DNA of 64,000 nucleotides from Lepidodermella squamata. Taxonomy: Eukaryota; Animalia; Gastrotricha. Numbering within the stretch: position 1 is the stretch's first letter; every line of letters begins with the position of its first letter. The translations under genes were made by a program, and so were the position numbers. The stretch lies in NCBI GenBank assembly GCA_047495785.1, contig JBLDXI010000074.1, forward strand, positions 558,001-622,000, in the 5' to 3' direction. Of the stretch, positions 1 through 64,000 are shown in pieces. Under the pieces are notes generated by a model. It did no database searches. It was not told the DNA's origin and worked only from the letters and a program-made list of their open reading frames with translations.

Positions 1-1983
1 CAAGTGCTTTCTGCAGTGAAAGACCCATTTCGTAAGATTGAAGGTCACATCATCAAAAGATGCAACGATCCAGTTTAAGAAGTCAATGTTTAGACCATTC
101 TCTTCGGACCAAGCTTCGAGTTCATCTAATGTTTTCAAGAGCTTGAAGGTGAATACCGGGTTTTTGCACATTTTCACTCTGAAACGAGCACCGGCATCAA
201 GCATCAATTTCACAGCTGCTATGAAGCCCGTATCAATTTCAATCAGGCGAAGTACCAAATAATCGAAAGGCCAAAGTTTCTTTGCATTGCTTGGATTTAT
301 CGGGACAAGACCGCTGAAGCAGAGCAAACTCGACAGTATGCTTTCAAATTCGTTGTCGAATTGCCGATACTTTTGACCAAACAAATAGCTAATTGCACTG
401 CCTGAATTCCCGAAAGTATTCGATTTGGCAAGTTCCAGCAATTTCAGACAAATTTGCTCGTGAAAAGGCTCCAAACCATTACATGCTGCAAAAACGTCCT
501 CTGGCCTGATTTGAGCCCCATTCTGCAAGAGACACTCGACAACATCTTCAGATTCATTTAGAATCGCTAGGCGTAGATAGCTATCCCAAGTCGATTCGCG
601 ACAATTTTCGGGCTCAACCGGGATGCCATTATCGATCAGTAACTTCACTGCTTCTACGGAGCCACTGCTTACAGCCTTCCGTAAAATATCGCCACATAAC
701 CTTTGTTTTTTGCGACGGTTCTCACATTGCTCTAGCAAATCCAACTTAGCTTCGATCAACTCTTGCATAACCGTCGGATGGCCAAACTGAGCAGCCATAA
801 ATAGCGATTCTTCATCTGGCTTAGCACCTCTACTCAACATTGCCCGAACCAATTCGAGTTGACCTCTAGCCGCGGCGATGTTGATTGGGGAGACGCGGTT
901 GCTAGACGCTCTAAACATCGGCAAATGTATGCACGAATCAAAGTTTAGGCCTGGTAGCTGGTCGATGAGAATTCTCGCAATTTCAAAGTTGGAGTGTTCG
1001 ATAGCGTAGACAAGTGCAGACTCCGCGCTACCACTATGCTTCCAGCTTACGAATTGCCTGGATTGGTGCATAGCCAACAGCTGCTTCGCCAATTCCGAAT
1101 CCCCAATGACACAAGCTGCGCGAAGAAGATTGATAGGACGTTCTTCATACTGGCAGTAGAAGGTTTCCGTGACGAACAAACGATTTGATTGCCGCAAGTG
1201 TTCGATCGCTGCTTGTAGCGCCCGGGTGCAGCCAAAACGAGATGCTTCATCTAGAAAAGTGTCAAGGCTCGATTGGCTGAAATTAGCGACCAAATACTTG
1301 ACTATATTGAGATCATACCAGGATTCACGCATTTGCTGAATCAAACGTTCGTTACTTCCATAACGCGACCAACTTATGACATCGCAGCCTTTGTATCGCC
1401 TCATGGTTGGCGCTTCCGCGATCAACTTGACAAGTTCAGCGCTTTTGCCGTGAAATATTGCCTTGTCCAAAGGTTTGAACTTGTTTTCTAGCGCTTCTTC
1501 GCTTACACTGGCACCTTTTTGCAGCAGAAATCGAACAACTTCGATGTGAACACCTCCCATCGCGCCATCAAACACAGATCGCTTATGATATCCGTAGTCA
1601 AAATCGGTGGGAAAGTACGTCTTCACAGCGATATTACCACCAACCGAATTGACTTTAGCCCCGTGAGCGACCAACAGTTTGCAAAGTTCCAAGTTGCCGG
1701 TGTAAGCTGCATGATAGAGCGCTGAATTTTCTTCGTAACCTCTAATGTAAGATTCCCGACCGGATGTAGCACCGTTTTCCAGCAGATATTTCGCGACTTC
1801 ATAACAGCCCAGACGGCAAGCCTCGATAAGTGCTTTATTCAGCAGCCGTTTAACTTGTTCTTTGCTTTTCGGAAATTTGATTCGTTCTTGCTCGATAATC
1901 CGCTGTAAATCCGACAGATCCGATTCCGCAACAGCTCTTAACAGCTGATCGTCAGAGTTCGATTTAATAATTTGGCGGTTCAT
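1..1983 (-). CDS. Ankyrin-repeat protein, ASB-like paralog A (runs off the window at its 3' end)
   Basis: ATG at 1983; continuous frame MNRQIIKSNSDDQLL...ALIEACRLGCYEVAKYLLENGA...SALYHAAYTGNLELCKLLVAHGA...WYDLNIVKYLVANFS... to base 1. Collinear with 10972-10295 plus 7198-5688. Probably absent from the ORF track because its stop lies outside the window. Confidence 0.88.
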   Translation of the reverse strand, partial: MNRQIIKSNSDDQLLRAVAESDLSDLQRIIEQERIKFPKSKEQVKRLLNKALIEACRLGCYEVAKYLLENGATSGRESYIRGYEENSALYHAAYTGNLELCKLLVAHGAKVNSVGGNIAVKTYFPTDFDYGYHKRSVFDGAMGGVHIEVVRFLLQKGASVSEEALENKFKPLDKAIFHGKSAELVKLIAEAPTMRRYKGCDVISWSRYGSNERLIQQMRESWYDLNIVKYLVANFSQSSLDTFLDEASRFGCTRALQAAIEHLRQSNRLFVTETFYCQYEERPINLLRAACVIGDSELAKQLLAMHQSRQFVSWKHSGSAESALVYAIEHSNFEIARILIDQLPGLNFDSCIHLPMFRASSNRVSPINIAAARGQLELVRAMLSRGAKPDEESLFMAAQFGHPTVMQELIEAKLDLLEQCENRRKKQRLCGDILRKAVSSGSVEAVKLLIDNGIPVEPENCRESTWDSYLRLAILNESEDVVECLLQNGAQIRPEDVFAACNGLEPFHEQICLKLLELAKSNTFGNSGSAISYLFGQKYRQFDNEFESILSSLLCFSGLVPINPSNAKKLWPFDYLVLRLIEIDTGFIAAVKLMLDAGARFRVKMCKNPVFTFKLLKTLDELEAWSEENGLNIDFLNWIVASFDDVTFNLTKWVFHCRKHL

Positions 1984-2572
1984 TCTATTTAAACAGACAG
2001 ATTGAGCTATAAGAGTATTGAGACCAAGAAAGCTCAGAAGTCATTGATATAAAATGTGCTTTGCCGTAGTTGGTTTTTAATACGACTGTATTAGTTGCCT
2101 CATCCTATCAACAGAAAAAGCATCGCAGAGCAATCTAACCCAGGGTGTGAAGAAGTAATAGTGTCTACGCCGAGGTAGTCAAGAGCCATGCAATTTCGCC
2201 CTGAGACAAAGAAAAGTCTCAAGAGAATTACTGTACAATTAAATTAACGAATTTGAAATGAATTTCGCCTGTGACCTGTGACACACACGTGGCACACACA
2301 TGCTGCACAGACTTGAGTCAGAACGCATGTTTTCATTGCAGTCAACGAGTGCTAGATTAAATTATTTACGAGCAAGAAAGATGCCTGAATTTCCAATTTT
2401 TGTTCAGATTCGATTTCGAATACCGTTTTAGGTAGGTAATTTGTGGAATGATACCCGCCGTGTTAACAACCAGTTTTACTGTTAGCTTGCGAAAAACGAA
2501 AAAAATGAAGAATTCTATAATAATCGTTTTACTGCTTAAAAACTTGAGCCTTGAGCCCTGCTCAGTTCAATA

Positions 2573-3399
2573 CCGTAAGCTGGTCTTACTTCGGACAAAA
2601 ACGTGTTTTTGGGACTTAGTTTTTCGAGGTGAACGAATTTTTTGACGGGCTTTATGTCAAAAGATGCGCCTTGAAAAACTGCATATTCTAGTATCAACTC
2701 CAGTAAAAATCATTTTTCCTGTACAGGTATTAAAGGAAAACTGGTCCGGCTAACTTCGGACACAACTGGGGTAATTTCGGACAGCTCAGTGTGAATATTT
2801 AGATCGGGGCCAAAGTTCACATTAAAGCGAGATAACATTTGTGAGCAGATTTAAATTAAAAAATTAAAAAAAAACAAAATTCGTGATGAGGGATTTGAAC
2901 CCTCGATGGTGAATTGTGCTCCCAACGCAGCTGGCGCTGTTCTCACTGCTGGTTTAAATGGCGTTTGTATGGCGTTTAAAAAATGTCAAGGTCGATTGGC
3001 ATCTTTTTAAATTCTTTATAGTTTGAAGCTGTCCGAAATTAGCCGGGACAAAATGGGTTTTCTAAAGCATTTCCTGATCAAAATTTTCGTTTAAAACCAG
3101 TTTGAACATTACAGCGTTACTAAATCGATGACGCTCCATCTTTTCCGCTTCTTTCCACAAAAAATACCTACTTGGTGAAAAGTTAGTAATTTTGGGTCGT
3201 GGGACATGCCTGCGAAGAAGTTGGGCCATTCCTCGCATACATATCCGTTTTTCATGTTTCTGGTGTCATTTGAAAGACAAGACTCAGAGCAATCTTCTGC
3301 ATTTTGAACGGTCTCCATATTCGCCCGGGTTGTTGAGGAATTTAATTTCAAAGTAAAAGTGTCCGAAGTTACCCCGTCCGAAATTAGACCAGCTTACGG
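2573..3399. mobile_element. Non-autonomous Tc1/mariner-pogo-type element (MITE)
   Basis: Inverted termini CCGTAAGCTGGTCT..TTCGGAC / GTCCGAA..AGACCAGCTTACGG flanked by TA on both sides (2571-2572, 3400-3401); internal TTCGGAC/GTCCGAA subterminal repeats; no transposase ORF. Confidence 0.8.
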
Positions 3400-3860
3400 T
3401 AATCGATTCTTATTTCTCATTGATGTTATTTAAAATGTTCATCGGAGTTTACCCGCTGTTTTGGGCTAAATACCGTAGAGAAAGGCCTCGCGTGGGACGG
3501 CACCAGTTTTGACACTGCAAGAAGCAAGTTGCGTTATGATATTATTCCCTGGTGATGCGGTCATTTGTATTGTTCAAACCAGACACGACCCAAGCCAGAC
3601 TCATACCGGTAACCTGTTTTTCTACCGGCCGGTTTACACAACCTTCTCCCATCTCTGAAGATTTAGGTGGCAAGGTGGCCGCCCTTACCAACGCTAACCC
3701 TAACCCAACGCTAACCCAAATCCCCCCCCAACCGCCTATTTTATTGAATTTTCAAAATTTTATCTCACAGTACATTGAATACAGATAATATAACAACAAT
3801 GGTCAGTGTCATTGACGGTCATTTTTAAAGCATCAGTTTGAAGTCAGTCAGTCAGGGTAC

Positions 3861-4729
3861 TTATATTTCGCATTTATACCCGGTGGGAATACTGTTCACT
3901 TTTTGGATGATCATGTCATTGCCGTCGGGGACTTTAGTGCCAATATACGATCGCTTGCATTGTAAAGTTTCGTTATATTGTATGCCTGTCGTCTTGAATT
4001 TTTTAATTTCCGTCTTACTGATTATGTTTCGCGGGTTGAAGACATCGCCCGATTTGAGTTGGCCATTTCCCTGCAACAGCAGTTTGGCATGCACTCCAGC
4101 GTCTGCTTTTGTCACGCCACATTCCCCGATGCCTGTCGTTGTTTTCTTCCCATTTACCATGCCGGTCCTTTTTATAAAATAAATAATGGTGCAAACAAGA
4201 AAATGCGTATTTTTGTGAAATGAAAGAACCGTCACCTGTATCACGTTTACTTAGACACCTTGACTTACATTTTGTGACCGAGGTAATGACCGTGGTAATT
4301 GGGCGAACATAATAGCAACTTGACTGGCTCCCCTTTATTCACTTCGCCGCGTTTCTTGGGGTTAGCGTAGTTGAGAACTTGAAAATACGCCCGGTTGTTG
4401 TCAGGACAATTTGGAAGTATGGTACTCTTCACATAGTTCGTATCGATGTTCTTTCCGCTTGGAAACTGGTATTGTTTCTTCGAAACCCAGTTTGAATCAA
4501 TCTTTGTATAATGTATACACCCTAATCTCTCAACTATCATTACTGCGCGGCGTTCGCTTACCTTACTGCGAGTTGTGATGCAAACGCCACCTCCGCAACA
4601 TAAGCCGGAGTCGCCGAAGCCTTTGTATGACAAGGTGACGAAATCGCCATAACGGATGATGTTATCATCGGCGTTCGCATCTTTCATGCAAGATAACGTC
4701 AAGCAAAAAATTGTAAGGTGACGTAGCAT
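3861..4729 (-). CDS. Orphan secreted Cys-containing protein, 2 exons (4729-4269, 4167-3861), possible beta-trefoil
   Basis: Signal-like MLRHLTIFCLTLSCMKDANA. GTAAGT donor at 4268 joined to a weak AAG acceptor at 4168 fuses the two ORF-track ORFs in frame (..GHK-M-TGMVNG..). TATAAATA about 80 nt upstream of the ATG. Confidence 0.6.
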
Positions 4730-4807
4730 TTTAGAATATAACCTTCCAAATTGTAGATGAAAATAATCTTCTTCGCTCAATGGTACACATCACATAATAT
4801 CGTCGAG

Positions 4808-5019
4808 CTATTTATAGGCAAAAGTTGTTTACGGCACGTGAAAATCTATAATTGAACTTTTGCCCTTACTTATCACAACGAATCCAGGCATCGTTATTTT
4901 CACGTGAATAGATATAATATCTGTGCATCAAAACCGGCTTTAGTAATAAATGTCTTCTGTTCCGATTCGGATCCAATCCACGTGCTGTTCACATGGTTCG
5001 GCGGCACCGCAAACACGTG
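4808..5019 (-). promoter_or_regulatory. TATA box plus a cluster of four CACGTG E-boxes and a TGATAA site upstream of the secreted orphan gene
   Basis: CACGTG at 4835, 4901, 4979 and 5014; TATAAATA on the minus strand near 4809-4816; TTATCA near 4870. Confidence 0.5.
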
Positions 5020-5687
5020 CTGAACTTTATGGCGGCCGCGCTGATTGGATATTTTGCGGCGGATGAAATGTTACATATATTTATATACATATATATATAG
5101 CGAAAACAATTACTGAAAAAATTACTCGAATGCAATTGACTGCGTCGCAGATATTCCTGGATTTCCTATTACATTTTATACTGTATGCTGTACTACTACA
5201 ACTGTAATATGAAAAAGCTGAGTTTTCTATAAAATCGTCTTGCGATAATCGGCTCAATACTAGTTATAAATATATGAGTATGTGCTTGCCCTATAATAAA
5301 TATGTGAAGGAATGAGCACACTTATTTTTGCCGAAATGGAGCGGGTTTCGGCTCTAACGACGGGAATTTCCCTGTTGAGCCATATAGGTGAGTAATATAT
5401 GGGCAAATTTGGTGTCATTCGAATGCTTATATTAGGTATTAGGTCCTTAACAACTTTTTAACAAAGCGGCAGCTCTGAAACACTGACAGTTTTGCGTCAG
5501 CTGCTAATTTTCGCTTTAAGGCAGTTAATGAGAAAGTATCGAATCATAGAAGCTTCAGAGGTTTTTTTGTGCACCTGAGCTGGACAGTTTAGGTCCGAAA
5601 TCTACGTAATTCAAAAGACAAAAGCTTTGAACTGTATCTATACCACTTTATTCGGCAAAAAAACCAAAAGTGATCAAGATGCGAAAT

Positions 5688-7198
5688 TTAGTTTGAAAAC
5701 TCCAGGTAGTCAATCAGCGGAGGCGGAAGAAAGGCGCCTTTTTCAAGCTCATCAATTGCATCCGATCGACGAGTATAACCCGTTGGTAGGTTGCGGAGAA
5801 CTACGGCGCGACATAGTTGCTGCAAAGTCATCGGGAAGTAGTCGGCCACCTTGTGACTCATATTAGACACTTTGCCTGAGCTTTTCATGTGCCTTTCGCA
5901 CAGCAAGTACCATTCCGTCAGATTGAAAGTTAAATCATCAAAAGATGCGATCAACCAGCTCAAATAGTCGATGCTATCGTTATCTTCATCCGACTGGGCT
6001 TCGAGATTAACAACTGTCTTTAAAAACTTGTTGATAAAAACCTGGTTCTCGCAGATTTTTCCTTTGAAACGGGCGCCGCTTTCAAGCATCAAGCTGGCGA
6101 CGTTTAAGAATCCATCATCGATATCATCCGGGCGCAACATCAGGTAATCGAAAGGCCACAATTCCAATGAATCCACCGGATTGACCTGAACGAGATCGCT
6201 GTGGCCGAGCAAATTTGTCAAAATATCTTCAAATTCGTCGTCGATTTCCCGATGATGCTCGCGAAACAAGAAGCTGATAGCACTGCAGGAATTCCCGAAC
6301 GTTTTCGGCTCAGCGAGCTTGAGAATTTTCTTGCAAATAGCCCTTTGAACAGGTTCGAAACTCGCGCAAGTTTCCAAAATATCAGATGGCCTGATCTTAG
6401 CACCGTTTTGTAGCAGAATTTCAACCATTTCCTCCGAATTGCTTTGAATCGCCGTGAGCAAGTGACCGCCCCACATTCGAGCGTAAGCCTCGTCTTCAGG
6501 CTCGACAGGAATGCCGCCTTTAGCATTGAGCATACGAACAGCATCCAAGGAGCCACTTTTCACGGCAGAATTCATCACTGCGTCCTTGCGAAACCAGCAG
6601 TTCAGCTCGTTCATGTGTTGTTCTCCAAGGTCAAGCTTAGCATCAAGCAATAGTTCAATTACCTCAGCGTGGCCTGACTTTGCAGCCAAATATAACGCCG
6701 CCTTTTCTGGCCTAGCGCCTTTCTCGAGCATTGTCCGGACCAAGCTGGCATTGCCTTGAGATGCCGCGATGATGAGAGGCGAGTAACGCTGGGAACGTCG
6801 CAGAAAGATGACCTTGTTGAAGTCAACACCATGATGGAGCTGCTCTACTAGAATGGTTGCAATTTCCAAGTTGGAATGAAGGATTGCGTAGACAAGTGCC
6901 GATTCCTGGTTGTCCTTTTGTTTCCAACTTTTGAATTCATTCGATTGATGCATAGTAAGAAGCGTTTTTACGATCTCCAAATCACCAATGACGCAAGCTG
7001 CGCGAAGAAGGTTGATAGGACGCTCTTCAAGCTGGTCGTAAAATTGGTTCTCGTCGTACAACCTATTTGTTTCGTGCAATTGTTCGATCGCTGCTTGTAG
7101 CGCCCGGGTGCAGCCAAAACGAGATGCTTCATCTAGAAAAGTGTCAAGGCTCGATTGGCTGAAATTAGCGACCAAATACTTGACTATATTGAGATCAT
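5688..7198 (-). CDS. Ankyrin-repeat + SOCS-box protein, ASB-like paralog B, 3' half
   Basis: Ankyrin repeats (SPLIIAASQGNASLVRTMLEKGA; ALYLAAKSGHAEVIELLLDA) and a C-terminal SOCS box (PMTLQQLCRAVVLRNL...IDEL...LPPPLIDYL). The frame is open from the insertion junction to the stop. Confidence 0.85.
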
Positions 7199-8187
7199 CG
7201 TGTTGCGACGTAAGGGACCGCCAGTGCTAGCGTATATTTCTATATATAATTATATTGCTACATGGCGGTTGTTTACAACTGCGGAGCGGTTGCATCCCAA
7301 ATTACTACTTTCGGTTCAAGGGCTATAAAATTGCCATTAGCTGCGATTGCTATCTTGCGCTCTTGGACTCTTGAAGAGAATAGAGAAATTCTGCTGCTTC
7401 TTTGCTTATCTTTTCAATGACTTTACAAAGTTTTCTCCTGCTCTTCTGGAATTCTTCGATTTAAGATTTCACAGGTAGCAAAAACAAACTGCCGTAAGCC
7501 GTTGCCGTGCATCTTTATTTTCAACGCAACGAAATACTCGAAAATGAACAAAAGGAAATGAAACCATGAGAATAATTCATGAAACTTAGTTTCAACAAAT
7601 ATGGTGATAACAGGCTGAATATATCGAAATAGCCAGCACTCAGCAATAGTAGAGTAACGACCTTTTACCGGAATTCCGCCAATTTTCCAGTTTCGATTCC
7701 CAATCAATTTCCAATATCCAATCAGCTATAACTGAAGAGGAGACTTCGAGTACAAGTTGTAGTATAATAATCCTATCAGCAATGCAGAATTTAAAATTTA
7801 ATACAGCAGCTAATAGGATGTAGGATGCCCTATTTCTACTTTAATAGCTTCGGAGATATTGCAATAAGATGTTAATGAATCATTACCAACTATTTTTGAA
7901 ATTACCCATTCTAAATAGAAAGTTAATCTGATTTCTACGAAAAATTATTAATGATATTCATGAACACTTAATTTTGTTGAAAGTAGATCTCGTCCCTGGA
8001 AGTTAGCGGATAATCTTTGAAGTGTCGCAAGTAGGAAACAAGCGATATTTAAAGTTTTCTGAAAGTGTATCACTTTTAACCGAAGTAACAATTTTCAAGA
8101 AAAGATGACGGCGATACTCCATTGGGTATCTAGCTAACTATGTAACTAACGATAACTAAATTAACAAGCCACAGAAATGGGAGCTTA

Positions 8188-8358
8188 AGCGTCGTTGAAT
8201 AACTCGGATTTGGGCTTGTATATGTCAGTTACAAGATGAATAGTGACAAGTGAAAGGTAACTGGAACGTTTTTATGTGAATGAAGAGGGGAACTTGTCAC
8301 CCATCAACTGTCTTTAACTGACGTGAACAAGCCCGAATCCGAGTTATTCAACGACGCT
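8188..8358. mobile_element. Foldback MITE nested in the 3.1 kb insertion
   Basis: About 65-bp imperfect inverted arms AGCGTCGTTGAATAACTCGGATT(T/C)GGGCTTGT...GTGACAAGT. Confidence 0.75.
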
Positions 8359-8970
8359 CACGACTACGGAGTAGTGAGGCGATGCATCCTGCTTTGACTG
8401 CTTTGGTTTAGCTGTTTTCTTCCCTTTCAAACCAAAGAATGTCTACATCTATTGGAGACTAATTAAGCTCCTTAAGCGTAACATTTTAAACCCCAGAGCA
8501 GATCAGATTTGTCTCTTAAAAGCTGCGCTTGCCAAGCAGAACAAATCGCTCCAGTTGCTTCAGAAATCTACCCGTAACTCATCTTGAAGTAGGCGCCACT
8601 TTTTTGCCTTCACTTACTCTGAAACTCTGAGAATTATTTTGCATTCTCGCCAATAGATCGGTTTGAAGTGCCGTAAGCATTCCTGATAGCCCTAATTACA
8701 GATAAGATTCCAGCCAAAATGACCAAGTGGATGCGCTTTGTAAATTATACTTCTGCGCATGATTGTTTTCTTTGATAACTATTAGTCTGTGGCAATTTGC
8801 TCTTGACGTAGTATTTCATTAGGAAGTTAACGCAAAAATCGTGAAATGCCATCCCAATCCCCATCCCAAATGCCCAAACTTGAATGGTGGGTCAGGTTTT
8901 GTCGTATACGAATCAAGCCAATCGAGTTGCATATCAAGCATTACTCGAATTACTGCGAAATACGTCAACC

Positions 8971-9553
8971 CAGTGGTTCTCAAGCTATTTTCGCTCCCGG
9001 TCAAAAATGGCGGCCGGCTGTCGACCTTTCCGGCCGCATTGCCTCTTGAACCCTCAACCGGCCGCTTGTAATGATAAAATAGGACCGTCCCGGCCGCGCG
9101 CCTCTATTCTCTCGATAATTGAAGTTTTCGAGTGCACTTTTAAGCGGATTGGTTATAAAATTAGGGTTTTGAGCAGTGGTTCTTGACTGAATTATTACGC
9201 GACCCCTGATTGGTCATTCAACTGAAGTCGCGACCGACCACTCTCAAAAAGTCAAAACGTGAAAAAAAATTTATGTAATATTTTGGCCAATTAATATTTC
9301 ATAATATAAATATCATAATATAAATTATCGAATTCGAATCGAAAGATATTAAAACATTTGAAAGTGAATCTGCGAGCGGAGCGAGAAACCTTTAAGAAAA
9401 TTGTGGCTATTTATCATTCGGATACATCGAATTTTGCTCACAAATTATGTGACTATTCCCCTCGAAAGAGCCGTCCGGCCGCACACAATGCAAGAGATAG
9501 GCGCGCCTCTTCCGGCCGCATGCGGCCGGAAAAACGGGGTTTGAGAACCACTG
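8971..9553. mobile_element. hAT-type non-autonomous element nested in the insertion
   Basis: TIRs CAGTGGTTCTCAA (8971) / TTGAGAACCACTG (ends 9553); 8-bp near-perfect target duplication CGTCAACC / CGTCAAGC; a second CAGTGGTTCT end near 9175. Confidence 0.8.
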
Positions 9554-10294
9554 CGTCAAGCGATTCCGCTTGTAGTTCAGTTTGGTGCAACAGCTAAACG
9601 GCTCATGTTTATCAAAAGTTGATAAAGCTGTGATCGAAACAGAAAAATATGTGATCGCTTGTTCATGTAACAAAATTTAAGAAAAATTTCTCAAAATATC
9701 TGCGAATGGAGAAGGAACCAAAAAACAGATTTTATCAGGCACCCCTCTGACCAATCACGGTATGACTAACCCCTATTTTTGCCTGCATGCTGTCCACGTG
9801 AACCGAGGCTTGCGGCCGTAAACTTTCTCTTCTTCGTAAACTTTCTGAGAAAATTCTGTTTCGAACCCAGGACCTCTGTGCAACCAGTGTTTCAACAAAT
9901 GGTGATAGTCATGATTCAACTAGACTATACAGAGGTACAGAAAAGTATACTTGAGAATGAACTGTTTTACCCTATGAGTTTACCCTATGGATATTGAGAA
10001 AAATAGATAGAATTATCCTAGACTAAGCTTAAAGGAAACGAAGGTGAAATAAGGAAGAATAGGATAAATTTGGTTGATCTTAAGAATTTAGCCATGATAT
10101 AACGGAGAAATTGTCTGAAGCGTTTGTGCTCAGCACGCATTCTGGTAGGCGTTGCAAACGCACGGTATCGGATGCGCCGCAATAATGATGCTATTACCGA
10201 CGAATACAAAGTAGCTTATACCAGTACCAAGTATTTTATTACCAACAGCATGAAAGTACTGCCAAACGAGGTCTCTTACGTCGCAACACGAACG

Positions 10295-10972
10295 ATACCA
10301 GGATTCACGCATTTGCTGAATCAAACGTTCGTTACTTCCATAACGCGACCAACTTATGACATCGCAGCCTTTGTATCGCCTCATGGTTGGCGCTTCCGCG
10401 ATCAACTTGACAAGTTCAGCGCTTTTGCCGTGAAATATTGCCTTGTCCAAAGGTTTGAACTTGTTTTGAAGCGAGTCTTCACTGACGCTGGCGCCGTTTT
10501 GCAGAAGAAATCGAACAACTTCGATGTGAACACCTCCCATCGCGCCATCTAGCACAGATCGCTTATGATATCCATAGTCGAAATCGGCGGGGAAGTACGT
10601 CTTCACGGCGTCATCACCAGCTACCGAGTTGACTTTAGCCCCATGAGCGACCAGCAGTTTGCAAAGTTCCAAGTTGCCGGTATAAGCTGCATGGTAGAGC
10701 GCTGAATTTTCTTCGTATTCTCGAATGTTCGATTTCTGACCGGACCGGGCGCCGTTTTCCAGTAGATATTTCGCGACTTCGTAGCACCCAAGGCGACAAG
10801 CCTCAACAAGGGCTCTATTTAGAATATCTTGAGCAGGCATTTTGTTACCTGGCTGCTTACTGCGCTCTTGTTCGACAACGCGTTGTAAAGCCGGGAGGTC
10901 TGAATTTTTAACAGCTTTGACCAACTCTTCATAGTCCCTGAGCTTCATAGCAAGCTGATTTAGCATTTCCAT
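10295..10972 (-). CDS. ASB-like paralog B, 5' half (ankyrin repeats)
   Basis: MEMLNQLAMK...ALVEACRLGCYEVAKYLLENGA...QQMRESWY aligns with paralog A 1983-1315. The ORF-track tail RSCCDV... is read-through into the insertion. Confidence 0.85.
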
Positions 10973-11756
10973 TATCGATTGTAACTAGCTTTCTATGTGC
11001 CGACTTGAAAATAAACAATCATCAAAAGTTATGTATTGTCACCGCGAGCGACTTTTTTTGTTACAAAGGTAAGATTGAAGCAGTTGCAAGTGATGAGCTA
11101 TAAACATTTGAAAATAAGGGAACATTATGGAGAATCTTTTTTTCCAGCATGGCAAAATTCAACTATGCTTAGGTACGTGGGAATTTTAAATGACAAATAA
11201 TATGAACAGAAATTAATCGCAAGAGTTTACACAACCTTTAGTTTTACGGTGGCACATGGCGCTTATTTCACGTGCTGCTCAAAAAGCGGTCTTGTCACCA
11301 TTGATTCCCTTCAAATAAAAGTTGGTGTTTGCGTAATAGTTATAATATGCATGGTCCGAGAACTAATCACCAGAAAATGAACGAAATGATGCCGATAATA
11401 TTCTGATTAGTTTCCTTGTCATGGAGAGTTGTGGGCTTCTCTACCGAATGGTCGTTTATTCATCGATTAATTCAAATTTAAAATTCGAAATTCAAATCTT
11501 CGCTTTTGAAACAAAAAGTTTTGAACAAATTTTTAAAAATTAAAAAATTAAAATAAATGCATCCGAAAAAATGTTGCCTTCTGAGGAGTCGAACCAATGC
11601 TCATCAGATCAGACACCGCTTAATGGCGCAAATGACTGACTCGTTGAAAAAATATAGAACAGAGACAAAATCCAGGCGTGACTGGCTCTTTTCTGTAAAT
11701 GCTCGTTTTGCAGGAAGAAAATTTGGATGTGACTTTATTCATCCGACCAATGTCTT

Positions 11757-12051
11757 TTTTTATCCGACCAATGTCTTATTTCATCCGGCAACCAAAAATG
11801 TGACTAAAATCATCCGACATGGAATATCGATTTTCTCGATTTTCCAGAGTTCGATTTTTCCGTTGGGCATAACCCTTTTATGCACCATATTTTGGCCCCT
11901 GAACCGGCAGAATTTTATGGTGAAAGATTCATGGCGATCCGAGTAGTCACTTTTTTACTGTAATTTTTTGAAAATATGAAAAAGCAAGTCGGCTGGTATT
12001 AGTCACATTTTTGGTTGTCGGATGAAATAAGACATTGGTCGGATGAAAAAA
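11757..12051. repeat. Inverted-repeat element (MITE-like)
   Basis: TTTTATCCGACCAATGTCTTATTTCATCCGGCAACCAAAAATGTGACTAA is mirrored by TTAGTCACATTTTTGGTTGTCGGATGAAATAAGACATTGGTCGGATGAAAA; ATCCGAC repeats nearby. Confidence 0.7.
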
Positions 12052-12667
12052 GTTTTCCCCGAAAATTCAATAGCGGCCAACCATCCGATGTCGGAGAATG
12101 CGACAAATTTCCAGCACATTTGAAGCTGACTTCGGCTTCATGAAACCTCCGGCGCAATTTTCAACACCTTCACCTTGCCGTCAACGCCAACCGGTACGAA
12201 TAAGGCAAGACGCCGATAAACCGCCAACCAAAGTTCGATTTCTTCAACTGCGAAGCTGAATAACAACCGAAACAAGCTCGCAATAACTAAACAGTGTTTT
12301 CGTGTAGAATGTCTTTTTAATTCGTTGAGAGCACGAAGCTTTGCCGCTCTGCTAAGCCTCCATTCCTGTTCTTGTTCCTATTGTATATCTTCGTTTGATT
12401 CAAACTTCTGGTATTCACATCATCTTCGTTATGAAATCCTACAACCTTTTCAATTGTCGGGCTGGTTCAACACATAGAAAGCCAGGCCTAAAGGTTATCC
12501 AACAACGAGTTTTTATTTTCTGTATGTAAGTTCATTTAATGATATCGATTCGGAGAAATTATTAGCAATTTGAATGATCGATATTCAATGTTTCATGCAC
12601 TGTAAAACTTTTGGAACAAGGGCTTCGAAAGGCAAGATGAGAATAAAAAATCACAAAAGTACATTAA

Positions 12668-15600
12668 TCACAGCTTTCGTAAAACAATGAAAAAATGGTG
12701 GCAAGTGTTGGCGCACTCATCCGGCGCCGTTCGCAGTTCATGTTTGTAAGCTTCCCACAACATTTCAAACAGCATCTGCTTCTCGTCGCTCGTTCGATTC
12801 GAATCGAGCGCAGAAAAGAACGCGACGTTCACCTCGCGATGCATGATGCTCGCGAATTCGTCAATAAACAGTTCAGTGTTGCCGTGTTGTTGGTAATCCA
12901 TGTAGATGGGGTTATCGCCTGGCAAGCACTGTTCAGAGTGAACGACTTCGAAGCCTAAGCGATCGAACAAAGCTTGGTCCAACACGTCCTCGGGCGAACG
13001 CCAAACTATCGGCATGTTGAAATCGTACAATTCTTGTTCTGTCAACAAGTCGGCATTGGCCAGAGATTGAGCAGCATCATACACCTGTAACAGAAAAATT
13101 AATAAAAAAATTAGAGACGACAATAGCGCAAAAATGTGATTTTTTGCTCAATTGTCTTGATTATGTTCTGCCCACTTTTATTGCGGAAGGTAACGAATTA
13201 AAATTTAAACTCACTACGTCAAATGAAAAGGCGAAGGGCGTCATTTATGCAACGAAAATAGCGCAAATGTTTGTTGCCCATCAAGTGTTTTGCTCAACTG
13301 TCGTGTTTTCAAATAGAGTGAGAAACTCGCGGAAAATTCGGCAAAAATTCTTAAAATGTATATGATAAAACTCACTGCGTCGAACATGAATGGCAGAGTT
13401 TCGTCGTTTGACAGCATTTCAGAGACGAGGACTCCACCGCGGACGAGTTCGGAGCTTCTGGCGGTTAGATAAGCTTCCCAATCTCTGCTAGCCATCTGGT
13501 GAAACGACGCGCGCTCCGACCGGCTGCCGAACATTGAAAAACAGTGATTCGCGATCTTGGCCGGTAGAACTGAGCAGTGTTGCAGAGAGCCAAGCGAGAT
13601 GCCGAGTTGCAACGAGTTCTCGCCAACGCATTTCTCGTAGATGCTGTTGCCTAGGACAACACAGACTTTCATCTAAATTTCTTTCAGGTTAATTATAAAA
13701 AAATGTGTTAAGAATGATTTTGCCAAATAGAAAATTAATCACAATAATTATGATCAAATTCATGATTATAGTGAGTTAAAATATTTAGAAATAAATATTC
13801 CAAGTGCACTTTCATACATATTCATTCTTTTATAAAAAATTAAAATTAAAACTCTCTACGTCAAATGAAAAGGCGAAGGGCGACATTTGAAATTATTTAT
13901 CTATGAAATTTTTAACTTTTCCATAAAATCGTGTTTTTTAGCCAAACTGTGATTAGGAATTGGGGTTAGGGGTTAGGGTTAGGCGCCAGGGTTCGGGTTC
14001 GGGTTCGGGTTAGGTTTAGGGTTTGGTTAGGGTTCAGGATTAAGGTTAGGTTTAGGGTAGTTCGAGTTTCGGGTTTCTACGAAGCTCGATTTTTAGGCCC
14101 TTGCGCTTCCCCAATAACCATTTTCAAGCGGAAAAAATTGACTATGCTTTCGGAACCCCGTTTTTCTTTTACATAAACTGAAAACTAGTCATCTGGCATT
14201 TCCCTAATGTTTTCAGCTTGAATTTAATGAAAAAAAATATGTATGAAATTTAACTTTCTCATACATAAATATGTTTGAAAGTTGGCACCCTAAATAATTT
14301 CAGGTAAACATCGAAATTTTGAAATTTTGCTCGAAATTTTTAATTCGAATTTCAAAAATAAATTGTTCAAATAATTGTGATAAAATGACGGGTCAACAAA
14401 TTCTTATTAGAGTTAATCAAGGTGCGTCATCATCGATCTAGAAGCCCCAAGTCGCGAAAAATCTGGAAAATATCTTGGGATTTTTCGTGCTACTTACTAT
14501 ACAAAATTTCGCCGCATCGCTATAATTATCCGACATTACTCGACTATTTGGCGGCCTCCCTGGCGGTCTCCACTTCAGCGGAAAAATAATTACCAAAAAC
14601 TGAAATTCGAAATGAAAATTTTCTAAATACCAACACGTGCTGTCTAAATAGTTGCTGATACGGTGCACTTTTTCCGAAAAGAATTGGCCACGGCGCGAAC
14701 TTATTTTGTTGGTTTCAAAGTATATACGCTATCTTTTGTGTCCTGGTTTATATGCGTGATATCTATCAGTCGTAGTAGTCCGTTGTATTCCGGTTTTATC
14801 ATGGTAAGATGCGTGACTTTTCCGTCGCTTTTGAAAATTGAAGGCGAAATGACAAAGCAGAATATTTCAGAATAACAATATCAGAACTTTAACATATTAA
14901 TACATATGTTTAGGCAAAGCGAGAAATGGGAGAAAATGCAGCGCAGCGCGCAGCTATTAGCTAAAGGCTATAGCGACTTCATCTGCTAAATCTCCCCCGT
15001 TACGCTAGGTATATCTGATCATTTTTGCCGGATTATCAAACAAACTGAACAAGTCAAGAAAAGTCCCAGCAAGTTAAATCGTTTCAGAGGCCGACCTTCG
15101 GAAAATTATTTGAAAAAGGTTCCCAAATCAGCGACTTTGATTTGATTTCTTCATCAAATCCCAAGTATTTTGAAATCAATCATTTTAAATCGAATCTCCA
15201 AAAATTCAATGGTAAATCAATCAAATCAATCAAATCAATCCAAATCTTTTTCGAAATTCCCTCAAGTTCCCGCTGCTACTTGGGAGTTGTTTCACAAGAT
15301 TTACAGCTGAAGCTATCGATAAAGAAATTCGTTATCACCTTACAAATTGGATATTTATTTCATTTAATATTCATTCAATTTGTTCACGCTGATTACTGAC
15401 ACTGCCGTAGAAGGGGAACACGATTATGGAAATGAAAAAATCGATCGGAAAAAGTGTGATATTTTTTAATGAATCTTGATTGAAAGCATGGGAAACGCGG
15501 GAACAGCCGAATTTTTTATTGTGTGGGAGCGATGTCCCGAAGAGACAAAACCCCCGTTATCGAGGCCTTTATCGTAATACATGTATCCAGGCCTCTCAGT

Positions 15601-16171
15601 AACTTTCCCAGTGATAATGAATTCACCCTTCTGCCCCATGGGTGACAAAACCTCGCCCGTTTTCAAATTGAAGGCTATATATAAGCCAAATTATTGCTGA
15701 GTGGGGACATGTTTTCTGTTTCAAAACATTTCAATTTTGAAATTGAATTTCAGAAATTTCCGAAAAAACTGAGAACGTAACATATATGAGAAAAATACCT
15801 GTTGCTAGGGCTTGAACCTTCAAGCCTCGCGACCTGAGATAAGAATCAGGTTCATTGTACAGGTAGGCGAACAACTCGCTCCAGTTGTTGTGCAGCCAGT
15901 GGTCGTGGATAACCGTCACTGATTTGTTAACGTCAAAATCATAGCGGTTGCGCAGGTGTTCAATCGCCGTCGAAATAGCGGTCGAACTAGCTTCAGGATC
16001 GGGCGTTCCGAAATCAGCCAAGGTCAAGCTGCCGTCGATTCGAGCCGAGTGAGCGTCGATGGCTGTTGCGATAAAAGGCGCCGCGAAGTCGACCAGTTGA
16101 AGGTAAGACTTTGTGATAGCGCTCAGGCCGTTTCGCAACGCTGATGTTTGCTGAGCTGTGATGGGAGCCAT
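12668..16171 (-). CDS. SABATH-family (Methyltransf_7) SAM-dependent methyltransferase-like protein, 3 exons (16171-15799, 13650-13376, 13084-12668)
   Basis: Phase-compatible GT-AG junctions. Motifs in SABATH order: LADFGTPDPEAS, VIHDHWLHNNW, ATGNSIYEKCVGENSLQLGISLGSLQHCS, DWEAYLTARSSELVRGGVLV, FNMPIVWRSPEDV. Confidence 0.8.
13961..14076 (+). repeat. Degenerate interstitial (GGGTTA/GGGTTC)n telomere-like tract in an intron
   Basis: GGGGTTAGGGGTTAGGGTTAGG...GGGTTCGGGTTCGGGTTCGGGTTAGGTTTAGGG; a shorter CTAACCC tract lies near 3690-3718. Confidence 0.75.
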
Positions 16172-16781
16172 TTTTTGTAAAATAATAAAATAAATAGGTC
16201 AGTCGCGAAAAAGTCTGCCGTTTTTATACGTTTTAGACGCGTGTCATGCGTTTATATTTTGCGACCGTTTCAGACATCTGGACTTACTATCGGAATAACA
16301 AGATAACGGCGCAGCATCTGTTAGGATGTCAAGGCTTCAATGATCGGTCTTCAGGCCCAGTTCGCGCTATAAATTATCGCGTGTGTACTGTGTGGTGACC
16401 CAGTTATTTTGTTTTACTTTGTACGCACCCGCCGTGTGTGTGCGTCTGTGATGAGGTCAAATTGCTCAATCGAACGAACTTGATAGTTTCAACGGTTTGC
16501 CTTGAATTACGGTCAGCAAAAAATGTCAACTTTTTCGGAACAGCAGAGCATCCTGTCCTAATTTCGGCCGCTGCGAATAAAATTGTGTAAAATTAACAGA
16601 ATAAGTTTGAAATTTCATGAATGAATTTTTATTCCTTGACACACGCGCAGCTACATCTTTGAACATGATTTTTCACACATTTTTCGACATTTTTAATTAC
16701 CGATAATGTTTGACATACTTAAGCCGAGCGTTTTTAACGAGGCGGTTTTTCGCTTCAACGGTCACGGTTGAAAATTAGCAG

Positions 16782-18104
16782 CGAAAAGTCGGCTACTTTA
16801 ACTGTATGACCCGAATCGAAGCCCTGGTGCCAGGTTTGAGCGACAGTTTGAAGCCAGAAATGCCTGAAGGAGTTTCGGGGAAAGGTTAGGCACTTTGAAA
16901 ATTGAACTTAGTGCTTGGAAAAATTGAAGACTTGTGCTGACGAGGGTACCTGCTAAGAGATGTGGCGATAGAAGAACTTGACTGTTAACGCGCGTTTATC
17001 GATATGAAACACGCCATGGTTGCCGCATCACCCGAGTACCATGGCAAGAAGAAAGTTGTCAGTGTTGCTGAACTGGTGGCAGAGTGTCGGGTAAATTTTA
17101 ATTCAGATTTTAATTCGCTTTTTCCAATTACTGTAAAAGTTGGGTGTTGTCACGGTTTGTCACGTAAAAATGGGCGAATTGTTAAAGGCTTTCAACGCTG
17201 ACAGATGTGCCTTGAAAACGGGCGCAATTCGCCTTATAAATACCGTATTTGTTCCAATAGTAGCCCATCCACTAATAATCGCCCATCCCTAATAGTAGAC
17301 CAGGGTGAGGGGTCAAGCCGGTTCGAAAACAGCAAAAATAAACAATTCGCCAACAATTGTTGTTCAAAATTTCGAGGTTGAAATTCTAGTAGCCCGGGCT
17401 GCTATATGAATACGGCTGATCGCAAAAATGTAATTATTGAAGTTTAATCTTCTATTTATTTAAGAGCACAAATCCCAAAGGTGAGAGCTCAGTAAAAGAA
17501 AGCTTTCTTGAAGTAAACATTAGTAGCTGATAAAAATGAGCAGATCGGTAAAAATGAAAAAAACAATTCGGTGAACGATTGCCCTCTTGATGTAATATTC
17601 GCGAAAATCGATAAATTTTCTGCGAAAAGTTGAAGCAGGTGAAAAATGGTGTACCTGCTCAAGTAAATTCGATGCAAAAGGTTAGTAATTTATTCCAGTC
17701 CGATTTTTATTTTTCAAAAGTTCAATTTTTTTGTATTTTGGATGATGCTTTCGGGCAAAATTAAATTTCAAAGCCAATAAAATTCCCGATGTGAGACCAC
17801 GATACTACAGCATATTTGCAGTTATAGATTAAGGAATTGGATCATTTTTCTTTGATTGCAAATGACCTACAAATTATTAGCGAAAATTGTATACAATTTC
17901 CATTTGTTCCTATTTCAGTTGAGCGGCTACAAGGCTAGCAGTTTGGAAATAATACAGATGATTGCTGCTCCTAACGCTGGTCACAATTATGCGAAGAAAT
18001 ACCGAGCGTTAATCGATTTGATCCGCCGGCCGCCGGCAGTGCATTGCCGACGAGAAGCTCGAAAATCAACGCAGCTCGCACGATCGCATTGTGACGACGA
18101 ATGA
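16782..18104 (+). pseudogene. Putative spliced gene remnant of unknown family (exons about 16782-16884, 16930-17090, 17919-18104)
   Basis: Phase-compatible splice sites and AATAAA directly at the final TGA, but the middle exon has in-frame TGA (16938) and TAA (16986). No recognisable homology. Confidence 0.35.
17243..17415. mobile_element. Short pogo/Tigger-like MITE
   Basis: TA-CCGTATTT...AATACGG termini with internal TAATAGTAGCCC-type repeats. Confidence 0.5.
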
Positions 18105-18297
18105 ATAAAAACTGGAAAATTTGTAAAATAATGCGATAAAACACGACCATTGCAGTTGAAATGAAAAGATTGTACATGCTAATACTGAGAGTCCAATTTT
18201 ACAACAAGAAATGGCTAGCGAGTTGCTGAAAATAAATGAATTTTATCTATAAAAAGCATCGATCCCCCACCTCACCACCTCACCACCTCACCACAGT

Positions 18298-18420
18298 CCG
18301 GGTGTTATCGGGGGACATCGATGGATAGTCATCCTTCAGCCCTCTATTCCGACCTTTGGCTGCGCCTCGGGCCTACATAGCTAGCCTTCAGGCCGATATC
18401 CACCTTAGATAAACACCCGG
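18298..18420. repeat. Small palindromic repeat element
   Basis: CCGGGTGTTATC ... GATAAACACCCGG inverted ends. Confidence 0.5.
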
Positions 18421-18920
18421 AAAATATATAATATAGATATTTAGATTAAAAGATATTGAGTAAACCCTTCAAATTTGTCGATGTCCCATTATTTCGCGTT
18501 AAAAAAGTGATACGCGCATTATTTATTTGCCAGCAGAACATTCATGTGTAACGAGTAGTATATTTATGCGACGATGCGATAACGAGACAATATACGCAAA
18601 AATTTTCTGACACCGCAGGTTTTTCTGTTTGCGAAAAGTTTAATATAAGTCATTAATGTCAAATTATATGAACTTTTTGTGCAAACAAGCCGGTAATTTT
18701 TCTCAATATTTTAGCGACGTTCATATGGAATTTCAACAAACACGCCGATGACGACTCGCCTCTGCCGTTGTGATATTATTCATTGAGTTCATCGGTATTC
18801 GAAACCAAGTGAACGCTAGTGTGAACAGTTCGCGGAGGGTTCCCTGGGAACGCCTATAAATTAAAAAGACTGCGCAGCAAATTATCACAAATATTCTTTC
18901 TATTCAATTTTCTTTCCAAT

Positions 18921-19252
18921 ATGAACAAGATCATCCTTCTAGAAGTATCTTGTGGTGGTAAATTTCTCACTTGGACAATAGCTCTGTTAGTTTGATACCC
19001 TTTAACTTTTAACAGGCTTTCGCCGCTGTGTTGGCTGTTTCAGCACTCGAGGATACGGCTCGTGAGGCTGCCTACGAAGAGGAGGTAGCTCGTGCAGACA
19101 GGAAGCACAAGGATGAGGCTGGCCATAAGACACACCACGGCATACAGCATGGCATAAATGGGCATAACTGGCTGTATGGCAAGACGAATGAAACACTCGA
19201 GGCCACTGGTAGAATTTGCCCTCCTAAATGTTGCCCTCCTCCAAATTGTTGA
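18921..19252 (+). pseudogene. Secreted Cys-peptide precursor copy 1 (exon 1 apparently frameshifted; exon 2 19016-19252 intact, ends GR-ICPPKCCPPPNC)
   Basis: Homologous to copies 2 and 3 over promoter, exons, intron and 3'UTR. Exon 1 has AGAAGTA in place of CAC (+4 nt), which shifts the shared donor to phase 1. Confidence 0.65.
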
Positions 19253-20338
19253 ACAAATTCCGCGCATATGATTAGGATCTGTCATTGCCCTACAATCAGA
19301 GTGCTGAGACTTCAACACGATGAGAGAGAAGATAATCATATATTATTAATATTTATTATGATATTATATGAGAAATATACATTAAACATGTATATGTTAT
19401 CTTTGCGGAAAATGATACCTTTGACTATTAAGACTAGATAGATAAATAAACGGCAGAATATGAATAAGCCTTCCTTTCGCCATCTCGAAATTCGGTATAA
19501 GCATGGCTCTACCCTGTAAAAAGTCTTCTGCGGTATCTAAGCTATGTATTCGATAAAAAAAACACACCAACCAGTGGTTAGAAGCTCCAGTCACATGTTT
19601 GCATATTTGTCATAATTTTTTGTTCATGTAACGTGGCGTGGGGTATAACTTGGCCATAAAAGTCGCCTTTTGGTCGATTTCACGCCGAGAAAAACTGTTT
19701 TCACGAAATTTTTCATATACATAAGAACATTCCTTGCCACCTGAGCTACAACTGATAACTTAAACTTTGATCGAAACCACAACAAATAATCCAGATAAAA
19801 CCAATTCTTTTTCTGCAGAACTTTAAAGATGAAAAATTGAAGAGTATAATCCACTTTTTTACGGTGGTGGTTTGAAAAAACCCTTTTTGGACTGCACAGA
19901 AACTTTTGAAGACGATTAACTATAACAAAGCATTGTAAAGGCTTTCCTAGCCTCTGCTTGGAACCAGTCCCATACACACGTCAGCGCGAAAAAATCGAAA
20001 ATGATCACTGATGGGGTGAATCTGTGGTGAAATTTGACCAAAATTTACAAGCTGCTCGCAGATTTAGTGAACTTATTACTTTGACGTTAGCCATATTCAT
20101 TTCGTGGGGCAACTTATTTATCGCAAATGCCAAGCGAATCGCGGGCCAGGGCAGGAAGTTTCACAGCGTGGTTTCGGCGCAGCAACAACTTGTGGCAGAG
20201 GTTGAGCAAAAAATCGCGCTGAGCCAAGCAATAAGGTAATACTCAATGGCTAGGTAGCAATGGTGAAATATAGCATTCGCTCAAAAAATATAGGGTTAGT
20301 GCCCATGCTCATGCAATATTTGTATGGTATGACATGAG

Positions 20339-20688
20339 TAAAACGTTTATATCTGTACGGAGCCGCCCGAGATTTACGAGTCGTGACGAGCCGGAGGCGA
20401 GTTACGAAGAGTAAATCGAGTGCGGCGAGTTCAGATATGAACGTTTTACGAATGTTATACCGTAAAATATCGAATTGTCAAAGCTACTCGACCTATATTT
20501 CTGGGGACAATTCTATATTTCACGATACAGCACTCGTAATTCATTCATATCTGGATTCTCCGCACTCGCTACGAATCTCAGATATAAATAAATTACTCGT
20601 ACTATATCATACAAATATAGAATTGTCCCCAGAAATATAGGTCGAGTAGCTTTGACAATTCGATATTTTACGGTATAACATTCGTAAA
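20339..20688. mobile_element. Compound foldback element
   Basis: Essentially perfect ~76-bp inverted arms TTTACGAATGTTATACCGTAAAATATCG...TTCTATATTT (20445 to 20688), abutting a second hairpin AAAACGTTTATATCTG...CAGATATGAACGTTTT. Confidence 0.8.
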
Positions 20689-21084
20689 TCGGCAAGTCGT
20701 CTCCTTAGATCGATAGAACGCGCCGGGAACACTGAGCAGAAAATCCAGAAAATCGGACAGCATTTTGACCCCAATTCGCAGAAATCACCACCTTGAAACT
20801 TGATTGAACTTGGAGCACTCTGCCAGCGACAGTTCCGATTCGATCACGTTGAAACCATCGACGTACCAAACACCGTTGCGACGCGCTAATCCGAAACTGA
20901 GCCATTTTCAACAACCAGAGATGAAATTCCGACGGACTGCTTGACCTTCTTTCATCGCCACCAAACGTGTCGTTCAAATCGAACCAGTGTCTTGTCGAAC
21001 AGAAAGCAAAATGCCTTTATAAATGTCTATGGATTAATCTGGAACACGGAAGGTTCCCGAATCACGGAATGTTCTGGAAGCCTT

Positions 21085-21800
21085 AATTCTGACAGTACTC
21101 TGCGCCTAGCTGTTGGCTACCGCGAGTTAAATCGCATTACGATTTGAAAACAGCTAGGTGCCAATTGCCACTGATCCCCGAAATTATACTGAAAAAACTA
21201 TTCGACCGCATTGGCAAGGCAAACATCCTGACGCGTCTCGATATAACAAACGCCTACAATTTGCTTCGCACTCGAGAGGGAGATGAGTGGAAGATCGCTT
21301 TCAAAATACGGTCTATTCGAGCAACTTTTGGCAAGGTCAACGCCCAGCGGCATTTCAAATGAATTTCAGAAGTTTTTTGCGGCATGATTGACATTAGTGT
21401 TGTAATTTATCTTGATGCCATTTATCTTGAGTCTTTGGCCGAACACGAAGTGCATATCGAACAAGTTCTGCAGAGATTCTCAACATCGAAATCGTACTTG
21501 TTAATCTTTGCTTTTCTCATTCGACCATATGGCAGACTTAAGCACCTAGTCAAATTGATTTGCTACGGGCCTGAAGACAAAACCTGGGCACCTGTTTGCA
21601 ACGCCGCGAATTCGTCCGACGTAGAAAGCCGAATTTCAGTACAAGTACCAGAAAAAGCCTGTACAAAGTCGCATTTATTGCTCCAAGCGGCGCGCTCCAA
21701 GAAGAGGCATATGGTGTAAGGATCGAGTACGCGTTTCCAACTACCACAGCTGTTAAGCTTTGTCGTGCAGACCTTCACGTCATAAAATATCAATAGTTGG
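21085..21800 (+). mobile_element. Degenerate Ty3/Gypsy chromovirus-type LTR retrotransposon remnant (RT fragment, chromodomain, PPT/3' LTR start)
   Basis: Frameshifted RT motifs LRLAVGYRELNRIT, LPLI, LDITNAYNLLRTREGDEWKIAFKIR, VVIYLD..HEVHIEQVLQR; then GRLKHLVKLICYGPEDKTWAP (chromodomain-like); purine tract AAGAAGAGG followed by TGTAAGG at 21715. Confidence 0.8.
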
Positions 21801-22356
21801 CGAATCACACGAAAAACTTTGATGGTCAGGCCTGGGCAAGACTGAGCTGCAAATTTCCATTCTTTCGTTTCAAATACGAACGAGAGCTTCCTTCTGATCT
21901 TGCTTCTGATCTTCTAATCTTCTGATTATTTTATTTTTTTAAATCGAGCATCAGCGTGTAGCGTCAATGCGGCGATGCATTTCTTGGGTCTGGTAGGTGA
22001 ATATTGTGGGCGCTGGTGAATCAACAAAACAACAAGGGATCATCAGATGTCTAGACATATACATCATAATGTTATATAAAAAAAATGTTGTGCAAACAAG
22101 CCGCTAACATTTTTCTTAATATTTTAGCGATGTTCATACGGAATTTCAACAAACACGCCGATACCGACTAGCCTCTGTCATTGTGATATCATTCACTGAG
22201 TGCATCGGTATCCCTAAGCACGTGTATTCGCCTCGTAATAAACGTGATCGCTGGTATGAACAGTTGGTGGATGTATCCCTGGGAAAGCCTTTAAATTAGC
22301 GAAACTGAGCTGACATTTTCACGACAATTCTTCAATTTTCAATTTTACTGTCAAAT

Positions 22357-22745
22357 ATGAACAAGATCATTCTTCTCACTCTTGTGGTGGTAGGTTTCAC
22401 GCTTGGACCATAGCTCTGTTCGTATTATACCCCTTCATTTAACAGGCTTTCGTCGCTGTGCTGACTGTATCAGCTCTCGAGAACAACGCCGATACGGCGC
22501 GCGAGGCTGACTTCGAAGAGGAGGCAGCCCGCGGGGACAGGCATCGCAAGGATGAGGCTGGCCAAATCCACAGCGGAAATCATGGCAAAAGTGGCAAACA
22601 TAGCAGGCTATACGGACAGAAGAACGAAACCCTGATCGTATCTGCTCGTGATGGCGATTACGTACAAAAGTATGACGCGAATGGCGTCCCAGTGTGTTGT
22701 CCATATGTGTGCCCCCCAGTTTGTTGTATTCCCTCAGATTGTTGA
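22357..22745 (+). CDS. Secreted Cys-peptide precursor copy 2 (exons 22357-22389, 22446-22745)
   Basis: MNKIILLTLVV|AFVAVLTVSA-LENNADTAR-EADFEEEAAR-GDRHRKDEAGQIHSGNHGKSGKHSRLYGQKNETLIVSAR-DGDYVQKYDANGVPVCCPYVCPPVCCIPSDC*; 56-nt phase-0 GT-AG intron. Confidence 0.85.
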
Positions 22746-23064
22746 ACACATTCCGCATCTGCTATTGCCCTTCAATTGGAGTGCCGAGACTTCAACATGA
22801 TGCGAGAGAAGATGATAATATATGTTGATGATGATATTATATTTAAAATCAACCAATAATATATGGGACATATTTTACTTGCGGACAATTTGTGGTGATT
22901 CTTTGACTAAGACTAAAAGCTACTCGTATATGGATTATGGAACTAACCAGATACGTAATAAAATGATCCGATTTAAAGAGCTTAACATTTTAAGTTCGGG
23001 AAACTCAAGGGAAAATTTGCTAGCTTATTAGCAACATAACAAGCTACGGCGTCAAGAGTGCTAT

Positions 23065-23330
23065 TCAGCCAGCATCTATGCAGCTGTTAGGCGACTTCTA
23101 ATTATATTCGGCACCATTCAGCACTTGATTCGGCTTGTTATAATTTTACTGAGCACAAAATAGTTCGTTCATGATAAGATTCAATAAGATTCAATTTTTT
23201 CGGATTTTTCGGCACTCAATTCGGCACCGTACCGCACCTATTTTCTTTTTGTACTTACTACGGCACCTTTTCAGCATCACGTTCGGCAATCCATACTCCG
23301 CACTTTCCGCAGGGAGTTCCGCACAGAATT
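23065..23330 (+). repeat. Degenerate TTC(G/A/C)GCAC motif array
   Basis: Repeated TTCGGCAC/TTCAGCAC/TTCCGCAC with irregular short spacing. Confidence 0.5.
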
Positions 23331-24474
23331 TTATTTGAGTAATTTTTTAAGAATATCAGAGATTCATTTTCTGTGAAATAAATGTGATAGCAATTCTTTA
23401 GCGTTTTGTTCCGCAATGCAAGCTATCGCTCAAGTGTGTTCGAAAAACCTGCTGAAATTCAGAACTTGTTTTTGGCTCGTCAATCACTAACCACAAATTC
23501 GAATTCAGTCGATTCGTCACCCATTCAGCGCCCAATTCCGCAATAATCGCGCAGAATGTTTGCACATTTAGCTTCTTCCTTATCGGAGCTTCATGTTAAA
23601 AGTTGAATTCATGACTGGGGCAATGGTTACTCGCGACTCGCGATAATGGCCGAATGAAAAAACTAGTACTATAAAAACGTCATTTCGTAGCAAAAATGTC
23701 CTAATATACTACTTTTTCTCACTCCTCAAAAAATAAAGTGAAAAAGTTGCTCAAGTTTTTATTCACAATTTTTCCGGTCTTGGTAGCGTCAACATTCGAG
23801 TTTTTATTCAAGTCCGTCATCGTCCGATCATCAACACATGATTTTCATATATATATAATATAAGCCGAGAGAGGGAAAGAACTGCGTTAAAAAGATTTCT
23901 TCATCTCGAGAGAACGCCGTGATACAACGTATAAGATAAAACAGTCATCATCGTATTAGCATATAAATTATTTCAAACCGATATCGATCTAAAAAAATCA
24001 TTGGTTAATTAACGAATTTCGTCATCGCATAGCGATATATTATAATGCACAAACTAAAAAGCTAACAACTACAGGTTTCATCGTTGCCGATATCGAAGAA
24101 GAAGAAGAGAAAAACCCTTGAAATACAGCCATCATAATAGCAGTATCGTTGTTTTCATTTTTCACAAAGGCAGGCTATATAAAAACGATAGCGAGAGAAG
24201 AGGTGAGAGAATAGGAAGAAAGAAAAAAATCCACTGTTTTATCGCACAATACGATGTATTAATTTTTTGCATATTTTTAATTTATACAGGTAATTTAACA
24301 ATAATTTCGTAGAAAATCAAATGGTGATGAATAGGTATTATAGTAGTAATAAAAAAAGAGGAAGTTTTTTTCATCGAAAAATTGTAATGCTGCGTAACTT
24401 TTTACAGGTGTGTTGTTGTGTCTGTGTGTTAAATTAATTAATTACAAAAAATGAGCCGATGTTTTTCTTATTTG

Positions 24475-27400
24475 TTACTCGAGCCACACCTGGGTCAATC
24501 GGTGGCTGCTGTTCGCGTTTTGCACTGAAACTTTCTGCATGAGTGAGCTCAGTTCGGCGAGGCATGAATCGTAGTCGAAACGGTCGTCCTGTTGCGTGGC
24601 GCTAAGATTCGCCGTCGACGGCGTGCCGTGGACGCTGTTAACCGGCGTCGAGTCGGTCAGATTGCTGACGCGGCGAATCGCACGGCTGACTGAACTCTGG
24701 AACGACAAATCGCTGGCCTCGTGGTCCGATTCGGACGACTCGAAGCCGTTCGACCGTGACGATAGGCCGGTGCGCGCCGGTGATGCGTAGCAGTTGGAGC
24801 CCTGCAGCACGACCTCGTCCATTTCTTCGTCGAAGAAGTAGTCGTCGGTCTCGTCCTCCTCGTTGTCGCTGTCGTCGCTGTCGGCGCCGTCGAGCAGGTC
24901 GTCGGATGACTGTGACGAGGCGGTGAGCGGGCGGCCGAGGCCGATCAGCAGGCGGTTGGCGTTCAGCATCGTCGCGCTGTGCGGCACGTCGCTGAGCGAG
25001 GAGTACGACGAGTCGACGCCGTTCGACGTCGACACGATGACGGAGGAGGTTGGCGAGGAGAGGGCGGACGACGACGGGTACGAGGCCGGCGAGGCGGGGT
25101 GCGGCGGCACGGGGGGAACAACCGTCGGACGGTGACTAGCTCGGACCGGGTCGGTGTCGCGCGCCTCGAAGAATCCTTCGACCACCGAACTATTGCAAAT
25201 CTAAAATGAGACAAAAGTGAACAAATAAAAATTATTCGACGAGTCTGGAAGAAAATCAAAAGCGGAACCAAATATGCATTTTGCCGAACCCTGAAATCTA
25301 GAAAATTCCAAAATTTGGTTTCGCTACAGCATACAGTTGGTTGCGGTTATAGGAGAAAAGACCGAAGAATAGACTTAAACCATCGCGTTACACCATGTCA
25401 TTCTCGTCATTACCCTAGGAGTGCGCATATACTCGTCATGTAATTTTTTTGCTAATAAGCAGTAAGATTTTTTTGCGGGTCGCATGTGTTCGCAGAAAGA
25501 AATCGCATACACCTACCAGTTGACAAACTGATTTCTTTTTTCCTCGTATGTAATTTCTGATCAAAGAGGCCAATCAAAAAAATGGCCAACTTTGACGGGG
25601 CTCGAACCCCGTCCGCCTGTTGAACAGGCCAGTATAATAGCAACTGCACCATGTTGCCATCTAAACTGGCCGATACTTGGCTGCTAAAGCCATTCGTGTT
25701 TTCTGGGTCAAACGCGGGCATGAGTCATGATATTTGACCTAATTGCTGGCAAGCTTCAGGGCATTTTTTGCCTTAAAACCTAATTTATAGGTCACACATT
25801 AAGCTTGACGGCTTAGCCAAGTCGATTAATTATCGATGTTTGTGAGAGCGTCCAGGGTTCGTCTCAACGTGCCGCCATCGCTTTTTTCGACGACCTGACG
25901 GAGCAAAAAGAAATTAAATACGAGGAAAAAAGAAATCAGTTTGTGAGCTGGTGTGTATGCGATTCGCTGTGTGCGTATGTTTTTCCTCGTATGCGTAAGA
26001 AAAAAAATATAAACGAGTTTGTGCGAGAACCTTCTCATCCTGTTAACATGAAAGAAATCCCATTCAAAGATGAAATTCTAATCAACTAGAGAATGAAAAA
26101 CCTGCCAAATTTGTTCCGCCAAATTTGCCCTATACGTCATTTTGTCTTATAATTCATCATAATTGAATTTTTTGTGCAAACAAGCCGCTAATTTTTTCCT
26201 AAATATTTTAACGATGTTCATATGGAATTTTAACAAACGCGCCTATGCCACCTCGCCTCTGTCATATATCATCCACTGAGTGCATCGGTATCTCAAGCCA
26301 CGTGAACGCAAGTTTGAACAGTTGGCGGAGGTATCCCTGGGCAAGCCTTTAAATTAGCGAAACTGAGCTGAAATTTCCACGACAATTCTTATTTCCATTT
26401 TTTCTCTCGAATATGAACAAGATCATTCTTCTCACTCTTGTGGTGGTAAGGTTTTTGCATGCGCCTCTGTTCGTTTGATACCCTTTCATTTAACAGGCTT
26501 TCGCCGCTGTGCTGGCTGTATCAGCCCACGAGGATACGGCGCGTGAGGCTGCCTACGAAGAGGAGGCAGCTCGTGCAGACAGGCATCGCAAGGAGTCTGG
26601 CCATAAGCCACACCGCAGCGGAAATCATGGCAAACATAACAGGCTTCACGGCAAGAAGAATGAAACACACGTTGAAGCTGCTCGAGAATGCCCCCCAATG
26701 TGCTGTGTCCCCCCAGATTGCTAAATTAATTCCGCGCATTCGATCAGCATCTGCTATTGCCCTTCAATTGGAGCGCTGAGACTTCAACACGATGAGAGAG
26801 ATGATTATCATATGATGATGATGATGATGTTATAAATAAAATCAAAATAGAAAATACAGCATATTTTTACTGAATGGTTTCTTGATATGTATGCATAATT
26901 AAATTCTTGAATGTTTTCAGTACCCCGAAATTATGATGACCCTGATAATAAAGGATTAGATTTTGACCTCAGAAAGCCTTTCAGATAAGTGAACTCTTGG
27001 CGTCTTAGCCTACAAAAGATATACTAATGTTGAAAAATTCGGAACAATTCGAATAAATTGAAATTGAAATTGAAGTTTTCTCTACTTAGCTGCCGTTTCC
27101 TTCCAAACTGGAAGTAAGGCCTTATTGGATTTACAGATTTGTGCCGCTATAATTTAGGTTTGATTAGGTTAGATAGATTACGCCTAGCGATGTCCTACAA
27201 ATCACAGCCTATATCGATTTCAAGTGTTTACCAATCGCTAATTTTTTCCGATATCAGCAGTCTTGGAACATAAATTTTTAAGCTTCCTACGTACAGCTAG
27301 CAAACAGATCCTAGAATTTCGGGGGCCCAATTATTCATCAAGAGAGGAAAAAGCCGAAAACAGCAAATAATGGGAAAAATTCATTATACAGCGTTTTTCA

Positions 27401-28579
27401 TAAGTAACGCAAATAACGAAATGCACTGATAATGGATCAGAATGTCTAAATTGAGACTCGAAGCCGCATCTCAAGGCCAGAAAAGTTTCAAGTTCCAAAT
27501 GCCATGAATTTGACACTTGTCAATGGGAATAAAAAAATGCCGAAAAATGTGGTCCAAACGGGTGAAATACTGAAAATGACCAAACCAGTTACCAGCAGGT
27601 TTTTTTCCGGTAAATTTGTTATTTCTTCGGATAATGGATGGAGGATGCTACCGTTAGGTTACATTCAAAAATAAATAAATTTCACATTAAATAATCGCAA
27701 AATTATATAAACTGATTTATGGGAAACGCTTTCGAACCTAGAATTTGAGGGTTGAAATATTTAGCCCGAAAAAACGTAAGGAATTCGAATTTTTAAGTTT
27801 TCTCGTTTAAACAGCTGAACTTTTATTCAAGCTGAAATGTTTTTTTCTATCTCTCATGAACTACATTTCGTAATTTTTCTAGAAATTTCTGAAAATTTCC
27901 CGTTTCTACGGTTTTGTTATGGGATGATAATGTGTACACTAACCTCTTCCGGCAAATCGAGTAAGTGTTTCAGCCATCGATCGAGCACCAACTCGAGCTG
28001 TTCAGCAGCTTCGTGGCTCGCCGCATCCGCATCACACGCGAGCGGCGCCGGCGGCACAACATCGGCCTGTTTCCGCCGCCGGCTGAACAGCGACCACGAA
28101 CTCGTCGCGGCCGAATGCGCCGACGCGGCGCCGTTGGTGCGATGCGCCGACAACTTGGCCGCCTCTTCCGCAGCCAGCGGCACAAATTTGCGCCCGTTAT
28201 CCAGCCGGCCCTTGAAAGACCTCAGCAACTCGGCCTGGAAGTGAAGAAAATCAGCGTACGACCGCCTGATATACCGCCGCTCGCCGCCCGACCAGCTCAC
28301 TTCGATGACGAACTCGAACATCTGATCCGAGTTGTTGCCGTTGTTGTTGTTGCAACTCGCGTTGTTCGCCTTTTTGTTAGATGGCGACAGCGCCTTGGAC
28401 GGCTTGTCGTGTTGCACCTGCACGAAGCCGGTTACGGTGGCGGTTTGCAGCGAGCTGTTGCAGAAGCACAGCTCGTGAGCGGCGGCGATCGGGCGCCGCG
28501 ATGCCGCGTTGGCGCCGCTGTACGCGATGCCCGTGTTCTCGACATCGCTGCTGCCGCTGTTCGACGACGTTTTGCCCAC
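24475..28579 (-). CDS. PX-domain protein (NCF1/SH3PXD2/PXDC1-like PX, no SH3 seen) with Ser/acidic tail; exons ~28579-27944 and 25200-24475
   Basis: PX motifs ATVTGF, FEFVIEVSWS..RYIRRSYADFLHFQAELLRSF. The phase-0 splice gives LLDLPEE|ICNSSVVEGFFEAR, matching the PX C-terminal helix. Start codon uncertain. Confidence 0.8.
25583..25658 (-). other. tRNA-like sequence (tRNA pseudogene or SINE head) with oligo-T terminator
   Basis: GGCAACATGGTGCAGTTGC...GCCTGTTCAACAGGC.GACGGGGTTCGAGCCCCGTC..GTTGGCCA followed by T7. A-box-like and B-box motifs present; anticodon arm non-canonical. Confidence 0.5.
26413..26724 (+). CDS. Secreted Cys-peptide precursor copy 3 (exons 26413-26445, 26497-26724), nested antisense in the PX gene intron
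   Basis: MNKIILLTLVV|AFAAVLAVSA-HEDTAR-EAAYEEEAAR-ADRHRKESGHKPHRSGNHGKHNRLHGKKNETHVEAAR-ECPPMCCVPPDC*; GTAAG donor, 51-nt intron, AATAAA near 26835. Confidence 0.88.
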
Positions 28580-31500
28580 CGTTTTCGAGCCGAGATTGGG
28601 GTGTAGAAAGATGAATCAGTGAAGCTAATGATAAGCCCTGGGTCCAGAGCTTCTTGTCGCGATTATTTCATGTAATAACAACGCGTCTCCGGCACTGCAG
28701 CGGGAAACCGGAATAAATCAAATAATCAACAATTTCTATATCAAAAAATTAAATTTCAAATGTTGACCAGAAGAAGAAAATCACGAGTCAGTCCAGCATG
28801 GGCTAAAATTCAAAAATATTGCGGAAAATGCATTTTCATGTGGAATGGGAAATTCAGAATTATTCTGATTTTCACCTAGTTTTGAATATTATTGTCCAAA
28901 TTTCATTTTTGACCCGGTTTCGAAGATTTCTGAGCAATAAAAATTGGAATGACCTAAATTTTTGAAAGGGAGGTTAAAGTTGTAAAAATCAAGGTATCTA
29001 CAAAATTATTACTAGAATTTAAGAAGATTTCTGGAGTTCAGAAACTTCAAACATTTTACTAGACATTTTAGTGGAGTTTAAACAAAAATTATAGGTAAAA
29101 GGACATATTTCCTAAATTTCTTAACAATTTTTTCTAAAAAAATGAAATTAAGGTGGGAAAGGTTCAAATAACGTATCATTTGAGTTCCCAGGGATAAACG
29201 CTTCGGAAATAAAATTTTACAAGCTCGTTTGAAGCTATTTTTCAGCTTTCAAGCTTAGGAATTAATCATAGTTAACGTCAATTTCGATTTGACCCTTGTG
29301 AATTCCGAAATTTCAATAGGTTTAATGAATTAAAAAAAATCCTTGAAAAGAAGTTGGTAGAAATTGTTGTTAACTCTAACGAAACGGCTTTTCAGTTTTC
29401 TGTGTAAATACTTGTTAGGTTTTGTGGGACAAAAGAAGGTCAAGGCGGGAAGTAGAACGGTAAACGGTGCCAAACAAAGCCTAATTATCAGGTCGGAGAA
29501 ATCTCTCTCTCCATGCTCAAATTAAGCTCAAACACACAGTAAATTAAGGGGGTTAGAGTCAATAAAAAGTGCGCGATAACTTTTCATACCTATTATAGCA
29601 CACGAAAAGGATATATGTATATACCCTTTTCAAAAACACATCCGCAACACAAGAAAGTCAGTCACCCTACTATGTAGCCGCCAATGTAACAGCTATGTGT
29701 TGACGTTGCCCGCGTAAAAGAACAAGCGTGTTTACATTCGTCGCGCTTTTCCGCGTATTACATTACCATGTTGCGCTCGCAGTGTTATATAATACTTATA
29801 TTTCCTCGTCAAAAACTCGCGCGTAAAAACTTGTATATAGTCATTATCGCGCGCCAAAAAGTGAAACGCGCGCTTTTACCAAGTTCCGCTGTGATGGTCA
29901 ACTTTGTTATACTTACAGCTATAAAAATGGCCGCAAACAATAACAACGGCTCGCGCTACACGGGTTATCGCGCACCTTGAAATTTAGAATCATATATCGC
30001 GAGTGAAATATATGGGAAAATTTTTATAAGCCAAAGCCAGTGATTATCGCTTGTTTTTCAGTGCTAAACATGACCTTTCGTGTTTTTTGGCAGCAAAAAA
30101 TTCAATTGAAAAAAAAACAATTTTCAAATTATACCTTTTCACGTATTTTGTAATTGCTACCCACATACTTGTCAATGATAATAAATAAAAAATTAGCCCA
30201 TGAAATTTTTTTTGTGTATTTGATACTCTTGCCACACAAAAAAAGTATAAGTAAACAATACTAGTGAACAAGTGCTAACTAGCCGCAAAGCTATTATTAT
30301 GGGGATTTTTTTTCAAGATGGACTGTTAACAGGTGTGCGCACCTAATGTAGACGTACCGGCCGGCATTTGTCAGTCAATTTGATATGATTCTTATCCCAG
30401 CCGAGCTCGTTATACACATTTTACGAATAATTAAAAAGCCGAGGCACATAATGTACGGATATTATCTGTAATTGAGCTGCGTATATCATCAGTTAATGGA
30501 GGTGGACTAAGATGGATAACAAGCTTGAGATTTCATTCACAAGCGTGGACAATGGACAAGCATTAAAAAATTATCAAGCTAAAATTCGTCTCGAGTTGAA
30601 ATTTTAAACAAATTTGCATTAGCTGATAACTCTTAATTATGCAGCCGAAAGGCCATGAAAATTCGGAAAAACGGAGCGCACGGTGAGAACAAGAAAGGAA
30701 AGATTTAATTCTCTGAAAAATTGCGAGAATGATCGCACAAAATTAGTAAAAAAAATCGAAGCACGGCATGCTACGTCAGAGTTTAATAATTAATTACAAC
30801 CAAGGGAATGCGAAAAATAAAAAATTTCAAATAATCAATTTATTGGTGGGGAACCTGTTTTCCCCCCATGGTGTGGTGAACGAGTCAAGGTGAATAATTC
30901 TGGAATAATCCTTTTTGCTTGGATGTGGTGTAATAAATTAAGGCGAAAATAATTCCTTGTTTGATGCGCAATGACTGTTCTATCCTGGGTAAAAAAAACG
31001 CATATTAGCGATTCAGCGTGTCGCGCGCACAAAGTTAACTGGACCTTGACAAAATTTGCGAGTGCGCGGCGGGATGATTAAAAGGCGCGTGTCGCATGCG
31101 CGCACAAACTGGGTCAGGTGATAATAATGCAGTATATCTATAACCTATTCTTCTTCAAATACTGGCGTTGAAATGGTGAAAAATTTTCCGGTTAAAAAGG
31201 CCTCTATAAACAATAATAATAATAATAATAATAACAATACCTATATGGAAAATTAATATGCACGTCGACCGCGACTATTTAGCAGCCAACGCCTAGTTTA
31301 AATCATCATCAAGATTATTTCAGCGTAGAATAAATAGCTCGTAATTATGATATAAACACCACCAGCGATATATATACCATACATCGCAGTATTATATTCA
31401 GACGAAAATTATAGGCAGCACAATACTGAACGGTTCTTTCCACTCGAGACATTTCAACTGTTGACATCTGCCCGCTTAAAACTCAGGTGTATAAAAACTG

Positions 31501-34500
31501 TGTTGAATAGCGATTACGTACAATGGCGAGATGTAAAAATTGTTGAATATTAAAAATAATGGCGGAAAAATTGTTTCTAAAACAATGAATAAAAACTGTG
31601 CAAGCGAGCGAGCGAGAGAGCGAGAGCCAGGTATTACACGCTAGAAAAATAAATTGTTAAATTGTTTGGCGGAAAACAATTATTATTGTTATTAACAAAA
31701 AAACAAAGCACAGCACACGCGCTTCTATAAGACGCGTGACATAGAAATCCATGACAATTTTTGAAAAATCTGCCATTTTAATAGCGTTGATTTTCAATCT
31801 TGAGCTTTTAGCAAAATTTACACACACAAAAGAGGACTGAAATTTAGTATAAAAAAAGAAGACGGAATGAACCGGTGAGATATAAAACTGGCCCATGGAT
31901 AGCAAATATAAGCAAAATTAAGGTGAGAAGAGCGGGTAAATTATATAAGCTCGCAAAAACTGAGTGTAAAAAATTCCGATGCGAGGGACATTCATAATTA
32001 TCAGTGCGTGTTACCGTCAAAATAATGCTTAAAAAAGCCATCGAATTGAAAGTAAAAAGCCGCGGGAATAATAACAACACGTGTAATATAAATTAAAATC
32101 ACGCCCTTAATAAATTGTTTCTGTATACACGCTATTAAAACCTGTAATAAGATGTCCCTGGTATCAATACGGTGAGACGACTTGTTTATGACTCGGCTTT
32201 TTCTGTATATAAATAAGCTATATATTGGATACCTAGGTATATGATGGACGCAGAAAAATGGCGCGTATTTTGGCGAATAAACAACAAGCAGAGAGAGCAG
32301 TCGTATAGTGGCGATGCGAAATTTCCACGTAGTCAGGTGTGGAAGTTGGTACGGCGAAGGCAGGAAAGCGTGTAATATGATAATATTAGTAATAATAATA
32401 CTAGACGCGACAAGTGGGCGGTTGTGGTGTTGCAGCTGCGCAAGTGCGAGTCGCTCGTCGCAAAAAGCGGCAACACAAGCGTGTGTTTCGGTAACAATAA
32501 TACACACGCGGTAACAAAAACAACCGCACTATCTGTCTCTTATATATTGCCGCGGCTCTTCATCTATATCAGGGCGGCGTATGAAGCAAGCGGTAAAATG
32601 GAGGAAGATACATGGAACATAGGTATTGCGTTGGTACACACAAGCGAAGGTGGTTTTGTGTCGCTGTTCCTCCAACTCATCATCGTCTTCGTCCCGTTGC
32701 ATGCTAGGGCTGCGGAACTGAGCAAACTTGACTCGCATCTTGATGGCGGCAAAATGACAATGATGATGATGAGCAACGCGCGTGTTTTCACGCCGTGATT
32801 TGCGTTCTGGTGCATTCCTCTCTCGTTTTGCGTATCGCTTACACGCCAATGATTATAGGTAAGTATATCAAGAAAACAATAAAAACACCTATGCGCAAAA
32901 ATAAAATAGAAAATAATTAAAATAAATTCTCAAAAAATTAGGGAAACTCGAGAAAAAAATAGAAAAAAAGAAAAAGTTAAAAATTGACGAAAATGAGAAA
33001 ATTTGAATTAAAAACTTTAAATCTTTAATTTTTCAAAATTTCAAGAAGAACCCCAAATTTTATTATTCATTGTCTAGGAATTAATATAAAAAATAGAATG
33101 GGGTCATCTCAGTTTTTTATTTCTTTAAATTATTACTATATTTTGTTTCCTCTCACAAATAATTAATTATACCTAATGTGAGAAATTTCTCACTGCGTGT
33201 TGCCCCTTGTTGTTATGCATATCATTAGTTCGTGAAAGAAATAAATTTCTTTATTCCTCAGACAATAATGGCTCGAAATAGCAACTATATGTGAGAAGAG
33301 ATGATAGCCGTTACACAACAGTTACGCGTTACACCTCTAAGCTCTAGAACTGGACGAAAACTTGGAGCGAGTCGCCTAGGACCCCGGATGTTGGGCATAA
33401 TAAAAGGTTCATTAACGGGTAAAACAAAAGTATTAGGAAGTTGGTAACATTCTCGAGACAGTGTAGTTGCTGTGATAACAAGTAGAGAGTAGTAGTACAG
33501 CCGGTGAATGCCGGGCGTACGGCGACGTTGAAATGTGCATCAACGCGGCTCGCGTGGCTCACTGGCATTATTACTACCTGAGCGATGGCAGACGATAGGC
33601 CTAGACACAGCGCACAGTCTGTAACAGGTAACTATAACGAGAAACGCTAACAAGTTTACAGCTGTATCAAAATACAAAATTTGACGAGTTTGCATGCGAA
33701 GAAATTTTTTCGTATAAATACCTATACCTACCTCATAATTTCGGAAAAATGGATATAGGAAAATGTTCCAATAATTCAGTGCTTAGAACAGAAAAACGTT
33801 CACATGAAGTTCAAGTTTTAGAAATAAGGAAGTCTCTGGAAGTCCTATTAAAGCCCAACGGCATCCTTTCCTGCCAGATAAAAGAATAAAAGAATCCGAT
33901 TTCTTTGGAGAAAAATTCAAGTAACTTCAAAACGGTACCAGATTTTTGCAGTAGATTTTTTGGTGAGAAAAACAAATGAAATGAGGAATTGAGGGATGGA
34001 TCGATTACGATTCAAACTCAAATTCTTATAGAGAAAGTTATCAACTTCGAATATTTTTCAAGGGTCTCAATTAATTTAAAAAATTAAATAATTCAATTTA
34101 AGTTATTCAAGATATTTTAGGGGTCTAACTTTTGGCGGAACCAAATTTGCCCGGAAGCGGAACAGCATTTTGAATAATAAAATTGCTGTTTCTGAATTTT
34201 CTGGAATTTCAGGAATAATAAAAAAAGTTCCAAATTAATTGCGTTTGAAATATCCGTGATTTATGCATAAGGCTTGGTCCTAGCTATCAGAATGCATAAC
34301 AGCCATGTTATACAAAATTATTCGAAAATGGCACCTTTCATAAGTTTGCCATTTGGTTCCGAAATAGCAGACGAATTTGTTCCCGCTAAAAGGTTAGCTC
34401 ACAAGGACCTTCGAAAATTATGTTGACAAAATGAATAAAAAATCCCTACATCTAGCTTTGGAAAACCTTGAAGCTACGGCAAGCTGGTCCTGAATGCAGG

Positions 34501-37500
34501 GTGTCTGGCCTTCCAAGCCCGTTCTCGTATTCTCCTATTGAAGTACTTATAGCGACTATACAAGCAAAATACGATGCTTATAGATCGAACATAATGCTTA
34601 CAAATTATAGCATGAGTACGAAATCAAGGCAGCAAAATCTACATCAATATACACAGCAGCGAATAATTATATTAATGGCTTATATCGAGCGTAAATTAAG
34701 GCGACAAGTGGCGTCGCCAATTTTCACACACCGCACCTGAGCCGACGGCGCACCGATTTTCGGCGGACGCGCGTGCCCTCACTTGTAACGCGATCGGGCC
34801 TTTCATTACAACAACTACAGCAACATTATTACGGCTGCTTAATAAAATATACACCCTAATAAGGCTAATGCCGCCTACCTATAGCAGCCGCAGCAATAAA
34901 CAGCAGACATGAGGCTCAGCTCAACATTTTTACATTGTGTTGAATTATGGCCCGGCGATCAAGCTATCATTGTTTGAAATCACCGCCGCATCGCGTCGCT
35001 TTACGTAGGATTTTTATGTTTTTATGGCGCCCACACATACAACAATATTAAGGTGGTATCATCGTTATTAAGCCCAGCCTAATAAAGCGCTATTTTTATT
35101 ACGCACGAGACATGTGAGTCGCCTCCAATTTGCAGCTGCGCGCTTGTAAAAGTAAAGAGTGAAGCTCATTATTTAGTCATGCCAGGAAACAAAAAGATCA
35201 AACAAAAATCGGAGAATTATTTAGCAAAAATATTATTATTTCCTTAAACTAGAATAGCTTAAATTTCGAAATGAAATAGAAAAACTGGGTTAACATCGTT
35301 AGAAAGACATTATCGGTCTATAATTTCCGAGGAAAAACGCGCATAATATTTGCATTATTTTGTGACATGACGTAAAACGGCAATAGTTAGGCCACGACTC
35401 GCCTAGTTTTTCCCGCGTAAACAGGTAAAATGCTGGAAAAATCGAAAAAATTTCTCGGTTTTATAAATGTAATGGCCGAAATTTCGAGCCTCAAAGACGC
35501 TGTGAAATTTGTTGCGGAATCGAATGCGTAAAAGCGTGGTTTAGCAGCGAGAGGTGTCTATAAATTTTATGGTCCTGAGTTGCAACAAAGGGACTTGCAA
35601 AAATAAACGCTGAAAACAATTGACTCTAAAAGAAACACGAGCCGCGTAATAGTTAACAACAAAAACAAAATACGATGAGGTTTATGTACTATATTAGGCG
35701 CAAATTATTACGCGCGCGCACGGTGACACAAAACGCGTCAAACAGAGTGTTTCGAAAATAAATTCACTTTGTAGTAGGATAATAATAATAATAAAGATAA
35801 CAGCGATTCACAACAATGATAAAAGAGTTTTGCGGTTGTCATCAAGCACGATATCTTGAGTTTTTGCTTGCAACAAATGTTGTAACAAATTTCTTCAAGT
35901 CGCGTGTTCGCTATTTTACCCACCACCTGGTGTCGCGCGCGCGCGCTCGTGCGCGACTATATTATAAAATAAATAGCAATAATTGCCGACACGTGTTTTC
36001 CTCACTCGCGACAAAAAAAGAGGTTGAGAAATATAAATTGCGGCTATTGAGTCTGACTTTTTTGTTTGTCGCCGTGTGACCACGATGATATAAGGCTCCG
36101 GCATCCAGTATGCGCATCAAAGAGACATCATCGTCGAGTAAATAAACCTTGGCCACATGTGTGTTGTTGTTATTTTTCGGCATCGATACATGGGTAGAGC
36201 CGTAAAAGGAACGACCTGCTTTTCGCAAAAAAAATAATAACGGGAAGTGGCGGATTTTTCGGTCAACATCCATGAGATATCGCACTGGTCGCGGGAAAAT
36301 ACCCGCGATTATATAATGTGATGACAAAAAATAAAGCGGCATTTAGGAGAGGCTATTATGACCTTATTACAGGGTAAGCATATAATGTAACGAAATAAAG
36401 CAGGCTTTTAGACACTTGAGCGGAGATGATGGCCACTGCTAGGGCGTGTTGTATTATGCACCCCATACCCAAATTTTTGGGCTGTTTTTTTATCCTTATC
36501 TCCGTTCGCTGTAATGACAGCAAGTTTGACCGTAAATAAGCCTAATTTAATATAGGTTAAGCCTATTAACATTTTAGAAATGATGCTACCCCGGCTTATA
36601 TATGGAAAAATTATTTATAAAAATATGATAAAAATCCGGGAAAAATAAAATAATTACAAAACCAAATGGTTTCATCAAATTATTAGGAAAAAATAATGAA
36701 ATGAGGAAGGATAAAAAGATAATCTCAGCATAATCCCATTTAATTGTTATCAAAAAGTAGAGCCATAAAATTTCCGAACCCCCTAGCTGCTCAAGGTCGT
36801 ATATATCAATAATTTTCAAAAAAATTAAATTTTTTCGATTCAATAACCATGCAAACTAATTTTTTGAAACGGATAGCTATGATACTATTTTAGCGGTGGT
36901 TTTTTGCTGAGAAGGTCAAGAGCCAAAAAAGCCAATTGCACCCCCTAATAGCTGAGGGCAGTTGAGGTGTTACAAAAAAAGAAGCGTCTCTCGTTCAATT
37001 AAATATTGAAACAATGCGCTAAGCGCAAAAAAACCTGGCAGGTATGATATCTACGGGTCGCTTACACCCCATAGTGTTAGGATAAGATGATGATAATGAT
37101 GATTTGCCTTCGCGCCGATAACACAGCTTAACGATAGTTATATATATGTATAATAACGCAGAAAAATCTGTTGTAGTTAACACCTGGCTGCTGAAAAAAC
37201 GCGAGGCTTATAGCCGGCGAAAAAACCGCCTCCCCAGTCCACAGCAGGGTGTTGTAAGTGATATATAGTTTAGTTGTGATAATAATCGTACAAATGATAG
37301 CCGTAGGGCAAAACTGCACGAGCCGGCAGACAGACGAAAAAAAAAGATAAAAATTAGTGTGATTATTAAAGCAACAGGTAGGCTATGTAGTAATAACAAT
37401 AAAGACACGTGGCGTTGGGTATATCAGGAAAAATTGTTCAGCAGAGTTATAATTCACGGTGAATTGATTAATATAGATAAATCCCGGTTTTTTCCTTATT

Positions 37501-40500
37501 GGCAAGATAATAATGTAAACAGTTTTTGTTTATGCGACGAAAAATGCAAGGCACGTCGATGATCAGAAAAAATAATAATATTATAAAATTAACAGGTAAA
37601 GGAACGGAATTTTCTTTTTGGCTATATTATATACATATAGTATATAAAAGAGGCTGTGTTTTTTGTTACGCATCGTCGACATTCATCCAAGTGGATGTAT
37701 AGGCAGAAACGCGGTAGTTAACCTATCTATCTTAAAAGAAGAAGAAGCGCCTATTTTTTTCTGATATATTTTTCATCGCACATTATTACGATGTTATATA
37801 AAAAGGCGCGTGCGCATCGTAACAAGACACTCATCGAGAGAATGGGCCAATTCATCACTATTTTTATTATCATTTCTCCGAAAAATATTATCACATTTTT
37901 CGGCGTACCGAGCAGCTCAGGTGCAAAATTAGCGGTTAAAAAATAATATTAAGACGGGTGTAATAAATAATAAAAAAGCTTGATATCATTTAAGTAGGGT
38001 CATTATTTGCGATCACCCTAATGCAAAGGAATGTTGGCCAGTCGTATAGTATAAGTAATTAGACCGATAATAGCGCTGTATAATATACGATAAACAGAGG
38101 AAAAGTTGCGACTTTGCCTACCCTCGTTCCGTGAAAGGGCGCGACCTTTTATGTATGCATGGTGATTCATGCATGTGTTACAGTTATACCGGAAAGCAAA
38201 CAGGCCAGACCTTCTGTATATGAATGAATATCAAACCATCAAAAGGCGGCCTGTATAGTAATAAATTCGCACGATTACGCAACTGATGTTTTGTATCCAG
38301 GGCGCGTTTCGCCTCATCATCATCATCATCAGGTGGGTAAAAGCTAGCGTTTGTTGTTATTGTTTGCTATTATTATACCTATACTTACTTCAAATTGAGG
38401 GCAGAACTCGCACGGTTGGTATAAACATTAGTAATTATCATCGTTAAAATGCATACATACATTCATCCTCACCTTTGCGGTTTTGCTGTAGACAAAACAG
38501 TGGATCAAGATTTTCGCGATATGGCGTCGCGAAAGAAATCTGCTAGGAAGAACTTGATCGCGTTGAAACAATATGCTAGTAATTAACGGATTGAAAAATT
38601 TATCTGCATCGCGCTCACTCGACATTAATTTATTATTAAGAGGCCGTGTATAATAGATAAAACAATAACAATCAAGTAATTGTCGAGAGATGAGATGGGA
38701 CGCAAAACAACAATAAAACGGTATGAAGATGCTAGGTAAATCTATAGACATAATTTACTTCATGTGCGAGAGAGAGTGTGTGTTATTTTCGATTATTTAT
38801 TAACGAATATTTATATTTTATTAGAGACATGCGCGCGCGTGGCACTTTGCGCGCAAGCTGTGCGCACTTTATAACGCGCATCACGAGGGCCGGGTTAATG
38901 TTATCTTAGGTATAATAAGAGAGATTCCGAGTCCAAATAACGATGGGGGCCCCGGCTTTTTGCCGCTGCTAAACAAAAACAACAACAACGGCGATGAAAA
39001 GGCTCAAGGACAGGCTCGAGATGAAGCCCGCTGATATACCGTATACTAATACATATTCTATTTGCTAATGGCAACAACGCGGCGATTAGCAGCGACGTTT
39101 ATACCAATTTGATGGGCCAATGTTTGAACACAGATAACAATAATAACTTACATCGAAAGGTTTTTCCTAACACTCAAGTAAGAATTAGCGTGAAATGTGG
39201 CGTGGCAGCTTACAAATCACCCAGCCGCGTTATACATTATATTTTATCGGAAAAAGATTGAAAGGTAAACACAATTGTTGATGGGCGCATTATTTCCGAC
39301 AGACGCGCTACATTTGTAATAATAATTTTCTCGCTTGATCGGATGCGCATTTACTACAGGAATGAAAAGTGAATTTAAATTTAAAAATGGCGTATATCAG
39401 GGAAATAAAGCTTGACCTCCTCCAACAAAAGAGCAATTATCTCATTGAAATTTTAATTAATTTTTTTTAATTACGCTGAAGTTGAGGCAACATATTATTT
39501 ATTAGCCAAAATGGGATAAAAAATTCGAGCACAAAAGTGGCATTATTTAATACACTACCGGCTGCTAGAATTGAATATAGTTCGACTGCCTGCGAAAAAC
39601 AATGTTTTATTAGTATTAATTATTAAAAATTTTATACAGCGCTCCTAAAAACAACATTGTTCGATAGGTGTAGAGGTAATAACCTAAAATAACAACGACG
39701 CATAATAATGTTACCGTGTATTTTTGCCGATCAGGGGCGTCTAAATTAGCGGTAAATTTCGTAAATAATGAAAATAATCAGTGTGCGCGCGCAATAAAAA
39801 ACTGTCACTTTTGAGCGTGTTTATTACCTGAATTTATAGTTACTATATATTGTTTTCTTCATAACGCGCCAAACAGCCCAACTGATGTTTTTGTTTGTTT
39901 CCCCGATCCGCCAAGCTTACCGCTGACCAGCCACCTAAAAATGAATACAGCGTGGAAAAAACTCAGGTTATATATCGAATTATATTATGCCTCCACCTTA
40001 ATTGATATAAAAAGTTGCGTGGGAAGAAATTTAGCCGCCGGCCGACCGTAACCATCAGCGTTTGTCACGTCTGGCGCAAATAGGGTGCGACAAAAGTAAG
40101 CGGAAGCTATGCAGACGCAAATCTCGCCGTAATATATTACACAGATAACGATTATGGCGATGTAAAGATGGCTACCTGTAAACAACGTCAGCAGTTGCGC
40201 TTTCTAGAGGCGGCACTTGGCCGCGCCCGGTTGAAAAATAGCGAGCAACGGCGAAAAAATAATAATAATAATAATAAAACGCTCATCATCTCGCGAGAGA
40301 CAAATGAAGTAGGGCAATCTTATCATTAATCATCGCTAGATAGACTGCTACTATGTTAAGGCGGTGAGGCACTTCAAGTTCAAATATATGCGCAACGTGA
40401 TCTATTAATATTGTCTCAGGGCGGGCGCGCGCATCCTCTCTCTTTTTCGCGCGCCGCTCAACTTCCGCGCTAGTTCAAGTCTAGGTTAAGCAAACAGCCG

Positions 40501-41213
40501 CACCTGACTGTAATAATGGCGATGGGCTCTTTCAAACAACTTGTTCATAAATGCAAATTAATAATGATAACAATAAACTTCCCATCACGCCTCAAGTGGT
40601 TGAAACTGCGAGCTCGAGAGGCGGCCGCACTTTGATTTCGTCGAGAGAGGTTCCACTTTTTGAAACAATGAATACTTACCTCAACAATTATTGTATGGCA
40701 TGTTTGATCTAGGGCGTCGCTGCCCTGAAAAAACCTTGACCGACGCCAATTAGTTTCCGCCTGCATGTGTGTGTGAGATGATAATAAATATCGTCACCTT
40801 TTGGTACACAGTTTAGGCGTCGAAAAAGACGCCGCCTTAAAAAGGCGCCGTATAATGTTGAACATACATGCACAAGAAATTGTTTCTTTTTATTGCTGCT
40901 GAACATTCTCATTAAGGCGGTGTTTTGTGATTGTATAACATTAGCGTAAAACGGGTCATAATGTGAGCAAAGTTGCTAAAAAATTTCGTTTCGAAGATGT
41001 TGGTATTTCGTATTGATTTCCGGCGATAGTGCGGCTTGTTCGGTAATTCATCGATTTTTTTACGCATTTTATGCATACGTAACTATCATCCATCTCCCAC
41101 TGAGTTTGCGTCTACTACAGGAGCAATGTAGTGCAAACGATTTTAGTCGCCGCGTGCGAAGCGATACATTTATTTACCCATTTTTTCGTGTTTTATACCT
41201 TTGAGCGATATAA

Positions 41214-41869
41214 ATGGCTGGGCTAACGGTATGTATAACAACAATAAAGTGAGCAACTTTGCGTTTTATCTCTCATCTTTTCAGCCATTTGAGCAGTTGA
41301 TCGATGCGATTATAAACGGGCGAGAAGAAGATGTCGAGAACGCACTCGACAAGGCCTGTATTGAAATCAATGCGCAGGATGATCGATGGCAAGAGACGCC
41401 TTTGCACTGGGCAACTCAAATGAATCGGCCTAACATCGTGCTTAGTTTGCTGAGACGAGGAGCCTCGGTCAGCTTGGTTGATTTCACAGGATTGACTCCT
41501 CTACACCGGCCAGCTGGAAATGGATTTCTTGAAATCGTAGAGATCCTTGTCGAGAGAGGGGCTGACGTTAACGCGGCAGCAAATTTTGGCTGGACGCCGC
41601 TACATATGGCGGCGGACACTGGACGGAAAGAAATCTGCGAATTCCTGCTTCGGAAGGGAGCAAATCCAGACCCGGCAACTGAAGAAGGACTATTGACGCC
41701 TCTTCATCGAGCAGCATTTAACGGTCACGAAGAAACAGTCGCAGTTCTCATTCAAAATGGTGCCAATATAAATGCTATTAGCAAATCAGGGGACAGCCCT
41801 TCTACCTTAGCATCCACGAATGGCCATTTAAAAATCGTTGCCTTACTCAAGTCAAAAGGTGCAACATAA
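41214..41869 (+). CDS. Small ankyrin-repeat protein (exons 41214-41228, 41285-41869)
   Basis: MAGLT|PFEQ... via a GTATGT...TTTTCAG 56-nt intron; consensus-like repeats ETPLHWA, LTPLHRPAGNG, WTPLHMAADTG, LTPLHRAAFNG; AATAAA near 41915. Confidence 0.85.
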
Positions 41870-43198
41870 TTCTCGTCTCAGGTCAAGTATAGCACGAAAA
41901 TAATTTTATGTGACAATAAACGGTCATCGCAACTATCCGGAAATGATGTTGTTTGAGAACAGCCGCCGATATTTCATGCACCAATTCAAGATACATAAAA
42001 TCGCGGGGTGTTAGCTCTCGCCGATAAGTTTCGATAGGATTTAAAATTTTGACGAAAGTTTGATCGCGTTTGATAGCTTAGGTGTTAGCAGCTGATATTA
42101 AGAGTGGTCGTTGATTTGCATGGCAAATGCGGTGTCATGAGTCTGACTTGGGACTTACACAGCGTAAGCTTTATATTCATTGAAAATAACCAGAATGATC
42201 GAAATGATACAAGCAAGATCTTCAAAAATACCGAACAATTAAGTATCAACAGTAACACAATAGGTTATCAAGGCATAATTACAGTTGAAAGTACAACAAA
42301 CATACCTAACAATGTTCCCGAGTTCCTTACATGCGTCCGTGCGGATGCTTGATCTTGCACCATCATAGCAATCACTCAACCAAATTGTTAGAATTCCACT
42401 TAGCAGCAACCATAAAGTTCTATTCGTTAGACATCACACGCTACGATTTAGCATCCTCCAACCAATGCTACTTCTTTCTTCTTCGTCTTCTTTCTCACTT
42501 CTTTCACCCGTCGCCTCTCCTGACTCAGAAATCCCTAATCCAAAAAATTTCTTCAAAATTACTGCGGCAGAAATAACATGTAAAATAAATTCTAAGTATT
42601 TTTAATTATTTACATTTTATATTTTAGCAGTAAATTGATTAAATAAAGTTTTTAGTTTTTCGTTTTCACCCCTATTTAATGACTGTGCAGCAAATACCAG
42701 CTGACCGAGCACGAGGTCTTTTTTCGACTTCAATCCTTGGGTGTTGCAATTTTTAACCGTCCTAGCGCGATGAGTCATGTTCAATCGGCTATCAGCGGAA
42801 TTTTGTCTCTTCCGGATTATAATAGCAGGCCATATTTTCTCTTTCAGCGACGCATTTCGAAATGGCATATGAATTCAGGATTTGCCTATAATCTAAAATG
42901 CTGTCGCGATCTTTGATTTCACTCTGCAATTCGCATCACTGAAGCGAGCTAATCATGTTTCATGTTTCTTTTAAATTATAGCTTAAAGCTGCTAGCTGGT
43001 TCTTTGTGACTCCTCATATGACTGCATATGATGCATGCACTAGACTGGAAGTGTTCAGGAGGTTAGTTGTATGTTGTTGACCCATTATCGCCTTGAACAC
43101 GAGACATGCCACACTGTTGTGATCCTATAGTTCTCGATTCCTTGATTTATTTAAAACTACCGCTTTTGTTAGATATCAAGCTTTATTCTGATATTTAA

Positions 43199-44099
43199 AT
43201 GGCTCTGCGTACCCACTTTGAAGGAAGTAACGAGGTTGGTGTTTTCTCCAAATTGACAAACAGTTATTGTCTTGTCGCAATTGGAGGCTCCGAGAACTTC
43301 TACAGGTAAGGCGATCAAGGTCTACTCTGTCAATTGAATCATATGCTGTGATTACAGTGTCTTTGAGGCGGAATTGGAAGGCATTTTGCCAGTTTGTCAC
43401 ATTTCTTTGGCTGGATGCCGAATCATTGGCAGGATGTGCGTAGGCAACCGTCACGGATTGCTCGTTCCTCACACAACCACTGATCAAGAACTTCAGCATA
43501 TTCGTAACTCCCTTCCTGACAGCGTCGTTGTCCAACGTGTCGAAGAACGTCTGTCAGCCCTGGGCAACGTAATTTCCTGCAACGACTACGTCGGAATCGT
43601 CCACCCAGACCTTGACAAAGAAACCGAGGAAATTATTTCAGATGTTCTCAAGATCGAAGTGTTCAGGCAAACTGTTGCGAATAATGTTCTTGTTGGGTCT
43701 TATGCTGTTGTAACTAATCAAGGTGCCTTGGTAAGTCAAACTGAATGAATGCAGGCTAATCATCTCTAATTTTCACATTCTAGGTGCATCCGAGAACTTC
43801 TCCAGAAGAACAAGACGAGTTATCCTCACTTCTCCAAGTACCTCTCATAGTGAGTGTTGAATGAAATTCTTGAGATGTGTGGATTGATTCTGATTTATTA
43901 GGCCGGTACCGTTAATCGCGGTAGTGATGTTATTGCAGCTGGCGTGGTCGTCAATGACTGGACTGCATTCTGCGGTTTGACCACGACCAGTACTGAACTG
44001 TCTGTCATCGAAAGCATCTTCCGCCTCGGACCGAATTCAGGCCCTGAGCAGATTGCGACAAAGCTTCGGCCTGCTCTGATGGAGAGCCACGTTGTTTAG
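43199..44099 (+). CDS. EIF6: Eukaryotic translation initiation factor 6 (exons 43199-43305, 43358-43730, 43784-43849, 43902-44099)
   Basis: [36 protein letters not shown]...[19 protein letters not shown]...[11 protein letters not shown]...[14 protein letters not shown]; AATAAA near 44156. Confidence 0.97.
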
Positions 44100-44459
44100 A
44101 TGGGGAAAAACTTGTGTTATAACTCTAAACTTTTTTCGTCTTGTATATGTGGATGAATAAAGCTTATTTGCGGGATACTTTACTCTTTGTTTTTACTTCT
44201 ATTTTTATTATGCTCGAGCTGATTAACAATAGTAATCTCAAACGGAAAACAATACAAAACAGGAACTGAAATTAGAAAAAACGACATGTTGGTAAGTTAT
44301 TCCGTTTGCAATTTCGAGGGATTTGAGGGTTTATGTACAAATAGATTTCGTCTGGGCGTAGTTTCGGTGGTAAAATAAACATGGTTCTAGATTTGCTATT
44401 TAGCATTAAACAATATAGAGAATCTGATAATGTGGTAGACTACAAAACACGCTCGAGTT

Positions 44460-47400
44460 TTACGCGCTGGTAAGCGAGCTGCAGAAGGAGGCGCAGTCCT
44501 CGTTGTTGTCGAAGTTGTTGCCGCCTTCGACCGGGCACACGTTATAGTTGAACGTTGTGCATTTCCGCGTTGAAGCGTCAAACCACGTTCGGTTAGCGAC
44601 TCGTTTCGTTTCATCACAGTCGTAGAGGCCCGTTGCTGGGTTGCCGCGACACCGTGCAGCTCGCACAGTCTCAGCAACACCTATTTCAAACAAAAATTTG
44701 ACAAAATTTAGCCATAGAGGAATAAAATTCAAAAGAAATTTAAAAAGGCTTCAATTTATATCTGGAATAAATTCCTAAAATAAACGGAGATTTGGGACAA
44801 TTCAATTTTTTACCGTTGCAAATGGTGCCACAGGCCGATCTCGACGGGAAATTGTTGCCCGTTAGGCGAACGCAGCCGTTGAATGCAATGCACGCATTGC
44901 TATTCGCCGAGAAGTACCACCTGACCGCTTTTTCACCCAAGCAATTACCGAAATCGGTATCGCGAATCGGGTTCCGCTGGCACCGATCCGGCGAGTTGTT
45001 GCTAGTCGCCGGGCTCAGAGCCGGAGGGGATTGAGACGGGGCAGACTGGGGTGATGCACTGCCGCATGATGCTAAACAGTCATCCTTAGTCGCCCAGTTA
45101 TTGCCGCCATTCGGGTTGATGCACCCCTGGAACCCGACGCAAGTTGACGTGCCTTTGCTCCAGTAATAACGAATTTTCGTGTTATCACCAGGGCAAGCTC
45201 CGAAATCGACGCCTCGGACTGGGTTGACAGCGCAGCGACTCAAGGTGCTGGGTGTCGCGGGTGGTGGCTGAGTCGTGGGTGCCGGAGCAGCCGGGGGCGG
45301 GGTGACGGGTGATCCGGTCACACACGCTGCGTTGCAGTCGGCTGCAGTTGGGAAGTTGTTGGCCGTTGGTTGGGGGTTCAGGCAGCCCTGGAAGCCGATG
45401 CAGTTGCCGGTGTTGACGTTGTAGTAGTACCTAACAGAGTTGGGGGCTCCGCTGGGGCACGTGCCGAAATCAACGCCTCGGACGGGTTTCGTAGCACACC
45501 CTGAAAAATACAAATGTTCAGTTCAATTGGCAAAGAAATGTTGTCAGAAATGTTTCAAAAATTTGAGAAATTTGAAATATTTAGATGCCGCAAAATTTCA
45601 ATTTTTTAATAACTCGATCGAGTTCCATTTAAACTGATTTTTCAAAATTTGAGCAATTTTTGAATATCTGGCTTGATTTCCGAAAAATTCAGAAGTTTTC
45701 GAACAACAAATCAGGTTAAAGCACAGAGAAATTACCAATAATTCAAAGGTGAACTGTATTTTTGGCTGCAATTTGTGAATATTTTATGCAATTTTGCTCA
45801 TTTCTTAATTTTTGATTTCAATAATTGGATAATTTTTCAAGAAACAAATAAAAACAGTACGGTTTAAGGCAGGCTGTGTCGGTGCTGGCGTTGGCGCTGG
45901 TGTTTGAGCCGGAGCCTGAGTTACCGGAGATTGGCCTGAAAACAGCCATTTCAATAAAAAAATCAGCTTATATAAATCCTCGAAAAATACCTCCCAGACA
46001 AAGTGATGCGCAAGCGTCTTTTGTCGGGAAATTGTTGCCACCAGCCGGGTTTATGCAGCCCTGGAAGGCGACACATGTCACACTGACCGAGTTGTAGTAA
46101 TAACGGGTCAAAGAGTTGATTTCACCACAAGCTCCAAAATCTACTCCTCTAATCGGTTTTACAGCACAACCTGGAAAATAAATGAGAAATTTGAAATACA
46201 AATTTCTAATAAAATTGTCAACTCACGATCTCCAGAGGGTGCAGGCGGTGGTGTGGCTGGTGGAGGTGTTGGTATTGGGGTTGGAGCTGGCGTTGTTACA
46301 GCGGCTGAAAAAAAACCCGTAAATATTAACCTGATTATTTTGAATAAAAAATTACATGGCACGCAAAGTTCTTGGCAAATTGCTCTTAGTGCGAAATTGT
46401 TGGCCCCCGTGTTAGGGTTATCACAGCCCAGGAAGCCAACGCAAACACCGGTTGCGTTGTTGTAATAATAACGAGTCGTTTTAGCTCCGGGGCAGTTATT
46501 GAAGTCAACATCTCGGATCGGCTTGGCATTACATCCTAACAATAAAAAAATCGTAAAAAATTTGACCTAATTTCGACAGAAAAATTACTTGCAGGCCGCT
46601 GACCGCTCGGAGGTTGAGTGGTTGCTAGAAAATTGTAAAAAATTACAGTCATTTTTTACGACGTCTCAGGGTGGCTAAACAAACACCTGAGCACCAATAA
46701 GCGCAATCTTCTACTGAAGCGAAATTGTTAGCGTAAGGCGACGTTGGCAAGCAGCCCTGAATAGGCAAGCAAACGCCGGTTTTGTTGTTATAAACAGCCC
46801 GATTGAAAAGCGTTCCACACGTGAACGTATCCGTAGAAACAGGGCTTGAGCATCCTTTAGTAATGTTATAGAATTTGTTGTTAGCGCGAGTAGCAAAGTT
46901 AGTAGCTGAAAAAATGTTTGATTTATTCTAATTTTTCAAAATTTCTTACTTAGGAAAGGATTCGGCGGGGGCGTGAAAGCTGTAACAGTAGTCGGACCAC
47001 CAGGAGCTGGAGTCATAGGCGATGGGGTTGGTGGGAACAAAGTGGTACCTGAGAAAAAAATATTATTAAATTAAATATTTTTGAAAATTCTAAAAATTAT
47101 ATAAAAACTAATAAAAATACTGGAAACAATATTTTCATTTTTGTTTTAGATAATTTCGAATTCAGAAATTTATTTAATTTGAAATTCTAAAAAATTCTGA
47201 AAAAATTGCAAAATTTACCAGTATCGGTTGAGACGATCATTTGAAGGGCAGCTACACGAAGATCTTTCGTGGCACTTTGGAAGGAAACAGCTCCACCTTA
47301 AAAATTGGAACTATAACGGATCGTTTTAATTGTCTAGAAAATAATTACCAAGCGAATAAATGTCACTCGCGCTATTTAGCGCAATAAAGGTGCGGTAAAA

Positions 47401-48560
47401 GTTGAGTTTGTCCGCCTCGGCCGGCAGCGCCGAGAAGCGATCCGAATGCGGAACCGTGACCTTTGACGCATCGGTCGTCCACGAGTCGTAAAACATGCCG
47501 ATAACATCGCCCTGTTGCACGCTGATGGGCGTGACTACGCTGAACGTGTTCCAATTATCTTTACTAGCCGCGTAATTATTAATGACAGATTCTCCGATTA
47601 AAACGTAGCGAAACGCGTTGGCTGGATCTTGGCGCCATACGGATAAATGAAGGCCGTTGACGACGTCTGCTTTCGAAACGAAGTTCCAACTGACGACGCG
47701 GCCCGTGCACGGAATGCCGGCGTCGGAGAATATTTGTAAAGCGGACGATTTTTCGCGGTATACTTTGTAATCAGTCGCTACTCCTTGGATGTTCGGAACC
47801 GCACAGCCACCTTAATACAAATTGGAATTAAATTTCAAAGTTACTTATGCGTGAAAAGAGAACAATTAAAACTAAAAATTAGGGCAATTTTAACTATTTG
47901 AACTAAAACTGGAAAATTACGAGGTATTGTGATCTACTTCCAAATATAAAATCTGCCAAGATTCGTCAGGCGAAAAAATGGAAGTTATTAAAAATTGAGC
48001 TCAAAACTTTAATTCAAATTTTGAAACCAGTTAAAATGTAATGGAAAACAAAACAGACTATTTTCGAGTTGGAAATAAAATAAAGCTTTAATTGCAGCGT
48101 AATTATTTAGGATTCAACTTTCATTTACCTGGACAGGTAATATAATAGGAAAAATCGATCTTATCAAGGATCATCGTTGAAGTTGCGAAATTGAGGTTCC
48201 GGCGAATCCTCCATCCGGAGAAGTTCCGGAGAAAAATCAACTAATTAACCTAGTTAAGATTAATTTTTAATCTATCCTTATTTCTGATTTGTTCTGAATT
48301 GATTTAATTTAAAAGGCAATCCTAAAATATTGATCAAATAGATTGATTACTCCGCATAAATTTCCTACAAAACCTAAATGAAATTGGGTCCTTAATAAAA
48401 CTGAAAGTGTATTCATTACCTGGCTGGGCGTCAATTTCGTAGAAAATTAAGCTTGCACTGAAGAGGACAAAGGCTCCCTAGAATTAAAATTAAAAATGGA
48501 CAATTTTCAAAATGGCGGGACATTTAATCATTAGGAAATTACCAATCGGGCCAAATGCAT
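44460..48560 (-). CDS. Secreted multi-exon protein: signal peptide, N-terminal beta-rich domain, Pro/Thr linkers, seven atypical Kunitz/BPTI domains
   Basis: MHLARL|GAFVLFSASLIFYEIDAQ signal (exons 48560-48543, 48477-48420). Seven 6-Cys repeats with Kunitz hallmarks (RYYY, GC, NNF..C...C) in exons near 46690-46905, 46356-46535, 45991-46170, 44814-45500 (three) and 44460-44681. Confidence 0.85.
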
Positions 48561-50810
48561 GATAATTGAATCCGCTGGTATTAATAATCGAATAATTATT
48601 TGTCTTTTACCTATAATTTTTCAACAATAAAAGTGTTGCGAAATCTATAGCCTGTTTTTGTGTGCACAAGCAATAGATGCGCTCAAATTATACGATAAAA
48701 GCGCATTAAGGAGGTGCCAGAATCTGCGCGCGACGCTAATAAAATTAAAAAGCGAGTGCCTTAAAATGCCTAGCTCGATGCGTGTAAAGCCTACATAACT
48801 GCGGCTGCTACTACAACTGCTACTACAAGTGGTCGGCTAAATATTAGGCGACGAACAATTTTTTGCGGCAGGTATACCTACCTATTGTCGGCACAGCGAG
48901 CGCGGCTTTGTGCGAATCGCGCGCGTGAGATACGAAGTGGTACCATCATCGAACATTTGCTACTTGACACTGTGTTTTACACATTTTACGTTGAAACATT
49001 TTGTTAAAGCCTGCGACTAGTTATTATACTAATAAGTAACCAGTCCGCTGTTGGCAACAAAGAACGGCGAAAATAGTGCGCTCGAGTGAATGATGATTGT
49101 GCGAGCGGGTGATTCGCTAGCGCGATAAACGGTGTCAAGATGTAAAACTCGCAGTCAGGACATATCATAACGACAATATACGGAAACTTGAGCTAAATTA
49201 TACATACCTACGAGTTGAAAAATAATAAAATATAAATCAACTGATGCTGCTACAAAATAATCATGACGACAAATATTTTATATGAGCGCGCGCGCTCGTG
49301 TTGTCGCGGTTATACTTTCGCTTATAATGTAGGTATATAAAGTAAGATGATGATGATAATAATTTACCTACTACTCAGATCACGCGTTGACACATTGGTG
49401 TTTCGTCGCGCTCTTTGACTAACAAACAAACAAAAAAACCTGTGCAATTCAAGGGAGTGTTAAGGTTATACAGTTAGTGTGGGCGGCTTGTTGAAAAAAC
49501 TTGAAGGGATAGTTTCTCACCTGAAGTGATGATTAATTACCCTTAAGTATGACGTAGGAAACGTCTTACAGTCACGCCAACTACTTTATTTCATTCACAG
49601 AATTTCAGCAAAATGGCCGAATTTTCGAGACTGAGCACGACATTCAGCGATTTATCGTCCGATTTTTAAAAATTTATTAGCGTCCATCAAATACTAAAGG
49701 GTGACCAATGACGAAGTTAAAACCTTCTGAGTGGAATATGAAGATATTTTACACAAAAATAAATTAAAAAAATCCGAAAATAAATGCGCTAAAATTGAAA
49801 AAAATTTTAACTTTCAATTTGTTTCCATTTTGCGTGAAAATGAAAAATTAATAGCAGCGAGTGCATTTTGGAGTCACTCGTTTCTCGTTCCATTCGTTTT
49901 TTTATGACAACTGGAGAGGAATTTTTGACAACTTTGGTCGACTTATCGTGATAATCTGACACGATATGATGGCAGTCGCGCGTAGGTTGTAGCAACAACA
50001 GCAATCTAAATTTTGACACCTACTGCGCTGTGACTCACGGCAATCACAGCTTAAAAAGTTCTGGTGCAAAAGTTCGTCAAAAAACAAAACACACCTCGTC
50101 ACAGTTCACGTTTTATTAAGCTCGATTTTATATAACGATATATATGTATAGCTCGCGATTAATATTTACAGGAATTATTAATCAAATCACGGCTATAAGA
50201 TTAACTGATCAAGAAGAGCTACTACGATCATATACATGCGGCCGAAAGCATTCAAAATGTCGACCAATTCCGATTTTATATTGATATAATGATGCCGCAT
50301 AGTCGAATGCCAGAGTTTTCCAGTAGCGTGATGACCAAATCGCATTTTGCGCCGAAAATTCGATTGCCGAACCAGGAATCCGAGCGTCGTATCGATTGGT
50401 AAAACAGCTGCCGCCGCCGGCTTTTTCTGAAATAAAAACCCTAATCTAGGAAAACCCGCCCCCACCTTAAAACTACCAAAATTTGTCTCAAGTCCAGGAT
50501 TTTTTTGAAATTATTTTACTGCATTTTTTTCTTCTCAAAACGACTAGTTTGATTATTTTTTCGATGACAAGTGGCAGCAGCGTTTCAGCAAAAAAGGCTG
50601 TACAAAAACGATGAGTTGTCCGAGAACGAATTGCGGCGATATAGTAACTAGGTCATCACATTTTTTTCGACTATTGAGGTGTTTTATGCTCTCGTTATTT
50701 TTTTCTTGTGTGGTTTTTTTCTGTGTCGCTCCAAAATCCCGATCATTCAATCTCGCTTTCAAATAACGCGGAATGGCTATGATGAATAAATGGCGCGATC
50801 GATGGTCTCA

Positions 50811-53800
50811 TCAACGCGATGACGAACGCGACGATCGGGACCGCGAGCGGCTGGACGACGATGACGAGGACGAAGATCGCGACGACTTGGAGGCGCGCGA
50901 CGACCGGCTGGCCGAGCGCGACCGGGACTTGCGGCCGCGGAACGGCGGCGGCGTCACCGGCGGGCGGTACGAGTCGGCGGCTGTGGCGCCGGCTCGGGCG
51001 CCGCTGGGTGCCGGGCGACTGCGCTCCGGCGACGAAGTACGCCGTTGTCGGGAATCCGACTGCTCCTTGGGAAAAAAAAATCAAAATAAAATATTATAAT
51101 CTTGTTAAACAAGGTAAGCCAAAATGCCCCTCAATTATCAATGCTTTATTAGTTTTCGCAAACCAGAATATGGAACCGCAAACATGACTGGTTTGCTAAA
51201 AAACGTGTCAAAACTAGCTTATTTCAATACAAATTGACCAGAATCAACAAAGCCATCTTAGTATTCCAAAGGCTCAAATCTTCGCAAAGATTCGTTTTCA
51301 TTGTTCAGTCTACGTTCTGCGGCGAACTTGAATCAAGCATTCTCTAAAAAATAATTTCCACATTTTTAGAAGCGAACTTTGAGGAATTTTCAAGGCATTG
51401 AAAATTGACAACCCAAATTTTCGGACTGATCCCAACTTTCAACAGAATTTTCGGCATTCTCAGACTAATTGCAGCAAACTCCATTTTATGCCAAAAAGGT
51501 ATTTTAGAAAAAGAGGAAATTTTCAGGCTTTTGAGAGAAAATCTTCTAGTTTTTTTTTAATTTTGCAATCGATGAAAATACGGGAAAGTTTTATAAATTG
51601 TTAAAGGTAGTGATTTATAGTCAATTCCGGGGTCTTCTGAGGTTGAGAAGCCCTGATAGCACATTTGAAATATTCTCAAACGATCACGATTATCCAGAAT
51701 AAATCCAGATTTCAGAACTCGTGTTGATTCCGAGAATTTTTTCAGAAATTTTTGAGAAGATACCGCGGGAAATTATTTCGTTTTACAATGTTGAAATTTC
51801 ACTTGGAATTTGAATTGTTTTGAATATTGACTCCAAATCCTTTGCAAAATTGAGATGATTTGAGCATTTCAACTATTCGTTCCCCGATTCCCGATATTCG
51901 ATTTGCAAATGGAATTGGGTTCGCATAAAATGAAGTCTTACCCTTCTGGCGTCGACTGGGCGTCGCTGTCTCTCGCGTTCACGCTCCCGTTCACGTTCTT
52001 TCTCTCGTTCCCGTTCTCGCTCACGTTCACGCTCCCTTTCGCGTTCTCGTTGCTCTCGCAACTCCTTCTCCCGATTTTCCCGTTCACGCTGAAAACAAGC
52101 ATAAAAAAATTAGCGTACAATTTTGGCAAAACGTTGACCTAATATTTCACGTATTGGTCCCTAGTAGAGTATTTTTACCCGTGGCAAGTTTTACTTGAAT
52201 TTCAAATTTCAAAAACTCATTTGCAAAGTTTTTAAATTTCGCTTCTTTGTTTGATTTCCAACCTGACTTCAATAACTACTGTCAGTTTATTATCAGCATT
52301 AAGGGAGTTGTACAGTTTTACCAACACTTACCTCTCGTTCTTTTTCACGTTCTCGCAGCTCGCGAGCTTTCGCCTCTCGAGCTTCGCGGTCCTCCTCGCG
52401 CTTCTTCTCACGCTCAGCTTTCTGTTCGGCGCGCTTAGCCGCCTCCTCCTCAGTCAACGGCAGCCAGTAGAGGTGCGGCGAGGTCTTCGTTCGACGGAAC
52501 AAATCGTCAAGAGAAACTCGCGGCTTCTCCGACTCAGACGGCTGCTCTTGTTGGTCTGATTTCTGCTGCGAACGGCCTTCATTCGAGTCGCGCTTCCGAT
52601 TACGGTCTTTCTTCTTTTCCTAAATAGCAGCGTAAAATCTCATGAAATAGATCAAATAGTCAAAAATGACGCACCTCATTGTTAATCGCAGCGACTTGTC
52701 GATCTCGGAGGGGACCACTTTCTTCATCGTGATGGTTATTTTCAACGGTTTTCACCATACGGCGCTGAAATGAAAAATTCGTAGAATTAAATCAGAATAT
52801 TCGCGAAATTATTAGTCAAACAAGTCAAATTTAGTTTTCGATCTTACCAGTTCGCTATTTCCGTTCAATCTGGCCGATTTCGACGGACGTTCTTCGCCTT
52901 CGGCTCCATTTTCGGCGCCTTTAACGACCCTAGTTGGTCTCGAACCAGGCGCCCCCAGGGCAATACCAACGCCAGCTAGCGCTGCAGCGGTTAACCTAGT
53001 CGAACCTTCCTCCATACTTTTAGCTCTATCGAGCTGAAAATAATGAAAAAAGAATGTAAGAAGAAAACGAGAAAAATATATTTTAACTCACGAATTCTTG
53101 TGTCACGAAGTCAACACACAAAATTTTCGGGTTGGTGGAGGGCCATTGCGTGCCATGAAGAGCCTCGCGAGTTTTAATTGCATCCTCCACGCTCTTGTAC
53201 TGTGAAAAATTATGAAAAAATTAGCTTAGCCATAATGAAATAGAATTCAACTTACGCCAACAATGCAATGTGACTTGACTTTATCTGTCCAGAATAGTGA
53301 TTCATCAACTCGGCCAACACGGCTGAGCAATTCTTTCAACTGAGAAAGGCTGAATGGGCGAACAAGATTTCTGAGAAAAAAATCCGCATTAAATCAGGTT
53401 AATTTAGCTAAAATAAAAAGACTTACTCAACATGAAGAATATTGGTTGGCTCTGCACGAGAAGGTGATACCTGGCGTTTCGCACGCCGCGGCTCGTCAAC
53501 CTCGAGCTGAATAGGCGCTGCTGATGTTGACGTCTTTCGAACTGAAGTTTTTGCCGGCTTTTTTGAAACATCTCCCGTTCCGAGATCGTCACCACCCAAA
53601 TCATCGGTCTTCTCGCCGATAGTCAATTCGAGCTAGAAAAATGCATTATCATAGATTTTAATTTTAATTTTGATTCACAGAATGAAAATCGGAAAATTAT
53701 TACGGAATTCGAAAAAATTTCAACAAAATTTTGAACATTTTGAACTTACTGTGTCCATCATATTGCCCTCATCTTGTGAGTCCGCATGTTTAGCCGTTTC

Positions 53801-56800
53801 ATTCTCCGACTCGACAATTCGACGTCTTCTAGGGCCAGATGGCTGCTCGTCATGATCTTCAACGTCAGATACCTCAGGTAAATTCATCAACTGAAAAATT
53901 AAGAAAATTCATGAAAAAAAAATATTAAAAAATCAAATGATTCTACTACCTTCAAAAGATCTGACGAAATTGCGACAGTTTTCACAACAGGTTGGTTATT
54001 CACCTCCTCCGACCATTTGCGTTTACGTTCGCCTTCTTTCCGCGGCCCTGAAACAGCAAGGCGCTGTTCTGTCATGCGCAGCTGCCGGCGAGGAACCAAT
54101 TGAGCTGGGTCGATGACTGACTTGGGCGGCTCGGCCTCTTTCGGTTTCTCGACTTGAACCGGCGTTTTGACTCGAGGCTTTGAAACCTCCATTTTGTGAT
54201 CATCGGCATCGCTCTAAAAAATGAAAAATTTTCAAGAGACCAATTTTTTCAAAATATTAAAAATGATTCAAAATTCAAAATTGCTTGGAAATGTCTCGAT
54301 TAGAAAAATTCATACATTTTTCATTTCTTATGCTAAATTTCGGTTTGAATCATTTATTGATTTTTAAATACCTAAATAGGTCCTCCCTTCTAATTAGGTC
54401 CTCACTTATAATCCGGTATATACGGTAAGTAATGAAATCATATTTTTCAAAAAATTACCAATTGGTCATTTTCTTGAACTGATAGCGGTGAATTGAAAGA
54501 CTCGCGAACGTCATTATCGCTTAGCAAATTTTCGCTGAAACCAGCCCCGGCATGAGCCGGTTCCGCTTGAACAGGCTCAGGGGCAGCGACTGGAGCCGGA
54601 GCAGGGACTTCAACAGGTTGAACTACCCTTTCGACAACTGGCGGGGGAGCTTCAATAACTGGAGGTTTGACTTGAACCGGGGCAGGTTCAGCTACAGCAG
54701 GGGGAGCTGGTTGTTGAGCTGCGACGGGTTGGTGTTGAGATTTTACGGGCGAAGCCTGTTTTACAGGAGACGCTTGTTTAACGGGCGAAGCTTCTTTGAC
54801 GGGTGAAGCTAGTTTGACGGGGGATGCTTGTTTAACAGGCTCGACATTGGCGACAGGGGACGCCATGGCAGGTGAGCGTGAAGCCCTAACAGGCGATGTG
54901 TGAATTTCGACGGGCTGAACTGGAGATTGAATAGCTGGCGGATGTGCAACGTCGCCATTGCTACCGGCATGAGCTTGAAAAATGGAAAAAATGGTTTGAA
55001 TATGGAAATATAATCTTTCTGGCTTTGAACTTGAATGTATCCTTAACTCTGGTACTCGTGTATAAACGCCATTCAAAATGCAATTTTTCAAATAATATTC
55101 CGCGGTCAAAAATTTTCATTTTATCCACCTTGATATTTTTCGCGACTAATGAACCGATTAGTCCTCTTCTGAATACCTAAATTAACGAAGCAGTACTCCA
55201 AGTACTCTGAGGTAACATGGAAACCATCGAACTTTCAATTCTCGAACCATTTGTATTGAACCTTCGGAACCATCGGAATATTCCTTTGCATAAGTACGTT
55301 CCATCGAAATTAATCCTGTTTTGCTATGTGATTTCAATGTGATAGTTTTAGTAATTTGTGTCACCGATGGATTAAAACGCAGCATCGCAAGTTGAATAGC
55401 GCAATGCAGGCACCTGAGCGCTTTTCTTGCCTTTAGTGTATCCCTACATCAGAAGGGGAACCGCTAGTAAATTGCCCAACAGTTTGTAGATAAAGCTCCA
55501 GTACTAGTTTATTGATAGCAATGCGGCTAATGCCGCTAGCCGAAAATTCGAGCAAAAGGTTGAGACACATATGGAAGGAGCCAATTAACATAAAAGGGAT
55601 GCCAAATGATTCAGCTCAGATAAGAATACTAATATGAATACTTACAAGAGAAGACTTAGGAAGTCAACCCCAGTGACAAGGAGAAGCTCGTTTGAGAACG
55701 ATGAAAGAGTTTCGAAAGAGTTAGCAAACCATACAGCTGACTTAAAACCGACTGAAACCGTCGGAAAACACGAAAAGTATGAACAGTTTTCGCCTAAAGT
55801 AAGCTATGAGCCGCTACTAATTGCTAATTGCCATGATGAAAAGTTGGAAATGACCGCATATTAATGAATCGAACCGTTTTGGACTAATTAGCGAAACGCG
55901 CAAAAGATAACCAGCACTGTGGGCGAGTTTTAACTAAAATTTGAGATTTGTCGAGAGATCTTAGTTCTATGAAAATTTTGATAATTAGATGGCCCCAATG
56001 AACCCAATGAATGAGATGGAATAGCAAGCTTAATCAGAGCAGTAAACCGAAATATATTGCTATATTAAATCCTGCTTATTGATTGGGTAGGCAATTGAAA
56101 ATCGGAAGTATGAGGCTCAGAGTGAACGTAATTAATATGAATAATGCGAAAATTGACTTTTCCGATGGTTCAGATACACATCTCCATGTTTTCCAACGTT
56201 TTCAGTCTAAATGGTTCGAGAAATACTAGTTCGATGGTATAATGGGGATCCAAAAATCCACTGTACACTGCTATTCAAGCTAATTTCATCACAGAGAAAT
56301 CATGCTTTGGCAGTCTTTACCAGGCTCAGGAGCTTGATAGACCGGCATCTGCTCCACAATCGGGATTGGCGATGCAACTTGAGCGTGAACTGGGCTAGCC
56401 ATTCCATCTTCAGAAAAATACAAGATTCAGTTCCAAAAATTATATATAAAAAAATGCGAAATTCACCTTGCGGAGTGGGAGTTGCACTTGCTGGTTTAGC
56501 AAGGTTACTGCACCAGCGAGCCATATCAGACCCACTAAAATTAAAAAATTCAATTTGTTATTTTTAAAATTGCTGAAGTATATACCTAATAGCACTGCTG
56601 GTTTTCTGAGCAGTGACTTGAGCTCCAAAGAGCATATCCAGATTTTGGCCCTCTTTTTCTTGAAGATGCTGCGAAGTTCAAAAATTAGTAAGAAAAATGC
56701 ACTGTAAAATGATTGAAGTCATACCTTTTGAAGCCTCTCCATCAACTGAGCCTTATTGCCAGACTTTGATAGGCCTCGCTTTTCCAGCTCTTTTTTGAGG

Positions 56801-56844
56801 TCAGTGACCTTCAAATCCGCTGGTGATACATGAATTGCTTCCAT
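50811..56844 (-). CDS. ACIN1: Acinus (apoptotic chromatin condensation inducer; ASAP-complex subunit), multi-exon
   Basis: N-terminal SAP domain ([28 protein letters not shown]); RRM ([44 protein letters not shown]); RSB motif [23 protein letters not shown]; RE- and RS-rich tail. Confidence 0.92.
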
Positions 56845-57610
56845 TGTTTTACAGAGTTCTGATTATTTTTTAACCAAACATTAATCAATAATTATCTAAA
56901 AAATGAAGGGAATACATTTATGAAAACAATTGTATCATTTCTTGAGGAACTTTTTCGAGATAGCATGCACCAAAGCCGTTACTTTTTTCTTTCATTATCG
57001 TCAAGTCGAGAAAACCGTTATTGTTAACGTAAGCAAAACAAAAATAAAGACGAATTAATTGGATGAAGAACTGCACCAAGCCGATATTACAAAGTAAATT
57101 TTACACCAGGAAAATTATATAATAGTTTTATAATGACAAGAAGTTTAGTTGTTTCAATATCTGTATACACAACGCGATGAGTAAAAGTTAGGACGTAGGA
57201 ATATATATAGCATAAAACTATACTTATTTTTATATTTTAATAATTGCTGCTCTTCACATTTGAGTAGGATTTTTCGGACAGAAAATAATATTCATAAAGG
57301 CCAGTTAATAATGCTGATATTTAATTTTAGAAAAGTTCCTAGCAGTGCGTTGAAAATAATTCAATAGTATAACAACGATTTTTCGAATGTTAAGAAGTGC
57401 AAACATTTTACTGGAATAAATTTGCCATTTTATTTTATTTACACGTATAGTCCAAAGATAAAACCATCTCACCAGGACTCACGACTGCTCACAGACAAAC
57501 GAGTTTAGTAAAGAAAATAAATATAACAGTAGCAGGGCAAAATCGCTTCATTCACTTTGTCCCGAGTAAGTGAAGAAATAGTATTTCTTTATTGTATGTT
57601 TTCATTATTT

Positions 57611-60600
57611 TCATTTAGCAGCTGCAGCAGTTCCGTTCATAGAAGGCAGCACCCCGGTCGATTGAGACATTGCAACAGGTCGAGGAAGCATTTCTAGAAA
57701 ATCGCCAACAACTATCGTTTCCAACTCATCCATCATTACTTTTGAAGCTACATCGGAAGAAAACCGCTTGTCTCGTATCACCATGTCTAAAATTCAGAAT
57801 TATTTAAAAAAAATTAAATTGTTAAACTATCGATTTTACCTGGTTTAGAAGCCCAATGATAGAAGAACAAATGAAGGTCGTGCGGGCTCAGAATTTGAGT
57901 CAGATGCAAAATGGGGCAGTTTTTGATTTCCACCTCGGCGCATCGACAATGATCGAGCCGATTCATTTGCTTGCTGATTCGCAGCACCAACGCTCGACTC
58001 TGCGTCAAAGGCCCGTTTATGTCCAAGGGGCCCATTGCCAACGATGCCGCGTTATTGTCAACAAACGCCCATCGACTCCTGAAAAATTGAGTTTTTCCCC
58101 AAAATGAGATTGAATATTGAAAGGTTTATCAACTCACAGTTGGAATTGAGGCAAAGAATGGCGGGGCATCAGCATAATGAGCTCGAGTAGCTTCGCAGCG
58201 GCTAAAAAAGCTGGTAACCAGTTGATGGTATCTGGACTAGTCGGTAGCTGAGCAGTATTTGCAATGATCATCTCCTGCAAAGTGGCTAAATCACTCGATT
58301 TCTTCTCCAAATGCACCAAAACTCGACTCTAAAAATGTCAGAGAAACCATTTTCAATCAATTTTTTTATAATAAGCTCAAAATTTACCAATTCGGTGAAT
58401 AAAACAGGCCAAAATGGTGTGAGATTGTCGGAAGTAAAACGCAGCAAGATGACGCGAAGGAGTAGAAACAAGTTAGCGACAATGAGGGGCGAATCGCTGT
58501 AGCGCAGTGATTCTGAGATTTTCTCCTGGATTTCAGGCAGCTGCCGAACGTATTGATCAGTATCGGACGAGAATACAACGAAGGCGAGGCGTTTGAGATA
58601 CGCCACTCGTTTCAAAATTTCAGTGTCTTGATTCACGAAAATCGCGCCCATTGGATTGCTCAGAGCAGATTGCATTCTCACTGAAAATTAAAAAAAAATC
58701 ATGAACAAATTGAGTTAACAAAATCGTTAAAAATGACAAGACTATGAAAGGAAAAAAAAATGATTTTGAAGAAAATCCAAATTGACAATTCTAGATATCT
58801 GAGAATGACTAAATTTGATTTTTTTTTTAATTTCACGACAAGGCAAATGTACGAAGAAATTGCTTACATCACACATTTATAGCTAGGGAACAGTTTTCGA
58901 TAATGACATTAATTGGTTGAGGAAGTTCATTATCATTAATTACTTTTCCGAAAATGAGTTGCAACGCCTGCTCAACAGTAGAAATTATAGCTAATCGCGA
59001 CTATTTATCAAGAAATGAATGAACATTTTTTTATGAAAATTCTACAATAATGATACTTAACGACAAGCTAAAAGTTAGAATTTCGATTTTTTTTTACCAT
59101 TAACTGGATCTCGAAATTTCGGATATTTTTTAATAACGTTAAGAATAATTCGAATATTTCAACTTACAGACGAAATCTTTGAAAGTCTGCCGTTCGAAAG
59201 TCATCAAAGCATCACAGATGATTTTCCAGTGCGGAAAGGCAGGCGACGGCAGTTGAAACAGGGCTGAATCGAACGCAGCAACCAATTCAAACGCCTCCTT
59301 TTTCCAAACGCGGCGATTATACGCAAAACCGGCGAGATTCGCCAGAAATTTACTCGCAGCCGTGAAGTGCGAAATATTCGCCTCAGTTCGATCGCGCAAA
59401 AATGGCCAAATCATATTCATCATCGTCGATATGATATTAACCGCCCGTTCCTTTTCGCTGCTATCGAAAATCGTATCCAACAATCGGGCCGTATGATCGG
59501 CGATCAAATTCAACGCATCCAGCGTGATGTCGTACAACAATCGATTCGTCATGTGGCGCGAATGATTGACGGCATAGTGCCGGCCGAACCACGTGACTGA
59601 TTCTAAGATAACCCCGGCGATATTCGCAATTGTTTCACAGCCCTTTTGCGCAACATCCTGCACCTCCTTCGCACGTTTTCGATCCAAATCTCTCTGCACA
59701 ATTTCGACGTATTTCGCGAGAACACTGAAGGAATTCAGACCCAATCGCCATAGTTGGATGTCTTGTAGGGTCGGGGTTATTGGCACTCCGACTGGGACGG
59801 GTGGTAATAGGCCTAAGCACTCTTTCACGAGGCTCAAAACCGAATTCCAACCCTCGACCAATACATTCAAAGAATGCGAATCTGAGGTCATGTACGCGAG
59901 GAATAGCGACATCAAATTGTTAGGGACATTCGCGTTCTGCTGTTGCGGTTTGCTTTCAACCGATTGTTTGATCAGCAGGATGATTTCTTCGACAAAGGCT
60001 GGGAATGTGATGCCTTTCAGGGTTAGAAGTAACGAGACTATTGGCACTTGATCGCTGCTTTTCAGCGCGTTCGACTCGGACCAAACGAGGGCGGCTGATA
60101 GAATCAGGTGATTTGGAGCGTACGATGTCAATGGGTTCAACAAATCACCCAGTCGACATAGAACAGCCTGTTTAAAAAAATCGTAAAAAATAATCAGAAA
60201 AATTCAAATTAAATTGAACAAATTCGGAAATTGTAAGCACCCTAGACCATAAATTTTACACCTGACAGAAAAAATGCAAGCCGAGTTAGTTCATTTAAGA
60301 GGAAATTTTCTGGACACATATCCAACCTGAACGGGTATAATATACGACTGTAGGGTAGATAGGGGTTTCAAACCTAAATTTTCGTGAAATTCTCATAATT
60401 AAAATTACCTCAGGTGATGCGACTAGGTGGATTGGCGGCCTGAAGCCTGCTATATCTAGCTGGCCAGACGCTTTACAGCAAACTTTTTGCAGCATACTCG
60501 TCGCAGATAGCAGCCTGGGAAGGCATTGGATGAAGGCAGATCTAGTTTCTGTGAGTGAAACAGCTCCAAGTCCCTGTTATATTAACATAGCGAAAATAAA

Positions 60601-63527
60601 ATCTCACCAAATCACGGCAAATAAAATGAGGTTAGAAAAAGCGAATGATAAGATGCGATTAGTGAGTACATTTTGACCGGCAAGCGTTGATGTTATGTAT
60701 ATTTTTCATCATCGTCATCATAGTCATAGTCGATATTTATAAGCTTGAAACTTGAAATGATAACATATAATACTTGAAGGGCCATAACCGTTAAGGCTAG
60801 CTTTCCAATTGCAACTTACTGAAGTCTCAACAAAATTATCCTGTGAGTTTCCAGTGCGAAATTGATGTTATTATAGTTGGAAATTGTTATTGAACACCAA
60901 AGCGGGTGAAAAAAACCACCCAAGGTATGAGCCTTCGAAATTGCCTGATATCAACGCGATCGCCATGATCGTTTCAAAATTCAAAATGTCAAACCAATTG
61001 TCATCAGGTTTTTCGGTAAAATCGCGGAAATTGGATGAAAATTTCGCGTTTTATTTTTCATTTCTTTTAGAAATAATTAAATTATCAGCAAAGTCACAAA
61101 ATTTGGGCAAAATATGTCAATTCAATAAGATTTTTTTAAATTGTAAGAATACTTTCTGAATATTTTCCGATTTTCTATCATTTTTTGCGTTCATCAGGCA
61201 ATTTCAAACCCATAAACCTTCATCAATAAGAAATTTTAATAGTAGGACACATTTACGCACCTTGCGAGCTTTTTTGTCGCGAAACCAATTACTCCACGTA
61301 AAAGTCCGCCGCGCTGCGCTGTGCAGCTGAAACGAGCTATCGCCAGCCAACGCCGAACTGCCGTCCGGGTCGATCGACTCAGCGGGGGTGAGCATAGAAA
61401 ACTCACGATTGACAATAGGCCGCATCGCACTGATGGCAGAATCAGTTGCGAACGTAAAATTCGACAGCGACGACAGCGAATCGAGTAAAGTCAACAAATA
61501 ATCCGTAGGAAGACTCAGCGAATCTTTCGCAACCGAACACCCAGCATACGCGTCTGATAGCCACAACATCGCCGAGCAGATACTAGTAACTGCTGTGGTC
61601 ACGTAATCAGAAGTAGCTCGACATAGCGAAGGCAATAAAGTGATGGTCAATTGTAGCCACGACGGGTGAAATTCGGCTAAATCACGAGATGCCAGGACAT
61701 GGTGTACGGAGAACAGTAACAAAGGCTGGTAGACAAGAGGCCGGTCGGTGTGGAAGCGTAGAACGTACTCAGCTACGGCTTTTGCCGATTTTGGATCGCG
61801 CGTTGGCAGCCAATTCGGTGATTTCTCGAAATTTGACCTCAATTTCGGGACACACCCTGCCAACGCCATTTCCAACTCGGCACAACAGCGTAGGAGGACT
61901 AACATTTTAAGGTGATAGACCAGTTGCATATCAGCAGAGACGACACTGGCCCGCTGTTTCAGGGCGTCGATTGCTACTTTCATCGCAATACTCGGATTAG
62001 GCTGGGTTGAGTTCAACAAATGCGGCATAGCCAGCGAAATTCCGACGCAGTATAGCAAAATATTGACGAGTCGCGTGTTCGCTAGAACTTCGGTGATAAA
62101 CTCCGCGAACCCGGCAACAGGTGGTTGGGGCAGGCGGAGTAACCGGGTGATATTACTCACGATAGCTGCTAGAAGATGAGCAGCCGCGATTTGCACCTCA
62201 GTATTAGCTAAATGGTCAACATCTGCCGTGCCCTCCTTCACAGGATGAACTGATCGTAAATAGTGGAGTAGGGTATGCAACGCCAGTTCTAAATACGACA
62301 AATTCCGGTAGGCTGACGATAGCTGCTCGGTGGTATCTGAGTAGAAATTGCGGCCTAGTAGCGAACACCTGTGTTTCGCGAGTAGCATCCGCAGCTGCCG
62401 GGACTGCGTCGAACAATTCCCGCCATCGCCGTACGAAGCAGCGGTTGATGCCGCGTCCTCCCCGGCTGATAGCTGCGTAGTAGCCATGGCTATGCACAAC
62501 GACTGCGGGCTGGACATGATCAAATTCGACATCAGCTTAATCGCGTGATGCACCCTAGTTGTGTCAAACGTCTCGTAGTACACGAGCAAATGACTCGCCA
62601 GCGGGTGGACAGCCATTTGCGATAGACTCGGCACTTCAGCCGCGAATAAATTCGCGCAATATAGCTCTAACGCTCCGCCATTTGTCGGCGAGATCTGCGC
62701 ACGGCTTTCGTCAGGTTCCGGCTCAGGGTCTTCGCCGGTCACGACGAGGAAAACCTGGCGGAATAACGAATCGACGAAGCCCTCCGCGAACTCCTCCGCG
62801 GCTGCGTTTGACGTGGCTGAACCGCTTCGTTCCACGATTTGCCCGTCAACTAACCGCTTGGCTTTACGAAACGTTTCAGATATCGATTTCTCATCGCTCA
62901 CCAACACATCATCCTCCGTGAAATCATCTCCCATCGCCTCTTCGAAGGGGTTAGTCACTAGACTGAACATTGAATGTTGCCCGGATTCACTCAGTGACAT
63001 CTCCTTTTTCACGCCAGGCTTTGTCGAGACGACATTTTTGCCGTCTTTCAACTGAATCACAGCGGTTTGAGATGAAGAGTTTGATTTGAATGAGTTCGAC
63101 AGCGGCAGTTGAGTCGGGGCGGTCATGAATCGGACCTGGCCGTTTTCACTCGCCACCGCCACGATTCGCTTCTCGTAATCGTCCTCAGTCGACGTGGCGT
63201 CCGATGCAGACTCGCGTTGCGAATTGTTATTCGAATTCTCATTATTCGTCACAACAACCAATTTTTCGATATAAATCCTAGCCGTGTCTGGGTGGAGGAG
63301 GAGCAGGAACAGCGGGTCGAGAACGGAGTGAAGGTCGTTATCGCGAATGACTTGCTCCACCCAGCCGATGACGATCGGGTAGACTTGGTCGTTATTGCGG
63401 CTCAGAGATTCGAGGAAAACGAGCAGGCATCGGTTGAAAGTCCGCAGGCGACGAATCCGCCGCCGGTCTATACCGCGGCTGATATGCCAAAATCGGGCGA
63501 ATCGCTTGAAAGCTTCATGCCTCACAT
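57611..63527 (-). CDS. DOP1: Dopey/DOP1 (pad-1) family protein, 3' portion; 5' exons lie beyond the window
   Basis: Dopey motifs RHEAFKRFARFWH, LDPLFLLLLHPDTAR, WKKEAFEL, LKRLAFVVFSSDTDQY, LFLLLRVILLRF..LTPFWPVLFTEL; stop TGA at 57613-57611. Confidence 0.9.
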
Positions 63528-64000
63528 TCTGAAATTGGAAATTCGAATGTATTTCAATTTGAAAATTGACAAAAACATATCAGGGTCCTTTAGTTCTAAA
63601 ATGTGAGTACAGCAATGAAAAATCACACTGCTAAGGAAAAGGTTCGCTAACGATTCAATTCCCAATTGGAGATTAAACGCCCTGACAGCAGGAATTTCTA
63701 GCCCACAGATAAATCAAATTTTTCTATGAAAATCGATAACAAAATTTGCTTTAGCTGCCGCCTTCATTTAATGGCCAAAGTAGCCTTACACTCATGTTGA
63801 TTCTATTGCAAAATGTATTGCAAGCTGGCGTTATGTTCATAACATCTGCTTCTAATGGGCTGGAGATTGATAAAGTAGGCTAACATTTATAACGTGCTTT
63901 CATAAGGATAAGCTACTCTTGAGCCATTTCGAATCATTTTACTAAAATTACTCAAGTTCATAAAAAAATATTGCAAAAAATGTAATAAAATTTGAAAAGT

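What the first reader, a model, noticed from the sequence alone, without database searches (positions are those of the whole stretch)
18921..26724. Three-gene family of toxin-like polyprotein precursors ending in a tiny Pro/Cys-rich peptide
Each gene encodes a near-invariant signal peptide, an acidic pro-region with repeated monobasic sites (DTAR, EEEAAR, EAAR/VSAR/ATGR), a His/Gly/Lys-rich cationic segment with a conserved NET sequon, and a C-terminal peptide. The monobasic sites recall the ExxR processing motif of spider-venom precursors. The peptides are ICPPKCCPPPNC, ECPPMCCVPPDC and DGDYVQKYDANGVPVCCPYVCPPVCCIPSDC. Cys counts are even (4, 4, 6): framework C-x3-CC-x4-C, extended by a further CC-x3 in copy 2. 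The architecture is typical of venom and antimicrobial precursors, and I do not recognise the family. One precursor could release both a metal-binding or antimicrobial His-rich peptide and a disulfide-locked mini-peptide. This is the best candidate for an undescribed system in the window.
Basis: partly seen in the sequence, partly recalled or inferred. Interest (0 to 1): 0.85.

Follow-up and report, generated by a model that had tools for sequence, protein, structure and literature searches.

The report
Orphan secreted multi-peptide precursor gene family
Three copies (one broken) of a transcribed gene family of an unidentified invertebrate encode small secreted precursors that are likely cut into a histidine-rich peptide and a tiny cysteine-rich peptide, likely for chemical defence; the searches run here found no relative, and no activity has been tested.

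Summary
The three genes are real: two exons each, + strand, one shared ~700-nt cassette. Copies 2 and 3 are intact and match contigs of a spliced RNA run base for base. Run contigs show at least three more members. No homologue was found in 5.8 billion proteins, 1.84 billion representatives, Pfam, PDB, JGI metagenome or viral contigs, or in the paper searches. Layout: 21-residue signal, acidic linker bounded by Arg, basic His/Gly/Lys segment with a conserved N-glycosylation sequon, then C-x3-CC-x4-C. The linker fits the spider iPQM-PQM definition in 3 of 3 copies; the site before the Cys peptide fits in only 1 of 3. Mature parts diverge faster than signal and linker, but pN stays below pS. The basic segment is too hydrophilic for a membrane-lytic peptide. 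Best reading: gland-secreted polyprotein, probably defensive (about 0.4); a structural or adhesive secretion is a close rival (0.3). Processing, tissue and activity are untested, and the host lineage is unplaced. The scan had not noted this family on other DNA.

The parts
18669..19369 (+). Copy 1 cassette (about 250 nt upstream, gene, start of 3' UTR): stretch homologous to copies 2 and 3
   Evidence: blastn; alignment
18921..18957 (+). Copy 1 exon 1, 37 nt to the homologous donor: out of frame with exon 2; probable pseudogene
   Evidence: DNA contig identical over 18780-19037
19016..19252 (+). Copy 1 exon 2 (open frame, 78 codons): linker, basic segment 19094-19213, terminal peptide ICPPKCCPPPNC 19214-19249
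22357..22389 (+). Copy 2 exon 1 (11 codons, first half of the predicted signal peptide)
22390..22445 (+). Copy 2 intron, 56 nt, phase 0, GT..AG
   Evidence: an RNA contig's match begins at 22445 with 31 letters left over
22446..22745 (+). Copy 2 exon 2; precursor 110 aa; basic segment 22533-22649; six-Cys terminal peptide of 31 aa, 22650-22742
   Evidence: RNA contig identical over 22445-22941
26348..26353 (+). TATA-like box (TTTAAA) about 30 nt before the inferred start of copy 3; the equivalent in copy 1 reads TATAAA
   Evidence: sequence; start site
26379..26412 (+). Copy 3 5' UTR; start inferred from a cDNA adapter joined directly to sequence matching 26379 onward (copy 3 or a close paralogue); no spliced leader
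   Evidence: loose ends; the adapter's identity is recalled
26413..26445 (+). Copy 3 exon 1 (identical to copy 2 exon 1)
26446..26496 (+). Copy 3 intron, 51 nt, phase 0, GT..AG
   Evidence: an RNA contig (probably a paralogue) skips these 51 nt
26497..26724 (+). Copy 3 exon 2; precursor 86 aa; basic segment 26575-26685; terminal peptide ECPPMCCVPPDC 26686-26721
   Evidence: RNA contig identical over 26509-26714
25201..27943 (-). Intron of a PX-domain gene on the opposite strand that holds copy 3 (context, not part of the family)
   Evidence: one RNA contig joins 24731-25200 to 27944-28699; PX match

Best explanation
These are members of a spliced, transcribed, multi-copy family of small precursor genes (copy 1 frameshifted) whose products are predicted to be secreted and are likely cut after Ala/Gly-Arg into a His-rich basic peptide and a disulfide-bonded Pro/Cys mini-peptide that likely serve the animal's chemical defence. 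Steps: (1) shown: gene structure, transcription of copies 2 and 3 and of further paralogues; (2) inferred from sequence: a 21-residue signal ending at VSA, N-glycosylation at NET; (3) inferred by analogy with spider complex precursors: the acidic linker masks the basic segment in the secretory pathway, and an Arg-specific protease cuts at three sites, giving a 37-40-residue peptide and a 12- or 31-residue peptide with 2 or 3 disulfides; (4) guessed: the His-rich piece binds metal or polyanionic microbial surfaces without lysing membranes, and the Cys peptide is a rigid ligand or protease-resistant effector; (5) inferred: the family turns over by duplication of a self-contained cassette and loss (birth and death).
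For: Expression: RNA contigs identical to copy 2 (497 nt) and copy 3 (206 nt), spliced joints at the family's intron, zero depth in several neighbouring intergenic and intronic bins. Regular sites: 8 of the 17 Arg in the three exon-2 products follow Ala; 7 of the 9 xAR/xGR sites fit PQM or iPQM. Linker of 11 residues from Arg to Arg, net -3 to -4, as defined for Cupiennius linkers of 11-13 residues (passages of PMC7889660). Signal+linker 86-92% identical against 69-80% for the mature part (Fisher p 0.002, 0.0002, 0.011); mature part below non-coding DNA in all three pairs, significant in one (p 0.0016, 0.078, 0.18). Paralogues keep the linker and change what follows it (loose ends). A broken copy beside an intact expressed sister. 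Cys and the PP pair invariant.
Against: No processing, tissue or activity data. pN is below pS in every mature block (Cys peptide 0.14-0.26 against 0.46-1.0), so no sign of positive selection; the three pairs are not independent and the blocks are short. The site before the Cys peptide fits PQM in 1 of 3; a Glu-rich stretch ending in Arg fits PQM easily by chance. The basic segments are hydrophilic (GRAVY -1.5 to -2.2, hydrophobic fraction 0.14-0.23) and carry a conserved glycosylation sequon, which suits a spacer as well as an active peptide. Two of three Cys peptides are acidic and have few variable positions. Conserved pre-pro plus variable Cys peptide did not mean toxicity in MgCRP-I. Host lineage and diet unknown.
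Confidence: 0.42

Rival explanations
1. A structural or adhesive gland secretion: only the acidic front part is removed; the His/Gly/Lys segment binds metal or polyanions and the Pro/Cys tail cross-links chains by disulfides (cuticle, egg coat, mucus, glue or its releaser).
For: Copy 2 holds C-x3-C-x3-CC, the last four Cys of the minicollagen pattern (passage of PMC4195985); minicollagens too have a charged propeptide that blocks cross-linking (passage of PMC4863159). Gly, Arg, Lys, His and Ser make up 45-62% of the basic segments (counted by hand), the residues of the flatworm cohesive protein Tmed-ap3 (passage of PMC9229212). Purifying selection, the conserved sequon and very high summed RNA depth over the linker fit a bulk secretion.
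Against: An Arg is invariant directly before the Cys peptide in 3 of 3 although its neighbours vary, which suits a cut that would separate the two parts. No collagen repeats; 86-110 aa against 3700 aa for Tmed-ap3; a single small Cys block; faster divergence of the mature part.
Confidence: 0.3
2. A signal between individuals or cells (pheromone, seminal or mating peptide, or neuropeptide-like): the same processing, but the Cys peptide acts on a receptor of the same species.
For: Acidic spacers, monobasic sites and a short constrained C-terminal peptide are common in signalling precursors (general knowledge). Lineage restriction and fast turnover fit reproductive peptides. A conserved Arg-Lys pair near the start of the basic segment could be a convertase site.
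Against: None of the 9 xAR/xGR sites has a basic residue at P4, P6 or P8 (the convertase rule is recalled); no amidation Gly; neuropeptide genes rarely form large volatile families (general knowledge).
Confidence: 0.18
3. A prey-capture venom in the strict sense: pharyngeal or salivary gland peptides acting on ion channels or receptors of prey.
For: The C-PPx-CC-x4-C spacing also lies inside conotoxins GS and TVIIA (appendix passage of PMC7281422); spider-type linker.
Against: In those toxins the motif is the inner part of a six-Cys knot whose outer Cys are absent here; no positive selection; no evidence that the animal is a predator.
Confidence: 0.1

Closest known systems
Spider complex precursors of linear peptides (cupiennins; iPQM-PQM linkers; PMC7889660, PMC6832493, passages read)
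   Same: Signal, anionic part, cationic peptide; an 11-residue Arg-to-Arg linker with iPQM at the start and PQM at the end in 3 of 3 copies.
   Different: Cationic segment is His/Gly-rich, hydrophilic and carries a sequon; last site fits PQM in 1 of 3; ends in a Cys mini-peptide; no sequence homology; the host does not look like a spider (51-58-nt introns; eIF6 not grouped with the one named spider or the insects in a quick tree).
MgCRP-I of Mytilus (PMC4558851; abstract and section 16 read)
   Same: Lineage-restricted family, conserved acidic pre-pro region, variable Cys-rich mature peptide, pseudogenes, function unknown.
   Different: MgCRP-I has C-C-CC-C-C, 25-38 residues, a dibasic KR/RR site, positive selection and low expression; no His-rich segment.
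Conotoxins GS and TVIIA (six-Cys knot; PMC7281422 appendix passage) and alphaB-VxXXIVA (C-CC-C; PMC3559828 passages)
   Same: GS/TVIIA contain C-PPx-CC-x4-C; VxXXIVA has the same Cys order C-CC-C.
   Different: GS/TVIIA have two further Cys that complete the knot; VxXXIVA has loops of 15 and 11 residues in 40 aa and no pro region; no signal or pro-region homology.
Minicollagen cysteine-rich domain (PMC4195985, PMC4863159, passages)
   Same: CXXX spacing ending in CC (4 of 6 Cys in copy 2, 3 of 6 in copies 1 and 3); charged propeptide.
   Different: Full pattern absent, an extra Cys after CC, no collagen repeats, one Cys block only.
Flatworm cohesive proteins with the GRKHS motif (PMC9229212, passages)
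   Same: Secreted, basic, rich in the same five residues.
   Different: 3700 aa and 88% of those residues, against 37-40 aa and 45-62%.

Membership tests
Spider complex precursors (iPQM/PQM) | Anionic linker from Arg to Arg with iPQM at the start and PQM at the end | tested here: met
   3 of 3 copies; definition
Spider complex precursors (iPQM/PQM) | PQM before each mature peptide | tested here: not met
   Before the basic segment 3 of 3; before the Cys peptide 1 of 3
Spider complex precursors (iPQM/PQM) | Mature peptides are cationic and hydrophobic enough to be membrane-active | tested here: not met
   GRAVY -1.5 to -2.2, hydrophobic fraction 0.14-0.23; criterion from general knowledge
Spider complex precursors (iPQM/PQM) | Venom-gland expression and cleavage by a PQM protease | not testable with these tools
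   Only assembled contigs of one RNA run without tissue record
Inhibitor cystine knot / conotoxin framework VI/VII | Six Cys as C-C-CC-C-C | tested here: not met
   C-CC-C (copies 1, 3) and CC-C-CC-C (copy 2); no PDB or Pfam match
Conotoxin B3 superfamily (framework XXIV) | Cys order C-CC-C | tested here: met
   Copies 1 and 3
Conotoxin B3 superfamily (framework XXIV) | Superfamily signal sequence, no pro region, 40-residue peptide | tested here: not met
   Compared by eye with the precursor printed
Minicollagens | CXXXCXXXCXXXCXXXCC domains flanking collagen repeats | tested here: not met
   Pattern; sequences; no collagen family in Pfam
MgCRP-I | C-C-CC-C-C array after a dibasic KR/RR site | tested here: not met
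Neuropeptide precursors | Convertase-type sites around the products, often amidation Gly | tested here: not met
   0 of 9 xAR/xGR sites with a basic residue at P4, P6 or P8; no terminal Gly; rule recalled
Secreted prepropeptide multigene families (general kind) | Signal peptide, conserved pre-pro region, faster-diverging mature region, several copies with pseudogenes | tested here: met
   signal judged by hydropathy and the small-residue rule, not SignalP
Secreted prepropeptide multigene families (general kind) | Proteolytic release of the mature peptides | not testable with these tools
   Needs peptidomics

The most novel reading that the evidence does not exclude
An animal outside the arachnids has independently evolved a spider-type iPQM/PQM polyprotein system: a large, abundantly expressed gene family that ships combinatorial cargo behind one acidic linker, including a 12-residue, two-disulfide C-x3-CC-x4-C bioactive scaffold not found in the searches run here. 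It would point to an unrecognised venom or defence gland in this lineage.
Probability: 0.2. Interest if true: 0.8.

Novelty: new variant of a known kind. Interest (0 to 1): 0.52.

Why it matters
The review passages read (PMC6832493) call unambiguous PQM sites rare outside spiders. A confirmed second origin, with two unlike products in one precursor, would show convergence in peptide maturation and give a very small, easily synthesised disulfide scaffold to test. If the structural rival is right, it is a compact candidate for a metal- and disulfide-set secretion. If neither activity is found, it is one more orphan secreted family like MgCRP-I.

Tried and rejected
No whole genome is held, so family size could not be counted. 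Homologue searches: 7 candidates, none with E <= 10 among proteins of 55-175 aa (longer and shorter forms not searched with this tool; query was copy 2 exon 2 only). HMMER over 1.84 billion representatives gave 7 hits at E <= 0.001, all long repeat proteins (541-2544 aa; beta-propeller or Ig-like repeats in most) matching 28-45 residues around the junction of copy 2 through 3-8 summed stretches, none reaching the terminal Cys motif: rejected as chance. Pfam: nothing above cut-off. PDB by sequence: 0 in three searches. AlphaFold2 on the 31-residue copy 2 peptide alone: pLDDT 72, pTM 0.35, a hairpin in the first 18 residues; Foldseek best E 5.5, uninformative. JGI metagenome contigs: 0 of 589 pattern matches confirmed, 0 exact matches to an exon 1 pattern; viral contigs 0 of 250. 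Papers: five peptide strings found one real match (TVIIA) among 3 papers listed; topic searches (listings and abstract starts only unless cited) showed no description of this family; subscription papers and supplements were not searched. Host placement: eIF6 is 72-84% alike to many animals; the quick tree (careful search unfinished; 111 rows, proteins over 330 aa left out, no named nematode, flatworm or rotifer among the rows) gave it one unnamed partner; DOP1 gave two distant hits. Not placed. No listed run is on record as RNA; X1 is treated as RNA because of its spliced joints. Assembly error as the cause of the copy 1 break: not supported. An upstream in-phase GT in copy 1 is non-consensus and no listed RNA joint uses it; one contig of depth 3 runs through it unspliced, which is weak evidence.
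Full report
Observation. The window holds three related genes on the + strand, with ATGs at 18921, 22357 and 26413. They share a cassette of about 590-770 nt at 74-78% identity that runs from about 250 nt upstream to about 100 nt past the stop. Each has a short GT..AG intron inside the signal peptide. Copies 2 and 3 give 110 and 86 aa. In copy 1 exon 1 is 37 nt instead of 33, and exon 2 is out of frame, with a stop after 15 codons. A DNA contig of run X2 is identical over 18780-19037, so the break is in the DNA, although X2 may be the window's source. The terminal motif C-x3-CC-x4-C-stop occurs three times; 60 shuffles gave one in total.

Expression. Run X1 behaves as RNA: one contig joins two exons of the neighbouring PX-domain gene, others skip the family's intron, and several intergenic and intronic bins have no depth. 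Contigs are identical to copy 2 over 22445-22941 and to copy 3 over 26509-26714. A cDNA adapter (identity recalled) abuts sequence matching 26379, about 30 nt after a TATA-like box. For copy 1 only two contigs of depth about 3 match exactly, one of them chimeric; all listed spliced joints come from genes with an in-frame exon 1. One X1 contig differs from copy 1 at three listed coding positions (two residue changes; 27 of its 28 differences are listed) and strongly in the 3' UTR; X2 holds the matching second gene. So ICPPKCCPPPNC is probably made from an intact sister gene, not from copy 1.

Family size. Besides the sister, loose ends show members that continue after the linker with an acidic-then-Lys-rich stretch, or with a short Lys-rich stretch running straight into the KKNE motif, and one with another xTAR site after the signal: at least three further members. 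Summed depth over the linker bin 19068-19091 is 59,243 in X1 (116-474 in most other coding bins) and 3,094 in X2 (about 41 in unique flanks). The tool warns that these sums are neither copy number nor expression level. I take them only as a hint that the linker is widely shared, in many genes or repeated within some, and abundant in RNA.

Anatomy. A 21-residue signal (basic start, hydrophobic core, ends VSA; judged by hydropathy; SignalP not available); a short acidic piece to DTAR; a 10-residue linker of net -3 to -4 ending EExAR; a 37-40-residue segment with 4-7 His, net +1 to +6, NET in 3 of 3; an invariant Arg; then the Cys peptide. Copy 2's peptide has 19 extra residues at its front, with two more Cys.

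Processing motif. PMC6832493 (passages) defines PQM as Arg with Glu in the three positions before it and iPQM as the mirror image, and says unambiguous PQMs are rare outside spiders. PMC7889660 (passages) defines linkers as Arg-to-Arg pieces of 11-13 residues with both motifs. The linker here fits in 3 of 3; 7 of 9 xAR/xGR sites fit one motif; the last site fits in 1 of 3. A Glu-rich piece fits easily, so this is a lead, not proof. The common rule here is rather small residue-Ala/Gly-Arg.

Evolution. Signal+linker are 86-92% identical, non-coding parts 80-85%, mature parts 69-80%. Mature against signal+linker is significant in all three pairs; mature against non-coding in one of three. Synonymous differences are raised as well, and pN < pS throughout: constraint on Cys and Pro, no evidence of positive selection; the samples are tiny and the pairs not independent. 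Copy 3 lies in an intron of the PX gene, copies 1 and 2 beyond that gene's 3' end, with no host exon duplicated, so the cassette has spread by more than simple tandem duplication.

Homologues. None in any protein, structure or contig collection searched; limits are under Tried and rejected. Small eukaryotic two-exon genes are poorly represented in these sets, so the blank is expected for an orphan family and says little about related species.

Mechanism. I commit to a gland-secreted polyprotein cut by an Arg-specific protease, with the acidic linker masking the basic segment until release. I put processing of that kind at about 0.75 and a defensive role overall at about 0.42. The basic segment is not a lytic peptide; metal or polyanion binding is the plausible activity (inference). 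The structural or adhesive rival stays close (0.3): minicollagen-like Cys spacing, composition like flatworm cohesive protein, purifying selection. Signalling (0.18) and true venom (0.1) follow.

Comparison. It works like the conserved-pre-pro, variable-mature families of venoms and defence secretions, and is a member of none tested. The inner C-PPx-CC-x4-C of conotoxins GS and TVIIA matches in spacing, but the knot's outer Cys are missing. VxXXIVA shares only the Cys order. MgCRP-I is the best precedent and a warning: toxin-like layout, no activity found.

Verdict. A real, expressed, apparently undescribed family; a new variant of a known kind of precursor; function open. Interest 0.52. Paper supplements were not read and could hold the family as unannotated transcripts.

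Noticed in passing
window 17500-29500: In DNA run X2, long contigs identical to the flanks of the three peptide genes have depth 36-48, while contigs over the PX gene's exons and 3' end have about 80 and differ from the window by 1-3%. Either the peptide-gene stretches lie on one haplotype only (presence/absence variation) or the PX gene has near-identical extra copies. Depth is not copy number.
   Followed up: partly
window 19131-19255: Copy 1 and its sister collapse into one X2 contig (depth 78) over the end of the coding region but diverge sharply in promoter and 3' UTR: possible gene conversion between a broken and an intact copy.
   Followed up: partly
window 23839-28699 (-): PX-domain gene, transcribed and spliced, with copy 3 nested antisense in its intron.
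   Followed up: partly
window 20260-20691: High-copy element with 79-nt inverted arms, 99% complementary (X2 depth over 20,000): MITE-like, between copies 1 and 2.
   Followed up: no
window 20890-21719 (+): Decayed reverse-transcriptase fragment (RVT_1, E 0.006), probably an LTR-retrotransposon remnant.
   Followed up: no
window 25501-25964: Another repeated element with 44-58-nt inverted ends just upstream of copy 3.
   Followed up: no
window 12668-16198 (-): SAM-dependent carboxyl methyltransferase (Methyltransf_7, E 7e-8), a family best known from plants (recalled), in an animal; origin not examined.
   Followed up: no
window 44396-47811 (-): Gene with at least six Kunitz domains joined by Pro/Thr linkers and an unassigned upstream exon.
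   Followed up: no
window 5688-10984 (-) and 41147-41869 (+): Three ankyrin-repeat ORFs, one ending in a SOCS box.
   Followed up: no
window 43199-44099 (+), 52236-55448 (-), 58286-63579 (-): Housekeeping genes: eIF6 with three 52-53-nt introns, an RSB-motif protein, DOP1.
   Followed up: partly
window 3861-4789 (-): ORF with a signal-like start and several Cys, no Pfam match.
   Followed up: no
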